Positions 1 through 64,000 of a stretch of DNA of 64,000 bases are shown here, one piece after another. A program made the position numbers and the translations under genes. Each line of letters begins with the position of its first letter. The first letter of the stretch is position 1. Where the stretch lies: positions 293,874 to 357,873 of the forward strand of contig CAJINV010000023.1 in assembly GCA_905178155.1 (NCBI GenBank), given 5' to 3'. The stretch is from Amoebophrya sp. A120. Lineage: Eukaryota; Protista; Dinoflagellata. The notes beneath the pieces were generated by a model. The model was not told the origin of the DNA. It saw only the letters and a program-made list of their open reading frames with translations, and made no database searches.

Positions 1-199
1 CATGACGATGACAAAGACAAGTTCGAGTTGCCTTGGCATTATATTTGAAGAATAAGAATAAGTAGAAAAATAGAAAATCAAAAACGACATCGTAGCGCAA
101 CGACAGTGAAAGAATTTCTTTTCCGTCAGCCAGAGCTGCAACTGGTACTAACCATGAAGCATAACACGCCTGCTTTGCTCCAGACACAAACATGTTTGT

Positions 200-892
200 G
201 TGTCATCTAGGTTGGCGAGCGCCACCGACTGTCCCGAACACACAAAACTCCTCCACGACGCCAGACGCGCATATGATTTGTGTGCTGGGAAGCTAACTAA
301 AACGGTTCTTCCGGTGGAACAGCGATCGAAACTGGTGCTCGTGGCACTCGTTCTGGGCAGGACAGTGCCGGAGAGTCTTCGCCGTATCGCGGCAGGTGAC
401 GTCAGGGCAGTTTCGCATGTGTCGAACACCCAAATGCGGGTGCACTCGAAGATTTCGGCCGCGTTGCACCACTTCTCGCAGCCCATGATCGCGGTGCAGG
501 AGGTGCCGTGCCTCGATGGGCTACTTGCTCCGGTTGACATCCTGATAAAGCCGCGGCCGCCCAGCAACCAGAATGGAATCGCGCATGACAGATCTGTCGT
601 CGTTGAAGTGGACGGGCCTCACCACTTTTACGAGATTTTGGACGCGGAAGACCACGGAGCCGGAATGCCAATGACATTCTACACAGGGCCAAGCGTATTG
701 CGGCACGAGGTCCTACGACTGCACGTCTCTCCAGTTGTTCACCGCGTGCGGCACTTCGCGGAAAAAGCTGACGTAGATAGCACCATGGACACATTACGCG
801 ACATCTTATCTTCGCAGCAGGGTTGTGAAGATGTGCAGGGAGTAAATGGCAGCGGCTTTGTGCCTATGAACATGCAAGAGCATGATGCCTAA
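200..892 (+). CDS. RAP-domain RNA-binding protein, C-terminal part (5' end probably further upstream)
   Basis: Motif VDILI...VVVEVDGPHHFY...TGPSVLRHEVLR...VHRVRHF resembles the RAP domain, which is expanded in alveolates. The ORF starts at GTG, so the true start is unknown. Confidence 0.75.
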   Translation: MSSRLASATDCPEHTKLLHDARRAYDLCAGKLTKTVLPVEQRSKLVLVALVLGRTVPESLRRIAAGDVRAVSHVSNTQMRVHSKISAALHHFSQPMIAVQEVPCLDGLLAPVDILIKPRPPSNQNGIAHDRSVVVEVDGPHHFYEILDAEDHGAGMPMTFYTGPSVLRHEVLRLHVSPVVHRVRHFAEKADVDSTMDTLRDILSSQQGCEDVQGVNGSGFVPMNMQEHDA

Positions 893-2339
893 TAGGCTTC
901 CAAGCTGTCTTAAGTTTCAGCAACAGACCGAAAACACATGCGGTCCTAGCTACAGTCACAATAAGAGCTTTTTTTGTTACTTACAGATGTTGATGCTGAT
1001 CCAAGATCGTCCACTGCCTAATTCTCTAGGGATACAATTGCAACTTTGCACTCGTAGCAAACTCTTTACACAATTTAGAGCTTTTTTTGAAATCAATGCA
1101 CCGCGAACCCGGGGTCCAAATGGCGCCCGGCATTTTTTTTTCTTTTAGAAAGTCAGATAAGTTTTAGAAAGTCGAGCGCGGCGCAACACTGCATATATCA
1201 ACAGCCTCTTGTTACTTGTCCACCCAGTTCCCAGCGTGATGGTTCGGCTGGACGCTGGCCAGCCACAAAAGCACCTGTAGTTACAGAGACCCCACAGAAA
1301 ATTGTTTCAGGCACCTGCAAGAAGTGTAAAAATTTGTCCGGAGCGCAACTGCAGAAGTTGCAGATAGGTCAATTGATTACTGGGAAAATTATTTTTGCAG
1401 GGTAACGGAAGCTCGTCCCGCGACATCATTTTTTTAGAGAATTAGATGCGCCGGACGTCCGCTATGAATTTTTTACTTTTGAAGCAAGAATTTTTTCCAA
1501 GAAAACACGAACGGAAACGAATGCCAGAAAGAAATCTAAAATAAAAACTCGAATCATCTACTGAAAACGTGGATATTATCTCTAGCAGTCACACCTTTCT
1601 TGACCTCAGCAGCTCTTTCAACATTTGTCGGCACGCATGTTCTTGCGCGACCAGCCGCAAAACCAATACGCTTGGAGAAAGAGCAGCCGCGCTTTCCTAG
1701 GAGTGACTAGTCGCTCTCCTGCTCTTGGGGTCAGAAAGTGATTTGCGAATCGATGCAGAGACTTTTTTGAATACGCGGGCGCGCCGTGACTCCATCCATG
1801 CGTAAGTCCACAAAAGCGTGGCTATGCAGGAGTCCGAGAAAATATTTTTTCGCACCCCTTTCTACCATCTGGTTTGCAAGTAGCACAAATTGAAGCTTTA
1901 TCGAGCTATGCAACTTTATCAGAACTGTTTTTCTTTTTGCTGCAGCGCAGTTTTTCAATTTTCAATAGAGAAAGTTAGTAATGAAAAGCCGCTATATAAT
2001 TTATAGAAGGACTGACGTAGATGCATTTGCTTTTTTCGTGGCGGGCCTGAAGCGCAATCGCTTCCAAGGGCAGGCGCAATGGAGGGCATACAAGTTCGAG
2101 TTTTCAAAACAAAATCACGAAAGTCAAGAACAGAACAAAAACAAAAATTTAGTGCATGCGGTAGCGCGTTTTGAAAAGGCAGCCAAAGGGGGAACGGAGG
2201 CCCAATCGTAAACGGAGAGTGTTCACATTGGTTTGTGTTCGCAACGACTACAGCCAGAGGCGCAAGCTTTTGCACCCAAAACTCACAAAAAGCTGAGAAA
2301 CATTTTATCCGCGCTTTCTTTCTAGCCGTGGGTGGTGGA

Positions 2340-3860
2340 ATCTCGAGTTGTACCAGGCAAATTGAATTGATTTGATTTGGCGTGCCTTCGATTTTTGGAA
2401 AAGGAGGCCCAAAGCCTCCGCTGCCACCCCGTTTTCGGCATCGACACTGATCTTAGCATGCGGAGTAAATACCGTCTCAGCTTTTTTAATATCACAGTGA
2501 GAGTGAACAAGGCCGAGGACTAAATGAAAATAAGAACTTTCCACATGATATGTCGCATTTTGTAAAGCCAGCCGGAGGGGTGGCGGAGGCCCAATCGTAA
2601 GCAGAAAGCGTTCGCGATAGGTCGTGCTTGCAAGTCCAAGCAGAAATACAAACTTTGGCTCTCATCGTTGACAAAAAGCACATTGACACTTTTTCCGCAT
2701 GCTCCTGGGGTTTTTGTAGGGCACTTCGAAACCTCCGCTACCCCTCCGTAGTTGGCTTCGATATTGCCCATAGCATGCGGAAGAGATAGCGTTTGAGTTT
2801 TGGTAGGAAAGTAAGCAACGCCAAGGACTGAACGCAAACAAAAACTTGCTGCATGGTATGGCGCATTTTGTAAATCCTGGCGGAGGGCTAGCGGAGGCCC
2901 AATCTTAAGGAGGAAGCGTTCGCTTTGGGTCGTGCTTGCAAAAACAAGTAGAAAAGCAAGCTTTCCCTTTCAGCATTGACAAAAAGCGCATGGACACTGT
3001 TTCCGCATGCTCCTGCGGTTTTTGTGGGGCACTTCAAAACCTCCGCTACCCCTCCGTGGTCGGCCTCAATGTTGGCCATAGCATGCGGAAAAGATAGCGT
3101 TTGAGTTTTGGTAGGAAAGTAAGCAACGCCAAGGACTGAACGCAAACAAAAACTTGCTGCATGGTATGGCGCATTTTGTAAATCCGAGCGGAGGGGTAGC
3201 GGAGGCCCAATCTTAAGGAGAAAGCGTTCGCTTTGGGTCGTGCTTGCAAAAACAAGTAGAAAAGCAAGCTTCTCCTCTCAACATTGACAAAAAGCGCATG
3301 GACACTGTTTCCGCATGCTCCTGCGGTTTTTGTGGGGCACTTCGAAACCTCCGCTACCCCTCCGTAGTTGGCTTCGATATTGCCCATAGCATGCGGAAGA
3401 GATAGCGTTTGAGTTTTGGTAGGAAAGTAGGCAGCGCCAGTGACTGAATCCCAGCAAACGTTTGCTGCGTGTTGATATGGCGCATTTTGTAAAAGCGAGC
3501 GGAGGGATAGCGGAGGCGCAATCGCAATCGTAAGCGGAAAGCGTTCGCGCTGGATCGTGCAAGTAGAAGCAGAGAAGCAGCCTCTTGCCTTCAAAGTTTA
3601 GAAGATAGAAATAGACAGACATCTTTACCGCGCGCCCCTGCGGTTTTTATAGTCCACCCCCAGGCCTCCGGCATCCCTCTGTAGCCGGCCGGCATCGAGA
3701 TCTATCACAGCAAGCACAGAGCACATCACTTCGATTGTGGTTTGGAAGTTCAAGTTGGCAAACGAAATCAAAAGCGCAATTTGATTTGCCGTGCGGCGCG
3801 CTTCTTTTGGTACACCCGGCGGGGGATAAGTAGCAGAGGCCAAAGAATGGCAAAGTAGTG
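2340..3860. repeat. 308-bp satellite, array 1 (about 5 diverged units)
   Basis: Core GGAGGGGTAGCGGAGGCC recurs at 2574, 2882, 3190 and 3501; same core as arrays 2 and 3. Confidence 0.85.
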
Positions 3861-4045
3861 GCTTTCAAAAGCTTACTCGTTTGCAACCTTTGAAACCACG
3901 CAGAAGTGGAAAAATGCATGCCCGCACGTTGCAACCTTTTGCGCTTTCAGTTACGTCGCCGAAAGTTAAAAACCAAGTCCAGGACAAGCTTACCGACAAG
4001 AAGTCAAGTGCCGGGAACGCATATTAAAATGCGATAATATACCTG

Positions 4046-4325
4046 ACATCAAATGCAAATATGTCTGGGTCTGGAAGAGTGCCAGACCTGTCATGCAGGT
4101 TTTTCATGATCATGACCCATGAGGAGGTCTGGTATGGACGACATAGCATGACAGATTCTGTGAGAGCTCTATCATACCTATCCTGAGTGAGAAACTGCCT
4201 CTCGATTAAGTCAAAAGTGGACAGCTTTTGGTAATCACGCACCGAAAATATACATGATAATGATTCAGATTTCGCATGACAATTTGCTTTGTTCCAGACC
4301 CAGACACTTTTGCATTTGACACCTG
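4046..4325. mobile_element. Introner-like TIR element, family A
   Basis: TIR TCAAATGCAAATATGTCTGGGTCTGGAA / TTCCAGACCCAGACACTTTTGCATTTGA; direct repeat CCTGA; host gene unresolved. Confidence 0.85.
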
Positions 4326-5928
4326 AAGCCCATGATCGCCTTCGATTGAAAAAAAGGAAAGCCGGTGAGAAACTTAAAGACATCGATATCTGGTGCGGAT
4401 GGTGTGGCTCCTCCACCTTGCCTTGTTCTTCGGAAAGCGAAAGCGAACTGCCTGTCCGGAATTTTCACAAGTGATCACCTATTGCACACAGTTGTATGCG
4501 GGCGAAAGACAAAGATTTCATCTTTAGGTTTCTTTGATTGAGATGAGGCCAACTACTACTCAAGGATCATCTGCTGTCTTTGCTTTCCCCGGGCCCCACT
4601 AAGTAACGCCAAGCAGTTTTTACTTTCCTAGGTGACTTGATTCCGCCCCTGTTCCTTCGGCTTTCCCGGCTGCACAATTTCGGAGGACATGCAGAATTTA
4701 GATCTCGGGTTTTCAGGGTATTGGCTGATATCCACTTTGCAGTTCATAGGCAGAGCCACATTAAGGCACGGGGGTCAGCAGCGAAGCGATACTTGGTGAA
4801 CGACGCAGCAAACGCAAATCCACATCCAACCCGGTGTAATACGAAACTGAGTTTCCGGCCGCTCACGGAAGACGATTTGGACGGTGCGCTTTTCAGTGGT
4901 TCTTCAGCTGCTTTTACTAAGTAATGCTTCCTCTGAAGAATATGGTTGTCTTCACTATCAGTCTTTCATTTGTCGTCGTAATTCTATTTCACCGTAGCTG
5001 AGCTGTTTTTGATCGCTGGCCACCGTCTAGGCTTATAAATCGCATTTAGATGATAATTCTGCACAGTCCGGAAGAAGAGATCCAATACTCGATGAGCACA
5101 CTGAAAAAGATGTATACAGAGAGAAGGGCGTTTGTATTTCTGTGTATCTTTGTATTTCTTGGCATTCCTGTCGCGTCGTGCTACACTCATCGTTGCAGCT
5201 TTGGGTCGTCGATCGCTCGTTTTTCGTTTGAAAAGGGTATTTCATTTTCGTACAACTTTGCGTGTTTCTTCCTCACCACGTATACGTCTCTTTTCCATCG
5301 GCAGGATAATGATGATCGCCATCGTGCAAAGACCAACATGACTATACGATCTTGGACGAAGCAGAGCAGAACTGGATGATGTTGAAGTTGATGCGAAGCC
5401 AGACACCAACCCTACAATTTCAATTATATCTAGGCAGCAGTACCACAGCCCACTCTGCTGCTGTAGGTTTTTTGTTTTTCTGGAGGTGGTCGTAAAGACA
5501 ACAATAAGACGACTTTCCTTGCAACATGATTGTAGTTTCGGAGGAACGAAAGATTCGCCGTAGTCTGATTTTTCTGGGGGTGTTGAGCACTAGCACTTCT
5601 ACCAAATGAATTTATAGAACGGCTATGTCGTCGTTACTTCCCGTTCTGGAGATTCTGTAGTGCCAGAAGTTTTTGATTAAAGGACCTTCAAGCATGCTGA
5701 TGCTAAAGCTAAAGTAGCTAGAGGAAGTATTAGGTGCGTCACGAATTCTTCCGAAGTTCGTTTGGCATCATCCCATAAATACCCGAAGCTACTGCCTCCC
5801 TGATATGAGCACTACAGATAGTATTCTTGTCGCTGTAGTACACTTTATACTTTCTTGATTATCAGTGTTGAAACCCGAACCGCAGTAGCACAGAATCAGC
5901 ATATCCCTCCGACGAAAGAAATATCAAG

Positions 5929-8404
5929 ATGCTCGCACAAGTATTTTTGTTGGCTGATGATCTCCTCGGCTCGACAAGTGGGAATGCAAATCGGGAGGCG
6001 CAAGCAGGGATACTGTATTATCTGGGTTCCGCGGTCTGGGTTGCACTCTGCGTGATTTGGCTCGCGCTTTTGATGAAATTCGCCGAGGATCTGAACAGGC
6101 GGAGAGCTGCTCACCAGCTGCGACAATCTATAAGTAGAGGCGGCACAGCAACGCCGATCGCTTTTGGGACGGAGTTGGACTTCCCTCAAGACGGCTCCGA
6201 GAATCAAAATGCTGCTCCTCGGCATGCCAGATACTTCCTGGCCCGCGACCGCGATCGTCAAGTAGCGGCTGCTCGTGAAGGTAGCGAGCCACCGGCGCCT
6301 CACGAAGACGTAAACTCGCCTACGGGAGCAGTGCCTGCTTCCAACAAGAATATGAGCATGGTCCTGGCAGTTGGAGATGAAATCCTTCCCAGTCCGCAGG
6401 ACAGCACAAGCGGGAACACGCAGAGCCGCCTCCAGCACGGCGCCTCGGCTGTCCTCCATCGACTGACAGCTATTGCTACTGTGAGGATGCAGTTTGTCAT
6501 CGGTGCGTCGGCTTTGATGCATGCGAGCCTTCTGAGCTACGACCTCTTGATTCTCCACTACTTGTGCACCCCGTTCATCGACAATCCATGTGTGTACCTG
6601 TGCATCGGACGCTGCCTTTTGGTGCTGCTCCACGCTGTGGCGAAGTCCGGCGCTTTTGAAGCTTTCCTCCGACAATGGGTCTTTCATCCGCGTATTCACG
6701 TGATCTTCGATTTCCGCCAGGCCTGGATGATATTCCTTGTTTACGCCGATCGCGTGCGCGACATCGGCAAGTACCTTGCTGCCGAAGATCCGGGTCGAAT
6801 TGAAACGGAAAAAGTTTTCGTTCGCTTCAGTGACATGAATGGCCAGACCGTTGCCGACGGCCAAAGCGACGCGGATTTGCTATCCACAGCGGATGGGAGA
6901 AAAGCGGAGTTCTACCGACTTGCAACCAACGTACTAAACGACCTGTCCCTGCGCGCGGATCTCGAGTCTGCCCTCGAAAAAGTCGACAGCCCGTTTCTGC
7001 ATGTGGATCTCAGCATGCCGCAGATCGAAGGCTGGCGCGTCGGCCGGCGGTACCGTGTGATCTTTCGAAGAGAGGTCATGGAGCAATCGTCGAAAACAGG
7101 CGGTGGATTAGTCGGACCAAAAACCATGGAGATCCGCGTCTACTCCAGCGGCAGGGCAATGATCACTGTGGACGGGAAAAAGCACGGCGACGCAGGAAGC
7201 ATTGCAGCCTGGCACGCCGTCCACGACCTGCGTCGTAACAACAAGGGGCGGTCCGCGCCTGCGTATTTGCTGGTTACGTGTTTCGGAAACAACTTTGCGA
7301 TGCGCTGTGACAATCATACATGTTCTTGCCCCTGTAAACGAGAGATATGCTTGGAACGCGTTATGTTATTGAACAACGGGAGAAACGCTTGCAGCGCTGA
7401 GAATTGTTGTGAATCAAAACTTAAACAGGTTTAAATGGCTGCGGGAAAGCATGCGCCGTTCATCTTACAGCGATTTTCTAACAGCAGTTGACCGACCCGA
7501 GTGGACAGCTCCTCGTATCTCCTACACCATCGAGGAACAGCGGTCCGGTGAGCCACAGCCACCGTCTGCTCCGCATGAAATTGACGATAACTCGCTTTCC
7601 GACACGAACTACATCGCGACCTTGTATGTTCTACCGCGCTTCCAGCTCGGCGCTAGTGGCTTGCACGACGACACGGCCGCACGGCCAGACGCGGCGGAGC
7701 GAGACCAGCAATACGCTGAGGCGTGTGCCTTTGTGCAGGCAGTCCAGCAGTTTACCAAGGTGTACGCTACCCACTCGACCGAGGATTTAAAATCAACCGG
7801 GCTGTTGGGCTTCGACGCGGATGATGACGAACTTGTCCGACACTACTACAACGCAATAGCGTCCTCCGACGCAGCCGTCTTCAAAAACTTCGAGCACCCC
7901 TGCGTTGTCATCCCGAGAAGGACCCGAAACGGAGGCTCACGACTCCGACAGTACGCCGCTTTTCAATGGTACTACCACGGAAATTGGGACTTCACCTCCC
8001 CCGCCGGAACCACCGCAGCACACCTCTCGTACGAGCACTACAGGGCAAAGCTCTTTGATGAGAGCCAATGGATTCGGGCAGCGCACTACATGCGATTTCG
8101 GCGGAGCGACGAAATGCGACCGCAACGACAACGGGACACGAATACCCAGCACGATGATCGCACGGGGCAGACCGGAGATGAAGGCTACAGCTTGGCTTTC
8201 TACTCCGAAGACGAACTTGCCGCGGAAGTGGGAGAGGAAGAGCAGGTCGGGGAGGCAGCAGGTGGAACCCAGAAGTTGGCAACGGTGGAAATGAAGGTCC
8301 TGACGAAGTTTGACGCCGCAAAAGCATCTACATCACGCGAGCCACCGACCCGGGCCCAGATGCTGCGCGGGTACGAGCGCCATTTCGTCAAGTATCTGTC
8401 GTAA
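5929..8404 (+). CDS. Uncharacterised multi-pass membrane protein, paralog 1 (exons about 5929-7211 and 7429-8404)
   Basis: Two long ORFs join in frame across a GC-AG intron at 7212-7428. Hydrophobic N-terminal segments; clear similarity to 18759-21721 (FVRFSD, SPFLHVD, RYRVxFR, EIRxYSSGRA, GFDA). Confidence 0.75.
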
Positions 8405-9329
8405 AAGATCGCGGATGACACACGACAACACAGGGTCGCACTCACACCTTTGCATTTTTATATCTCTTCGCTCTACTACAACAAATATTGGTTTTGAATT
8501 TTCCGAATTATAGGAATAGCCGTCATTCGAAAAGTGAAAAAGTGTGTTTTTGCGTGAAACCACACCAAAATCGTAGATCATGTTTTTTGTACAATTGATA
8601 CCGTATCAAAGTTGGCTGATTCTAGTAGTGCGCGAAAAAGGTAAGTAGGTTCGTACTGTATGATTGTATTTGCCTCGGTTTGAAGTGCTGCGCCGAAAAC
8701 GTAACTTTACTCTGTTTCTTTCCGATCTCGATCATCTAGTTTTTTATTAATTTAAGCGACAAACGAATCTTCGCGCTCATTTGATGTGCCGCGACAAACT
8801 GTGCGAAAAAATGTATCCAAATCTGTTTCGATCATCTCTGTAGTGGCACACTAAAATAACCGATTTTCTTGCCCATTCTCGAATAAGCCCCTGCAGCGCC
8901 AGCGGGAAACCAAAAAACTATAGAAGCTTGACCGGGCGAGTTGCCAAAAATGAACATCAGCAGCAAAGAGTGCGCAGCAAAGAGATTGTCGTGCTGCGTC
9001 TGGAGAATAATCGCAGGTAGGCAGAAAAGACTCACACCTTCACGTAATGGGTTGGCTGCCTGCTCTACCTGTTGCGTTGTTCTGTTGTTGATGAGGATCG
9101 CCGTTCGTTGTGTTGTTTGCCTTCCTGACACTACTTGGTCTTGGACCTCGCGGGAACATGAGTGGCAGACTTGTCACTCACGACTAGTTCAGTTCCTCAA
9201 AACTGCACTGCATTGTTCCGCTTAACAAGTCTGTATCACGTGTTTTTGTGTTACTGTGTGTTTTAATTTCGTCAAAGAAAAGCCAACTCCTTCAGCCGGA
9301 GTCAGAGCGTTCGCGATTTCCATTTAAGT

Positions 9330-11570
9330 ATGTTATTTCGGCAGTGCTAAAATTGGCATCATAACAAAAGTCGTAATTTTCTGCATCTTGTCGTGCCTTT
9401 GGTACCTACCACCGGGGATGAAGGAGCGGAGGCAAAGTGGCTGATAGGGAAAGTCCAAGCTAGGCCCTGTAAACAAGTACGTTTGCAAATGTTTTTTTTG
9501 CTCCAGAAGTAGCCGGAAAACAAGGAAACATCTTTTCCGCGACGTGCTACTCTGCTTCCAGTGGACTTGCTCAAAGATTCCACTGCCCTCCGTATATTCT
9601 TCTCCAATGTCTACCACAGCATGCGGAGATGTGTTGTATAGTTTCGCTTTCGAAATGTTGAAAATCAAGCCACAAACCAAAGACAACACCTGTCGCATGT
9701 CATGGCGCGTGTCTTCGAGCCCGGCGGAGGGGTAGCGGAGACCAAATCGCAAACAGCAATAGTCTAATGTAGGTCGTGCGAGAAAATGTTCTCGCGAATT
9801 TTGATTTTTTGTTTCAAAATCCGCACCCACAGATAACATATGTTTCCCGCATGGTGCTCTGATCCCGGTTGACCTTCTCAAGGCCTCCGCTGCCCCTCCG
9901 TAGTGTGGGCCAATATTTACCCCAGCATGCGGAATAGATGTTTTTTTGATCTCGGTTTGAAAATGTTGAAAATCATACACCAAACCTAAAAGAACTTTCG
10001 CCGCCTGGTATGGCGCGTTTGGTAGATCCCGCCGGAGGGGTAGCGGAGGCCAAGTGGCTACCAGTAGTAGTCCAATTTAGGTCGTGCGAGAAAATGTTCT
10101 CGCGAGTTGTGACTTTTTGGTCCAAAATCCGCACCAACCTAAAATATATGCTTTCCGCATGCTGCTCTGGTTTTGTTGGACCTCCTCGAGGCCTCCGCTG
10201 CCCCTCCGTAGTCTTGACCAATGTCTACCATAGCATGCCGATTCAAGGCGTTTTTGATTTCGGCCTCAAAATGTTGAAAAGCTATGCCCAAATCAAAAAC
10301 AACATTCGCCGCATGATACGGCGCGTTTGGTCGAGCCCGCCGGAGGGGTAGCGGAGGCCAAGTGGCGAGCAGTGGTAGTCCAATTTAGGCCGTGCGAGAA
10401 AATATTATCGCGACGTGCATTTTTTTGGTCAAAAAGCCGCATCAACGCAAAATATATGTTTTCCGCACAGTACTCTGATCCCGACTGATCTCCTCGTAGC
10501 CTCCGCTGCCCCTCCGTAGTGTGGGCCAATATTTACCCCAGCATGCGGAATAGATGTTTTTTTGATCTCGGTTTGAAAATGTTGAAAATCATACACCAAA
10601 CCTAAAAGAACTTTCGCCGCCTGGTATGGCGCGTTTGGTAGATCCCGCCGGAGGGGTAGCGGAGGCCAAGTGGCTACCAGTAGTAGTCCAATTTAGGTCG
10701 TGCGAGAAAATGTTCTCGCGAGTTGTGATTTTTTGGTCCAAAATCCGCACCAACATAAAATATATGCTTTCCGCATGCTGCTCTGGTTTTGTTGGACCTC
10801 CTCGAGGCCTCCGCTGCCCCTCCGTAGTCTTGACCAATGTCTACCATAGCATGCCGATTCAAGGCGTTTTTGATTTCGGCCTCAAAATGTTGAAAAGCTA
10901 TGCCCAAATCAAAAACAACATTCGCCGCATGATACGGCGCGTTTGGTCGAGCCCGCCGGAGGGGTAGCGGAGGCCAAGTGGCGAGCAGTGGTAGTCCAAT
11001 TTAGGCCGTGCGAGAAAATATTATCGCGACGTGCATTTTTTTGGTCAAAAAGCCGCATCAACGCAAAATATATGTTTTCCGCACAGTACTCTGATCCCGA
11101 CTGATCTCCTCGTAGCCTCCGCTGCCCCTCCGTAGTGTGGGCCAATATTTACCCCAGCATGCGGAATAGATGTTTTTTTGATTTCGGTTTGAAAATGTTG
11201 AAAATCATGCACCAAACCTAAAAGAACTTTCGCCGCATGGTATCGCGCGTTTGGTAGATCCCGCCGGAGGGGTAGCGGAGGCCAAGTGGCTACCAGTAGT
11301 AGTCCAATTTAGGTCGTGCGAGAAAATGTTCTCGCGAGTTGTGATTTTTTGGTCCAAAATCCGCACCAACGTAAAATATATGTTTTCCGCATGCTGCTCT
11401 GGTTTCGTTAGACCTCCTCGAGGCCTCCGCTGCCCCTCCGTAGTCTGGACCAATGTCTGCCGAAGCATGCGAAATAGATGTCCTAGTCTTTTTGGCTTTG
11501 ATTATTTCAAAATGCTGGAATTCAGTCTCCAAACCAAGAACAACACTCGCCGTATGGCATGGCGCATGTA
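9330..11570. repeat. 308-bp satellite, array 2, with a 616-bp A/B higher-order repeat
   Basis: Core at 9726, 10034, 10342, 10650, 10958 and 11266; alternate units are near-identical (ORF-track peptides recur at 616 bp). Confidence 0.95.
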
Positions 11571-11608
11571 GTGCGGCTCAACGTCGCTGGACATCAAAGT
11601 TGAATGAA

Positions 11609-14600
11609 ATGGCGCAACGGCATGACGACCCACGAAACCAAGACTATCGCAAAAGAAAGCGGCGTTTGCTGAGCCTGAAGCTGAGCAGCAGCTTCCTTGT
11701 GTTGCTACTTATATTTCCGCTGCGAACCGTCGGAATATGCGAATTGGGTTGCAGTCTTCCGTAGGGATTGCAGCAAATGTATTTGTATCGCCATCGCGTT
11801 AGTAGTAAAAATGCATCGCCGCGACAGATAAATTTTTTCAAAAGCAAAAATGAAATCTTCATCTGTAATGCTGATATATGAATAAATAGCCTCAGGCGGC
11901 AAGGAGGTATCGCAATCAGTACGGGCGCGATACTTTTGCACAGGATATTCCACTCCAGAGCCCGTGCGACGGGACTTTCGTTTCCCTACGAACACACGGA
12001 AGAGGCGTTCGCATTCGCGATGATCTCCAGGTGCCGGCAGCTCAAGGTGAAGCGGTTCAGGTTTTCAGAAATGACAGAATTTCCGCCGCTCGACGTCCTG
12101 GTGACCACGACAAAGAAAAAGAAGCCCTAAGTGGTACTGGTCCCGCAGCTGCTTCTGAAGATGAAAATACATCTGAACTTTTCTACTTCGAGATCGTCTG
12201 TCGTGGTTACGACTCGATTGCCGAAACTGCCCATGAAAGCGCAAGCGGGTACGTGTTCTTCAGCCTGTGCAATGGGTCCCCGTTTTACTACCGGAGATTT
12301 TGCGAGCCCGGGCTGCTGTCGTGGTTGGATGTGTACAGTCCCCTCGGGTTTATGTTCGTGATGTTTTCGGATTTGCAAAACACGTGGCTTTTCCGTCCCG
12401 TGCGAAACGTGGTCGCGCCAAAGTTAGAAAATGGACCACGACCAGGCCACGTCGGTCCAGACGAAGCTCTGAGTATGACTCAGAGGACAAGCCGCGACCT
12501 GATGACCGCAACTTCCGCCTCCATCCGCAGAAAAAATACGAATAATGTGCGGCTCTTTCGCTTCGTCAAGCATGGGGATGTTGCGACCAGTGACAACGCC
12601 GCCACACAGAGGTATAACGGCAAGTACAACGGCGGATTGTTCTACGAACGCTTGAGACACTTCGTGACCGTGCGCGGACGCTGGCAGCGAGAAAATAAAC
12701 TTGTCGCGCAAGAGGACCAAGACAAAGGCTACTTTCTCCTAGATGCCGACTGCCTGCACGTGCGAAGCCAGATTCCGCTCTACGGCTCGAGGAACGACGC
12801 GGAAGACGCTTTTGACGTCGCACTCGGCGTCTACGCAAGAGACCAGCAAGTGCCTTGGATCCGACGACCAGGGGAAGACGAGCCACCTAGCGGGCCGACT
12901 TCTAGGGAAACACTACAAGGACAACTTCTATTGGATTCACCACCTCCGCGAAATGTTGCAACAGGCAGGAGCGACTCGAAGTCGTCGGCAGTGGGTACTA
13001 GTCGGAGGCACGATGTTGACGAGGACGGCTGTCCCCTTTTCACGACAAACAATCTGCTCCGACAGATGCGGGCACTGGAGTTCGAGGAAAAGGCTTTCGG
13101 GTGGTCGTCCTCCTTTTCAAGGGGTAGATCAGCGTGGTGGAGCGGGGCGAACGCCAAATCTTCCGAGCAGACAAAGGCGAGCGGTGAAGCAGACAGCATC
13201 GACAAAGACAGAGCTCCGCCGCATTGTCTATGATTTGCGAACATGGCTGGGTCTGGAACAGTGCAAACTTGTCGTGACGGTGGCTCGTCTGAATCATGAC
13301 GAAAATCTGTACTGCATGAGCAACGGAAGCAGTCTCATTCTCAGACAGCTTCCGTTGCTACTCGGAGGAGAGGACATTTCTCATTCAGGATAGGCAAGAA
13401 GAACTCCTCGTGAAGAGACCCAGACATAGTTGCCATACATACTTTCTGTTGCGACTCAACGGCGGATTTCTCTTCGTGAAAGCAAACGCAAAGGGCAAGC
13501 AGTACCTGCAGCTCGTGCAGGAATTAAGCGCCTACTTCATGCGGGTTGGCGATTGCAATCCAGGCGCGGCAGTGACCCTCGAGACGCACAGAAGCCTATG
13601 AGGGTGCACAACTACCTCCTACTTCCTCTCATTTGTGATGCAGATGCACGTCCATGAACATCAATTATACAGGTGTTGGCAAGAATCAGAGTACACGCTC
13701 CGCATGACAACTGGATGCGGTATGTTGCCTGACAAATGAGGAGAAGGGGGAGTGGCAGTTGCGCACTCTCATCAAACTTGTTGAGAATGCAGAAGGAATT
13801 TCAAGAAAGAGAGGAGCCTGCAAGTATCCTGAGGAAAGACGTTCCCACCCCGTAGGAATGATGAGGAGGGCGTGGATTTTGCTACAAAGATCAACGTGCT
13901 ACTGCTATTCTGGACCTGGACGTGGACGTTGCGCATGACAACTTTGAATTCGCATCGTCATAGGGAGTACCTAGCTAGTCAGTACGGCTACACCACGAAT
14001 CGATCTTGACATGCTGATTACTTACAGCAGGAGAACTTCCAAAAAACAACGTAGGGGTAGAGCGATATTTTTCCACTGAAAAGCAGGTTCTACTTTCCCG
14101 CTGATGCGAAAGTATTTTCCCGAATTTTTTGAGGACCCGGCGTACGGCTTGCTCGTAAATCGCGCGTTCCGTGGACCGGACCAAGCGGCCTTTGCGCATC
14201 TTCTCTTGCCCCCAACACAAGGTAGAAACAGCGTCACTGGTGTCGCGGCTGCAAAAAATGCGACAACAAACAACGCCGAGCGCCGAAAGCTGCGTGTTGA
14301 CCTCTTGCAAAGGCTGATGGAGTTTCTGAACGCGGAGACAAACGCTTGGCCGCTGTTGGACTTTTTCAACACTGACAGAAACGTAAAGACTTCGCCCGAT
14401 ACGTTTTTGGCGCTTCAACACAACGACCACTTCTTCCCAGACTCTGTAAAAACGAGTAACCCAGAGATCGCGAGAGCGCGACTACTTCCTATCGATCGAG
14501 TGCTACACTCGGACTCGCTCTCCGATTCCGGCGCCCTCGCACCCTACACCTACGCCGTGCATCTGAAGGGCAAGCGCTTTTTCGAGAGTTCATTGAAGAT

Positions 14601-15629
14601 GGACGCTTTGATAAAATGCTACGCAGTGTTTGCGCACGACTTTCACGAGCGGCGCAAGCGAATAGTAGACAAGCCACCATCGCCTACTTTTTCAGCTAGC
14701 TCCGACGAGGAGGGGGAAGAAAGTCGGTTCTTGATTGCTCCCCCCACCACTTTTTCCGGATTGATGCAGGCTGCGGTGAGGTTCGTGACAAGTACAAGAT
14801 CGACACGGGGAAAAATGCAATTGACTGCACCGCACGGACAAGAGCCAGGGGTTGCTTCTGCGGCTGGCCCCCGCGGACTACAGAGAAGTCGTCGCGAAGA
14901 CATGCGATTTGCGGAGAAGCTGCAGCGGTTTCGGAACGCAACGAGAATAAATCCCAAAACTTTCTTTCCACCGGAAAGCAAGAGAAGCAACAAGCTAGAG
15001 CTTTGGGACGATAGCCGGGGCACGGTGGTGGAAGTATTTGCAAAGAACAGCGCGCAAAACAACTCGTCTGCTGAAGCGATAGGATCTTCGCCCAAGTCTC
15101 CGTCTAGAGATAAATCATCATCTTGGGGCACGTGGTATCCATTGGAGGAAAGGTATCGTGCTAGTACACGTCACATGTCGATAAATTTTCCAAGAAGGAA
15201 AGGTGAAATGCTTGCTGCTGAGTTAAGCAGTGGGAAACCAGATCTGTCATGCTTATGCTGTACTGGAACTGATAACTACTACATCTACAATTGGTACGGG
15301 CACGATACTTGTTTTGCCTTGGACACGTGGCAAATGCGGCGCGCTTCCTGTGCTCGGTTTGCCCAAATGGTGGCATCAACAGAACTATGACTTGCAAAAG
15401 CATCGCACTCGTATAAATGCGTATACAAATTTTCTCAGCGTGAGAAATAAAATTTGTGATGCGGATTTACCTTGACACAAAAATTTGTAAACCATGATTG
15501 CAATTACTACGAGTACTATATTTTTGCACAGGATAGGAACGCAGAGTCACATGGAACTGGCAGAGTCTCGCGCTTTGGCTCAAGTACGCAATGTCTGCAG
15601 AAATGCTCGCTGTAGGACAGTGGAGATAG
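11609..15629 (+). CDS. Probable GT-A fold glycosyltransferase (nucleotide-diphospho-sugar transferase-like) with N-terminal membrane anchor; multi-exon
   Basis: Removing 11761-11951, 13228-13445 and 15385-15539 joins the ORFs. Basic residues then a hydrophobic N-terminus; motifs FLLDAD, LNGGFLFVK, DQAAFAHLL and AVHLKG in the expected order. Junctions between 13596 and 14090 are unresolved. Confidence 0.6.
11761..11951 (+). mobile_element. Non-canonical intron / introner, degenerate family B
   Basis: DR TTCC; 3' end CGATACTTTTGCACAGGATA; removal gives GCSLP-LQSPC in frame with the 12031 ORF. Confidence 0.75.
13228..13445 (+). mobile_element. Non-canonical intron / introner, degenerate family A
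   Basis: CTGGGTCTGGAA ... GACCCAGACA; removal gives PHC-LLRLNGGF. Confidence 0.7.
15385..15539 (+). mobile_element. Non-canonical intron / introner, family B
   Basis: TIR TGCAAAAGCATCGCACTCGTA / TACGAGTACTATATTTTTGCA; DR AGAAC/GGAAC. Confidence 0.8.
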
Positions 15630-15809
15630 TACGGCGAGGCCGGGTCAGATATCAATTTTTTCACACCGAGAGCACAGAGCAATATGGGATCAACCGCAAA
15701 GGACATCGAAAAAAGGTTGTAAAAAATTGATGCACCTTGCGCGATAAACTAATACCCAGGGCTTCAGTGATCTAAATCAAAATCATCCGAGACGCACTTC
15801 CATTCATCT

Positions 15810-18310
15810 TGTCGAACAGTAATAACTATAGCCTAATTTTGTTCGAGCGAGAAAATATTTTCGACAGGTGCGATTTTTTGGTCCAAAATCTTCAACAAAG
15901 AAAAAACCAACCACTTGCCGCACAGTATGACGCGTTTCGTCGATGCCGCCGGAGGGGTAGCGGAGGCCAAGTGGCGACCAGTAGTAGTCCAATTTACGTC
16001 GTGCGAGAAAATGTTCTCGCGAGTTGTGATTTTTTGGTCCAAAATCCGCACCAGCGCAAAACATATGCTTTCCGCATGCTGCTCTGGTTTAGTTGGACCT
16101 CCTCGAGGCCTCCGCTGCCCCTCCGTAGTCTGGACCAATGTCTACCATAGCATGCCGATTCAATGCGTTTTTGATTTCGGCCTCAAAATGATGAAAAGCT
16201 ATGCCCAAATCAACAACAACATTCGCCGCATGGTACGGCGAGTTTGGTCGAGGCCGCCGGAGGGGTAGCGGAGGCCAAGTGGCGAGCAGTAGTAGTCCAA
16301 TTTAGGTCGTGCGATAAAGTATTATCGCGAGGTGCAATTTTTTGGTCAAAAAGCCGCATCAACGCAAAATATATGTTTTCCGCACAGTACTCTGATCCCG
16401 ACTGATCTCCTCGTAGCCTCCGCTGCCCCTCCGTCGCCTGGGCCAAAGTTTATCGTAGCATGCGGAAGACATGTTTTTCCAATTTCGGTTTGAAGATATT
16501 GAAAATCGAGCCCCAAAACAAAAAGAACCTTTGCCGCATGGTACGGCGCGTTTGGTCGAGCCCGCCGGAGGGGTAGCGGAGGCCAAGTGGCGACCAGTAG
16601 TAGTCCAATTTAGGTCGTGCGAGAAAATGTTCCCGCGAGTTGTCATTTTTTGGTCCAAAATCCGCAACAACACAAAATAACCATTTTCCCCACGCTTCGC
16701 TGATTTCGCCGGACCTTCCCAACCCCTCCGCTGCCCCTCCGCAGTCTAGGCCAATGTCTACCACAGCATGCGGGATACGGGTTTTTTTGATTTTGATTTC
16801 AAATTGTTGAAAATCGACCCTGAAATCAAAAACAACATTCGCCGCATGGTACGGTGCCAGTGGTCGAGCCCGGCGGAGGGGTAGCGGAGGCCACATGGCA
16901 GAAAGTAATTGTCCAATTTAGGTCGTGCAAAAAAATACTTTCGCGCATTGTGATTCTTTGGGCCAAAATCCGCAACAAAACAAAATAGTCATTTTCCCCA
17001 CGCTACGCTGATTTCGCCGGACCTCCCCGACCCCTCCGCTGCCCCTCCGTAGTCTAGGCCAATGTCTACCACAGCATGCGGAATAGTGGTTTTTTTGATT
17101 TTGATTTTAATTTGTTGAAAATCAACCCTGAAATCAAAAACAACATTCGCCGCATGGTACGGCGCCAGTGGTCGAGCCCGGCGGAGGGGTAGCGGAGGCC
17201 ACATGGCAGAAAGTAATTGTCCAATTTAGGTCGTGCAAAAAAATACTTTCGCGCATTGTGATTCTTTGGGCCAAAATCCGCAACAAAACAAAATAGTCAT
17301 TTTCCCCACGCTACGCTGATTTCGCCGGACCTCCCCGACCCCTCCGCTGCCCCTCCGTAGTCTAGGCCAATGTCTACCACAGCATGCGGAATAGTGGTTT
17401 TTTTGATTTTGATTTTAATTTGTTGAAAATCAACCCTGAAATCAAAAACAACATTCGCCGCATGGTACGGCGCCAGTGGTCGAGCCCGGCGGAGGGGTAG
17501 CGGAGGCCACATGGCAGAAAGTAATAGTCCAATTTAGGTCGTGCAAAAAAATACTTTCGCGCATTGTGATTCTTTGGGCCAAAATCCGCAACAAAACAAA
17601 ATAGTCATTTTCCCCACGCTACGCTGATTTCGCCGGACCTCCCCGACCCCTCCGCTGCCCCTCCGTAGTCTAGGCCAATGTCTACCACAGCATGCCGATT
17701 AGTGTTTTTTTTGATTTTGATTTCAAATTGTTGAAAATCGACCCTGAAATCAAAAACAAGATTCGCCGCATGGTACGGCGCCCGTGGTCGAGCCCGGCGG
17801 AGGGGTAGCGGAGGCCACATGGCAGAAAGTAGTAGTCCAATTTAGGTCGTGCAGAAAAATACTTTCGCGCATTATGATTTTTTGGGCCAAAATCCGCAAC
17901 AAAACAAAATAGTCATTTTCCCCACGCTACGCTGATTTCGCCGGACCTCCCCAACCCCTCCGCTGCCCCTCCGCAGTCTAGGCCGATGTCTACCACAGCA
18001 TGCGAAATAGTGGTTTTTTTGATTTCGGTTTGAAAATATTTAAAGTCGATGCCCAAACCACAAACAACATTTGCCGCATACTATGGCGTGTTTGGTCGAG
18101 CCCGCCGGAGGGGTAGCGGAGGCCAAATGGCAACCAGTAATATGCAGAATTTAGGTCGTCATAAGAAATACTTTCGCGAGTTGTAATTTTTTGCACCAAA
18201 ATCCGCAACAAAGCAAAGTAGTGACTTTCCCCACGCTGCTCTGGTTTTGGCGGACCTCCTCGGAGCCTCCGCTGCCCTTCACTGCCTAGTCCGGACCAAT
18301 GTCTACTACA
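15810..18310. repeat. 308-bp satellite, array 3 (about 8 units)
   Basis: Core at 15951 and then every 308 bp to about 18107; units at about 16875-17800 are near-identical. Confidence 0.95.
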
Positions 18311-18758
18311 ACGTTCTCGTGAGATCGTATCGACTTTATTTCAGCAAAAAGTAGGAAGACTGAGGCTGTCGCAGGGATTTGTTATATTCTCGATTCGTGG
18401 TGGTCTAGAGTAGCGCACGAGTTGTGTCTTTGTCCTTTCGTGCTCGATCGACTCGTCTTTTGAATCCAGTCGCACTACCAGTCGTCAGTTTGTAACCCCG
18501 TCAGTTGGGTATGGGTAAGTCATTCACTCACTCAGTCATGATACCACTTCCATTCCTGCGATCTGTACATGCATCGTTGCTTCGACATCGAGTCGTTTTG
18601 CGTGGGTGTCCTCGCGGTTTCGTTTTCTTGTGAAAAGTTTATTCTGGTTTTCTTTCTGCAGACACGAAAAAATTTGAAAGCCATAGATGACATCATAGCT
18701 TCCGCTTCGAAGAGCAAAAGTACCTAGGAGTTCTTGTGCTTCAAATACTAATGTTGCT

Positions 18759-21721
18759 GTGATAATTCCATCGAGTTTAAGTTTTTCGTTTTTTTCCAGC
18801 AGTGGTGCAAAGTATAACGGCAAGAGAATCAGAATGTCTTTCGCCCCTCCTTTCGGGATACACCACCTTGCATTCGTGGCGGTCTCGGTGTTGCATGTGA
18901 CACATTCTCTCGGGCGAGCATTGCCGAGCATGTTGCGGGAACTGCAGTTGCAGTTGGAGGCTTCTCGTAACGACCCCACTCCCAACAACCTGTCGTCTCA
19001 CCTGGCTCGTTTCGTGCGGAACGTGCCACAGGTCGTAGCCTACGACGCACTCTACGCGGACGGTGCGCTCCGCACCGGAGTACACACGGGAGCAGTGGAG
19101 CTGTGTTGCCATTTCTTGGTCGACCTCTACGTGGTTACCTACCTGACCGGAAAATTTCTGGGCCTTTTTGGTGCGGATCCACAGTGGCACGTTCCGGTCT
19201 GGCGTCTCGCGTCCGCCGACGAGGTGTGGCTTGTCTGCCTGCCGTTCGTTGCGCTGCAAATAACCGCGAATACCATTCCCGGTGAGATGTACGTTGCACT
19301 GACGGTCTTGGCTGCTTGGCAGATTGCAATGATTGTCTTGCTGCTTTTGATCATGTATCGAGAGCAGTACGAACAACGAATCGCACTTGCGCCTTCAGCG
19401 GAGGAGCCAACAGCAAGCCACTGCAATCGTGAGCACGGCGCGGCTGGTGACGCTGGTCAAGTGCAAGAGCGAGTTGATCAGCGCGATGAGTCGGATGCTG
19501 CGCTTGCGAGTCAAGCACAAGATGAACGTGTCCATCATTGTCCTGGCCGGAAAATAAGCGTGCCGCGCATCATCATGCTGCCATACCTCGCTCATCCATT
19601 TACTTCTAGGCAGGCTCTTGTCTTGGCACTGGTCGCGGTAATTTGGTGCTGCCTTTTCAGCGTCAGGACGAAGCCGACGAGCTCATTTTGCTGTGGCCGT
19701 TCGTCTCCGCTGGTACCACTCTGCTTCCTGCACTTGCAGCCTCTTTACAAAGAAACCTGAACTTCGATCTGCTGCTGTTGGTTCTGTGCTACACGGTCAC
19801 GAGTGTTTTTTCGGGTCACCATGCGGACTTTTGGTATTGCCTGCAACGCGCCCTTCTGCCGTTTGCGATCGACATCCACGCTAGCAGCTGCGAAGTTGCG
19901 GGTGTTATTTCCGCATCGCGATTGCTTCTGGCGCGGATTGAAAGGCGTGTGGGACGCTTTTTCGGCGAAGCGCGCAAGACCTTTTTGCTTGCCAAGGACA
20001 GCCGCCGGACGCCAATGGCTTTCGTACGCTTCAGCGACCTTGCGGACCGCACCATCGTCGAAGGCCATTGTCAAGCTGATCGCCTGGCTGCGCCGGGCGG
20101 GAACGAAGCTGAATTGTTGCGACTGGCAGCCGAGGTTCTCGGCTGCCTGACTGCCCGCGCGGATCTCGTGCGCGACCTTGACGCAGAAAATAGTCCGTTC
20201 CTGCATGTCGATCCGAATCCCCCAAGGATAGATGGCTGGAACATCGGCAACCGTTACCGGGTAGTTTTTCGGCTAGAGGTGCTAATGGCCAAGCCGCGCG
20301 GCCGACACGCGCAGGAAGGCTCCGGTGAGACAAAAGCGCTAGAGATACGAATCTACTCTAGCGGCAGAGCCGTGGTTACTCTGGATGGCGAAAAACACGG
20401 GTGCGCCGGGACAATAGCGATGTGGACGCCATCACATTTGCGTCTTTGTGAAAAAGGCGAGCGCAAGTACATAGAATCTTTTTGCTGTGATGCAGTTTCG
20501 ACGAGAGGCATTGTACTTTTTAATCTTGGAGTTCTTCCGCTTCTTGTTAAAACGCAATCATGAAAATAAAAAGGATTGATGCAACAATACGACCCACTTC
20601 AAATTTATTCTTGACAAAACTGATCCACCAGGTGGTTGCATTTCTGGGGGGTCCCCAACAATGCGGAAGAGTACGAGCGTGGACTTGACAAGCCAATCAA
20701 GATGTGTCTCGCATATGCTGCTGAGCACGTGGGCTTGGGCACACCCGCTTCTGCAGGCAGCACCAACGAAATCGCACGGTGCGACGAGACGAACGCTATT
20801 GAGTTGTACATCCTACCGCCTTTCCGTCCCCGAGAATACGACGACATCAGCAGCGCGCCGATGGAAAGAGACATGCAAGTTTTTGGAGCACGATCTCGGC
20901 AATGCAGAGAACTTCTCTGCTTTCGCGATGCTGTTGCGCGTTTCCGACGACGATACTCCTGCTCTATGAACTCCTCGATGGATTCGGACGCAAACGGCTT
21001 TCAAGGCTTCGACGCGGCGAACCCCGTCCTTCTTCAGTACTACTACGACACAGTACTTTCAGAAGACCCCCCCTTCGACTACGACAGGACATTGAGAAGC
21101 TACCTTTTTCCATACCGAAGGTACCACGACTACCCGCCGTACCACGAGTACAAACGAGAGCCAGACCCGCGCTATTACCGTTCGCCCGTCTCCGCAGATG
21201 ATCAAGCACGATCCGTTTCGCTGGCACGCGAGCTCCGCAGCAAGAGTGCTTGGCTCACGGCTGCCTACTACGTGCTGGCAAGCGAACACCGCAGGCTGCT
21301 GTTCTTCCCCGAAGACCAAGGTGAAAGTTTTCCAGGTCTCGAGCAAACCTCCGACGGCCCGGAAGTGGCGGAGAGGGAGAAGCCGGACGGAACAGACTTC
21401 GAAGCGCCGGAAGAGGACGACGACAGCATTATGAGCGACACGGAGGAATTCGGGCACGACGCGAGCGAAGAGGAGGCGGAATCCGAGCTGGTGGAAGCCC
21501 ATCAAGCATCGGACCGCGAGCAGCACACGGTTGATTTCGAGGTCAAGGTCATTATTCGTGCGGAAGACGCGGCCGGGGGCTCCAGCAAAATCGAGCCTAC
21601 AAAAGGGACTAGTGGACGGGTTCCACTACAAAAATTACTACAAGTACACGTAGTACAACTACGTGCCACGACGAACGTAGGACGTCACCGACCGAGGTTG
21701 GAGCTCCTGAAGTTTCTCTGA
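18759..21721 (+). CDS. Uncharacterised multi-pass membrane protein, paralog 2
   Basis: Three long ORFs. A GA-AG intron at 20425-20631 sits at the same codon as the intron of paralog 1. The frame change near 19600-19700 is unresolved (intron or frameshift). Confidence 0.7.
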
Positions 21722-22650
21722 AGAACTAAATCACAACTACTTATCCCAGGAGACGCATTGAAGACGTCATTATAACTGAGGCAGAATCTGGTTCTTGAGC
21801 CGAGAAATAGCAGAAGAAAAAAAGATCCCAGCAGAATGTTGCGAATCCTCGGTCTCGCTTCCTTTCTATAGCTTCAGGACTGGTGAAAGAAATTAAAAAA
21901 CTCAAATGCAGCGCTACGGCAACAAAACCTCTTTCATTCTTCCGTCACTGTGTCTGGGCGTGGCGTCAAATATCCAACGCCCCAAATAGGCGATCCTTTG
22001 CAATTTCATCACTATAAATCTATCTTCGGGTATTGTGGACATATGATCCGGAAAAGAAGGAAATTAGCAACGCATGACGTGCTGATGAGCGAGCAAGGAT
22101 CAAGTGAAGAGATCACGTTCTAGTACTTGTACTACGCCAAGAATGACAACACTATAACAACATGAATCACGAAAATGATGCCGCTGGTTATCCTAGTGAT
22201 CAACGTCGCAATAGTCAAGGCCTGAGCTAGCCAAATAGGGCGAAATCACGCACAACAGTGCCGGCATTCCGAGCGCGAGCAGATCACAGGCATTGATTAC
22301 TACTTCGCGCTGCAAGAACAACAAGAATAAACAGCCTCAACCTCTTACAAAAATTGACTCTGAACAGATTACGACTAGTTTGACTCGTCAAAGCCGAGTA
22401 AACCTACGTCCTCCTATTTCTCGGTCTAACTTTATCGGCTATAAAGCCTCTCTCGACACGGACACGGATACAAACATCAAGCAAGTGTGCGTATCTACAT
22501 CAAAATTTTGAATCGATTTGAATTTTACAGCTACATTCACAGTCGATTTAGTTGACGTCAGTTTTTTCCATGGATACTCCAGAAAACATGCCTTTTCGCA
22601 AAGGAGTCCTCCCGCAGGACCGGGCGCTGGCGAAAACAAGAGCCAATTTC

Positions 22651-25600
22651 ATGCTGGTCCTGGGTCTGCTTGTGTGTATGCTTCCGACGTCGCACGGTCT
22701 ACTCGCGGCGCCAGGTCAACATGGAGGTCGAGGACGTGCCTTAGCTTCATTGTCCTCTGACGCATCACACGAGGACCATGCAGGACGATCCCGCAGCCGC
22801 AGCCGCACGCCGCCACGTGGATTGCGGCCGCAGGAAGACCACCCCGCAGCCGCACGACAGCAGGTGCAGGCTCTTGTGATTGGTGAACACCACGATATGC
22901 CGCTCGCAGACCCTCTTCGTTGGATGTTGCGAAAACTCGCGGAGGAAAAGCAAATCGAGTTATTCGAGGGAGGTACACTGGTGGCTGAGGATGACCCGGA
23001 CGGCGAATTACATTCGTTTCAGATGGAAACCGCGTCGTTTTCTATTGTAGCCCTTGGTGGGAGGCCCGACGGCCCTTGGGACCCAAAGATACCTTCAGCG
23101 CTCGCAGAAGCTGCAAGAAGAAGCTCCGTGCTCGAAAGGTTCCTACAGGGCCTCCGAGATGGCAAAACAAACGCGGAAAAAAAAGACCTCTTGCAACTTG
23201 CAAATCAGGCGATGTTGCGGAAAATTAAAAATCTCCCCGGGGGGAACGATAACGATAACGAAGGTGGGCAGCAGCACGGGGTCCTCAGCGGCGGTTCCGC
23301 TAGTAGCGGGGAAGACCCTTCTTCACGCTGGACATTCGTCTCTGGCTCAGGCTTCACAAACATGGACGAACCAGGCTCCGGCTTCACGGAGAATGATTAT
23401 CATTTGGTAAGACGCCCCGACCCCAGAGTTGTAATGCAAGTCTGCATGCTGAGAATGTTTCTCATGCGAAGACCCATGAGAAGCAGTTTCTAATCGTGTT
23501 TTGGGATTTGTGATGCTAGAATCAGCACGTTATGCTAGATCTGTGATGCTGCTGAACAAGCTAAACCGGATTACACTACGATGCCAAACTTGTCATGCGC
23601 AACAGCAAAAGCTGACAGATCTGTCTAGCAGATTTCGCATCTCCACTCTGGTGTGGGGACGTTTTTACTCAGAATAATGATGTGCAGTTGCTCATGGAGG
23701 AGTTAAGGTTCAGCGTCGGTGTAGTACCATCCGTGGTCCACCCCGGAGAAGATGTTGCCGATAGCGGACGACCCAAATCGACGCAGCTAAAACCACGCAG
23801 TGACGCCGATATTTATTTACTATCGCAAGGGCGCCGGACCTTCAGGGAGCTGATTGACGGGTTCATCTCGGAGATGAACCTCCACACGAGTAGAGCCTCA
23901 CCGCTGAATCGCGAGCAGCATGGGCTTGAAGATTTTGTCGGAATATTGAATAGGTGCCTCGGACTCGAACAGCGCGGATTGCTTGAAAGCGATCCAGCAG
24001 AACGGGAACGGCAACTTGCCCAGCTCGTCTCGGAGAGACTTGCCGAGGGACCTGATTTGATGGAATGTTTGTCCAAAGACCTCAAAGAAGTGCCCGGCCG
24101 CGTGGCGCTGCTGATGGCGGGACTACAGGCTATCCGGGAGAAATATGGCATTGTTCTCAACTGTTACATTCTCAACTGTAGTTACACGGATTTGTCATGC
24201 AAAATTGCCATCGCCCTCGACTTGATCAAGGTGCTTAGCATGACAAAAAATTTTCGAAGGGCTAAGCAGCATGATATTAATCGGTGGAAAATCTGTAATG
24301 CGAGAGCTACGAAAATCTTGCCACTTTCACTGTTGCTGTAGTTCCTGCATATACAAAAATCCATGTAAAAACCGTTGAGAGTGTAAAAACATTTGAGAAC
24401 GCCATGAGAAGCTGGCAGAAGAGGTTTGCGAGAAATATTTTTCAGACCAGAAGACAGACGGCCGCGGGGGCTCTCGCTCTGCCTCAGCATCCGCGGCCGG
24501 AACCTCGTCGCGTTATAATTCCTGGCCACAAAACTGGCCTGCGCAAGACCGGCTCTCCGAAGGGGAGCAGCTCCAGATTCGGTTGCTGTGCAGAAAAGGC
24601 ATTTACAAAGAAGAGCTCACTCTTGGCAAAGACGATAGCAACAGGGGTGGGAAAGGTCTTTTTACGAAGACGAGAAACCTCGTTTGGATTCTGCGCGTGC
24701 TGGACAAGTGGGCCAAGCAGGGCGAGCTTCACCAAGTAGAACGTCGGGGTGCTTGGTATCCTGAGTAAAAACGTACCCATACCAGAGTTGTAATGCAGAT
24801 TTGCAAAGACAGGAAGACTTGTAATGCGCATCCCCATGAGAGCCATTTCCAGTCGTGTTTTGGAATTTGTGATGCTGTGAACAGGGTGAGCAGATGAATC
24901 TGTGGCGCGGCTGCACTTGCTAACCTGCACTGCGCTGCATAGTGCAACTTGTCACGCGTGACTCACCCTTGTCATGCGTGACTAATGTCCCGCCCGCAGG
25001 AGCGCAGTCTGTTTATGTCATGCGTGACTCACAAAACTCCTAGGTTTGTGCTGCAAAATCCCCATCCTGACTCTGGTGTGGGTACGCTTTTACTCAGGAC
25101 ACTTGGTCGCGGTTCCTTAGTACGGGTCGACGGTCGTCCCACGCGAAACTCGTCCTTCCGAAGGTCTTTGTCATGGGCAAAACGCACGTATCGCACTTCA
25201 AGCGCCGGCTACAGGAAGCGCGCCCCGACTTGCAAATCCAGGTTGCGGAGCTGAGCAGCGAGCGTGTCTGTCTGTCGGACATGTCGGACGTGTCGAACGA
25301 ATTCATCAGATCAATTTACTTGACCTCGGGCCCTTTCTACAAACAGTGGTCCGAGCTTGGGCGCGAGCTTGATTCATCTCAAAAAGGCCTTGCAACAATA
25401 TCAAATGTAAAAATGTCTGGGTCTGGAAGCATGCAACTTGTGACGCTGCGTCTGGATTCTACAAAAATCTTTATTGTATGAAAAGCAAAAGAGGTTCAGT
25501 CTTTGCCACGCCGAGAGGGTATTTCTCATGCGCTATAGGCATCAGGAGGCCCTCACAAAATCTGTGATGCTAGGGCATGCATCAGCATCACAAACATCAG

Positions 25601-26003
25601 AACTCATGCAAAATGTGCACGACAAACCTTGCATCCTTCCAGACCCAGACACTTCTGCATTTGATAAACAGAACTGTTGGACGAAATCCGAGAGAATATC
25701 CGGACACAACAAGAAGATGAAGATGAATCCGACGATAAATTCGAACATGAAGAATCCAGACATGAATCCGTTGTCGCTTCGAGTTTGAAAAGTAAATTCT
25801 TGGAATTTGTTCGCGAGACGAAAACAAGTGCTAGTGCAGAAGATGAGCTAGAAGGTGTGCTGAACTGGAGCCGGTGGGAGTATGTTAAGGACGGCAGGCT
25901 TGTGCACTGGTCAAACGCCGAGGGATTGATAGCGGTTCTCCGATTCCTGGCGACTAACGTCAAGACAAAAAATCCAGGCTGCAGCAACTGCGCCGTGATG
26001 TGA
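22651..26003 (+). CDS. Signal-peptide protein with TraB/TIKI/ChaN/EreA-like motifs; 5 exons
   Basis: Removing four DR-flanked inserts gives one open frame ending CSNCAVM*. Signal peptide MLVLGLLVCMLPTSHG; motifs LVIGEHHD, LVAED, RNLVW, VFVMGKTH. Family call is by eye only. Confidence 0.7.
23397..23680 (+). mobile_element. Non-canonical intron / introner, family C
   Basis: DR ATGAT; 3' TIR ACTCTGGTGTGGGGACGTTTTTACTCAGAATA; join END-VQLL. Confidence 0.85.
24143..24410 (+). mobile_element. Non-canonical intron / introner, singleton type
   Basis: DR AGAA; TIR TATGGC..TTCTCAA / TTGAGAA.GCCATG; join IREK-LAEE. Confidence 0.8.
24756..25105 (+). mobile_element. Non-canonical intron / introner, family C
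   Basis: DR CTTGG; TIR TCCTGAGTAAAAACGTACCCATACCAGAGT / ACTCTGGTGTGGGTACGCTTTTACTCAGGA; join GAW-SRFL. Confidence 0.9.
25398..25670 (+). mobile_element. Non-canonical intron / introner, family A
   Basis: DR AACA; 30-bp family A TIR; join GLAT-ELLDE. Confidence 0.9.
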
Positions 26004-28525
26004 GTTTTGACGAATTTGAGTCGTGGAGGTCTACCTGGCGTGGCTGCGAAGATTGATGATTATTTGAAAGAAGTCCTTGTGAACTACGCGCCATTGGCAA
26101 AGAACTCGAATAATAGGAGAAGTGGAGGTGGTGGAAGAGGCGGCGTGCGCAATCGACGAATGGAGAAGATTTCAAAAGAAGAACTACGTGTACAATAATG
26201 TCAACCAGACGGAAAAACCGACGAAGATTCTGTAAAAAAATGAATTTTGGATTGCAAAAAATAAAATTTTGAATTTTGAGCTCGATGCACAAGCACAACT
26301 TTATTTCAACCAAGCGCGAGCAGTTTCTAGCACGAGGAAAATAGATATTGATTTATCGGACAAAACAAGGAGGGCGGACGATGGGATGATGAGAAATTAT
26401 GTGGATGCAAATGTATTACTATTAGCGCGAGCAGCAGTTATCACGCAAATAAATATTGGATAAAATAAGGAGGGTGGACGATGGGATGATGAGAAATGTG
26501 GATGCAGAATAAAATTTGATTGGGGATGAAATGGTGGTGAAGGTGATGATGTGGTGGAAGAAAGAGGATTTGGCATTCTAGGACTAGAGGCTGACATCAC
26601 TACACGCGCATCATGGTAGTTCTGTGTGCGACGAGAAAGTCAGTCGCATGCTGCGGAGATGTTTCCGTCTGTTTGTGCGTTTTGCAAAGAAGCTGGGTGC
26701 AGCTGCGGGTTGTCGAGGGCTATTCGCTCCCATTCGCAACCACGCTGACCCAGCTTGAGATCTCACACATCTCACACTGTGGTCCACCACAGCACTGTGG
26801 AAGTAGATGATGACGGCGAAAACTAGTCTTTAACCAGGGATGATGAATGGGAACTATTTCCATTCGATGTTGACTAGTGCTAGAAGAATCTGTATGATTT
26901 GTAAGATTATTTTCGCGTTATGTTTCGTTTCTGTTTCATCTGATTGCAGAAGAAGGTGGATGTTTCTCTCCTTGAGGAGAAAGACGCCGGACTGGACAGG
27001 AAGACTAGAATGCCAGGCCATCTATACGAAACTACACCTAATATTCTTGAATAACAAGCACGATTTTTGGTATGACGAAAAATTATGGTTGAATAGCTCA
27101 AGGCCAGACTCGTGACGTCCACAGACTAACAAGTTCTTTGCTGCGTTTGTTTACGCCGCGCTGCAGTGTTCGAGGCAAGATGCAATGGTTTCTTTGAACA
27201 AAATGAAAACGTTGGTCGCCACTCACCCTCACGCTTTTCTCGTGGGTAGTTTGCGTATATGTTATTGGAGGTGCAGCTCTGTCTTTGCCAGAGATCTCAG
27301 TTACTATTTTCAGGTCAACCACACTCTTCCAAAGGCAAAGCTCGAAGGTCATAAAAATCAAATTTTTCTACGTGCGTTGTGGCGGTCAACAATTTGCACT
27401 TCGTCGGATCCTGTTGCAGTTTTTATGCAGCTCTTCGATCGATCCGGCGCCGATCTAAATCACTGATATGGTATGGTAAGTCAGTAAGTAGTTGGAATAA
27501 ACTCGGTGTTTTTGCACGACCGGATCATGTCCATCTCCGCTAAACGGAGATCCAAGTTGTTGTAGCTTCATCTCTACTTCTGTGTTTAAGCATTGATTGG
27601 TCCGCTTTTGATCGGACGATCTGATCCCCTTTTATAATTTTGACAACCTGTTTCCTCGTAGGTGCGTGTGTTGTTTCGTTGTTCGGAGGTTGTGTAGTTA
27701 AGACGCAGTTGCAGAGGAAAAATTGAAAATGAAGATAGAGCGCAAAAAACAAGCGTTCCAATCGACATGTTCGAGAAGAAGGACAACCTCATCCGAGAGA
27801 GGCCTCAGTCGACATCCAGCTCGGCGACACGAGGAGGAGAAAGTCCGGCCTTCATCATGTTCGACCTGCATGCTTCGCAAGTAGAAGTGAACTACTGCTC
27901 AGGGTATGATTTAATAAAGCCGGTAGTAAGTAGTTGTTTGCAGTTTGATTGTTTTCGTTGTTGAGTAGCCATTAGTTTAGATGTTCTCTCATCCTGGAAG
28001 GGGACCGCAGAAGATCTGCGCATCTAAAGAGCCAGTAATTTGTCCTTGAAAGAATCTATATTCATGGGAAATACCGCAACTTGCACGACTCAATCTCCAT
28101 CGACACAAAAATATATCATCTACTACAGGTACAGGTCGCCACGCGCAGTCCAACGTGTTCTTGGAGCAGGAAGCAAATTCCTGATTCTGCACGAGTTGTG
28201 GCATCACCCCACCGGCATCATGATGCAGGCGTTTTCATTTCCCGTCAATTCACGCGGCGCGACATGAGGATCTTCACTTTGACGCAGCTAGTCTTCGCAA
28301 CAAGATACTAGCCCTTCAAGGCCTGTGGTGCGTCTTGTTTGACAACTACCTCCTCGGCCGTACTGTAAAAGTTCTGCCTCGCCGCGAAGCATCTTCTCCG
28401 CGTTGATGTCCATCATGCAAAGCACCTGCCCCCCACAAGATGGCCGAGGGCATCAACAACGTGTCATCTTCGCGAGATCGAGACCGTCGCGGCCTCCCGC
28501 CTAGGCTAACAAGAAGCTCAAGCCC

Positions 28526-28808
28526 ATATCAACTGCAAAAATGTCTGGGTCTGGAAGATTCTGACACTTGTCATGCGCGTTTTGCATGAGCTGCGTTTTG
28601 CATGAGCCCTGATGCCTGTGATGCATGCCCTAGCAATACAGATTTTTTGAGTGCTTCTTGATGCCTATGCCGCATGACAAATGCCTTCTCAGCGTAGCAA
28701 AAATTGCATTCCCTTTGGTACTCATGCAATACAGATTTTTTTGGAAAACAAACGCAGCATCACAAGTTGCATTCTTCCAGACCTAGACATTTTTACATTT
28801 GATAGTCC
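28526..28808. mobile_element. Introner-like TIR element, family A
   Basis: Family A TIR; DR GCCCA/GTCCA; host gene unresolved. Confidence 0.85.
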
Positions 28809-28878
28809 AGGAATGAAGCACATCTTCCACGTCGACAACGAGCACGAGACGGACACCGCACGACGCATAAACATATTC

Positions 28879-29060
28879 ATATGCATGGCAAAAATATCGT
28901 ACTACTAGTGAAAATTGCATGACAAAATTTGCCAAGAAGAAGAAAAGTGGGATGTGTATTGCTGATTTCCCAGAAGATAGGCGCTTTCGATTTGTCATTC
29001 CTACCGGCAAAATTCCTAGTACTACGACTACGAGTGCGATACTTTTGCACCGTATAATTC
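28879..29060. mobile_element. Introner-like TIR element, family B
   Basis: Family B TIR; DR ATTCA; host gene unresolved. Confidence 0.8.
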
Positions 29061-29908
29061 ATATTTCGCATAGAAGCAACCTTTTTGCAGCTGGGGATGG
29101 AGCTTGGCTGCTGGAGCACCAGTGCCGGTTTTGTGAGTTACGTACTTGTTTAAAGATGGACTAAGTCCGTGAAGATCATGAGACCACTACGTTTATCTCA
29201 TCAGAAGCTTTTCAACATATCACGCATCCACCTAATGGACTATACGGATTGCCTACTTTCGCAGACAAAGTAGAGCATGTGCACAAAGAAAGGAGAAGAA
29301 GAGAAACCACCAGGACCGATGAAAATACAATCAGATATGAAAAACCTCTTGGTTGATCTTTTGGCGACAACAATCAGCTTTTATCATGGCAATGTCTTAT
29401 TTTCATACATCATGCGTGTCAAACATACATCCTACATGATCTACTAAAAGGATGACACACAAGAACTGCCACCTACATTATTGGTTTTGCTTTTCGTTTT
29501 TTTTTCGAATGAGGCTGAAAGGAATATCATGTAGGGAAATAGCTCTTGCACGCCGAACGGTGAAGGTGAACACAGTCACAATGCTTTAAAATTCTTTTGT
29601 GTCCCCTCACACGGAGACGACATTTTTTAGGTTGAAAATCGACGTTAGGGTCGTGCAAAAATCTCAATAATCTAGACGAGTCAGGTCCGTCTCGGGCAGA
29701 AAGTTGATTGTAATGTGGCAGCGCATGTTGCACCACTACCACAAGCACATCAGCCTCACCTTTCCTTCGCGAGCCAAAAAAGGATGAACTTACTCATTAC
29801 TTGTTTTTCGAAAAAATAGAAAAGTCTGAAGCTCATCAACCTCTCAACTTCAAGTAGAATTCTTTTGTGTCCCTTCAAACCACGACGACATAGCTTGTTG
29901 CATATTCT

Positions 29909-29930
29909 TCCGTAGCCATTTTGGCTCAAG
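29909..29930 (+). other. Genomic copy of the dinoflagellate spliced leader (DinoSL), probably relict
   Basis: Exact TCCGTAGCCATTTTGGCTCAAG, matching DCCGTAGCCATTTTGGCTCAAG; followed by AAGCG rather than a GT donor. Confidence 0.9.
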
Positions 29931-30407
29931 AAGCGTCGGGTAAAAAGATTTGTTTTGCTTTGATAAGTTACGGCATTTTTATCATGGATGAATGGCGGTC
30001 GTTATGGACCAAGACTGACAATGAAGTCATCGTGTGAAGGCTCGACTTCTTTTCTCTGGCTGCGTACATCTGAATTTTAGTACCAGTCCCTAGTCATTGA
30101 CATCATCTGTACGGTGGAGAAACTTGGTCGTCTTGATCCGAGATCCCCTCCCTCCATCTTAAGCACTTCTTCAACGCACGACTGAAGTCTACGTTCGATT
30201 CCACCTTTCTACGGGACATCTACTCATCCCCTTGATTAATTGATCGTCTTGCAGTTGCGCGCCAGTCTGCTTGTTTTCCCCGAAGAACAAAAAGAAAAAA
30301 GTGCGGACACACGACGAAGGAGGTACCCCCTCCTGGAGCAGAATCAGCAGAATTTTGTCCCCTCACACGACGAGGACATTTAGGATCAGAGGTTGCTGCA
30401 AATTTTT

Positions 30408-30480
30408 CTTCTGTGGTCTGTTGAAAGCATATTCTTCTGTGGTCTGTTGAAAGTATAAATTATTCTGTGGTCTGTTCAAA
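30408..30480. repeat. Short tandem repeat TTCTGTGGTCTGTT x3
   Basis: Three copies about 25-30 nt apart. Confidence 0.8.
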
Positions 30481-32040
30481 GAACGAAAGCTCTGTCAATC
30501 CATTTTCTGTACCTCCGCTGAAACGAAAACTGCAAGAGAAGTTTTGAAGAACGAAAAGCGAAGTATCTTTCCACGTTAGTTTGAGACCTGGCTACGTGCT
30601 GACCCAATTGCGTTGTGTGTGTTCTGCGCTGATGAGCATTCAAAATGGAGTGGAACACGCCGGTTACTGTCCCGGTCTGCTAGATGATACGAAGTTCTAA
30701 GGCACAGGACCACGACGTATGTGTCGCTGAAACCAGGGTATTTGAGTCTATTTCATCGCTATTCCAGTAGCGCTGGGTACTTGATCGTGCAGAAGGCACG
30801 GCAGATGAGAGATGACGAAAAATAACACCTCGGAAACGTCGGTTCATCATTGAAATAGTGCGTATTCATTGCTAGAAACGATGGGCTACTCGTACTCATT
30901 GCAGAAGCCTCACCTCCCAAAGATATAACTCGATCGTCTGCGTTTTCACGTGCATTCTCTCGTCCAGAAACATTCTTTCACAGAACCCACTAAGTAAATC
31001 GCCCGAATGTTCTTTTTTGTACTCCCACACGAATAGACTTAGACGAAAAAATCACGTATAGAAGTAGTGTGGGTGTTCACGTTGTAGTATGCGTGGTCTT
31101 CCGCTCCTTCCCCGTAGTATTGACAGTCGCATGATGTTGGATCGATCAGTTATTAGTAGCTCGTTTCGTTTTGACCAAGGGAAGAGAGATCATCGATTGC
31201 GCTCGAGAAGTCGGGAGGCAGTTACGTACTTGGCATCACCACTGAAAGGAAGCCGACGTTCTTTTGAAGATCGGAAGCGTAATATGAATCTCATCTAGGA
31301 GTGGATCAGGCCCTTTCGACCGACTTTCAAAACAATGAAAATAGACTTCTTTTTTTGGTCTGCACCCGGGTTGGCGGTTGATGTGGTGTGGAGAGAGTTC
31401 GTTCATCGATAATTGAGCTGTACTTAGAAAGATGCGACAACAGAAGTACAGTCTGACTCTGGTACAGCTCTTCTAGCGACGCGGTTCTCCTTTACGTGGC
31501 ACAGGTTATTCGTTGCGGCCCGACAAGAATACCAGGACCGCCACTTCGACGTGGTTCCTCCAGTGTTGCTGAGCCAGTGGAGGCCGAGCATCAACCGCGT
31601 TGTGAGCTACTCTCTCATCGGGCTCCTGCAGCGAAGCTCCGGTTCCCCACCCCGCAGGGTGACTTCGTTTTCCGCGTTCCCTCATTATTTAACTCCGTGG
31701 TCGTTGAGGAGAGCGTCTTTATTTCGCGATCTCGAGTGGACTTTCAGCTGCCGCGTCGTTGCCAGTAGAGGACCGCGACTCCAGCGCTGCAACACGAAAA
31801 ACCGCAAGAGCAGCGCGACGAAGGACCACACGGAAGCAGGAGGCGACGTGCTCGCCCTCGTGATTTTTGCGGCAGCTTGTTGCTCCTACGGCTGGTACGA
31901 GGCAGTCGGACTACCTCCACGTGAACGAAGGACCGACTGGCCGAACTTTGCCTTCGCCGCCCCAGCCGACGATCTTCTTCTACCCTCGGACAAGAAGCAC
32001 TTGATCCCACCCGCACTACCCCCACCACCACCGACCCACC

Positions 32041-35000
32041 ATGGCGACCGCCGGTACGCGGAAGACCCGCAAGACGGGCATGATGGCGATGTCCGAGGAG
32101 GAGAAAAGGAGAAACAGCATGGAATTGCTGGAAGAGGAGAAAAAAGCCACCGACTTGAGTATGAATCTGTCAGGATTGAAATCGTCAAAGTTGAAATGGT
32201 TTGTCATGCATAAAATGCAAGGCATGAAGTGCCTGTCCTGCTGGGATGGCAAGTGAGGCAGATTGTGAGCCTATTCAGGGTTCGGGATAGAGTTGCCAAA
32301 GGAGCATGACAAAAGCACTTCTCTGTGCCCAAACAGCATGACAAATTGGATTTTGGTGCTCCGAAAATTTGTATCCATTTTATGCATGACAAATTATTTC
32401 AACTTTGTCGATTTCAAACCTGACGCTTCCATATTGATTTTCGACCTCGTGCGGTCCGGCACGCTTTTAGAAGAGCTCGACCAGGTTGATGTCACCCTCC
32501 TGCCAAAAATCAAGGACGTCTTCCAGAACACGCCGTTCCTCTGCGCCGCCGAATGCAAGAAAACGGACATCATGGCGTTTTTACTCGGGATATGAACTGC
32601 AAAAGTTAAAGTATCGTACTCGTATAAATGCATGACAAATTCTCTCAGCGTGAGAAATGAAATTTGCAATGCGGATTTACGTTGCGAAAAAAACTTGCGG
32701 TGCGTGACTGCAATACGAGTGCGATGCTTTTGCACTTGATACGGGAAGCAGGTATCCGAAGTCGGAGAAGTGTGTGCGAATACGGGCAACACCGCGTTGC
32801 ATCTGTCCGTTTTGAACGGAAATTTTGCCGGTGTGGAGCTGCTGTTGGGAAAGAAAGCCGAGCTGAACATCGCAAATAACGTCGGGTGGACACCGGTAAT
32901 TATGATTTTGAAATTCAATCTCAAACAGCAGCTGAAAATGCAAAATTTAAAGTTTTTGGAAGGCTTACATTCTGTACCTGTGCCATGGTGTGAATTTCGT
33001 TTCTCTGCTACTAGAAAGACTTGCTCAACATTGCTCGCTGAAAAGAGATCTATTCCGTTTTCCGAAAAAAAACAGCACCAAACATCAAAACCAAGGTTTT
33101 CCTCGCAGTTGCGCACAACCAGCCACAGTTGCTCACCTCGTTGATCCAGGCCAAGGCCGACTATGCAATGCAAAAGTATCGTACTCGTATAAATGCATTA
33201 CAAATTAGTCCAGCACTACAAATTCAAATTTGTAATGCTGATTTACCTTGAGGAAAAGATTTGTAATGCATAAATGCAATTACTACGAGTGCGATACTTT
33301 TGCACTGGATACCGACATCGCCAACGCCATCGACCAGGACGGCAATACACCCTTGCACCTCGTATCAAACGCAAATATGTCTGGGTCTGGAAGATTGATT
33401 CCGAGGTCTGTCATGCAGTTTGTCCAAGCTCCACCAAGTCTGGAATGCAGGGCCTAGCATCACAGGATCTGCAGCCCCTCTGTGATGCCTGTTTCGCATG
33501 AGAAATGCCCTTTCAGCATGGCGTGAAATGTTGCGCACCTTTTGCAAGTCACGCAACACAGATTTTTGCATGATCCGGAACATGCATCGCAAGTTGCATC
33601 CTTGCAGAGGCCCCAGACATATTTGCAATGCATAGCTCGCTTGCCAGTATAACAACGTCGATTTGACGTCCCAACTAGTCCTCAACCAAGCGAACCCGGA
33701 CGCAAGGAATTTCGACGGCCTCACCCCCCTAGACAACGCGCAGGAGCACGAGATCTGCAAGGCTTTTCTCCGGGAGGTGCTGGCGCAGAACCAGCAGTTG
33801 ATCTACGCGGCGCGGGACGGTGACACCACGAAAATCACGGAGATACTAGAAGACAACCCGTTACTGGTCAGGTTAGACAAGCGGGTAGACGGGATGTCCG
33901 CTTTGGAGTGGGCGGTGATGATATGCAACGAAAAAACTTAAACTGTTTCCCTGTGGTGATTTTGCACAATCTGCATCACAAGTTTGTTACGCATGACACG
34001 GAAAATCTTTAATGCGGGGTTCCAAAGGAAAAACACAGCTAGAAATCAATTGTCTTGCATGTGTGGCATGACACACACTTGTGCGATCCATTTTCTGCAT
34101 CACAAGTTCACAGTGAGGCATTTTCTTCTTGCGATAGATGAACGGGCACTATGAAGCCGTGCAAGAACTGGTGTCCAGTGGCGCGTACTGCAACATCCCA
34201 AGTCTGCAGAACTTTTTGAAGGTATAAAGTACTTATCAGATTTCAGAAGTTTGTCATGCCCATGCGCTGCGTCCTGCATGAAATTTTTGTGTCATGCTAG
34301 GTATCCTAACACTTCTAAAGATACGCTTTTCAATTTCACATCTAAACAAAAAATAGGTAAACGTCGACGACAATGAGACGCAGGATATGGTTCTCGAGGC
34401 CCTTTCCTGGAACGAAAATCTCCAGCTGGCCCTGAAGCAGGCCAACTGGGATGTGGCGTACACGTTAGTCGACAAGTCTGCCTGTGTTACTTCCCAGGAA
34501 CCCTTTACCGGCCGCACGCCCCTGCACATCGCGTGCTCCCACCTGCAGGAGGAGTGTCCGTTCGACCTCGTGTCGCTGTTAATCACGAAAAAATCGGACC
34601 TGACCGCCCGCGATGTGAACGGATGGACGCCGCTGCTCTGCGCGGCCAACGAGTATCAAATGCAAAAATGTCTGGGTCTGGAGGGATCCAACTTGTGATG
34701 CATGTGGCGGATCATACAAAAATCTGTGATGCGCGACTTGCAAAAGGTGCCAATTTTTGGTCATGCTGAGAGGGTATTTCTCATGCAGAACAGGCATCAC
34801 CAATGGGCTGCAGATCCTGTCATGCTAGGTCCTGCATTCCAGACTTGGCGGAGCTTGGAAAAACAGCATGACAAACTCCTGGACTCATCGAGACCCAGAC
34901 ATGTTTGCATTTGATAACGAGGGCCACTACACCACCTGCGCGTGATATCCAAGAAAAAAACGTTGTTAGTGTAAATTTGTGATGCGTAGTAACATGCAAG

Positions 35001-38000
35001 ATGATTGCGTCGTAAGGCTCATTAAAGGACGTTTTCGCGTACTATCTGCGCATGACAAGTTTTTGCTGTCATGCCAGACAAATTTGTAATGCTGGTCCTC
35101 CAAAAAAGTTACACCTACCACGTTTTTTTCTTGGATACGTGTATTCTGAAGCACGCGACCATGCAGACCCCGGCGCCACCACCGGGGCAGACGCAGGAGA
35201 AAGTCACGGTCGCGAACTCGGTGCTGCAGCCAATATTGAGAGCAAAATCCCCCGTCCCCATGTCGAAAGGGTATGTTTCCGAAAATTTGTGATGCTGATT
35301 TGAGAGCACAAATCACGTCTGTCTTGCAAGAAGACAAGCGCAGAGGCTTCCGCGCCATTATGGAAGCGATTATTTGGCATGCTGTTGGCCCTAGGGGGCA
35401 GCCGTTTGAAATGCTAAACAACTAGACCCAAACGCCCCTACCTAGGCTGAGGGTCTGGATGCGCTGCCTTATTACAAGACAGCGCGCATTTACGTACGGA
35501 AATCCAGCATCAGAAACTTCGTCTCGATATGTGGAGGGGGGATTTTTCCTCACGATAGCCAAACTTCGAAAACGTGTCGCCAATATCAACGGCCATCATG
35601 CGGGACGATGTGGTTCTAATCCGGATATGCATTGCAAAAGTATCGTACTCGTGTAGTACTTGCAGTTCTGCATATACAAATCTAAATTGTTAAGCTGAAT
35701 CCGCATTGCAAATTCAATTTGTAATGCTGAGCAAATTTGTATTGCAATTTGTACCAGTACGAGGCTCTTGCAATCCATACCGGATCTTCGCCGATCACGT
35801 GGAAATGAACAAGGACTCTTTTGCGCGGATGGAGCTCGCACCCTGGACCGATTTGGCAGGAGAAGGGGGGAAGCCGGCAGTGGCCTTTTTGCTCTTTCAC
35901 ACCATGAGCTTCCAGTTCAAGTGCGAGGTAACTATGATACGTAGACTGAATGGCTCGATTTGTTCAGCGTGTAATTGCGGTCTTGAAACCTGTTCATCCG
36001 CCGTGAATACTTGATTTTGGATGCACATGCAGAAAAGTGCATCACAGATCGTGTGTTGTACCTAAGTAGCAATACACATTTTTCTGTAAATACAAATCAG
36101 GTAAAGCAAATTACGCCGTACGTGATGAAGTGCGCCACTAACGCGTTGCAGAGGTCACACCTATCCCACGGGAAAATTTAACACCTAGGTTGTCTACTAG
36201 GAATGTCGCTTGTTGTGTTGCAGTTTTTGCAAAGCCAAACAGGTGGCTATAACAATTGTGCCTTCTGCAGCACAAACAGGCGATCCTTTGCAAATTGTAG
36301 AAGGAATCGTGATCTCTGAGCATAGGTTTTATTTAAGTTGATTGTCGAGCAAGAGCAAGATTGGTAAAATTTTCCCTGGCACATTTTCGCAAAAGAGAAC
36401 ACTTCCGAACAGCAAAAGCCATCTTGGAGGCCACTGCACCGGCAGACGAATACGAGAAAGTCAATTGGGAGAGGGTATAAACTGAATAAATTTAAATCCT
36501 GCTGCTTGAAACAATTTTTTTGTCATGCGGAACTGGGTACGGGAACAATGAATTCGACTACATGCGGGCTTGTGCATGTGAATGTTGTACCACTAGCAAT
36601 ATTCTTATAGAGGCCGTGCGATTAATGGACCCCCTTTTCGGTACCGAAAAGGGGGGGGTAGGTGCGGTCGGTCATCTGGCCGCATCCAAAAATGGTCGCG
36701 TCCCTCCGGACCCGACCGATTTTCGGAATTTAAAAATCGAAAACGCAAATGCGTAACTCCCCCAACCCGGCGAAATAAGTTCTGTTTTGTTTTCAGCGGT
36801 TTCTCAGCGGTTATAATCTCTGCTGCTGCGGTTCCTGCAGCGGCGTGGCTGGAAGTAGAACAGAACGAAACAGAACAACATAAGTTTCGTGGGGCGCACA
36901 CAGCGCGCGCGTGGATTGGCTTATGTTTGCAACAACGCAAGAAGCATCAGGCGCACGCCGTGCGCGCGCAAACTGAAAAAAAAAAAATGCCGCGCGCGCC
37001 GCGTGCGCGCGGCGAAGAGCATGCGTCGTGCATGGCTATGTCAGGACGCTGCGAAGCATTTGCACACAGCTGGAGCTGGCTTCGTGCAGTTCGATGCACT
37101 TCTACTTCAGCAGGCCCACTGCGAATACGAGAAAGTCAATTGGGAGAGGGTATAAATTGAATAAATCCTGCTGCTTCATCAGTTTCATTGCATAAACGAA
37201 AAAAACAAACTTTTTGTCATGCGGAACTGGGTAGGGAAACAAATTGTTTCCCTACCCAGCCCGCATATTTATAGTCGAGTTCATTGTTTAACAATGAACT
37301 CGACTATAAATATGCGGGCTTGTGAATCATGCGAACGTACCACGAGCAATATTTTCAAGTAGAATCGCCACCAGAATTTCATGTGATATATGTGATCGTT
37401 CGCACGTTTTCAAAATAAAAGTGCTGTACAAACTCCATCTCTGTCAGGTATTCAGCCAAGCCCCGGACAAATTTAAAGAGCTGTTGGAGTTCGAGCTGGA
37501 GGTGGCCGTGCGTGACAGCCGACCGAAGGCAAAAGCAAAGGGCAAAGCGACCGGAAACAGCAGCACAACGTCACCCGCCAAAGCTGCGCCGGCGGTTACG
37601 AAACAAGAGACGGAGAAGAAGACAAACCGGAAAGGAAGTCTCACGGGTGACATATCGAATGCAAAAATGGCTGGGTCTGGAAAAGTGCAACTTGTGTTGC
37701 TTGTCTAGCATTCCTGAAAAACCTGTCTTGCATGAGCAGCAAAAGAACAGCTTCCTCGGTCAGGCAAAAACGCAATTTGTAATGCGTGCTAGGCATCAGA
37801 GAGCGTCCCATAAACTTGTCATGCTTGGCTGCGATTGCTAGCGCTACTTCAATCATCCGCAATTCAGCATCACAGGTTTATTCCAGACCCAAACATGTTT
37901 GCATTTGATACGACAAGAAGGGTGACAAAAAACGAAAAACAGGTGAAGAGGAAGACATCATGGCCGGTTTTTTCGGCAGCATGCAGAAACTCAGGTGTCA

Positions 38001-41000
38001 CACCTTACCGACAATCTGCAAAATCGACGCGGAATATTACAAGCTGGGCAAGGTATGAAAATGAAAACGTGGTTTGGTTGCTGTTTTGTCATGCAGGAAT
38101 CATTCCCATTCACACCTAAAGTACTGGAAAACAAGAGGCTCATCATGATGCTGAAGGAAATCGCGAAATTACAGTTCGAAAAAATATTACTGATCCACCC
38201 ACGCCCTATTAAACACACCACAACAGAAAGAGCAAACCCAGTTGCTGATGAGTCCGAAGATCTGCACGTCGGTGGCCATTATGAACTGCAAAAGTATCGT
38301 ACTCGTACAATAAATGCATGACAAATTTCCTCAGCATGAGAAGTAAAATTTGTAAATGCGGGTTTGCCTTTAAAAAAAGATTTGTAATGCATGATCGCAA
38401 TACGAGTACGATGCTTTTGCAGTTGATAGCCATCGAGCTCCTCCTAGAGCGCCGCGCGGACCCGAACATGTTCGACGTGGTCGGGCAAACACCGTTATCC
38501 AATGCAAATATGTCTGCGTCAGGAAGAATGCAAGTTTGTCATGCTTGTGTCACATGGCTCTTGAACCTGTAATGCGTGAGCAGGAAAATAAAAGCCTCTT
38601 ACCTGTCATTGGTAAATGTAGTTTGTCATGCGTGGCTGCTTATTGCAATGCTCCAACAATTCATATCAAATTACCATCACAAGTTTCCAGACCCAGACAC
38701 ATTTCTTTGCACTGCATAGCCGTTATTTTTCCACGCAGGAAAGGATTTGGGCTTGGACAAGTTTGACTCGCAGAACTCCCGATCCGCGTTCTTTTCCGAC
38801 TCCAACTCTCAACCCGGATCGCCAACCGCAGGAGGGGGATCGTCCCCACGAAGCCCGAAATCCCCGAAGATGCTGCGCGGAACCGTTTTCGGCGAGCTGC
38901 AATTACGGCACGCCGCGGCGAACGAGAAGCGCGGGCAGTACCAGACGGAGTTACGGAAGAAGGACTACGCGACGGCCTTGGACAACGCCAGGGAGGCGCG
39001 CATGATCGTGAAGCAGCTGCTGATCAGCGGCGCGGACTGTAATCTGAAGGACAACGCGGGGCGGAGGGCAATTGACTTCGCGAAGTATCCTGAGTAAAAA
39101 TGTCCCCAACCCAGCAGAGTTGTGATGCAAAGCTGCATGCCAAAATAAAAAGTTTCTCATGCGGAGCCCCATGAGAACCATTTTGTAAGCCTGTTTTGGA
39201 ATTTGTGATGCTAGAATCAGCATGATATGCTACATCTATGATGCTTCGGAACTAGCTAAACAGGATTACACAACGAGGAGAAACTTGTCATGCGAAACAA
39301 CCAGAGGTGGCTGATTTGTGTAGCCGATTTTTCATCTTGACTCTGGTGTGGGGACATTTTTACTCAGGATACGAAGGACCCGGTGATCAAGCAGATGCTG
39401 CGGGTGGCGCAGGTCGAGAAGACGAAACTGTACGCTTTGGAGAGCATGAATCTGCAGATTTTGGAGCTGCGGGTCGAGGGGTTGCCGATGAACAAAGAGT
39501 ATCAACTGCAAATACGTCTGGTCCTGGAAACTTGCAATGCTGGGCCGGGATGAATAGTGAATCCTCTGTAATGCACAGCCAAGCATGAGAAATATGTGCG
39601 CTGCTTAGTGTTGCGCTTTCCGCAAGACAAGCTGCGTCGTTGCGAGACAAGTAAAAGGGTTTCTTCTTGGATACGCATCACAAACTCTTCAGTCATACTG
39701 GACAAGCATGACAAACCTTGCATCCTTTCAGACCCAGACATTTTTGCACTGCATAAAGGGCCGAAGTTTCTCATCGCACGGCTGGAGGATCTATCCACAG
39801 TAAGTTTCCCGTACACGTACAAATGCGGTTTCCGCATGACAAAACTTGGTTTCAATCCTAGTCCAGCATGACAAGTTGGGCTCTGCAAAGTTGGGCTCTG
39901 CAAGGTAGCGAAATTTGTCATGCATTTCGTACATGCACAGGAAATTTACATTGCATATGATCTGTTTCGAAAAATCGGGTTGTCGGTCATAAACAGGGAT
40001 GATATGAAACTGCACAATAAACTCTTCTTCCTTTCATTTGTACGGCATGAACAGCAACACAAACTGCAGCACATGTGGATTCTGTACATGAGAAATTCAT
40101 GCGCCTAGAAGTGTCGTTTTGTTTATTAAGCCGCTTCCGGAATCCGAGTCTGTCATGCAAACTGTGCCTTGACGAGGGAAGAGGAAGTGGTCAGCCTCAG
40201 CGCTATAGCCTTGGACTTTTGCATGACAAACGATGGGGGACGAGGGGTTGTGCAATCTCATAAATGATGACGACGACCCAGACGTGACCGACATTAGAAT
40301 CCCGGTCGGCAGCGTGGACCAGAAGCCGCTTGGGTAAGAACTTACTTACCATTTTATAAGCGAAATACGCATGAGAAAAGAGTGCACTGTAGTTCATCCA
40401 GCATGACAAATGAATCGACTTTTTTAAAATTACAAAAACGCAGGTACGCCATTGTGCGGCTGCAGAATCAGACTCCGAAGATATCCTGTGCAAGAAAAGT
40501 ATCGTACTCGTACAAATGCTAATGCAAGTCTTGCATTACAAATCTTGTTTCCAAGGAAAATCTGCATTACAAATTTTATTTCTCATGCTGAGGAAATTTG
40601 TAATGCATTTGTACGAGTTGCGACACTTGTTTTGCAGTTCATAGAAGAACCGCTTCAACGAGATTCAGGATGTGCTTGACCACTGCATGTTGTACAACGA
40701 AAAGACGTATCAAATGCAAACATGTCTGGGTCTGGAAACTTGTAATGCTGAGTTGTGAATAGTGAATTCTCTGTAATGCACAGCCAGGCATGGGAAATAT
40801 TTGCGCTGCTTAGTGTTGCGCTTTCCGCATGACAAACTGCGTTTTGCATAACAAGCAAAAGGGTCTCTTCTTGAGCACGCATCACAAACTCTTCAGTCAT
40901 GCCAGAAAAGCATGACAAACCTTGCAGCATTCCAAATCCAGACATATTTGCAATGCATAAGACGCTCACTTACCGCACGCGGGACAAGTTCCTCGAGGAC

Positions 41001-41408
41001 ATCACGCTCACCGAGGATCTGAGTCTGTCGCACCTCTCCAAAAATGGTATGCAATGCAAAAGCATCGTGCAACTCGTAGTTGTAATGGCAGGCATGCATT
41101 ACAAATCCAGATTTCAAGGTAAATCCGCATTACAAATGACATTTGTAATGCTGAGCAAATTTGTAATGCAATCCATACTAAGTAGTACGAGACTTTTGCA
41201 ATGCATAACCGGCAACGCGCAGCAAAATGAAGTCGCCCCCGGCTGGAAGCTGGTCCTGCTGAACGGGCGACAAATCTCGCACCTCCCCCTCAGCGAAATT
41301 ATGGCGGAATTAGGGCGGATGAAGGAGAAGCAGAAGGTTTTCATCGAGGTCAGAAACCCCAAGCCGCTCGGCAGAATGCGGATCTTCGTCGAGACGCACT
41401 TCGAGTGA
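32041..41408 (+). CDS. Ankyrin-repeat protein with a C-terminal PDZ-like domain; about 28 exons
   Basis: Manual splicing restores ankyrin repeats across junctions (QNTPFLCAA, GNTALHLSV, GWTP-VFLAV, GNTPLHL-ACQY, GRTPLHIAC, GWTPLLCAANE-GH, GQTP-LFF) and a PDZ-like tail (KN-GNAQQNEVAPGWKLVLLNGRQI). There are 19 DR/TIR introns, 6 GT-AG introns (32896-33095, 34222-34356, 35928-36100, 36475-37447, 39800-39940, 40334-40443) and 2 short uncertain ones. Confidence 0.9.
32159..32437 (+). mobile_element. Non-canonical intron / introner with about 55-bp TIR
   Basis: DR TTGA; TIR GTCAGGATTGAAATCGTCAAAGTTGAAAT / ATTTCAACTTTGTCGATTTCAAACCTGAC; join ATDL-IFDL. Confidence 0.85.
32590..32745 (+). mobile_element. 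Non-canonical intron / introner, family B
   Basis: DR CGGGA; join FLLG-KQVS. Confidence 0.9.
33161..33315 (+). mobile_element. Non-canonical intron / introner, family B
   Basis: DR CCGAC; join AKAD-IANA. Confidence 0.9.
33362..33638 (+). mobile_element. Non-canonical intron / introner, family A
   Basis: DR CCTCG/GCTCG; join TPLHL-ACQY. Confidence 0.9.
33921..34140 (+). mobile_element. Non-canonical intron / introner
   Basis: DR GATGA; join EWAVM-NGHY. Confidence 0.9.
34653..34920 (+). mobile_element. Non-canonical intron / introner, family A
   Basis: DR ACGAG; join CAANE-GHY. Confidence 0.92.
34945..35141 (+). mobile_element. Non-canonical intron / introner
   Basis: TIR TATCCAAGAAAAAAACG / CGTTTTTTTCTTGGATA; DR CGTG; join TCAC-ILKH. 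Confidence 0.9.
35233..35561 (+). mobile_element. Non-canonical intron / introner, family D
   Basis: DR GCCAA; TIR AAAATCCCCC / GGGGGATTTT; join VLQP-NFEN. Confidence 0.85.
35625..35783 (+). mobile_element. Non-canonical intron / introner, family B
   Basis: DR CCGGA; join VLIR-IFAD. Confidence 0.9.
36160..36383 (+). mobile_element. Degenerate non-canonical intron
   Basis: TIR remnant GGGAAAATTT / AAATTTTCCC; DR CACA; join QRSH-FRKR. Confidence 0.6.
37652..37914 (+). mobile_element. Non-canonical intron / introner, family A
   Basis: DR TGACA/CGACA; join LTGD-KKGD. Confidence 0.88.
38279..38432 (+). mobile_element. Non-canonical intron / introner, family B
   Basis: DR GCCAT; join SVA-IELLL. 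Confidence 0.9.
38495..38722 (+). mobile_element. Non-canonical intron / introner, family A
   Basis: DR ACCGT/GCCGT; join GQTP-LFFH. Confidence 0.88.
39085..39375 (+). mobile_element. Non-canonical intron / introner, family C
   Basis: DR CGAAG; TIR TATCCTGAGTAAAAATGTCCCCA / TGGGGACATTTTTACTCAGGATA; join DFAK-DPVI. Confidence 0.92.
39499..39759 (+). mobile_element. Non-canonical intron / introner, family A
   Basis: DR AAGAG/AAGGG; close relative of 40707-40963. Confidence 0.85.
40002..40266 (+). mobile_element. Non-canonical intron / introner
   Basis: TIR TATGAAACTGCACAA / TTGTGCAATCTCATA; DR GATGA/AATGA; join INRD-DDDD. Confidence 0.8.
40481..40647 (+). mobile_element. Non-canonical intron / introner, family B
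   Basis: DR GAAGA; join QTPK-NRFN. Confidence 0.9.
40707..40963 (+). mobile_element. Non-canonical intron / introner, family A
   Basis: DR AGACG; join NEKT-LTYR. Confidence 0.9.
41047..41211 (+). mobile_element. Non-canonical intron / introner, family B
   Basis: TIR TATGCAATGCAAAAG / CTTTTGCAATGCATA; degenerate DR AATGG/ACCGG; join SKN-GNAQ. Confidence 0.85.
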
Positions 41409-43154
41409 AGCAGTTGCTGTACCCTCGACAACTGATAGGTAAAGTAGGGTCTTTTAATTCGACGAAAGAAAACGAAAGCCAAGAATTTAGTACTACTCCG
41501 TGTACAATGTAGTTCTTTCGTGAAGAAGATAGGCGAGCCTGATACCTTCAGGCTAGGAAGAATTTATTGACACTCGAAAAAATTGTACGATACTTGCTTA
41601 GCACAAGTGTGGAGATATAGTAGCACTACCTGACGTCGGATCACTCCAAAATGTACAACCTGACTCTGCGTTTTACTTTTTGTGTCTCTTAACTACATTT
41701 GAATTGCCGTATTGTTTCCATAATCTAACCGTGTTTCTAGTAGCCTGTGAATTCGATTTTAGCTATTAAACTTCGTATAGTAAAAGCGTCTGTAGTCACA
41801 TCAACCCGCACGTTGATGATATGGCTTGGACCTGTCCGTGGTGTTATCTATCATTTGACTCCGACCGTTTGAATTATTCGACAAAATATTTCTGACAAAA
41901 GTATCAAAAGCTACAAGTAGGTACTATCGATTGCCAATTTTTTTCTGCCGAATTTGAAACAAAGTAGTGTTTTGTGTTGCCAATTATCATGTAAAAGTGC
42001 GAAGAAAAGTCCGCATGCGCAGCGGACCGCTTTTGGTGCAGGTCATGCACAAAAAGCTGACAAATATTTATCCGTCCTATTCTAACGTTTCTTAACAACA
42101 ACTATAGGTAGCAACTCTTTTGTCTTGATTGAATTTCGACTCTTCTTGTATTTATTACCGTGCTTAGCTCGATATTGGAGCCAGTTGTGATCTCTTTTGG
42201 AAACTATTTCGCGAACCTGTATAGTATGACGACATCGATGGCAAGTTGAGCTCTCGTTTCAAAGAGCATTGTACATATTGCATTGATAAAAAGAAAAATG
42301 AAACCTAGTCGACCTGTTATTCTGATGTCGAACAGGCCTCATAAAGTTGTCAGTGGCTTCCGAAACAAAAACTATCGTTCCTGTTCGCCTCTCACCACAG
42401 CATTGCGATCTCATGAAATTACGTGTTTCGATTTTTTTGCTTTGTCCCTTCGTTGTCATGCTGGTAGTTTCCTGATCCGCCTGATGTCGCTTTTGATATT
42501 TTTACAGAGATTGATGGTTCATTTGGTTTTGGAAGATCCTTTTAGTACATTTTTCACAAAGAAGGCGAAACGCAAACGGATCAGAATCCTTTAGTGTGCA
42601 GATCAAAAGAATTATGGGTGGTCCTCCGGCGAATTAAACGCGTAGGATAGATTTCCGTCCTTCCGCTGGTGTTAAGCACGTACCAGCAGATCATGCACAG
42701 TTTTTCTTTTTGTTTTTTCGTCAATCACGATAAAAATGATTTTCCTCTAGGCTTGCGCTTGTGAAGTAAGACATACAAAAGTGAGCAAGTGTCTGAGCTT
42801 GTGGGTACTTCGTTTTGAGTTTTTTCTGCGAAAAATCTAAAGATGCGACAAGAACTCTTCTCCGCTGTGACAGCGCCTGTATAAGGCCGTCAGAAATAAA
42901 CGCAGTGTACGACGGGGCCGCTGACGCGTCTAGGCGGCATCCTGTTGTGAAAGAAGCCAGAAGTAAATGAATTTGGGCAGCTCTTCCTGTGCCTTTTTGC
43001 CGTAATCGTCGAGCCGTGAAAATTGAAAGGCATTACATTATGTGTAGTTAAAGATGCCAAGAAAAAACCGGTCCGGCAAAAATGTTGATCACGACCAATC
43101 GCTGCGACCAGAGATTATCCCAAATTGGGGTGCTTCACGACGACTAGCGTGAAG

Positions 43155-46100
43155 ATGATGAGCGGTCACGAGCATCATAGAGCGATGTCTATTGAAAAAT
43201 GCTCGAGTGTATGCACATCGCCTCCGCGGGCCGTCCGGACGAACACGGGCAACGAAGGTGGTGGTACGGCGGCGACCTCCCCGGCGGCGGTTACCGCGGT
43301 GGACAAGGTCGGTTTGGCCGTGGCCCCCACTTGCACTTTTATTGCGCCGAATAAAAGCAGCGGAGGTCTAGGTCGTGTTGGCGGACGCGCTACCGTGGAC
43401 GAGGAGATGAGGATAGAAAACGCAGAGATGATGCCCGAATCGATGAAGGGCATGATGAAGAAGAGATGGAAAGCCAGAAGATTATCGCTTCTGCCCTGTG
43501 GTACCATGAAGGTCATCAAGGTGGTCGACTACTTCGAGGATTCCGCCTCCGTTACCAGGACCAGCACAACCAACGAGAGTTCATTGCGTCTACCTGCTTT
43601 TCATCGTGCATACCAACCGCGAGGCATTTCAGCAGAAGAGCAAGAGCGCGTTAGCCAAGTTCTTCGAGATGGCGGAGGTGGCCCACACCACTGCCCCGCC
43701 AGGCCAAGAGCATGTCGCAGGAGCTGTTGCAGTGCCACGACTCGAGCAGGACAACGTTTCGGTGCGGCAGCGGCGACTGCTTCATCTTTGCCACGCAGGG
43801 CGTGTAGCTCGTCGTCACGGGGAGGTGGAATTCCGCGGTGTCAACAACATCCTGGGAGCTGGAGTATCAAATACCGAAAACTGATCGCGCAAGAACGCGT
43901 TACAAAGTACGCGTGCGTAGCGTCGTCTACATTCTTAAAGCATGACGAGAAAAAGAAAACACAGTGCGACGACATGGGCTTTGTGTATGGGTGTGTGGTC
44001 GCCGACGTGGCGGTTTTTCATTCGTTAAGTGTAAGAACCAGAGGTGGCATGTTCTTTGACATTTTCTGCTCGTCCACCAGCAAGTTTTCGATTCCATATC
44101 ACCACTGCATAGATGTTTGCTGCTCTTGCTCACCGTGCAGTGGTACGACATCACAGACTTCTTGTTCTGCCCTTTTGCACCACCATCGCGGGGGCCGTGG
44201 GGAGATGAGGACATGAGCTGCACTTCATCGAGACCTTCGACTGCTGCGTCGACACGACCCGCAACTACAAGGCACGACCAGGGCGAAGATGATCATCTCC
44301 AAGGAGAGTTGTGCGTAGTTGGTCGTGCTAGAACTACAACTACGAAACTCCTCCCGCGGAGGAATACCGACATCACACGACCACCTTCGACAACGACATC
44401 AGCCTGCTCGTATAGTAACACCTTCGGTGCAGCAGGAGCACACGCTATAACGCTCACTCGCCTCGGACACCGGGTGCAGATGAAGACCAAGCTTCAGCCA
44501 CGCGGCGTGGGAGCTGCGCGTGCCGCAGCTGCGAAGAGCAGCAGAGAAGGAAGTGCTACAGGTGGTCGTGGTGGAGGCACGACGATGAGGACGGCCGCAG
44601 GAGCATCAAATTCAGGGTCACCCGGGCGGAGGAAGGACAAGGACTCGTCGTCGTCGTCCGACAAGGCCAAAAATCCAGCGCCCTCGAAAAATAAAACGAA
44701 CCCGGCTGCTGTAGTGCCCATGGAGGTCGTCGACGATCAGCTGCTATCCCGTGAAAAATTTCACAAATTTAATGCAAAATAAAGGATGATCGCAGACATG
44801 CATGACAGATTTGGATCTCGTGTTTTGCATTCTGGTTTTTATTTGGTATCAGTACGTAGCAAAATAACACGCGAGTTTACGATTTTATTCTGGAGGAAGG
44901 TAGTTTTTTCAGCTCCAGTGAATTTTTCCTCCTGTACCTCTTCGAATCTCGAGCTTGTTAAAACAAACTTTTTGCGATGCATAGCGGCAGGACACCAGTA
45001 AATCTTCTTCGTTGACAAGCACCACACCCTCTTCCAGCTTCAAAAGCCCCAGCATCGTGCCGACTGCTGTAGCCGTGGCAGCTCCTGTTGGGCGAGAGGA
45101 GCTACCGCAGAAAACCTCGCAGCAACCGAACCTATTGGCGGCCAACAACAACGGCGTCAAAGGCCGCGAGTCATCTGGCGGGTCTACTGCTGCTGTTTCC
45201 TCCTCCTGTGACGCATCTTGCAAGTCGGACGAGAGCGGCAGTCGACATCATCTACCAGGCGGAGGTATGATCCAAAAAAGAGACGTGTGATCATGTCGGT
45301 GCAGCTTTTTAGGTATTGAGATTGACTTTAGAGGAGCATATTAAGCGTAAGATAAATAAAGTAGTGCTGCTGTTTCTTGGCATCAAGACAAAAAGCTGTC
45401 ATGCGCATCACAACAGCGGTGTGGTTGGCATTGGCCTATGTTGTTGGCATATAATGATGAGTACGAGTAAATAGATTGACAGTGACACACGTTCCTTTTG
45501 CCATACGGGGCCCTGCCACCAACGTGGGCTGTGCTGGTGGAAACAGAAGCGCAGACGGCAGCTGCTCGTCGCTGTCCAAGTTGGCCTCGAGCTTTTGCCG
45601 GTGTTTTCGCAAGAAGAGCTCCGGGCTGTCGAGTGGTGATCAACATGTGTCGCCCTCTCCAGCTGCAGTCGATAATTATGAGCAGCACGTGGAGGAAGCA
45701 AACGTCGTCTCCCCCCCGCGGGCCTCTGGTCATCGTCCACCAAGCCGCGGGCTACAAGGCGCCCCCGAGGATGGTGCTGCAGCAACCGGTGGAGCCGCCG
45801 TTGTGCCAGATGGAGAAACGACTAGTACGGCACGAGGACCTGGAGGTGCAGCAGCAGGGCCAGGGGACCTGCAAGCAGGAGGAATTGCAGGACGAGCAGC
45901 AGGATCCTCTCCGAAAGCAGGACGTCGGGATGAAAGCATGAAATATCAAATGCAAAAATGTCTGGGTCTGGAAACTTGTGATGCTGTGTGGCGTATCATG
46001 AGGAGGCCACAATTGCGGGCTCAGCATGACAAGTTCCTGAGCCTCTAGGTGTTGCCTATTCCGCATGACAAACTACTTCTGTGCATGACAGAAAAGTTGG

Positions 46101-46650
46101 GCTCTTTGGTAATGTGCATGACAGATTTAAGAATCATGCCAGACAAGCATGACAAACTTGCATTCTTCCAGACCCAGACATTTTTACATTTGATATGAAA
46201 AGCGCCAGCGCAATCGTCGAGGAAGAGATGAACCCTTTTCACGAGGTATCAAATGTAAAAATGTCTGGGTCTGGAAGAATGCAACTTGTGATGCTGCATT
46301 TGGATTCCAAAAAAAACTGTATTGCATGAGTACCAAAGGGAATGTAATTTTTGCTACGCGGAAAGGGCATTTGTCATGCGGAATAGGCATCAAGAAGCTC
46401 TCCAAAAATCTGTGATGCTAGGGCATGCATCACAGACATCAGGGCTCATGCAAAACGTGCATGACAAGTGTCAGAATCTTCCAGACCCAGACATTTTTGC
46501 ATTTGTTACGAGGTGGAGGCCACGGCAATCACGAAATCTGCGACCGCTGGTCAAACGCTAGGGGATAAAGAACATCCCACGGAACAGGACGACGCTGCTG
46601 TTGCAATGTCGGTGACGGAGGAAAGTCGAGTCTCGCAAGATATGATGTGA
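43155..46650 (+). CDS. Low-complexity S/T/A/G-rich hypothetical protein, multi-exon (5' part unresolved)
   Basis: From about 44117 onward, removing 44744-44987, 45265-45482 (GT-AG), 45943-46199 and 46246-46512 gives one frame ending SQDMM*. The link to the 43125 ORF is not resolved. Confidence 0.6.
44744..44987 (+). mobile_element. Degenerate non-canonical intron
   Basis: TAT...ATA ends; DR GCTGC/GCGGC; join DDQL-QDTS in frame with the 45012 ORF. Confidence 0.7.
45943..46199 (+). mobile_element. Non-canonical intron / introner, family A
   Basis: DR TGAAA; near-perfect 30-bp TIR. Confidence 0.9.
46246..46512 (+). mobile_element. Introner, family A, with GT-AG ends supplied by its direct repeat
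   Basis: DR CGAGG; join PFHE-VEAT. Confidence 0.9.
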
Positions 46651-46778
46651 ACAAAAATGTGCCTGCTCGTAACTTTGACTTTTTCTACTTCAATAACCGG
46701 AATTCTAGAACAAAATGAGGATTTGTAACTGCTAATCTGCATGGTATGATGAGTTTCCAGATTGAAAAAATTGACAAA

Positions 46779-49760
46779 CATGTGCGGCTGTGAGCCTGGT
46801 GTCTCATGTCTCATGTCTTGGACCCGTGTCATGACATGAGGACACGAACATGGACATGACACGGCCGATTTGATGTCCATGTCTTCGTGTCCCGACATCC
46901 CAAGCCAGGACATGAGACATGAGACATGGCCAATGTTCATGCTCATGTCCCATGTCCGCGACACGAGACACGAGACATGAGACATGGGCATCCGCGGCTG
47001 ACTCTGGTCCAGACCAGAAGACATGAGACATGGGACATGGCGTTCTCATGTCTCATGTCTCGGGTCCCAAGACATGAGACATGAGACATGGCCATCCGCG
47101 GCCGACTCTGGTCCAGACCGGAAGACATGAGACATGAGACATGGGACGTGGCGTTCTCATGTCTCATGTCTCATGTCTGGGGTCTCAAGTAAGACATGAG
47201 ACATGGCCATCTGCGGCCGACTCTGATCCAGACCGGAAGACATGAGACATGAGACATGGCGTCCCCATGTCTCATGTCTCATGTCTCGTGTCCCAAGACA
47301 TGAGACATGAGACATGAGACATGAGACATGGCCATCTGCGGCCGACTCTGGTCCAGACCGGAAGACATGAGACATGGGACATGGCGTTCTCATGTCTCAT
47401 GTCTTGTGTCCCAAGACATGAGACATGGGACATGGCCATCCGCGGCCGACTCTGGTCCAGACCGGAAGACATGAGACATGGGACACGGCGTTCTCATGTC
47501 TCATGTCTCATGTCTCGTGTCTCAAGACATGAGACATGAGACATGGCCATCCGCGGCCGACTCTGGTCCAGACCGGAAGACATGAGACATGAGACATGAG
47601 ACATGGGACATGGCGTTCTCATGTCTCATGTCTTGTGTCTCGTGTCCCAAGACATGAGACATGAGACACGGCCATCCGCGGCCGACTCTGGCTAAGGCCG
47701 GAAGACATGAGACATGGGGCATGGCGTCCCCATGTCTCATGTCTCGTGTCCCAAGACACAAGACACGAGACATGACCGCCCGCGGCCGACTCTGCTCCAG
47801 GCCGGAAGACATGAGACATGGGGCATGATGTTCTCATGTCTCATGTCTCGTGTCTCAAGACACAAGACATGGGCATCCTTGGCTGACTCTGGTCCAGGCC
47901 GGAAGACATGAGACGTGAGACATGGGGCATGGTGTTCCTATGTCGCATGTCTTGTGTCTCGTGTCCCAAGACATGAGACATGGGACACGACCGTCCGCGG
48001 CCGACTCTGGTTCAGGCCGGAAGACATGAGACATGGGGCATGGCGTTCTCATGTTTCGTCCTGGGATGTCGGGAATGGGACACTGGGCACAAAACACCCA
48101 CCCCCCCCTAGGCCTAGGTAGCCGCGCGCTCAGGTTGCGGGTTTGCCTATGGTTGTCTTCTTGTCCCATTTCATCAACCAAAGCAACCAAACCTCAACCA
48201 ACCCACACGAAGTGCCGCCACCAGACCATCCGGCCGCGAGCGACCGATGCTGCCCCAAGCTGCAGTTGGCTCATCTGGCCGCCCCCGACCAGACGACTCG
48301 TGCAGCTGCTGGCCCGAGCCGCCGCTGGCTCGTCTGGCCGCGCCGCCCCTGACTCGGAGGTCGCCGCTAGCCCGCGGGCCTCGTGCCGCCGCTGACCCGA
48401 GCCGCCGCTGGCTCGTCTGGCCGCCCCTGACCCGACGGCCCGTGCCGCCGCTGGCCCGAGCCGCTGGCGCATCGTGGGCCGCCGCTGGCTCGTCTGACCG
48501 CCCCTGACTCGGAGGCCGCCGCTAACCCGAGGGCCTCGTGCCGCCGCTGACCCGAGCCGCCGCTGGCTCGTCTGGCCGCCCCTGACCCGACGGCTCGCGC
48601 CGCCGCTGGCCCGGGCCGCTGGCGCATCGTGGGCCACCGCTGGCTCGTCTGACCGTCCGCCCCTGACTCGGAGGCCGCCGCTAACCCGAGGGCCTCGCGC
48701 CGCCGCTGACCGCGTGCCGCCGCTGACTCGAGCCGAGGGCCTCGTGCCGCCGCTGACGCGTGCCGCCGCTGACCCGAGCCGCTACTGGCTCGTCTCATGG
48801 GATGTCATGCGCCACGTCTCATGTCTCGTGTCCTGGGACGCGAGACATGGGACACGGACACACGGCGATGTCATGCCCCATGTCTCATGTCTCGAGACAC
48901 GAGTCACATGGGACACGAGACACGAGACATGGGTCACGGACACGGCGAAGTCATGTCCCATGTCCTGAGACATGGGACATGGGACACGGCGAAGTCATGT
49001 CTCATGTCTCATGTCCTGGGACACGAGACATGGGACACGGCGAAGTCATGTCTCATGTCTCATGTCCTGGGACGCGAGACATGGGACATGGGGCATGGGA
49101 CACGGCGAGGTCATGTCCTGTGTCTCATGTCTCATGTCCTGGGACACGAGACATGGGACACGGCGAAGTCATGCTCATGTCTCACGTCTCGTGTCCTGAG
49201 ACACGAGACATGGGACATGGGACGCGGCGATGTCATGTCCCGTGTCTCATGTCTCATGTCCTGGGACACGAGACACGAGACATGGGACACGGCGAAGTCA
49301 TGTCTCATGTCTCATGTCCTGAGACGCGAGACATGGGACATGGGACACGGCGATGTCATGTCCCGTGTCTCATGTCTCATGTCCTGGGACACGAGACATG
49401 GGACATGGGACACGGCGATGTCATGTCCCGTGTCTCATGTCTCATGTCCTGGGACACGAGACATGAGACATGGGACACGGCGATGTCATGTCCCATGTCT
49501 CATGTCCTGTGTCCTACAGCCTCAGCCAGAAAGTGTGGCGGATGGCCATGTCTCATGTCTCATGTCATGACTTTCGGGTCCACCAAGACATGAGACATGG
49601 GACATGAGCAGGGCATGTTCCTCTGACCCAGGGCCGGTACGTGTCGGGACACGAAGACATGGACATCAAATCGGCCGTGTCATGTCCATGTTCGTGTCCT
49701 CATGTCATGACACGGGTCCAAGACATGAGACATGAGACACCAGGCTCACAGCCGCACATA
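46779..49760. mobile_element. Foldback-like non-autonomous TIR element (about 2.98 kb) built from CATGAGA heptamer arrays
   Basis: 46780-46897 is the reverse complement of 49642-49759 (about 118 bp). Interior: heptamer-rich higher-order units, a short unique core and GC-rich repeats at 48310-48795. No clear TSD. Confidence 0.85.
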
Positions 49761-50444
49761 CCCAAATTGACGACTGTACAGCATACACGCACAGACGCAA
49801 TTTTTGACACAGATGATTGCCAATATACGAGCGGAAGCGGCTCTTTTGCCTGTGCTCTATCTGCATTGCATACATTTTTTTATTTTGTTATACCAAGTTA
49901 TTAGCACCGCGATACGAAGATTGCAACCGCTGCTATTCCAAGTATATGCTGCTATGTGCTGCACGCAAAAATGCGGAAAAGTTTGAGTATTGATCAAGCG
50001 ACGGCGCATTTTTTTCCATACAGGCCGAGGAGATGCCACAAATCACACCGGTATCGATATCCTACAGAAAATCACATCTTCCAGAGGCATGATATTAGCA
50101 CCAGAAAATAAGAAAGTCAAGTTGCGGGGTTGACTGCTACAGAAAAGGTTCTTGATTGCTACTCAGGGTTTGGGACCACCTCTTTCATTTTAAATCCGCT
50201 ATGAAAATGATTTATAGCGATATGCACGACGCCTGTCCCTGTGCATTGCCTCTCTTGTGGTCATGATATGCGCAAAAAGATTGCAGACCTTTTTCTGTAG
50301 CGCGTGTCGCTACACAGACTCAGTTTTTGGCACCATTTTTGGGGGTTGTGCTTTTCCGCAGGATAATGGATAGAACATATCAAGGGCGTCCTCGACATGT
50401 TGAAAGACAAAGTAGAGAAGCGCGGCGCGAAGGTTCCACCTATG

Positions 50445-50629
50445 TATCCTGTGCAAAAGTATCGTACGTGCTGTACTTAATTGCATGCGTAACAAATTTC
50501 CTATTCCTCAGCATGAAGCATGGATTTTGTGGAAAAGATCAGGTGCTGGGAAACAAGATGTGTGACCATGCTGGTGCATACCTGCAATTTAGGACGAGTG
50601 CGATATCATGAATTCTTTTGCAATGCATA
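50445..50629. mobile_element. Family B element within a duplicated segment, copy 1
   Basis: TATCCTGTGCAAAAGTATCGTAC ... TTTTGCAATGCATA; DR not evident. Confidence 0.7.
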
Positions 50630-50631
50630 TT

Positions 50632-51021
50632 CTACTTCATATTTCTGCGACGATCTCTTGCTGCGATGATGATGAGCATGAAGTTCAATAGGTGCAGAAC
50701 TTGTTTGAAGATGTGATTGCAGAAAGTGCCTGTGAGGTCTGGTCCACCGGGTGTCCCTGGTACAGCGAGGCTCCCTCTGCTGCTCTGGTGGAAATGTTGC
50801 TGCTGGCCGCCCCCGCGGTAGAAGTGGCGCTGTTGGCCGCCGCCATAGAACTGCTGGCCGTATCCCTGCGTCCCGTCTCCAGGGTGCCAATAGCCGCCCC
50901 AGGAATTGTTGCTTTGGGCGCCATGCCCGTGGTACTGGGGTGTCCTGCCCGCGCTGGAGTTGCTGGAACGGCTGCTGGCGCCGCCTCCCATCGCGATCAT
51001 CGGGTTACCCGCCCCGCTCAT
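50632..51021 (-). CDS. Possible G/Q/S-rich exon fragment
   Basis: Compositionally biased peptide (GYGQQFYGGGQQRHFYRGGGQQQ); no full gene model. Confidence 0.3.
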   Translation of the reverse strand: MSGAGNPMIAMGGGASSRSSNSSAGRTPQYHGHGAQSNNSWGGYWHPGDGTQGYGQQFYGGGQQRHFYRGGGQQQHFHQSSRGSLAVPGTPGGPDLTGTFCNHIFKQVLHLLNFMLIIIAARDRRRNMK

Positions 51022-51814
51022 GTCGCGTCCTGCCCAGTTTAATTCTTATCTCCCCGACCTATCTGCAGAGAAACCTGCGGTTCCCCGCCGAAAAACAACG
51101 TCGCATCTGAAGAAAAACGGCCGCCGATCCCGGAGAAAGCGCCCACCAAGCTCTTAAACCTTCTCCCCCGGAAGGGGGCGCGGACGCGGTTGCACTTTGC
51201 TTGTGGTTTGACTCCAGACGCGGCGGCGCAGTCGATTTTTTCCGATACAGGCGTCTTCTAGTTCACTCGAGAATCGCCGTCGGGTCGTGTCTGAAGGGGA
51301 ACATACGCACTTGCTCCTTGCCGGTGATGTGTGGCCTCGGAAGAAGAGGAAGCTTCACAACGGCTTTTGCTGGTGAATTACTGCGCCGCTGCGCGGGGGT
51401 GGAAGCGTTGTTGGGGGCTAGCTTGGGAGCGTCCGGCGGGTGCCGCCGTGCCGTCGCGGCGCCCCCCTCCCCGCCCCCCCCCAGGCCCTCTTTCGCATGC
51501 TGGCGCGCATGCGAAATTAGGGCGCGCGCGCTGCCTATTTTCGCTTTTGCTCTAAAGCAGTGCTACTGCTGTGCGGAGCACGTCGGCACGCACACTGCCA
51601 GTCGTGCCATAGGCCAAGTGCCTGCGCAGCCCTTCCGCGCTACCGGCCTCGTAGACGTAGAGCGACCGCTTCTATCGGAGGCGCCTGTAAGTGTGCCGGG
51701 CACTTCCACTCCCGTGGATTGTTGTCTTCTTGCTTCAAAGCTTGTCACTGGCTTTGCCAGGGCGTCCTCGACATGTTGAAAGACAAAGCAGAGAAGCGCG
51801 CGAAGGTTCCTATG

Positions 51815-51944
51815 TATCCTGTGCAAAAGTACTATCGTACGTGGTAGTAAGTAATTGCATGCGTAACGAATTTTCTATTGGGGAATTCGAATTGTCCCTC
51901 GAAGAGACAGCCATGACGAGTGCGATATACTTTTGCGATGCATA
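51815..51944. mobile_element. Family B element within a duplicated segment, copy 2
   Basis: Same termini and same insertion context as 50445-50629, with a shorter interior. Confidence 0.7.
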
Positions 51945-52358
51945 TTCCACTTACTTAATATTTCTGCGGCGATCTGTTGCTGCGATGAGCATGAAGTTCA
52001 ATATGTGCAGAACTTGTTTTTAGGATGTGATTGAAGAAAGTTCCTTTATTTCTCTGTCTTTGCGTGTGTCGAAAAAACCAGGAGCGAATATATGAGCGTG
52101 TGCATCAACTCCCGCTCCTCCACCATTTGGCATGAAGAATACCAAAAGTACACTCTTCGCCCTACTTTGATAGAAGTACTTTAAGCATGACAACTTTGAT
52201 AGTTCAAGCATTCGTGAAACCCGTTTACAGACTTTTTAAATAGCACACAGCAAGTGCGTTCACTTGCTGTTGCGTGTCTTGCTGCCGGCAGAAGATTTGA
52301 AATACAGGGGGGGAGAGTCATTCATCCACTACCATAGAAAACGCTAACACTCTACCAG

Positions 52359-55300
52359 ATAAAACCCTGTGATGCTGCAAGGGCACAAGGGGGAGACACG
52401 TCGATCCTGCGGGAGGAAGCGGCAGTACCCCTGCGCGCGAGTGGTGAGCACGCTACCGGCAAGGCCGTGGACGCCGAGGCCGTTTATCCTGTGTAAAAAA
52501 ACAGCCCCATCCCAGAGGCAAGATCGCGATAATTCTGGGCTACTTTTGCGCATGACAAAGTTGCTTGGGTCTCTAATGTAGTGGTGTGTGGCTAGTAAGG
52601 CGGCATGAAAAATCTAGCCTCTAAGCCTAATTCGAACGTAAAAGAGCCCTAGAAAAAATAAGAAAATGCGCGTCATCGGGCTGCGCATGACACAAGATCT
52701 CAGCTTGTCCTCGTGTGGGAACGTTTAGTCAGGAGGCCAGTGCATGCATATTTACATGGCAGCTTTTGGGTGGGGACAATTTTCGTCAGGATATCGTCGC
52801 GTCGATTCCTATGGACGTCGAGATGACTCCTGTCGCCGAGAATCGAGTGCATCTTCAACGAAACGAGCATGAAACGGAGATACAGTCGCGGCGCGACCCC
52901 ATATGCAAAGAAAAAAGCTTGTTACACTCACTACTTTGCAGGTTGTGCATGCCAGATTTTTCTGGCGTCGCAGATTTTCTTGTATTGTGCTTGCACAAGA
53001 GAAATCGGCTAGGAAATTTGACTGCTGTGATGCATTTTCATCATGCTACTTGAGAGACAATTTTGTATTGCAAAAATGCGCAATAGCGAATTTTTTCGAT
53101 TTCATACCCCGTCGTGGACTCGGTTGCGCAGCAGCTGGAAAGTATGTCCCTCGAAGAGGCTGCCACGATGAATAAAGGCGGTGAGGAACAAGGCACGTCC
53201 GGGGTCTCAGCTCCTGCGGGGGAGAAGATTGCAGTCTCGGGCGGGGCCGACGAAGATGAGAAAATGCCGCAAGCCACTTCTGCAGAAGAGTCCGAGGACA
53301 CCGCCCGACTGCTATCCACTACGTCGAAAGAGCTGGGCTTATGCATTCGCAATTACATTTGTCTGGGTCTGGGAAGTTGTCATGCTGAAGAATTCTGTTT
53401 GGTAAAATAAGTGACCTGCTTCTTATGCTACAGTACAACATTTCACATTTCTTGGGTATTCGTAGTTGTATGCGAGAATTTCAGCATTACAAATCTCATC
53501 ATGATGTGCTTCCACACGACCCAGGAGACGGCGTCTTTGCAATGGATATGGCACCGTGTCCGGCGAGACTCCGCATGTGGATCAGCCTGCTATCGAAAGG
53601 AACGATCCCCCCTCCCCATATGAAAACGAAATTTCTGATGCTGGTTTTGTGTACACAAATCCAAGCTGTCTTGCTGGAGAGTACTGCAGACCCATACCAA
53701 GTGTACGTAGAGAGGTTTTGGCCTAGGCGCTTAGCATGAAAAACGCCCGCGCTGTAGGCCCAGCAGCATGACAAAACGCCTGCACAGTGCGGCGGTTGTC
53801 TGTGGAGTTGCCTTTTGGCAAGACAGACGCAATTTGTGGCCACAAATCAGCATCACAAATATCCAAAAGTATACCTTTCCAGTATGGGGAGGGGGGATTT
53901 TTCCTTTTGATACCTGCCCCGGCGAACACACCAGAACGGGGAACCCGTGCCGACAGCCAGGAGGGTTCCGGCGCGGCGAACACACCATATGCATTGCAAA
54001 TATGTCTGGGTCTGGATGGTTGGGTCTTGTCATGCTAAATCTGAATCATGTAAAAATCTGTATTGCATGATTACCAAAAGCTGTCCACGTGTGACCTAAT
54101 CGAGATGCAGTTTCTGATGCAGGATAGGCATGATGGAGACCTCACAGAATCTGTCACGCGAGGCTCTGCATACCAGACCTCATGGGTCATGAAAAACCTG
54201 CATGACAAGTCTGGCACTCTTCCAGACCCACACACTTTTGCAGTTGATACACCAGAGCGGGGAACCCGTACCGACAGCCAGGGCTCTACATCGGAAAAAC
54301 CAGCGGCGAAACCACCACCAGGCAGGGGCAAGCCGTATGGATTGCAAATATATTTGTATTTTCTGGCTCCACCTCTCGGTCGTGTGTCGTGTAAGACATG
54401 AGTCAAAACTTTGCCATGTTTGATGTCGCAAAGCAGCGCACCCACCGGTTTTGTATTGTATTGTTTTGAAAAAAATGCAAATTCCGCGGGCGCTAAGTAT
54501 GTGAAACAAGCAGTCGCGAATCAAGAAAAACTTGCCATCCGTGGGTGCGTAATAATTCTGGTTTTGCTTATCGTCTACAGGATGGCGTCATAATTTTCCA
54601 AACCAACACAAACACTGGAAGAACTGCATATAATTTGCAACTTTCATAAACCGCCCCGGATCTTCGAGGGAGGCAGGAGTCGCGTTCCATCAAACGGTAG
54701 CGCCGGTGGAGTTGCTGCGAAAGCGGTCGTGGGATCCAGCAGCCCAAGCAGAAGTGCGGATAATAAGCAGGACGCGCGAAGCAGCGCGTCGTCTCTATCA
54801 ACTGCAAGATCGCCCTATGCATTGCAAAAGTACTATCGTACTCGTATTGATGCATAACAAATTTCCTCAGCATGAGAAAGAAAATTTGTAAATGCGCATT
54901 TACCTTACGAGCAAAATTTCTAATGTATGCATGTTTGCAATTACTACGAGTGCGACACTTTTGCACAGGATACACCCTGGGAGCGTCTTGCCTCGGCGTC
55001 CGTGGGCGACCTGCCGCGAATGGATGTGGATTGGATGGTCACATCCTCACAATACGCATTGGAACATCAAAATTGTCCGGGTCTGGAAGTAGAATCCAAA
55101 CTTGTCATGCTAAATCTGAATCGTACGAAATGAAATTAAATCTGTGTTGTACATGTACTATGACTTCCGACACAATTTACCCACTTCTTGCCACGCAACC
55201 GGCAAAGCTCTCATGCGGACTTGGTAAAGGCTAAGGCATTGTACAAATTCGAGGCTCGTCTTGCAGGATCATGTGTGAAGATGCTTTTGGTTCGTGCAGC

Positions 55301-58300
55301 ATCCCAGACCAGTTTTGTGATCCACGAGATGCATAGCAAATCTTGCTCTCTTCCAGAAGATCCAGACATATTTGCACTGGACACGCAGATGACCAGTGCT
55401 GTGGTTTGCCAGGCGTCTCGTTGCGCGGTATGAATGGCAAAAATGTCTGGGCCTGGAAGATTGGAACACTTGTCATGCACATCTTGCATGAACGATGATG
55501 CCTGTAATGCATGACCTAGCATCAGAGATTTTGCGAGGGCTTCCTGATGCCTATACCGCATGAGGAACACGAATACCCCCACCGCGTAGCATAAACTGAA
55601 CTCCTCTTGCTCCTCACGCAATACAGATTTTTTTGGAATCCACAGACAGCATGACAAGTTCCATCCTCCCGCCGGACCCAGACATTTTTGCACTTGATAC
55701 GCGGACCGCGAAGACGACGGAGATTCAGACGACCAGGGCAGACCGTCGGGCGTCAGCCAGCGGCAGCTATCAAGTGCAAATATGTCTGGTTCTTGAAACT
55801 TATGATGCTAAAATGTGCATGATGAAAACACTTCCTCATACAGGAAAGCATAAAAAATCTGCGCAGAGCTTTATCATACGAACTCCGCATGAGAAGCTGT
55901 GTTTTTATATGACGTGACAGGCTGCCACTTTTGTTGGTCATGCAACAGCAACACAGATTTGACAGGAATGCAGGACCAGCATGAAAAGTTCCAACTTTCC
56001 AGACCCAGACAGATTTGCATTGGATACCAGCGGCCGCCTCGCGACGATGATGAGGACAGCTTCGAAAAGCTCGAGGAGTATGCATTGCAAATATGTCTGG
56101 GTCTGGAAACTTGTGATGCATGTCAGTAAAAAGAAAGCTAAGCGCACTGTAATGCACCGCCAGGCATGACAGATTTATCCTTGGCTTCGTGTTGCGTATT
56201 TCGCATGATAAACAGCGTTTTTGCATGACAGATAAGAGGAGCTCTTGCTGGCCGCACAATACAGAGCTCAGTTTCATGCCCGACTAGCATGACAAATCCC
56301 GCAATCTTCCAGACCCAGACATTTTTGCAATCCATAAGGAGGCAGCCGATCGAATGTCCTACGGAGTATCCAAGCCATCACCAGCTGGCGCGCAGAAGAA
56401 TGGTGAAGACGGCGATGATGATGATGATGATGACGAAAATGACGGCTGCAACGGCGAGTTTTTCGACGAGCAGTCAGAAAGCGGGCGCTGCAGCTTCGGA
56501 CCCGCGGCAGCGAGTGACCCGGGTGTGTGGGGGGCGAATTTCCTCGTTGGATCACTGACGCAGCAGTTTGATCAGGTTGCTCAGCTTGACGCGGTCGGGA
56601 GGCAGGATTCGAAAGGCGGAGGTCGATCGTCCTATCATGAGTGAAAACCCCCTTTTTACCCCATGTTGTTCAAAGTGATGCTGAATTTGTCGTATACACG
56701 AAGCAGGAGCCCCGTCACGTTTGGGGTCCCGGGCCTGCCGGTTTTGTTCCCGCGCGCTCCCTCGCTGAACGCCTGGAAGAATACGGCAGGAAGCATCGAT
56801 GGCGCAGGCAGCAGCCTGCGCACCTGGGGAGAGCGCATTTCAAGTAATATTAGTTTGAGGCCTTTGGTGGAAGTCCCGGGCAGTTTTGTTTATACGAATG
56901 TGACCCCCGCAAAATATTCCCTGGGCCTTTTGTAGCGCAGTGCGGCGCCCTATTTTGAGGCAAAGCCCAGCCCTTTTGCTTTTCGCGCGCTCAGCCACTG
57001 CGCGCCCGGAAATAAAAAAGCGGCGGGGGTGTTTCCCTGCCGCCCGGCCTCCTTCCATCCGCTATTACATTACGGGAAGCAGCGGCCAAAAGATTTTCGG
57101 CAATTCCCCCCCTGGGGTGCGGCTTTTCGGCCGCCCGGCTCTCGCCATTTTATCACGGGGGCCAGCGGCAACAACTTTTTCGGCAATTCCGCCTCCTAGG
57201 GTGCTGCTTTTCGGCCGCCCGGCTTTCGCCATTTTATCACGGGGGCCAGCGGTACACAGGTGAAATATGCCCCCGCCCCCGGAAGTGAGCAATTCTGGGG
57301 TGCTTAGGAGGCACCCCATCTGGTGCTCAGGAAGCACCCCGTCTGGTGCTTAAGCGCGTCGCGCCAGGGCTGCGTGCTTTATTAGGGTCAATATCTCGCG
57401 CTTGGCTGAAGAGTCAAGCTGCGCTCAATGAAAAAGAGGAACGGGGCATCTCTACTGCCCCAGACCGCGGGTTCCATCGCCATAGAAATACACCTAAACC
57501 ACCTCGATCGGACCATGGTGACTATGGGGCCTGTATTTTATCACTTAGTTATAGTGTTGCGATTCCGACGCTAGTATTTCTACTGCCCTTCGTTATACTT
57601 ACTCTGCCTGCCTTCGGCAAGAAGTTACTTAACTCCTAGTCCGAAGTTGGCTCTCGGGCAAGCTTCAAGCTTTTGGCGCGGTCATGCACAGAAACGAAAT
57701 CTGGAAAAAGCTCGACAGGCGAGCCCAATTATGGATCGGCAAGTCCGCCGATCCGGGTGTCACATAGAAACCCGATCTGCCGGAATCCGGCGGCGCAGAA
57801 GGAGCCGACTTCGTCGCCGCCGAATCGGGCCTGTAGCATGCGGATTCCCTTTAGAAAAGCCGCGATCTTTTGAAGCGCCAGATCCCGGCAGATCGGGTGT
57901 CTATGTGACACCCGGATCGGCGGACTTGCCGCATCGGACAGGTGCAGCGCTCACCTTTTGGCGCCTGCATGCAAAAACCCAACGTGTGTGCTGCAAAATG
58001 TCACAAGTTGAGCGCTCGTATGCCTACGATACCACAGCGCTCAGGGTGTGAAGCTGGCTCATCGCCGGAATGGATCATCTTTGCTCCCTGAGCAGATGGC
58101 CATCACCCCATGAGCTTGAGGTCGCGTAGCCTACTGCGTTTTTGTTCATCGCGGCGCCGTGCGTAATATTTTTACCCTTGGTCGAGAGGTAACAACTGGA
58201 ACGGGCCAGGAGATTTTGTTCCCGCTGGTCAAACAAGGTTACTTGCCCGCCTGGCCAGGACCAGGAGTCTACTTTCTTGCTCCTGGGGCTCGAAGTTCGG

Positions 58301-61300
58301 GCCCCCGCGGTATCAAAGGGGCAGATGGGGTGCTTCCTAAGCACCAGATGGGGTGCCTCCTAAGCACCCCAGAAGTGCTGATTTCCGGGGGCGGGGGCAT
58401 ATTTCACTTGTGTAAGCGGCAACAACTTTTTCGGCAATTCCGCCTCCTAGGGTGCTGCTTTTCGGCCGCCCGGCTCTCGCTATTTTATCACGGGGGCCAG
58501 CGGCAACAACTTTCTCGGCAATCCCACCTCCTAGGGTGCTGCTTTTCGGCCGCCCGGCTCTCGCTATTTTATCACGGGGGCCAGCGGCAGCAACTTTTTC
58601 GGCAATTCCACCTCCTAGGGTGCTGCTTTTCGGCCGCCCGGCTCTCGCTATTTTATCACGGGGGCCAGCGGCAACAACTTTTTCGGCAATTCCACCTCCT
58701 AGGGTGCTGCTTTTCGGCCGCCCGGCTCTCGCTATTTTATCACGGGGGCCAGCGGCAACAACTTTTTCGGCAATTCCACCTCCTAGGGTGCTGCTTTTCG
58801 GCCGCCCGGCTCTCGCTATTTTATCACGGGGGCCAGCGGCAACAACTTTTTCGGCAATTCCACCTCCTAGGGTGCTGCTTTTCGGCCGCCCGGCTCTCGC
58901 TATTTTATCACGGGGGCCAGCGGCAACAACTTTTTCGGCAATTCCACCTCCTAGGGTGCTGCTTTTCGGCCGCCCGGCTCTCGCTATTTTATCACGGGGG
59001 CCAGCGGCAACAACTTTTTCGGCAATTCCACCTCCTAGGGTGCTGCTTTTCGGCCGCCCGGCTCTCGCTATTTTATCACGGGGGCCAGCGGCAACAACTT
59101 TTTCGGCAATTCCACCTCCTAGGGTGCTGCTTTTCGGCCGCCCGGCTCTCGCTATTTTATCACGGGGGCCAGCGGCAACAACTTTTTCGGCAATTCCACC
59201 TCCTAGGGTGCTGCTTTTCGGCCGCCCGGCTCTCGCTATTTTATCACGGGGGCCAGCGGCAACAACTTTTTCGGCAATTCCACCTCCTAGGGTGCTGCTT
59301 TTCGGCCGCCCGGCTCTCGCTATTTTATCACGGGGGCCAGCGGCAACAACTTTTTCGGCAATTCCACCTCCTAGGGTGCTGCTTTTCGGCCGCCCGGCTC
59401 TCGCTATTTTATCACGGGGGCCAGCGGCAACAACTTTTTCGGCAATTCCACCTCCTAGGGTGCTGCTTTTCGGCCGCCCGGCTCTCGCTATTTTATCACG
59501 GGGGCCAGCGGCAACAACTTTTTCGGCAATTCCACCTCCTAGGGTGCTGCTTTTCGGCCGCCCGGCTCTCGCTATTTTATCACGGGGGCCAGCGGCAACA
59601 ACTTTTTCGGCAATTCCACCTCCTAGGGTGCTGCTTTTCGGCCGCCCGGCTCTCGCTATTTTATCACGGGGGCCAGCGGCAACAACTTTTTCGGCAATTC
59701 CACCTCCTAGGGTGCTGCTTTTCGGCCGCCCGGCTCTCGCTATTTTATCACGGGGGCCAGCGGCAACAACTTTTTCGGCAATTCCACCTCCTAGGGTGCT
59801 GCTTTTCGGCCGCCCGGCTCTCGCTATTTTATCACGGGGGCCAGCGGCAACAACTTTTTCGGCAATTCCACCTCCTAGGGTGCTGCTTTTCGGCCGCCCG
59901 GCTCTCGCTATTTTATCACGGGGGCCAGCGGCAACAACTTTTTCGGCAATTCCACCTCCTAGGGTGCTGCTTTTCGGCCGCCCGGCTCTCGCTATTTTAT
60001 CACGGGGGCCAGCGGCAACAACTTTTTCGGCAATTCCACCTCCTAGGGTGCTGCTTTTCGGCCGCCCGGCTCTCGCTATTTTATCACGGGGGCCAGCGGC
60101 AACAACTTTTTCGGCAATTCCACCTCCTAGGGTGCTGCTTTTCGGCCGCCCGGCTCTCGCTATTTTATCACGGGGGCCAGCGGCAACAACTTTTTCGGCA
60201 ATTCCACCTCCTAGGGTGCTGCTTTTCGGCCGCCCGGCTCTCGCTATTTTATCACGGGGGCCAGCGGCAACAACTTTTTCGGCAATTCCACCTCCTAGGG
60301 TGCTGCTTTTCGGCCGCCCGGCTCTCGCTATTTTATCACGGGGGCCAGCGGCAACAACTTTTTCGGCAATTCCACCTCCTAGGGTGCTGCTTTTCGGCCG
60401 CCCGGCTCTCGCTATTTTATCACGGGGGCCAGCGGCAACAACTTTTTCGGCAATTCCACCTCCTAGGGTGCTGCTTTTCGGCCGCCCGGCTCTCGCTATT
60501 TTATCACGGGGGCCAGCGGCAACAACTTTTTCGGCAATTCCACCTCCTAGGGTGCTGCTTTTCGGCCGCCCGGCTCTCGCTATTTTATCACGGGGGCCAG
60601 CGGCAGCAACTTGCTCGGCAATCCCACCTCCTAGGGTGCTGCTTTTCGGCCGCCCGGCTCTCGCTATTTTATCACGGGGGCCAGCGGCAAAAACTTTTTC
60701 GGCAATTCCACCTCCTAGGGTGCTGCTTTTCGGCCGCCCGGTAAGTATGGGAGCGAGGGGGGGCGGGGTTTTCATTTTCATACGCCTCGGGCCGCACCTT
60801 CGCGGACGCCGGCCGGGGGAGCTCCTCCGCGCTCGAAGCTCTCGTCCGCCAACAGCCGCAATCGGCAGCTACGCATGAAGAGCGCTGCCGGGTCGAGAGC
60901 GGCGTCGCGAGGCGGCAGCCGGGCAGGGTCAGCGTGCCCCTCCGCAACGGCCACGGCCGAGGACGTCGTGGCGCGGCTTATCGCCTCGGACTCGAATTCC
61001 GAGAGTGATGGCCGGACAAGCGGACACGGGAGTCGTGCCGAGTCTAAAAACGCTTCGGAAGATTCAGGTGAGTCTGGTGGGCGCGGCTCAGATGGCGAGG
61101 ACGAGGACGGCGGGCGTGTCTCCTTTTCCAGCGCAAATTATGCGTTGCAAACATGGCTGCCTCTGGAAGTAAAGCTGTGATGTGCGTTTCAGATCACGCA
61201 GAAATCTGGTATGCATGGATAGCAAAAGTTGCTCACCCACTACTTGTCACTAGAAGAAAGGACTTGGCATGCAGCGGGCTAGGCCTTGAGAAACATCCTG

Positions 61301-63267
61301 CAAGCCTGTATTGGTGCTAGGCTTTGTTGTAAGCTAGATCATCATCTGGGCCACACGAAAACAGCAGGACAAATAACAGCTGCAGTCTTTTGGTTTTGCA
61401 GTGGATACAAATAACGGCATGTCATCATCCCACAGTGCCTGCGGGGCGCTCGACCCCGGCCCACGGTCCTTCGGGGCCTTTGCGCGTGCTAGTCGCAAGC
61501 CCTGTGGTAATGGCAACGTTGAGCGAATCATGGGGAAACGGCACGGGGGACTCGGCATGTCGCGAGTAGAAAACAGTTATCCCCTGCAGACAATTTGTTG
61601 TGTGAGAAGGGCCCTCTTGGGCACTTTGCAAGTGAAGGAGTCACTTGCGGTGGTGGCAATGAATAAGCAACACCGTCACGACGATCGAAAGTAACGAAGT
61701 GGTCGTGTACAGAGCTTTTGCATGTCAGGCTTTACGTTGCAGCGTTTATGCCTGTGGTGCCGGGGGGGGGGGGTGTCATGCGGAACAGGAAACAAAAGTG
61801 ACATTATGCGGACCAGGCACGTCTCGCAGGACAAAGCACTCCTCTCTGGCTATTCGTACAGCTATTGACGTTCCTACACGAGGATCTTAGCAGGGGATAA
61901 CAGTCACAAGCAGTATCTAGCCAAGAAGCAGAGGCAAGAAGAAGCGGACGCTTCCGGCGCAGGGGACGGGAGCAGCGGAGGAGCAGCTAGCTCCGGGTTG
62001 TATCGGGGAGTAGGAGGTGGCGGCAACACGGGCAGGCCTCCGCCAGGGATGTTTTCATCGCAACTGAGTACGCAGATGAAGTCCTCCGCCGCGGATATGC
62101 GCTCCATGTCGGAGACAGACTTCGTTCCAAGTGAAAAGACTGAGCACAATATCCACTGCAAATAATGATGTGTAATCTGAATCTCTATCTCCCCCGAAGA
62201 ACAACAATAAATGTGCGATGAGCTCCCTCTCACGAAGAGCAATCAAGCTGAAGAGACATTTTGTAAAATTGCATTCGAGGAGCCACCGCATCCGGACCTC
62301 GTCGATTGTATGACAAACCGTGGACGCCTGCGCAGCTCTCGTTGTCATGAAGTGTCTAGTTATTCTTATTTGCCACGGGAGCCTTGCATAAAAGGGCTTT
62401 TGGAAAAAGTCTTGCCGTGCTTTGCTGCACCTGGAAAGAACCTTACTTGTTGTATCACTCACAAGCTGTAGTGGCAGACCGAATTTATTACAAAGATATT
62501 TGCAGTGGATACGAAGAATGGCGGAGCGATTTCTCCAGCACGACCAGAAGACGAAGAACCAAGCTGGGGAGAAGCCGGCAACGAATCTCCGCAGCCCTCC
62601 CGGTAGCGACATGACGGGGAAGGAAATGCCCTCGGCGAAGGTGGACTTGGTCTCTTCGTGTAGAAGTAGTACTGCGGGGGCCCCGCACACCGACGAGAGT
62701 CGTGGTAATGGCAGCGAGCCCCAGGACGAGCTTCTCTGCACAGCACCCGTGGAAGTGGATCACCAAGTAGAGTACGGCTGTGCTAACGCCGCTGGCAGCG
62801 CCAGCGGCATACAGGCCGGGGGAACACGAGATGCAAGTGCAGGACCAGAAAAACGACACCCTGCGGGGGCACCAGGAGATCCTCGAGTCTTCGGTGATGA
62901 CGGTAGCAAACCGAGCCTCGCGCCGGGGCGCAGTACAGGCACGAATGAGGCCGCAGCTATGACGGTGTCGAGGGGAGAAAGCTGCACGCCGGGAACGATC
63001 GCGGACCGGGTGCCTGTCTCGGCAGGTAATTTATAATATCAGTCGGCAAAGGTTTTGTTGGGTACAATGGTCATGGTTATGGTGAAATACAGACAAACAA
63101 AAACACAAAAGCATCCGTGTATTTTGTAAAAGGTTGCCCAGTTGTTTGTAGCTGATGAGCGTATGGCGCATTGCGCCAGCCCGAAAATGCTGTTCCTCGC
63201 TTGCCCGCTGCGGAACGGCCGGAGGACTCGTGGGGAACGGGTGGGGAAGCAAGTGGCGGAGGACTAG
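52359..63267 (+). CDS. Long intrinsically disordered (S/G/A/D/E/P-rich) hypothetical protein; at least 17 exons, 5' end upstream and unresolved
   Basis: Starts at a canonical acceptor (GCTAAC...CCAG, 52358). Removing 15 successive DR/TIR inserts keeps one stop-free frame to a GT donor at 63026. The last exon (63152-63267) is tentative. Confidence 0.8.
52484..52797 (+). mobile_element. Non-canonical intron / introner, degenerate family C
   Basis: DR CCGT/TCGT; TATCCTG ... CAGGATA; join AEAV-ASIP. Confidence 0.8.
52901..53110 (+). mobile_element. Non-canonical intron / introner
   Basis: DR CCCC; join RRDP-VVDS. Confidence 0.8.
53339..53552 (+). mobile_element. Non-canonical intron / introner, degenerate family A
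   Basis: DR GGGC/TGGC; join KELG-TVSG. Confidence 0.75.
53590..53916 (+). mobile_element. Non-canonical intron / introner, family D
   Basis: DR CCTGC; TIR TATCGAAAGGAACGATCCCCCCTCCCCATA / TATGGGGAGGGGGGATTTTTCCTTTTGATA. Confidence 0.9.
53987..54253 (+). mobile_element. Non-canonical intron / introner, family A
   Basis: DR CACCA; removal restores a second NTPERGTR peptide repeat; interior is the reverse complement of 4047-4321. Confidence 0.92.
54335..54652 (+). mobile_element. Non-canonical intron / introner
   Basis: DR AGCCG/AACCG; join RGKP-PRIF. Confidence 0.75.
54815..54976 (+). mobile_element. Non-canonical intron / introner, family B
   Basis: DR CGCCC/CACCC; join ARSP-WERL. Confidence 0.88.
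55052..55387 (+). mobile_element. Non-canonical intron / introner, degenerate family A
   Basis: DR CACA/CGCA; join TSSQ-MTSA. Confidence 0.75.
55428..55703 (+). mobile_element. Non-canonical intron / introner, family A
   Basis: DR CGCGG; join SRCA-DRED. Confidence 0.88.
55767..56030 (+). mobile_element. Non-canonical intron / introner, family A
   Basis: DR GCAGC/CCAGC; join SQRQ-RPPR. Confidence 0.88.
56078..56340 (+). mobile_element. Non-canonical intron / introner, family A
   Basis: DR AGGAG; join KLEE-AADR. Confidence 0.9.
57253..58414. mobile_element. 1162-bp non-autonomous TIR transposon inserted in the minisatellite
   Basis: About 90-bp TIRs (TACACAGGTGAAATATGCCCCCGCCCCCGGAA... / ...TTCCGGGGGCGGGGGCATATTTCACTTGTGTA); perfect 5-bp TSD AGCGG. 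Confidence 0.9.
57730..57940. repeat. Internal inverted repeat (about 55-bp arms), possible nested MITE
   Basis: 57737-57792 pairs with 57876-57931 with few mismatches; starts with TAT; no TSD seen. Confidence 0.7.
61138..61411 (+). mobile_element. Non-canonical intron / introner, degenerate family A
   Basis: DR CAAAT; join SSAN-NGMS. Confidence 0.85.
61577..61903 (+). mobile_element. Non-canonical intron / introner
   Basis: TIR TATCCCCTGC / GCAGGGGATA; DR ACAGT; join VENS-HKQY. Confidence 0.88.
62149..62515 (+). mobile_element. Non-canonical intron / introner
   Basis: TIR TATCCACTGCAAATA / TATTTGCAGTGGATA; weak DR; join TEH-RMAERF in frame with the 62422 ORF. Confidence 0.8.
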
Positions 63268-63289
63268 CGGGGAGGCGGACTCTGTGGAG

Positions 63290-64000
63290 CAGGCAAAACA
63301 GGACGGGAGGCGGGCGATTTCGGGGACGGCTCTCGGGCCGGCGGGCCGTCTGCCTGCCTCTCTCTAGAAGAAAAGCGAAAAGCGCGCCAGGGGCGGCGCC
63401 GATCCATCATAGACGAGCCGGCAAAACAGGCAGGGCGGGGCTTGGGAGATTTCGCAGGCGGCCCTCGGGCCGGAGAGCCGTCTGCCCCCTTTTAGAAGAA
63501 ACGAGCAAAAACGAAAAGCGCAAAGAGCGCAAGGGGTGGCGCAGATCATCGAGCCGGCAAAACAGGAGGGGGCGCGGGCGATTTCGTAGACGGCCACCGC
63601 GCCGGCGAGATGTCTCGCTGCTTCGTTCCTTTTAGGTAGAGGAAACGAGCAAAAACGAAAAGCGAAAAGAGCGAAAGGGGCGACGCAGATCAGAGAGCCG
63701 GCAAGACAGGACGGGGCGTGGGCGATTTCGTAGACGGCACCCGGGCCGGAGGGGCGTCAGCTTGCTTTTAGAGGAAACGGGCAAAAACGGAAAGCGCAAA
63801 GCGCGCAAGGGGTGGCGCAGATCATAGAGCCGGCAAAACCTGGCGAAACAGGAGCGGACGCGGGCGATTTCGTAGACGGCTCTCGGGCCGGAGAGACGTC
63901 TGCTTCCTTTCAGAAGAAACGAGCAAAAACGGAAAGCGCAAAGCGCGCAAGGGGTGGCGCAGATCATAGAGCCGGCAAAAACTGGCGAAACAGGAGCGGA
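63290..64000. repeat. Purine-rich tandem repeat with a period of about 130-145 bp, running off the window
   Basis: GAAACGAGCAAAAACG...GCAAGGGGTGGCGCAGATCA...GAGCCGGCAAAA...GGCGATTTCGTAGACGG recurs about 5 times. Confidence 0.85.

Follow-up and report, generated by a model that had tools for sequence, protein, structure and literature searches.

A single cut register fits all twenty non-GT-AG introner introns in an ankyrin-repeat gene of Amoebophrya sp. A120

All 20 non-GT-AG introns of an ankyrin-repeat protein gene in the parasite Amoebophrya sp. A120 fit one common cut register, in which the intron reads N-TAT...ATA-NNNN and the cuts lie 1 base before and 4 bases after an inserted element (introner). 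The gene lies in the window, which here means the whole 64,000-nt stretch of DNA that was analysed. Introners of A120 are already known, and the one-and-four rule is the apparently new part. An earlier note, made from the sequence alone, had already linked the inserts to the introners that Farhat et al. 2021 reported in Amoebophrya; they are those elements, and the host proved to be A120 itself. The elements, their hairpins and the gene model have been published, while a fixed register was not found stated in the relevant sections of the A120 work, though the figures of Farhat et al. (Fig. 3, S19-S25) may reveal more of it than the text does. The gene and its introns are given below; each intron is a joint in RNA-like contigs.

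32041..41408, +, ankyrin-repeat protein gene, 27 coding exons, 1037 aa; transcript contig 31360-42326
32159..32437, +, introner intron GT-GA; joint 32154/32434; repeat TTGAG/TTGAT, 5th base from downstream copy; informative
32590..32745, +, introner intron AT-GG, family B
32896..33095, +, canonical GT-AG intron
33161..33315, +, introner intron CT-GA, family B
33362..33638, +, introner intron GT-TC, family A
33921..34140, +, introner intron AT-TG
34222..34356, +, canonical GT-AG intron; one subterminal motif inside
34653..34920, +, introner intron GT-GA, family A, reverse orientation relative to 33362; AG 1 base downstream unused
34945..35141, +, introner intron AT-TG; repeat CGTGA/CGTGT, 5th base from downstream copy; informative
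35233..35561, +, introner intron AT-CA, family D
35625..35783, +, introner intron AT-GG, family B, reverse orientation relative to 32590
35928..36100, +, canonical GT-AG intron
36161..36387, +, introner intron CT-TT, right end ACA; joint 36160/36388, 1 ambiguous base
36475..37447, +, canonical GT-AG intron, 973 nt, donor region duplicated internally
37652..37914, +, introner intron AT-AC, family A
38053..38226, +, canonical GT-AG intron; 5' end introner-like (G-TAT-N7-AAA plus subterminal motif)
38279..38432, +, introner intron TT-CA, family B; long predicted hairpin, z = -9.65
38495..38722, +, introner intron TT-CG, family A
39085..39375, +, introner intron GT-AA, family C; AG 1 base downstream unused
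39499..39759, +, introner intron GT-GG, family A; joint 39498/39760; repeat AAGAG/AAGGG, 4th base from upstream copy; informative
39791..39961, +, introner intron CT-AT
40002..40266, +, introner intron AT-TG
40334..40443, +, canonical GT-AG intron; two subterminal motifs
40481..40647, +, introner intron AT-AG, family B
40707..40963, +, introner intron GT-AC, family A
41047..41211, +, introner intron GT-CG, family B; repeat AATGG/ACCGG, bases 2-3 from upstream copy

RNA-like contigs lack 26 introns over 32041..41408, where the earlier note had listed 27 junctions, and 20 of them are non-GT-AG, where it had counted 19; its picture of introners alternating with ordinary introns was borne out, six GT-AG introns lying in the same gene. 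Spliced at these 26 joints, the model is 4713 nt long, as is the X3 contig, and holds a single 1037-aa frame, identical to a deposited Amoebophrya sp. A120 protein, which identifies the host of the window and already has the 26 joints. The claim that removal of each insert with one repeat copy restores ankyrin motifs was thus confirmed, with ankyrin repeats matched by Pfam in the spliced protein, while a PDZ domain, expected along with them, gave no Pfam match at E<=1. PDZ appeared in the spliced protein as an Atlas lead only (score 0.81). All 20 introner joints are present in RNA-like contigs of two samples (X1, X3), each insert being skipped with one repeat copy; the RNA status of X1 and X3 is a tool's guess, they belong to one study, and GT-AG introns are skipped in the same contig. 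Contig-level RNA data conceal minor isoforms. Among raw RNA reads, 118 of run X8 and 3 of run X9 matched element ends in part, and neither run covered the ankyrin gene.

Mismatches between the two repeat copies leave one register for all 20 joints. The sole 5' overhang compatible with them is 1 nt, at least 1 being demanded by the introns at 32159 and 34945 and at most 1 by those at 36161 and 39499. The most informative joint is that of 36161..36387, where the direct repeat is all but gone (ACACC/TTTTC) and the cut spacing is the same. Two protein-level cases accompany these four informative RNA joints of one study: at locus L035 the A120 protein has K (as do 35 of 52 homologs scored), which requires the upstream copy to supply repeat bases 2-4, and at L043 the A25 ortholog has F, as the register predicts; the protein search for L043 returned only this ortholog and no A120 protein. 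The asymmetric register follows the sense strand in all five cases that exclude its mirror image (41047, 39499, 36161, L035, L043), an agreement of about 1 in 32 if it tracked a randomly oriented element; no same-family pair in opposite orientations with informative mismatches was found. Six registers restore the frame, and only the one-and-four register places TA at +2/+3. In this register U at +2, A at +3 and T at +4 occur in 20/20 introners, and all 12 GT-AG introns examined start with GTA.

Removal of the elements from DNA before transcription, either programmed or transposase-driven, as for the internal eliminated sequences of ciliates, would suit their TA-ended inverted repeats and transposon origin, and a minor excised template is possible, rare variants being dropped from DNA contigs. 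Against it, DNA-like runs X5 and X7 (one sample) contain 0 of 11 joints tested and their contigs run unspliced across exon-intron borders, the RNA-like runs also hold low-depth unspliced contigs, and the sense-strand linkage of the asymmetric register is at odds with it, so that we regard excision from DNA as very unlikely. A hairpin with a short direct repeat is the classic setting for template-switch artefacts, and the elements fit it; the joints could then be reverse-transcriptase switches across hairpins at direct repeats, with the gene dead or spliced elsewhere. However, 36161-36387 is skipped precisely without a usable repeat, retention of any single one of 19/20 inserts brings a premature stop, ankyrin repeats and orthologous sequence continue across the joints, and 13/20 inserts have no frame-compatible GT-AG pair within 15 nt, which makes this origin hardly credible. 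Use of nearby GT-AG pairs instead, named in the earlier note as an outcome that would speak against it, was checked, and the contigs do not use them.

The inserts with terminal inverted repeats and a 5-bp repeat that the earlier note described are real and far above chance: TAY..RTA inserts with an exact 5-bp repeat and an end-to-end score of at least 6 number 17 in the window, compared with 0-3 in each of 30 dinucleotide shuffles. The proposed total of about 50 inserts corresponds to 20 RNA-checked introners and 29 hand-collected candidates without an RNA check (2 of the 29 without a matching repeat), RNA support being confined to the 20. The 5-bp repeat holds as a rule but is perfect in only 10 of the 20 introners of the gene (8 have one mismatch, 1 has two and 1 has four), and the TAY..RTA ends hold generally, with one right end reading ACA; across the 40 ends, T, A and T occupy positions 1-3 in 40, 39 and 40 cases, and A occupies positions 11-13 in 35, 37 and 35. 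When strong ends were paired without a repeat condition, an exact 5-bp repeat flanked 216/324 elements (29 from the window and 295 from A120-like loci), at most one mismatch was found in 272/324, and exact repeats of 4, 6 or 7 bp in 0/324. Statistics beyond the ankyrin gene cover the window and 149 loci (561 kb) picked by one family-A end pattern, and are family-A-biased; the ends in this set were picked by a TAT-based profile, which makes T at +2 circular there, the unbiased figure being that of the 20 RNA joints. The profile scan replaced a loose end-pair scan, which was noisy (233 versus 49-83 in shuffles). In A120-like contigs 153 stretches match one end pattern, indicating genome-repeated elements, and the pattern had 0 matches in viral contigs. 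Two further features of the window belong here.

52330..56644, +, part of a neighbouring gene with 11 predicted introners; same-register removal opens a 452-codon frame, predicted from DNA, start undefined
57253..58414, no strand assigned, 1162-bp TAC..GTA element; near-perfect terminal repeats, AGCGG duplication

The latter element has landed in a single unit of an 84-bp tandem array, the remaining units of which represent empty sites, and it gave no Pfam match in four frames. The traits of a MITE are present, namely terminal inverted repeats, a fixed-length target duplication, an empty site and no coding capacity, and a search of the window and of 7 longer TAT..ATA spans (457-1031 bp, with no open frame above 151 aa) found no transposase. 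Between 9 and 14 of 14 terminal positions are pairable in each of the 20 introners, giving predicted stems, in which the terminal TAT/ATA pairs are predicted to be weak (probability <0.3) in 5/20. The strong predicted folding would also agree with self-splicing ribozymes, but the window has no Rfam match, the interiors are family-specific, and the elements function in both orientations, unlike a catalytic fold (families A and B are each spliced in either orientation within the ankyrin gene); we therefore give a ribozyme next to no credence.

The introners begin with AT (8), GT (7), CT (3) or TT (2) and end in 11 different dinucleotides, in agreement with the first dinucleotides and arbitrary last ones described before; with a GT start in 7/20, an AG end in 1/20 and both in 0/20, they fall outside the U2-type GT/GC-AG pattern. 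Among 129 frame-oriented elements, +1 is A39 C24 G39 T27, and at +1, -2 and -1 the composition is that of the exon background (p 0.30, 0.23, 0.14). Every one of the 16 possible first/last-base pairs is represented (independence p 0.12), GT-AG in only 6/129, and the elements do not keep to a U2-type compatible first/last pair (G-G or A-C). The 5' and 3' end profiles of these 129 elements are mirror-identical, neither G at +5 nor a branch-site U is enriched, and the first exon base after introners is G43 A33 T31 C22. In 5/7 GT-starting introners an AG lies within 3 nt of the used 3' end, and the contig ignores it. Conversion of introners into GT-AG introns found no significant support (19/51 versus 84/311, p 0.14), many of the 'orphan' ends being internal or belonging to long elements.

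A recognition route independent of GT/AG must exist beside the canonical one. The reading that we favour, with about even confidence, is that paired ends stand in for U1/U2AF recognition and feed a relaxed spliceosome core. A non-autonomous DNA transposon would insert and duplicate 5 bp, a duplication visible in the empty-site array at 57253; the element ends would then pair in the transcript and draw the exons together regardless of orientation. The cut N1-N4/N5-TAT...ATA-N1-N4/N5 (slashes marking the cuts) drops one repeat copy and restores coding, even with a decayed repeat, as the RNA joints show. An adaptor reading the end stem may fix both sites by distance, bypassing U1 and U2AF; N-U-A-U would enter the U5/U6 core at the normal +2/+3/+4 register, with one of the adenosines in the terminal ATA, at 5 or 7 nt from the intron end, as putative branch point, and GT-AG introns would stay on the ordinary route.

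The TA at +2/+3, as in canonical introns, points to a shared catalytic core, although the absence of a first/last-base constraint points against it. According to Table S4 of Farhat et al. (PMC7789003), the nine top site types are NT-xx in A120 and TT-xx in A25 (9/9 each). U1 snRNA is undetected in A25 and A120 and snRNP27 is listed as not detected, while strain Kv has canonical introns and U1. SNRNP27K loss accompanies +4 U in fungi (PMC10581693), and this link, together with +4 T in 20/20 and the undetected snRNP27, is counted in favour of the spliceosome. Non-canonical introns of tunicates are processed by a modified U2 spliceosome (PMC13326754), and Stentor uses a branch A with a 5-nt tail (PMC9505925). 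Exon ligation by the spliceosome normally requires a non-Watson-Crick first/last base pair; the free end bases, mirror ends and ignored AGs all argue against it, as would an end stem predicted to mask +2 to +20, which are needed for U6 pairing. The TA match may also be a coincidence of about 1 in 6, and a transposase could fix the ends. What was proposed earlier as a second excision system holds for removal at the RNA level and for GT/AG-independent recognition, whereas a separate non-spliceosomal chemistry stays a candidate, with the TA at +2/+3 pointing away from it and the free end bases towards it.

Such a chemistry, the strong form of the earlier proposal, which we consider quite possible though short of probable, would act on the same elements in the same register: a nuclease (tRNA-splicing-like or transposase-derived) would bind the end stem and cut in a stagger, 1 nt beyond the stem on one side and 4 nt on the other, and a ligase would join the exons, probably setting free a circle or a linear intron. 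It is favoured by free first and last bases in mirror-symmetric ends lacking a branch-site or +5 bias, by splicing of families A and B in both orientations in one gene, by disregard of AGs adjoining the 3' end, and by adjacent canonical introns that are strictly GT-AG, so that tolerance is not general; for the motif-plus-spacer code of Euglena, the authors propose non-spliceosomal factors and circular excision (PMC12501133). Nevertheless, the TA at +2/+3 is common to all 12 canonical introns examined, U1 and snRNP27 are undetected exactly in the introner strains, which suggests that the spliceosome itself has changed, and no candidate enzyme has been identified. A tentative proposal goes further: a non-spliceosomal machine, measuring from a symmetric transposon-end stem (N-TAT...ATA-NNNN), would take out about two thirds of the nuclear introns of this parasite with a one-and-four stagger, whatever the flanking sequence, and would ligate the exons. 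It would have arisen independently as a Euglena-like second splicing system, with a now defined code, and would let the transposon family insert anywhere in a gene without a scar and in either orientation.

The published A120 introners (Farhat et al. 2021, PMC7789003; Gozashti et al. 2025, PMC12130899) are the same elements in the same organism, sharing RNA-supported non-GT-AG splicing, inverted repeats of TAT, seven variable bases and AAA, short direct repeats and no internal transposase. Farhat et al. described splice sites as variable relative to the hairpin without clear signature, and repeats 3-5 nt long (5 bp according to one figure legend), whereas one register fits 20/20 here with 5-bp repeats; the 32 A120 family rows consulted in the table of Gozashti et al. 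give mixed sites and duplications of 2-6 bp, and the sections consulted do not mention the subterminal motif. Nonconventional introns of euglenids (Nomura et al. 2025, PMC12501133) likewise have paired terminal triplets at a fixed cut distance, lack GT-AG and stand alongside canonical introns, and noncanonical introns of hemistasiid diplonemids (PMC12621601) are grouped with them; a MITE origin has been proposed for both. Relative to these accounts, A120 has TAT/ATA rather than CDG/CH'G, and spacers of 1 and 4 rather than 3 and 5-6; its exon starts do not favour a purine, its families are young and repeated, their duplications still intact, and its lineage is unrelated. The euglenid code N3-CDG...CH'G-N5-6 with a purine exon start thus does not describe the A120 introners, while a euglenid-like end pairing is predicted. 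Most introns of Fritillaria borealis (PMC13326754) also escape GT/AG, there through a U2 spliceosome with changed recognition factors; about half of its termini fit an isosteric first/last pair, while in A120 neither base looks constrained, a symmetric hairpin being the signal. IS3EU/GingerRoot elements (PMC10045372), a clade with an integrase-like DDE transposase, have short terminal inverted repeats with TA..TA, occasionally TG..CA, termini, of which A120 elements share TA..TA; membership was rejected on the usual 6-bp duplication there, against exact 6 bp in 0/324 and 5 bp in 216/324 here.

How 65% of A120 introns are removed without GT-AG has been a question since 2021. The fixed register turns 'variable splice sites' into a code in which every introner boundary is predictable; it would amend annotations in which a boundary shifts inside the repeat, it names two candidate branch adenosines, and it indicates where the ends of a lariat, a circle or a nuclease product would lie. 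Either outcome would be notable, a spliceosome freed of its first- and last-base requirement for one class of introns or a second nuclear splicing machine.

The inserts claimed by the earlier note are present in the sequence at the positions it gave. Its count of about 50 in the window stood (20 RNA-checked introners in the gene plus 29 further sequence-based candidates), while its count of 19 in the gene rises to 20; at least four families of inverted repeats had been claimed, and four end families are visible. Inserts that combine an exact 5-bp repeat with an end-to-end score of at least 6 numbered 17 in the window, versus 0–3 per shuffle (30 shuffles). When strong left and right ends were paired with no repeat required, exact 5-bp repeats flanked 216 of 324 elements and copies with at most one mismatch 272, and exact repeats of 4, 6 or 7 bp flanked none.

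Host strain A120 and the matching element description identify the inserts as the Amoebophrya introners of Farhat et al. 2021, as had been proposed. According to the accessible portions of that study, more than 60% of introns are non-canonical, the inverted repeats open with TAT, seven variable bases and then As, direct repeats span 3–5 nt, and the removal mechanism is given as unknown (PMC7789003). Our exon search returned one deposited protein, P0001, labelled Amoebophrya sp. A120 and identical to the spliced model; therefore, the system, and even the gene model, was already known, and the inserts are already known as A120 introners. Ankyrin repeats were found by Pfam as expected, but the anticipated PDZ domain gave no Pfam match. 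For the C-terminal residues 853-1037 of P0001 (window 39430-41405), PDZ clusters came up as a lead in the Atlas (score 0.81), and residues 853-945 appear RRM-like by eye, both without Pfam confirmation.

Four runs whose RNA status was guessed contained 26-33% of the stretch's words, near the exon share of the gene (3114/9368 bases). In the RNA-like runs X1 and X3, which come from two samples of a single study, contigs skip 15 introns in a first alignment and 11 in a second, among the best supported joints listed, and their listed exon pieces show no letter differences. Raw-read runs X8 and X9 gave no coverage of the gene. The 26 joints (27 had been listed previously) are present in RNA and yield 4713 nt, identical in length to the X3 contig, with a single frame of 1037 aa; this contig represents a spliced transcript, because six of its joints are GT-AG. 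Retaining any single insert causes a premature stop in 19 of 20 cases, and the 20th adds 55 residues. With 20 introner joints skipped in these contigs and the protein frame restored, the proposed removal from transcripts is borne out, and the inserts are real and expressed.

The position of each joint is ambiguous, because the direct repeat flanks the insert, and splice sites were previously described as variable, 1-5 nt away from the hairpin (PMC7789003, in part). This ambiguity was resolved through mismatches between the two repeat copies. In the RNA joints, the fifth repeat base derives from the downstream copy in introns 32159 and 34945, and the fourth from the upstream copy in introns 36161 and 39499. 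Only a 5' overhang of 1 nt combined with a 3' overhang of 4 nt (the 1|4 register) is permitted by 20/20 joints; four joints pin it, and the remaining 16 are compatible without each pinning it alone. Intron 36161-36387 has lost its repeat (ACACC vs TTTTC) and carries ACA in place of ATA, with unchanged cut spacing. That this repeat-less intron is still skipped, and the protein restored, makes a template-switch artefact at the joints exceedingly improbable. Excision at the DNA level is also very unlikely, since none of the 11 tested joints appears in X5 or X7, two DNA-like runs from one sample whose contigs continue unspliced across the borders, and the register follows the sense strand in 5/5 cases excluding the mirror image.

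At the A120-like locus L035, outside the window and 100% identical to the deposited A120 protein P0004, the K in P0004 requires bases 2-4 of the upstream copy, and K is found in P0004 and 35 of 52 homologs scored. At a second locus, L043, the F predicted by the 1|4 register is the residue in the ortholog of strain A25. In the neighbouring gene, a 452-codon frame emerges once 11 predicted elements are taken out, and any of six registers would preserve it. The nine commonest A120 site types in Table S4 of Farhat et al. are all NT-xx, and those of A25 only TT-xx (PMC7789003, in part), which fits the 1|4 register. Gozashti et al. 2025 reported sites of mixed type and duplications ranging from 2 to 6 bp (PMC12130899; 32/58 A120 rows, one dataset). 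Searches of the openly accessible literature found no published statement of the register (subscription papers, e.g., Roy et al. 2023, were outside reach), nor in the available parts of PMC11282704, PMC9860276, PMC11453091, and PMC13149111. Four informative RNA joints, together with two cases at the protein level, define a splice code, N-TAT...ATA-NNNN, that depends on neither the direct repeat nor GT/AG. Window 55053-55383, where the ends are TAC..ACA and the repeat has decayed (CACAA/CGCAG), offers another opportunity to test whether cutting is independent of the repeat.

Reading frame gave the orientation of 129 elements; in these, exon background is matched at the first, last, and second-last intron bases, the 5' and 3' ends mirror each other, and all 16 first/last base pairs occur, with GT-AG in 6/129. 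Of seven GT-starting introners, five leave unused an AG that lies no more than 3 nt from the 3' end. Within the gene, members of families A and B are spliced out in either orientation, and this orientation independence, like the lack of an Rfam match, leaves self-splicing with hardly any probability. Between 9 and 14 of 14 terminal bases are pairable in 20/20 introners, with the outermost TAT/ATA pairs predicted weak in 5/20. A subterminal motif, GCAT(G/C/T)A(C/G)AA, points inward from each end in 304/324 elements, is absent from 4323 exon bases, and looks like a putative transposase-binding repeat. It also occurs in 0/6 GT-AG introns of L035 and 4/6 of the gene:
34222-34356 (+), GT-AG intron with the motif
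36475-37447 (+), GT-AG intron with the motif
38053-38226 (+), GT-AG intron with the motif
40334-40443 (+), GT-AG intron with the motif
These four may have started out as introners and acquired an AG acceptor, a wider test being not significant. Three of them start with GTAT and carry the motif 29-45 nt in, like an introner left end. The introner at L035:4696-4964 has GT-AG ends by chance in the 1|4 register, its dinucleotides being those of a canonical intron. Canonical introns of the gene and L035 have mostly A/C-rich 3' ends without a polypyrimidine tract.

Two recognition routes must exist, because the GT-AG class keeps strictly to its ends and introners disregard both dinucleotides. Of the second excision system proposed beside the spliceosome, a separate recognition route is therefore retained, and separate catalytic machinery is one of two competing readings. 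Removal by a modified spliceosome has about an even chance. In its favour, the 1|4 register alone among six places TA at +2/+3, as in 12/12 canonical introns, and +4 is T in 20/20 introners; according to the portions available of each source, +4 T pairs with unmodified U6 and accompanies SNRNP27K loss in fungi (PMC10581693), U1 and snRNP27 were not detected in A25/A120 (PMC7789003), the tunicate U2 spliceosome is adapted to non-canonical ends (PMC13326754), and Stentor has a branch A with a 5-nt tail (PMC9505925). U1 is present in strain Kv, with canonical introns (PMC12005148, in part). Counting against the spliceosome, introner ends showed no first/last-base pairing, branch-site bias, +5 bias, or orientation bias, and the predicted stem hides the donor. 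Removal by a nuclease-ligase is a somewhat less probable alternative, modelled on Euglena, where a motif-plus-spacer code has been described and non-spliceosomal factors and circular excision have been proposed (PMC12501133; PMC11170887, both in part). Noncanonical introns have also been described in hemistasiid diplonemids (PMC12621601).

Insertion itself is recorded by one element:
57253-58414, element of 1162 bp whose TAC..GTA terminal repeats are near-perfect, with an AGCGG duplication
It lies in a tandem array of 84-bp units (57080-60741), where it fills one unit and the others are empty; the filled unit with its AGCGG copies, beside empty units, directly documents an insertion that duplicated 5 bp, and shows that this happens in non-coding DNA as well. 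This element is a longer introner relative in non-coding DNA, and four of its frames gave no Pfam match. The TA..TA ends of introners recall those of IS3EU/GingerRoot, whose duplications, unlike the 5 bp here, are usually 6 bp (PMC10045372, in part). No transposase was found in the window, including the 1162-bp element (four frames, Pfam), or in seven longer TAT..ATA spans of 457-1031 bp. Three long spans (834-1031 bp) each have an exact 5-bp repeat and lack any long reading frame:
L025:632-1465, TAT..ATA span
L065:4767-5797, TAT..ATA span
L073:6024-6995, TAT..ATA span
Each could be a long or nested element, or reflect the chance pairing of neighbouring ends.

Other repeats were noted in the window. 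An exon end plus donor is duplicated within the 973-nt intron (36450-36530 and 37125-37225), the second copy being unused in RNA contigs. A low-complexity gene part (52330-56644) contains 11 predicted introners, and in its exons near 53913-54335 a unit recurs, either carrying an insert or lacking it. Each copy of a duplicated stretch (50380-50700 and 51760-52030) has an introner-like insert without matching 5-bp flanks, and two near-identical family-A elements lie 52 bases apart (45944-46508). Arrays are as follows:
2508-3523, array of a 308-bp unit
9604-11481, array of a 308-bp unit
15939-18277, array of a 308-bp unit
46900-49750, AGACATG-rich arrays
63415-63980, 142-bp array

The defined N-TAT...ATA-NNNN code is what this analysis adds to published work, and it makes the removal mechanism of the introners directly testable.

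Follow-up and report, generated by a model that had tools for sequence, protein, structure and literature searches.

The introner elements of Amoebophrya sp. A120 are described by Farhat et al. (2021, PMC7789003) as introns of ~240 nt with non-canonical ends, bounded by inverted repeats (TAT, 7 nt, AAA) and by direct repeats of 3–5 nt; single A120 genes are reported to hold tens of them (PMC12130899). Farhat et al. call the splice positions variable or unknown, and the removal of Amoebophrya introns that do not have consensus ends has been an open question since 2021. In the main text of that paper the words 'strand' and 'lariat' are absent, 'orientation' is used of gene blocks rather than of elements, and nothing is put forward as a branch site. 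No fixed register, orientation tally or branch site for Amoebophrya was found in the literature, with subscription journals sparsely covered and with PMC7789003 represented by its text, Figures 3 and S19–S25 of which may show part of the register.

Similar to this system are the introners of Polarella glacialis, which are transposon-derived and carry duplications; several classes of them, like those of Aureococcus, form introns both ways round and favour one of the two (bioRxiv 10.1101/2020.10.14.339549); introners in both orientations are credited to Huff 2016 by PMC10228655. Insertion in two directions is already known from Polarella and Aureococcus, and is by itself a modest observation because it is expected of inverted-repeat introners; the additions made here are a cut register and an asymmetry between the element ends. 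Those two systems, as described, draw their GT, GC or GA sites and their AG sites from either the element or its duplication, whereas +1, -2 and -1 are unconstrained at the locus reported here. Introns of Fritillaria borealis also have transposon-like repeats, duplications, mostly non-GT/AG ends and U2-type removal (PMC13326754, PMC11282704), but have AG-AC and AG-AT as their prevailing ends, in a species that retains U1, whereas A120 has no prevailing dinucleotide and no U1 was found. Nonconventional euglenid introns share paired ends, duplication-like repeats and the lack of a pyrimidine tract, and differ in their CAG/CTG pairing (+4..6 with -8..-6), pyrimidine–purine junctions and circular products; the machinery that removes them is given as unknown (PMC11282704, PMC11170887).

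The window, the whole 64,000-nucleotide stretch of A120 DNA analysed here, contains a gene in which two copies of one introner lie in opposite orientations, referred to as alpha (A-like) and beta (B-like).

32041–41409, plus strand: ankyrin-repeat host gene encoding 1037 aa; it holds 20 introners of the TAT..ATA type and 6 GT-AG introns
33362–33638, plus strand: intron A, made up of 1 nt, element A (33363–33634, alpha) and 4 nt under the register inferred below, ends GT..TC; joint 33358>33636, 277 nt, slide up to 4; duplication CCTCG/GCTCG
34653–34920, plus strand: intron B, made up of 1 nt, element B (34654–34916, beta) and 4 nt under the same register, ends GT..GA; joint 34647>34916, 268 nt, slide up to 6; duplication ACGAG/ACGAG

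The spliced model of the host gene is identical residue for residue to P0001, a 1037-aa protein of Amoebophrya sp. A120 that is an annotation dependent on RNA data, and that was the sole protein returned, at 100% identity, by an exon search restricted to lengths of 210–2000. Twenty joints of the model were seen among those listed and six were modelled, the modelled stretches agreeing in length with contigs (414 and 316 nt). Three of five scanned exons match Pfam ankyrin families, including those beside A and B, and retention of A or B brings the frame to a stop at codon 209 or 412, respectively, in line with the original prediction that both must be removed to restore the ankyrin repeats. Runs X3 and X6, which come from two samples of one study and are presumed to be RNA, have one contig each with both joints, and contigs of these runs that skip introners skip GT-AG introns too. 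A and B are thus precisely skipped, in both orientations and without GT-AG, in transcript-like contigs, which bears out removal at the RNA level. Raw reads of the RNA run X9 match poorly: 31 could be aligned, and 97% of these continue in a way that differs from the window. At the listed joints the contigs leave out the element and a further 5 nt, which is one copy of the duplication, and none of the 20 introners of the gene has a GT-AG placement. An Rfam search of 32000–41500 gave no match.

Three GT-AG readings were considered and rejected: those of A (277 versus 274 nt) and of B by the contig joints, and that of the intron at 39792 by the 316-nt contig count. For A, an in-frame GT-AG alternative that adds one Leu exists and is absent from the assembled contigs, though contigs drop rare variants.

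The two elements are inverted copies of each other, as had been claimed for their interiors. After trimming of 35 nt at either end, A and reverse-complemented B are identical in 167 of 202 columns (score 289.5; 500 shuffles gave a mean of 61, s.d. of 8 and maximum of 90), against a score of 88 for the same-sense alignment; over the whole elements the identity is 227/281. The two 44-mers quoted in the original prediction occur once each, at 33434 and 34805, and agree as reverse complements at 42 of 44 positions. Each element is bounded by a 5-bp direct repeat and ends in inverted repeats of ~30 bp beginning TAT. Among the 40 curated TAT..ATA elements of the window, 31–38 match at each of the five positions of the direct repeat, and the match falls to 16/40 and 12/40 just outside it. 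Inverted ends, duplication, short length and multiple copies are the hallmarks of MITEs, and all four are found in the introner family: the elements are non-autonomous DNA transposons whose insertion duplicated 5 bp of target. They belong to the published A120 introner system (Farhat et al. 2021, PMC7789003), having the TAT/7 variable nt/AAA repeat, a 3–5-nt direct repeat and RNA-supported, repeated non-canonical introns.

The family and the other introners that bear on the cut are as follows, A and B apart.

25399–25666, plus strand: family copy, beta, in a gene further upstream; the cut precedes TAT by at least 1 nt
28527–28804, plus strand: family copy, alpha; end of an X6 piece at 28523, host frame plausible only
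34946–35137, plus strand: introner of another family; joint 34940>35138, slide up to 4; cut at least 1 nt before TAT
36162–36383, plus strand: degenerate introner; joint 36160>36388, slide up to 1; cut 0 or 1 nt before TAT
37653–37910, plus strand: family copy, beta, in the ankyrin gene; joint 37648>37912
38496–38718, plus strand: family copy, beta, diverged, in the ankyrin gene; joint 38491>38720
39500–39755, plus strand: family copy, alpha; an unequal duplication places the cut 0 or 1 nt before TAT, from a contig piece ending at 39498 that fits the 316-nt count and P0001 residue 867, the joint lying outside those listed
40708–40959, plus strand: family copy, alpha, in the ankyrin gene; joint 40701>40959
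45944–46195, plus strand: family copy, alpha; a beta copy follows 51 nt downstream within the same open frame
46247–46508, plus strand: family copy, beta; GT..AG under the register
55429–55699, plus strand: family copy, alpha; codon-model strand call weak

The copies at 45944, 46247 and 55429 are called from DNA alone. Sixteen family copies were compared, nine alpha and seven beta (that at 13229 weakly so); the ankyrin gene holds six, three of each orientation, with joints listed for five. The introns starting at 25398 and 46246 had been said to run opposite to the one at 55428, and they do: the interiors of 25399 and 46247 score 168 and 182 against 55429 in the opposite sense and 32 and 23 in the same sense (shuffle maximum 27), with RNA support at 25399 only, where pieces 25102–25393 and 25667–27076 are contiguous in X3 record 9. 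The host frames of 25399, 46247 and 55429 are assigned to the plus strand from ORF length after removal (259, 214 and 225 codons).

Two further features touch these families. A family copy at 4047–4321, whose host strand is ambiguous, has CAT and ACA ends and would start G-TGT if read on the minus strand, which would fit the pattern of G compensation given below. A duplicated stretch at 50387–50700 and 51760–52040 holds the same short GTATCGTAC-family introner in each copy.

To place these counts in a larger set, we used related loci from one metagenome assembly, in which a 28-nt repeat pattern drew out at least 128 loci (472 kb) from 46 of 64 parts. A symmetric end model applied to these loci yielded 421 unique elements; on the window it retrieved 36 of the 40 curated elements, and on a shuffled version of the window none. 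As the finder was trained on TAT..AAA-type ends, end frequencies lean to consensus. Strand was called by a codon model trained on the related loci, which gave plus for all 27 of the 43 window elements above threshold and was concordant in 767 of 770 within-locus pairs. The family accounts for 116 of the 269 strand-called related elements, 45 of them alpha, 70 beta and 1 unclear (P 0.025), and both orientations occur in 16 of the 23 related loci with at least two family copies, splicing there being deduced from open frames. The longest same-ended elements in the fetched related loci measure 481–697 nt: L016:570–1051, L017:3861–4492, L023:3532–4028 and L046:764–1461 are such longer elements; they have the ends of the family and 5-bp duplications without mismatch.

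Removal that is indifferent to orientation, from elements with TA at both ends, recalls programmed DNA excision. Ciliate IESs are short, transposon-derived and TA-bounded at both ends, and are removed at the DNA level leaving one TA. The introners here are still present in DNA and their junctions retain no TA, and element-skipping contigs also skip GT-AG introns. In run X1, which behaves like DNA and may be the source of the assembly, contigs at a depth of 42–47 run from exons into elements, including B, and the joined form is absent from X1 contigs at all five of the listed RNA joints (four introners, those of A and B lying outside the list), a count in which joints may be missed and rare variants dropped by contigs. 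Of the three options first offered for removal, RNA splicing by an endonuclease and ligase, a heavily modified spliceosome and ciliate-like DNA excision, the last is very unlikely and the modified spliceosome is the likeliest.

The position of the cut was approached through unequal duplications, because identical duplications hide it. Elements 34946 and 25399 rule out a cut at TAT itself, in the former because TGA would otherwise enter the frame, and 36162 and 39500 rule out a cut 2 nt or more before TAT; 41048 and 28527 are consistent with a cut 1 nt before it. From these, assuming uniformity and with two elements per side from RNA, we infer a single common register: in the direction of the transcript, the intron starts 1 nt ahead of TAT and closes 4 nt beyond ATA. 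When six uniform registers were tried on the gene, only this one (k = 1) gave P0001 with 0 differences; it is also the register of the intron coordinates in the original prediction. In the related loci a stop-codon test of register had 0 informative cases in 269 elements and a codon-likelihood test was likewise without discrimination, and an excess of phase 0 (122/269) is compatible with k = 1 and k = 4 alike. Within this one family, the register could in principle follow the orientation of the element instead.

Under the register, TAT falls on +2 to +4, as does the corresponding part of GTA(T/A) in the six GT-AG introns of the gene, all of which start GTA and three GTAT. T is at +2 in 39/40 and A at +3 in 40/40, which comes partly from selecting TAT ends. 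The terminal dinucleotides depart from the U2-type combination of GT or GC with AG: GT occurs in 116, AG in 42 and both in 11 of 396, GT and AG each being at background level. Positions +1, -2 and -1 are free of constraint under the register.

The original prediction took the two orientations to mean that no strand-specific branch point or pyrimidine tract is needed. This does not follow: two orientations do not exclude linear signals, because the ~30-bp inverted ends are identical from either side, and signals inside them could be read alike both ways. Nor is the missing tract special to the introner, because the six GT-AG introns of the gene, by eye, have none either. The companion claim, that a symmetric stem of the inverted repeats defines the cut sites, is not favoured over linear signals, the register being asymmetric (1 nt and 4 nt).

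The two ends are also conserved differently in the direction of the transcript. Among 354 strand-called elements of the related assembly, 11 depart from T+4 against one from A-7, its mirror (P 0.006), and one departs from T+2 against six from A-5, its mirror (P 0.125), in post hoc tests that have few events and may include inherited repeat variants. In a strict set (n=307) the counts are 9 versus 1 and 0 versus 4, and in the strictest (n=262) T+4 versus A-7 is 7 versus 1 (P 0.07). Seven of the nine T+4 changes in the strict set are T>C, which breaks the pair, and A>G, which keeps a wobble, occurs once; the excess of T>C over A>G is therefore the reverse of what a stem predicts. G is at +1 in all three clean TGT starts (P 0.025, or 0.077 if one doubtful element is added). 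A-7 is kept in 353/354 elements, with TNA around it in 116/269 only, a share that tells against a classical branch adenosine in a YUNAY-like motif; in the window, 46247 is the only element without A at -7. The variable stem positions are without covariation, with repeat positions 4, 5 and 7 complementary at 0.49, 0.54 and 0.38 against 0.56, 0.57 and 0.41 expected (142 family copies).

These data bear on a ruler model, in which the spliceosome cuts, the hairpin alone measures the cut sites and the terminal sequence is kept only for the transposase. The GCAAA core lies at constant spacing from both cuts, the base profiles of the two element ends are nearly alike, and Farhat et al. propose a hairpin joining exon boundaries (PMC7789003). 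Against this model stand the direction-dependent conservation of T+2 and A-7, the preponderance of pair-breaking over wobble changes and the lack of covariation; in addition, the terminal TAT/ATA is predicted to be unpaired in 5 of the 20 spliced gene elements, including A, and paired in 15. Taken together, they make the hairpin-only reading improbable.

A second possibility is that a spliceosome-independent nuclease and ligase recognise the repeat hairpin and release the intron as a circle or a linear molecule, as is proposed for the nonconventional introns of euglenids, whose paired-end introns are reported to leave as circles (PMC11282704). The freedom of +1, -2 and -1 would suit such enzymes, as would the repeat core, predicted to be paired in 17/20 gene elements and in 90% of 60 sampled elements, the strong folding of B (z -8.6) and a U1 undetected in A120 (PMC7789003). 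On the other side, A folds at only z -1.4, and the degenerate 36162 has lost its duplication (1/5 match) and has no predicted end pairing, and is skipped nonetheless; TAT sits exactly at the canonical +2 to +4. No conserved IRE1-type loop was seen in the curated elements. A bulge-helix-bulge site consists of a 4-bp exon-intron helix between two 3-nt bulges. By eye, the flanks are variable direct repeats, and therefore no such exon-intron helix is possible. A nuclease and ligase are thus somewhat unlikely to be responsible.

The introners are probably removed by a relaxed U2-type spliceosome that reads signals carried in the inverted repeats. A spliceosome is favoured because TAT matches the GTA introns, because k = 1 alone gives P0001 and because the conservation of the ends depends on direction. 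To our knowledge, no spliceosome tolerates both terminal dinucleotides free, which counts against this model. In A120, 83 of 89 spliceosomal proteins are reported as kept and U2, U4, U5 and U6 as present, with U1 undetected (PMC7789003), and the non-GT/AG introns of F. borealis are stated to require the U2 spliceosome (PMC13326754).

Read in this way, both orientations of the element would present the same repeat-borne signals to the spliceosome, and the register N/N-UAU...AUA-NNNN/ (cuts at the slashes) would be set by the direction of the transcript. The TAT of the repeat would serve as +2 to +4 of a GUA-like 5' site, with +1 free. Weaker steps are that the A opening the final ATA (-7) may be the branch nucleotide, that the 3' cut may be measured from this A, and that the GCAAA/UUUGC repeat core may pair and so bring the ends together; in Entamoeba invadens a branch point is predicted at -8 (bioRxiv 10.1101/2022.06.08.495308). 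The stronger form of the relaxed-spliceosome model, offered tentatively from sequence patterns, is that the A120 spliceosome may have dropped both terminal dinucleotides and take every signal from the inverted repeat (UAU at +2 to +4, branch A at -7 and a 7-nt count). If so, any insertion in either orientation, at any 5-bp target, would make a perfect intron, which would set the minimum sequence that a spliceosome needs and explain how a transposon can saturate coding DNA harmlessly. A fixed register with direction-dependent conservation yields exact predictions, namely the branch position, the essential bases and the outcome of mutants that separate stem from sequence.

Other repeats occur within and around the ankyrin gene. 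In 32041–41409 the motif TTGTnATGC, counted on both strands, is found at 44 places in the 20 introners and at 5 in GT-AG introns but nowhere in the 3166 nt of exon, a distribution that suggests transposase sites, and that some of the GT-AG introns are old introners. As a branch site readable both ways, TTGTnATGC was rejected, its 3' copy being not commoner than the 5' mirror (94 versus 126). The 973-nt GT-AG intron at 36475–37447 has, near 37117–37330, a second copy of the end of the preceding exon and the start of the intron.

Elsewhere in the window, 46780–49759 is a ~3-kb block of CATGAGA-type short repeats with perfect 118-nt inverted repeats at its edges, flanked by CAAAC and ACCCA with no clear duplication; the repeats probably account for its frames without stops, which reach 278 codons. 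A tandem array of an 84-bp unit (~28 copies, 97% alike) spans 56985–60887 and is interrupted by a 93-nt inverted pair at 57253–57345 and 58322–58414, whose flanks, CAGCGG and AGCGG, are possibly a 5-bp duplication. Either side of the gene at 12300–15300 are tandem arrays with a unit of ~308 bp (9687–11531 and 15912–18064; 74–99% alike), and an array of similar length to these lies at 2410–3690. Two long, similar-looking frames with hydrophobic stretches, at 5900–8400 and 18800–21700, have no detected introners.

Follow-up and report, generated by a model that had tools for sequence, protein, structure and literature searches.

Tens of thousands of introns lacking GT-AG ends are removed in Amoebophrya sp. 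A120, apparently with no U1, by a mechanism that is still open (Farhat et al. 2021, PMC7789003). The introners, or non-canonical introns, of A120 are a published class (Farhat et al. 2021; Gozashti et al. 2025, PMC12130899). Its members share a TAT followed by seven looser bases and at least three A, an inverted repeat at both ends, a 3-5-nt direct repeat over the borders and non GT-AG ends, the position of the border being left open (Farhat et al. 2021). That survey was confined to introns 40-1,000 bp long (the non-canonical ones averaging 240 nt), and its Table 1 gives 35,152 bp for the longest A120 intron, type unstated. In the 64,000-nt stretch of DNA analysed here (the window), by contrast, one gene of this parasitic dinoflagellate is interrupted by a compound stretch of 4,155 nt. 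Is this stretch one spliced intron, what fills it, and how are its ends chosen?

The host gene (43155..63027, + strand) has at least 24 exons and encodes a low-complexity protein of 1,656 aa, for which the public record P0001 is labelled A120, as is the organism of Farhat et al. (2021). Pfam returned no family for P0001 or for eight exon or element frames, and Rfam returned no match. In contigs from all four RNA-type runs, position 56630 or 56631 is joined to 60786 or 60787 with 4,155 nt removed. In each of these contig sets the 30 letters preceding 60786 are those of window positions 56601-56630, and one 564-nt contig of run X3 aligns to 56337-56631 and then to 60786-60858. The four runs come from a single sample of a single study, and we infer their RNA nature, which is not on record; introners present in a DNA-like contig of X1 are missing from their contigs. 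All of the RNA evidence consists of contigs of that one sample; the raw-read runs X10 and X11 gave 0 and 3 reads. The same 4,155-nt gap is present in P0001, whose residues 1121-1217 correspond to the upstream inner exon (56341..56631, +; X3 contig 56337-56631) and residues 1218-1334 to the downstream exon (60787..61137, +; junction contigs). Each flanking exon has one open frame of three, and the frame is kept across the removal. It is thus confirmed that 56632..60786 (+) is one spliced, non-canonical intron of 4,155 nt.

Both the junction and the in-frame join had been forecast by a first-pass annotation of the sequence. Of the three further introner joins that it placed downstream, two are seen in 4/4 runs; for the third the only evidence is the public protein together with the frame. 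The two open reading frames at 56354 and 60875 are inner exons of the one gene rather than gene starts. A rule-based gene model agrees with the public protein at all 20 modelled introns. Neither use of the GTAAGT at 60741 as a donor nor transcripts bearing the array were seen in the contigs, whose cover is missing at 56744-58400 (X3) and 60742-60771 (X3-X6), a gap that alone proves nothing.

The intron is built on an introner-type element (56633..60782, +; 4,150 bp, TAT...ATA) whose 3′ arm occupies 60765..60782 (+). It is flanked by a decayed 5-bp direct repeat, CGTCC at 56628..56632 (+) and CGCCT at 60783..60787 (+), which match at three of five bases; perfect duplications accompany only 18 of the 40 introners of two window genes. 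Decay of this kind limits where the cut can fall: at this junction and at 62150 the sequence permits a cut behind base 3 or base 4 of the duplication, at 39500 one behind base 4 or base 5. The cut is shown to fall after base 3 or 4, and the intron consequently reads N-TAT...ATA-NNNN. Its terminal dinucleotides are CT..CC or CC..GC depending on the cut position, CT..CC applying if the cut follows base 4. Base 4 alone fits every introner junction of two public protein models; this register rests in part on public gene models, and their borders may reflect assumptions.

Four hallmarks of an A120 introner are present: RNA-supported splicing with non GT-AG ends, a border repeat within the 3-5-nt range, a helix of 11 bp plus 4 bp between the ends where an inverted repeat of 8-20 nt is expected, and the TAT-N7-AAA motif, exact at the 3′ end (12.8 bits) and displaced by a single position at the 5′ end (8.3 bits). 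Within the window, the introner at 38054 begins with a 15/15 match to the 3′ arm. The intron is a long variant of the known transposon-born introns of A120. At 15.8 times the median length (263.5 nt) of the 40 introner-type introns in two window genes, it bears out the first-pass estimate of about fifteenfold.

Most of the interior is an 84-bp repeat. Its left part (57080..57252, +) holds 2.1 diverged units and its right part (58415..60741, +) 27.7 units, of which 23 in succession are identical and the edge units diverged; this agrees with the roughly 30 units counted initially. Two strongly decayed relatives of the unit, found as weak local alignments, precede them (56940..57080, +). Summed X1 depth at 57146 is 797 against about 24 on single-copy contigs, which fits about 30 units, although summed depth is not copy number. 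Since no listed contig spans the whole intron, the assembly is what supports the array length. Long open frames in the array (874, 843 and 820 aa) were rejected as a gene, being a by-product of the stop-free unit, and an extra small element at 56693-56894 was dropped, having no duplication.

The array is split, as first described, by a 1,162-bp element with inverted ends (57253..58414, no strand assigned; TAC...GTA) and a perfect 5-bp duplication, AGCGG. Its 93-bp arms (57253-57345 and 58322-58414) are 94% complementary, and it also has 23-bp subterminal repeats. The longest ATG frame reaches 106 aa and three frames tried gave no Pfam match. With terminal inverted repeats, a target duplication and no transposase, the element fits a non-autonomous TIR DNA transposon. 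Its X1 depth is 83-163 against about 24, with six variant sites at about single-copy depth, and its end pattern had no matches in metagenome contigs. Inside lies a hairpin (57737..57931, no strand assigned) with a 65-nt loop; the annotated inverted repeat is present, with arms of 65 nt at 89% rather than 55, and a target duplication was not recognised. The ends of the inner and host elements were considered as close relatives, an idea rejected since the host end fell outside the top 8 of 82 ends.

This architecture has a counterpart in the same gene. A second long introner-type intron (46640..50024, +; 3,385 nt) has only indirect RNA support and is absent from the public protein, which has a spliced gap there. 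It carries an insert of 2,980 bp (46780-49759) with perfect 118-bp inverted ends and satellites. The earlier suggestion that repeat expansion and nested insertion are tolerated in these introns is supported, this being a second case, and compound introns make up 2 of the 40 introner-type introns of the two genes.

How the ends are chosen was addressed with these 40 introns, the one at 38054, with an unresolved 3′ end, being left out. Judged by pairing, the true 3′ end beats every interior TA site in 37 of 40 introns, and the motif gives the same score of 37; the failures fall on different introns, with no overlap. These counts do not show RNA pairing in use, since motif and complementarity are both relics of transposon ends. 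An excess of G-U over A-C mismatches was not significant (60:48, p = 0.29; 13:12, 19:17, 24:25).

When the whole intron (4.2 kb) is folded in silico, a terminal helix of 15 bp joins 56637..56651 (+) to 60765-60781 by a margin of only 6.9 kcal/mol, and locally the 5′ arm is predicted to favour a rival hairpin of its own, extending to 56664. The helix also forms in two of three shuffled interiors, so that the natural interior is not needed in the model and a special role for it in closing the ends is unsupported. By these predictions pairing alone fails to explain splice choice, since for the host 5′ arm the 3′ end of the inner element is as good a partner as the true end (−26.9 vs −26.8 kcal/mol). 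That end pairing works across this distance, as the first-pass annotation proposed, is therefore not established, given the narrow helix margin, the equal decoy and the lack of a G-U excess. The best interior 3′-like motif in the 4,155-nt intron scores 3.5 bits vs 12.8 at the true end, and motif recognition alone could thus select the latter. The 3,385-nt intron, in turn, skips a 15-bit decoy (49872, pairing at −8.3) for a 1-bit end pairing at −21.1, a choice that requires pairing. The equally pairing decoy skipped by the 4,155-nt intron has a motif score of −1.3 bits, and skipping it requires the motif or self-closure of the inner element.

It is rather probable that we are dealing with one spliced A120-type introner of 4,155 nt, likely grown by tandem expansion of the 84-bp unit and by insertion of a second inverted-repeat element; the choice of its ends likely depends on both the TAT-N7-AAA motif and end-to-end pairing. 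A small non-autonomous element, likely of a few hundred bases, would have inserted in an exon, after which an internal stretch would have been amplified, divergence dropping from left to right. The inner element would then have landed at a unit boundary, and the right block may later have expanded or been homogenised. The spliceosome would take the intron out in one step, the interior offering no rival end motif. The 93-bp ends of the inner element are predicted to pair mutually (−63 kcal/mol over 30 nt, vs −27 for the cross pair), and this self-pairing may hide the sole decoy able to pair with the host 5′ arm, while array units may fold as local hairpins. The TA at intron positions 2-3, which is invariant, would correspond in position to the TA within the GTA of canonical donors in these genes.

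Alternatively, the inner element could itself be an introner that is spliced first, restoring one perfect 84-bp unit, with the remaining 2,988-nt intron leaving afterwards. We consider such a twintron unlikely. The element does have the TA ends, the AAA at positions 11-13 and the perfect 5-bp duplication of spliced introners, and the covered part of Gozashti et al. (2025) includes A120 families with members of 0.8-1.2 kb. In the same register it would start with GT, and one spliced intron of the host gene starts with TAC (55053). However, both its ends read TACA, whereas spliced introners have G or C at position 4 in 40/41 5′ ends and 41/41 3′ ends, and never A; its motif scores of −2.0 and −1.3 lie below 39/40 5′ ends and 37/40 3′ ends. 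Moreover, the insert of the 3,385-nt intron lacks TA ends, yet that intron is missing from the public protein. Equally doubtful is a version in which hairpins close from the inside out like brackets, the inner element leaving first as part of a non-canonical twintron and the outer ends then meeting over 3 kb of satellite; a spliceosome without U1 would read N-TAT as the donor and cut at a fixed place after base 4 of the target duplication.

Lower still we place recognition by motif only, in which proteins or an snRNA would read each end separately, in the style of exon definition, complementarity would be a transposon leftover and length would be tolerated since the interior holds no end motif. 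The 3.5 vs 12.8 bits and the non-significant G-U excess suit it; some spliced introns pair weakly (−6.5, −9.4 and −10.8 kcal/mol over 30 nt), and among neighbouring introners the better partner is often an end of a different intron. Against it stand the 3/40 introns in which an interior site equals or exceeds the true end by motif, most clearly the decoy at 49872. Very improbable is a real splice whose 4.15-kb length is partly an assembly product, the array being over-expanded or homogenised: the run of identical units and the missing spanning contig would fit it, but an 861-nt X1 contig (56311-57171) shows zero differences and the unit's summed depth is roughly 30 times single copy, X1 possibly being the sample behind the window.

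The preferred reading, a compound introner with ends chosen by motif and pairing, has relatives among known systems. Family 38 of Gozashti et al. (2025, supplementary file 8), annotated "5-bp TSD, TA/TA Termini", about 808 bp and TIR DNA, resembles the host element in end signature and 5-bp repeat, as far as the covered part of that source goes. In the 50 of 58 A120 rows covered there, several families span 3-19 thousand positions in an unlabelled column, which we read as members with long inserts; a nested or array-filled member is not described in the text covered. Nonconventional introns of euglenids and diplonemids (PMC11282704, PMC6221363, PMC12621601) share the pairing that brings the ends together and a MITE-like origin, and those of euglenids reach several thousand nucleotides. 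These introns differ in a CAG/CTG motif at +4 to +6, release as circles, probably other machinery and an unrelated lineage; the host intron, with N-TAT and ATA-NNNN ends, lacks CAG/CTG at +4 to +6 and −8 to −6. Fungal stwintrons (PMC8469720, PMC9024468, PMC12403724) likewise hold an intron-like unit inside another but, in the parts of these papers covered, are canonical U2 introns whose inner unit splits a splice signal and must leave first. The A120 inner element, in contrast, sits mid-intron and its splicing is putative. No description of a compound multi-kb nested intron in Amoebophrya was found in openly readable work on recursive splicing, on splicing in Amoebophrya, or on nested introners and long nonconventional introns.

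In short introners whose repeats are perfect, pairing and motif reading cannot be told apart, and the cut site cannot be located. The host gene allows both: decay of its duplications places the cut after base 4, and the two long introns carry opposite decoys, one with good pairing and a poor motif, the other with a good motif and poor pairing, both of which are skipped. This makes it a good test case for the splicing of transposon-born introns. Published counts limited to 1 kb omit compound introns (2/40 here), which shelter satellites and transposons inside genes.

Splicing of the 4,155-nt intron (56632-60786), which lacks GT-AG ends, is shown by contigs of presumed-RNA runs. A single 564-nt contig of run X3 matches 56337-56631 and 60786-60858, and the letters preceding 60786 are those of window 56601-56630 in 4/4 runs (X3-X6; one sample of one study, RNA type presumed). 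These contigs bear out the junction predicted by the first-pass annotation, with 4,155 nt removed, and the next two of the introner joins it placed downstream are present in all four runs; its two open reading frames, at 56354 and 60875, turn out to be inner exons. Removal of 19 introner-type introns by one rule, together with one GT-AG intron, leaves 1,117 codons in one uninterrupted reading frame. The gaps of this rule-based model, including those of 4,155, 3,385 and 1,926 nt, recur in the public 1,656-aa protein, so the public annotation already implies this intron. The host protein is low in complexity and matched no Pfam family. A 142-bp tandem repeat (63415-63980, 4.1 copies) lies directly beyond the last mapped exon of the gene.

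Elements of 150-370 bp crowd the window, with a TAT start, an ATA end, inverted ends and a flanking direct repeat of 5 bp that is perfect in 18/40. TAT...ATA, inverted ends and a direct repeat are the signature of A120 introners in the text of Farhat et al. 2021 (PMC7789003). Each of two exon queries retrieved a single protein with 100% identity, in both cases under the label Amoebophrya sp. A120. Introners with decayed ends (TTA or ACA for ATA; a TAC start) occur at 46247-46508 and 55053-55383, and the public protein still omits them. The neighbouring gene (32041-41210) encodes P0002, a protein of 1,037 aa, and has at least 26 introns, mostly of introner type; its Pfam matches, PF00023, PF12796 and related accessions, we take to be ankyrin repeats. 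Three arrays of a 308-bp unit, 79-88% alike, lie at 2508-3523 (3.3 copies), 9604-11481 (6.1 copies) and 15939-18277 (7.6 copies).

The RNA places the cut after base 3 or 4 of the duplication, because its two copies differ. Base 4 fits every introner junction in two public proteins and is the sole value common to the junctions at 39500 (4-5) and 62150 (3-4). In this register positions 2 and 3 are T and A in 40/40 introns, an invariance partly built in since the set was selected by its TA start. The first intron base is free (A 15, G 12, C 7, T 6; n=40), and 13 different last dinucleotides occur. Canonical introns of the same genes start with GTA, and the element's TA may substitute for that of the canonical donor. 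The Fig. 3 legend of Farhat et al. 2021 (PMC7789003) terms the border position unknown. Base 4, which adjoins both cut sites, differs between copies in 1/40 introns vs 5-9 at other positions (32041-63027); the sample is small, and the way in which the introns were identified biases it in part.

The host element (56633-60782) lies between CGTCC and CGCCT. It contains, in order, a stretch of about 450 bp, largely unique and with decayed units at its end, 2.1 84-bp units, a 1,162-bp element (57253-58414) and 27.7 further 84-bp units. The inner element is bounded by 93-bp arms (94% complementary) and by a perfect AGCGG duplication sited at an 84-bp unit boundary, and it carries subterminal repeats of 23 bp and a hairpin whose arms measure 65 nt; a Pfam search of three frames and an open-frame search found no coding signs in it. 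Divergence of the 84-bp units decreases from left to right; 23 are identical, and edge units differ. Because units on either side of the insert share one variant, the 1,162-bp element probably inserted after the array had begun.

A long nested intron of introner type is not unique even inside the host gene. The second (46640-50024, 3,385 nt) is a 400-bp host without its insert, a 2,980-bp element (46780-49759) filled by three satellite blocks, with perfect 118-bp inverted ends ATGTG/CACAT and a duplication of at most 2 bp. Inside the 1,926-nt GT-AG intron (50433-52358) lie two units that resemble introners and carry strong end motifs (50445-50629, 51815-51944), as well as an incomplete duplicate of the upstream exon, near 51760; the public protein uses none of them.

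In their text, Farhat et al. 2021 (PMC7789003) confine intron analysis to 40-1,000 bp and give 35,152 bp as the longest A120 intron. Gozashti 2022 (PMC9860276) reports introners with secondary TE insertions and family medians of 30-654 nt. In Gozashti 2025 (PMC12130899), family 38 of supplementary file 8 has a 5-bp duplication and TA ends, and many families, among 50 of 58 A120 rows, span several thousand positions, which we read as long inserts. Euglenid nonconventional introns reach several thousand nucleotides according to a review (PMC11282704), and end pairing in them is described in PMC6221363 and PMC12621601. The texts covered describe no Amoebophrya introner that is nested and filled with an array; their figures and further supplement rows may bear on this.

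The predicted minimum-energy fold of 56620-60800 closes the intron ends with 15 bp and beats the best fold without closure by 6.9 kcal/mol; 2/3 shuffled interiors are also predicted to close the ends, and the 5' arm of the host element to fold on itself locally. With a 20-nt arm, the true 3' end is the best pairing partner among 76 downstream RTA sites; with a 30-nt arm, the 3' end of the inner element draws level (-26.9 vs -26.8), and the two ends of the inner element pair together at -63.4. In the motif profile the true ends score 8.3 and 12.8 bits and those of the inner element -2.0 and -1.3, and interior 3'-like sites reach at most 3.5 bits. Across the 40 introns, pairing and motif each rank the true 3' end above every interior TA site in 37, and none fails both. 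In the 3,385-nt intron, the mirror case, a poorly pairing 15-bit decoy is skipped. The excess of G-U over A-C is not significant, which counts against pairing. On these comparisons it is reasonably likely that pairing and motif act together; a twintron route seems unlikely, and choice by motif only is somewhat less likely again. An inflated assembly is very improbable. A contig of the DNA-like run X1 spans 56311-57171 with zero differences. Summed X1 depths are about 797 on the 84-bp unit, 83-163 across the inner element and about 24 on single-copy contigs, which fits an array of about 30 units and an inner element dispersed in a few copies; such sums are not copy numbers, X1 may be the window's own sample, and no record spans the intron.

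The 4,155-nt intron is genuine and supported by RNA; it belongs to a published intron class as a long, nested, compound member, and its main value is as a natural test of how such introns are recognised.
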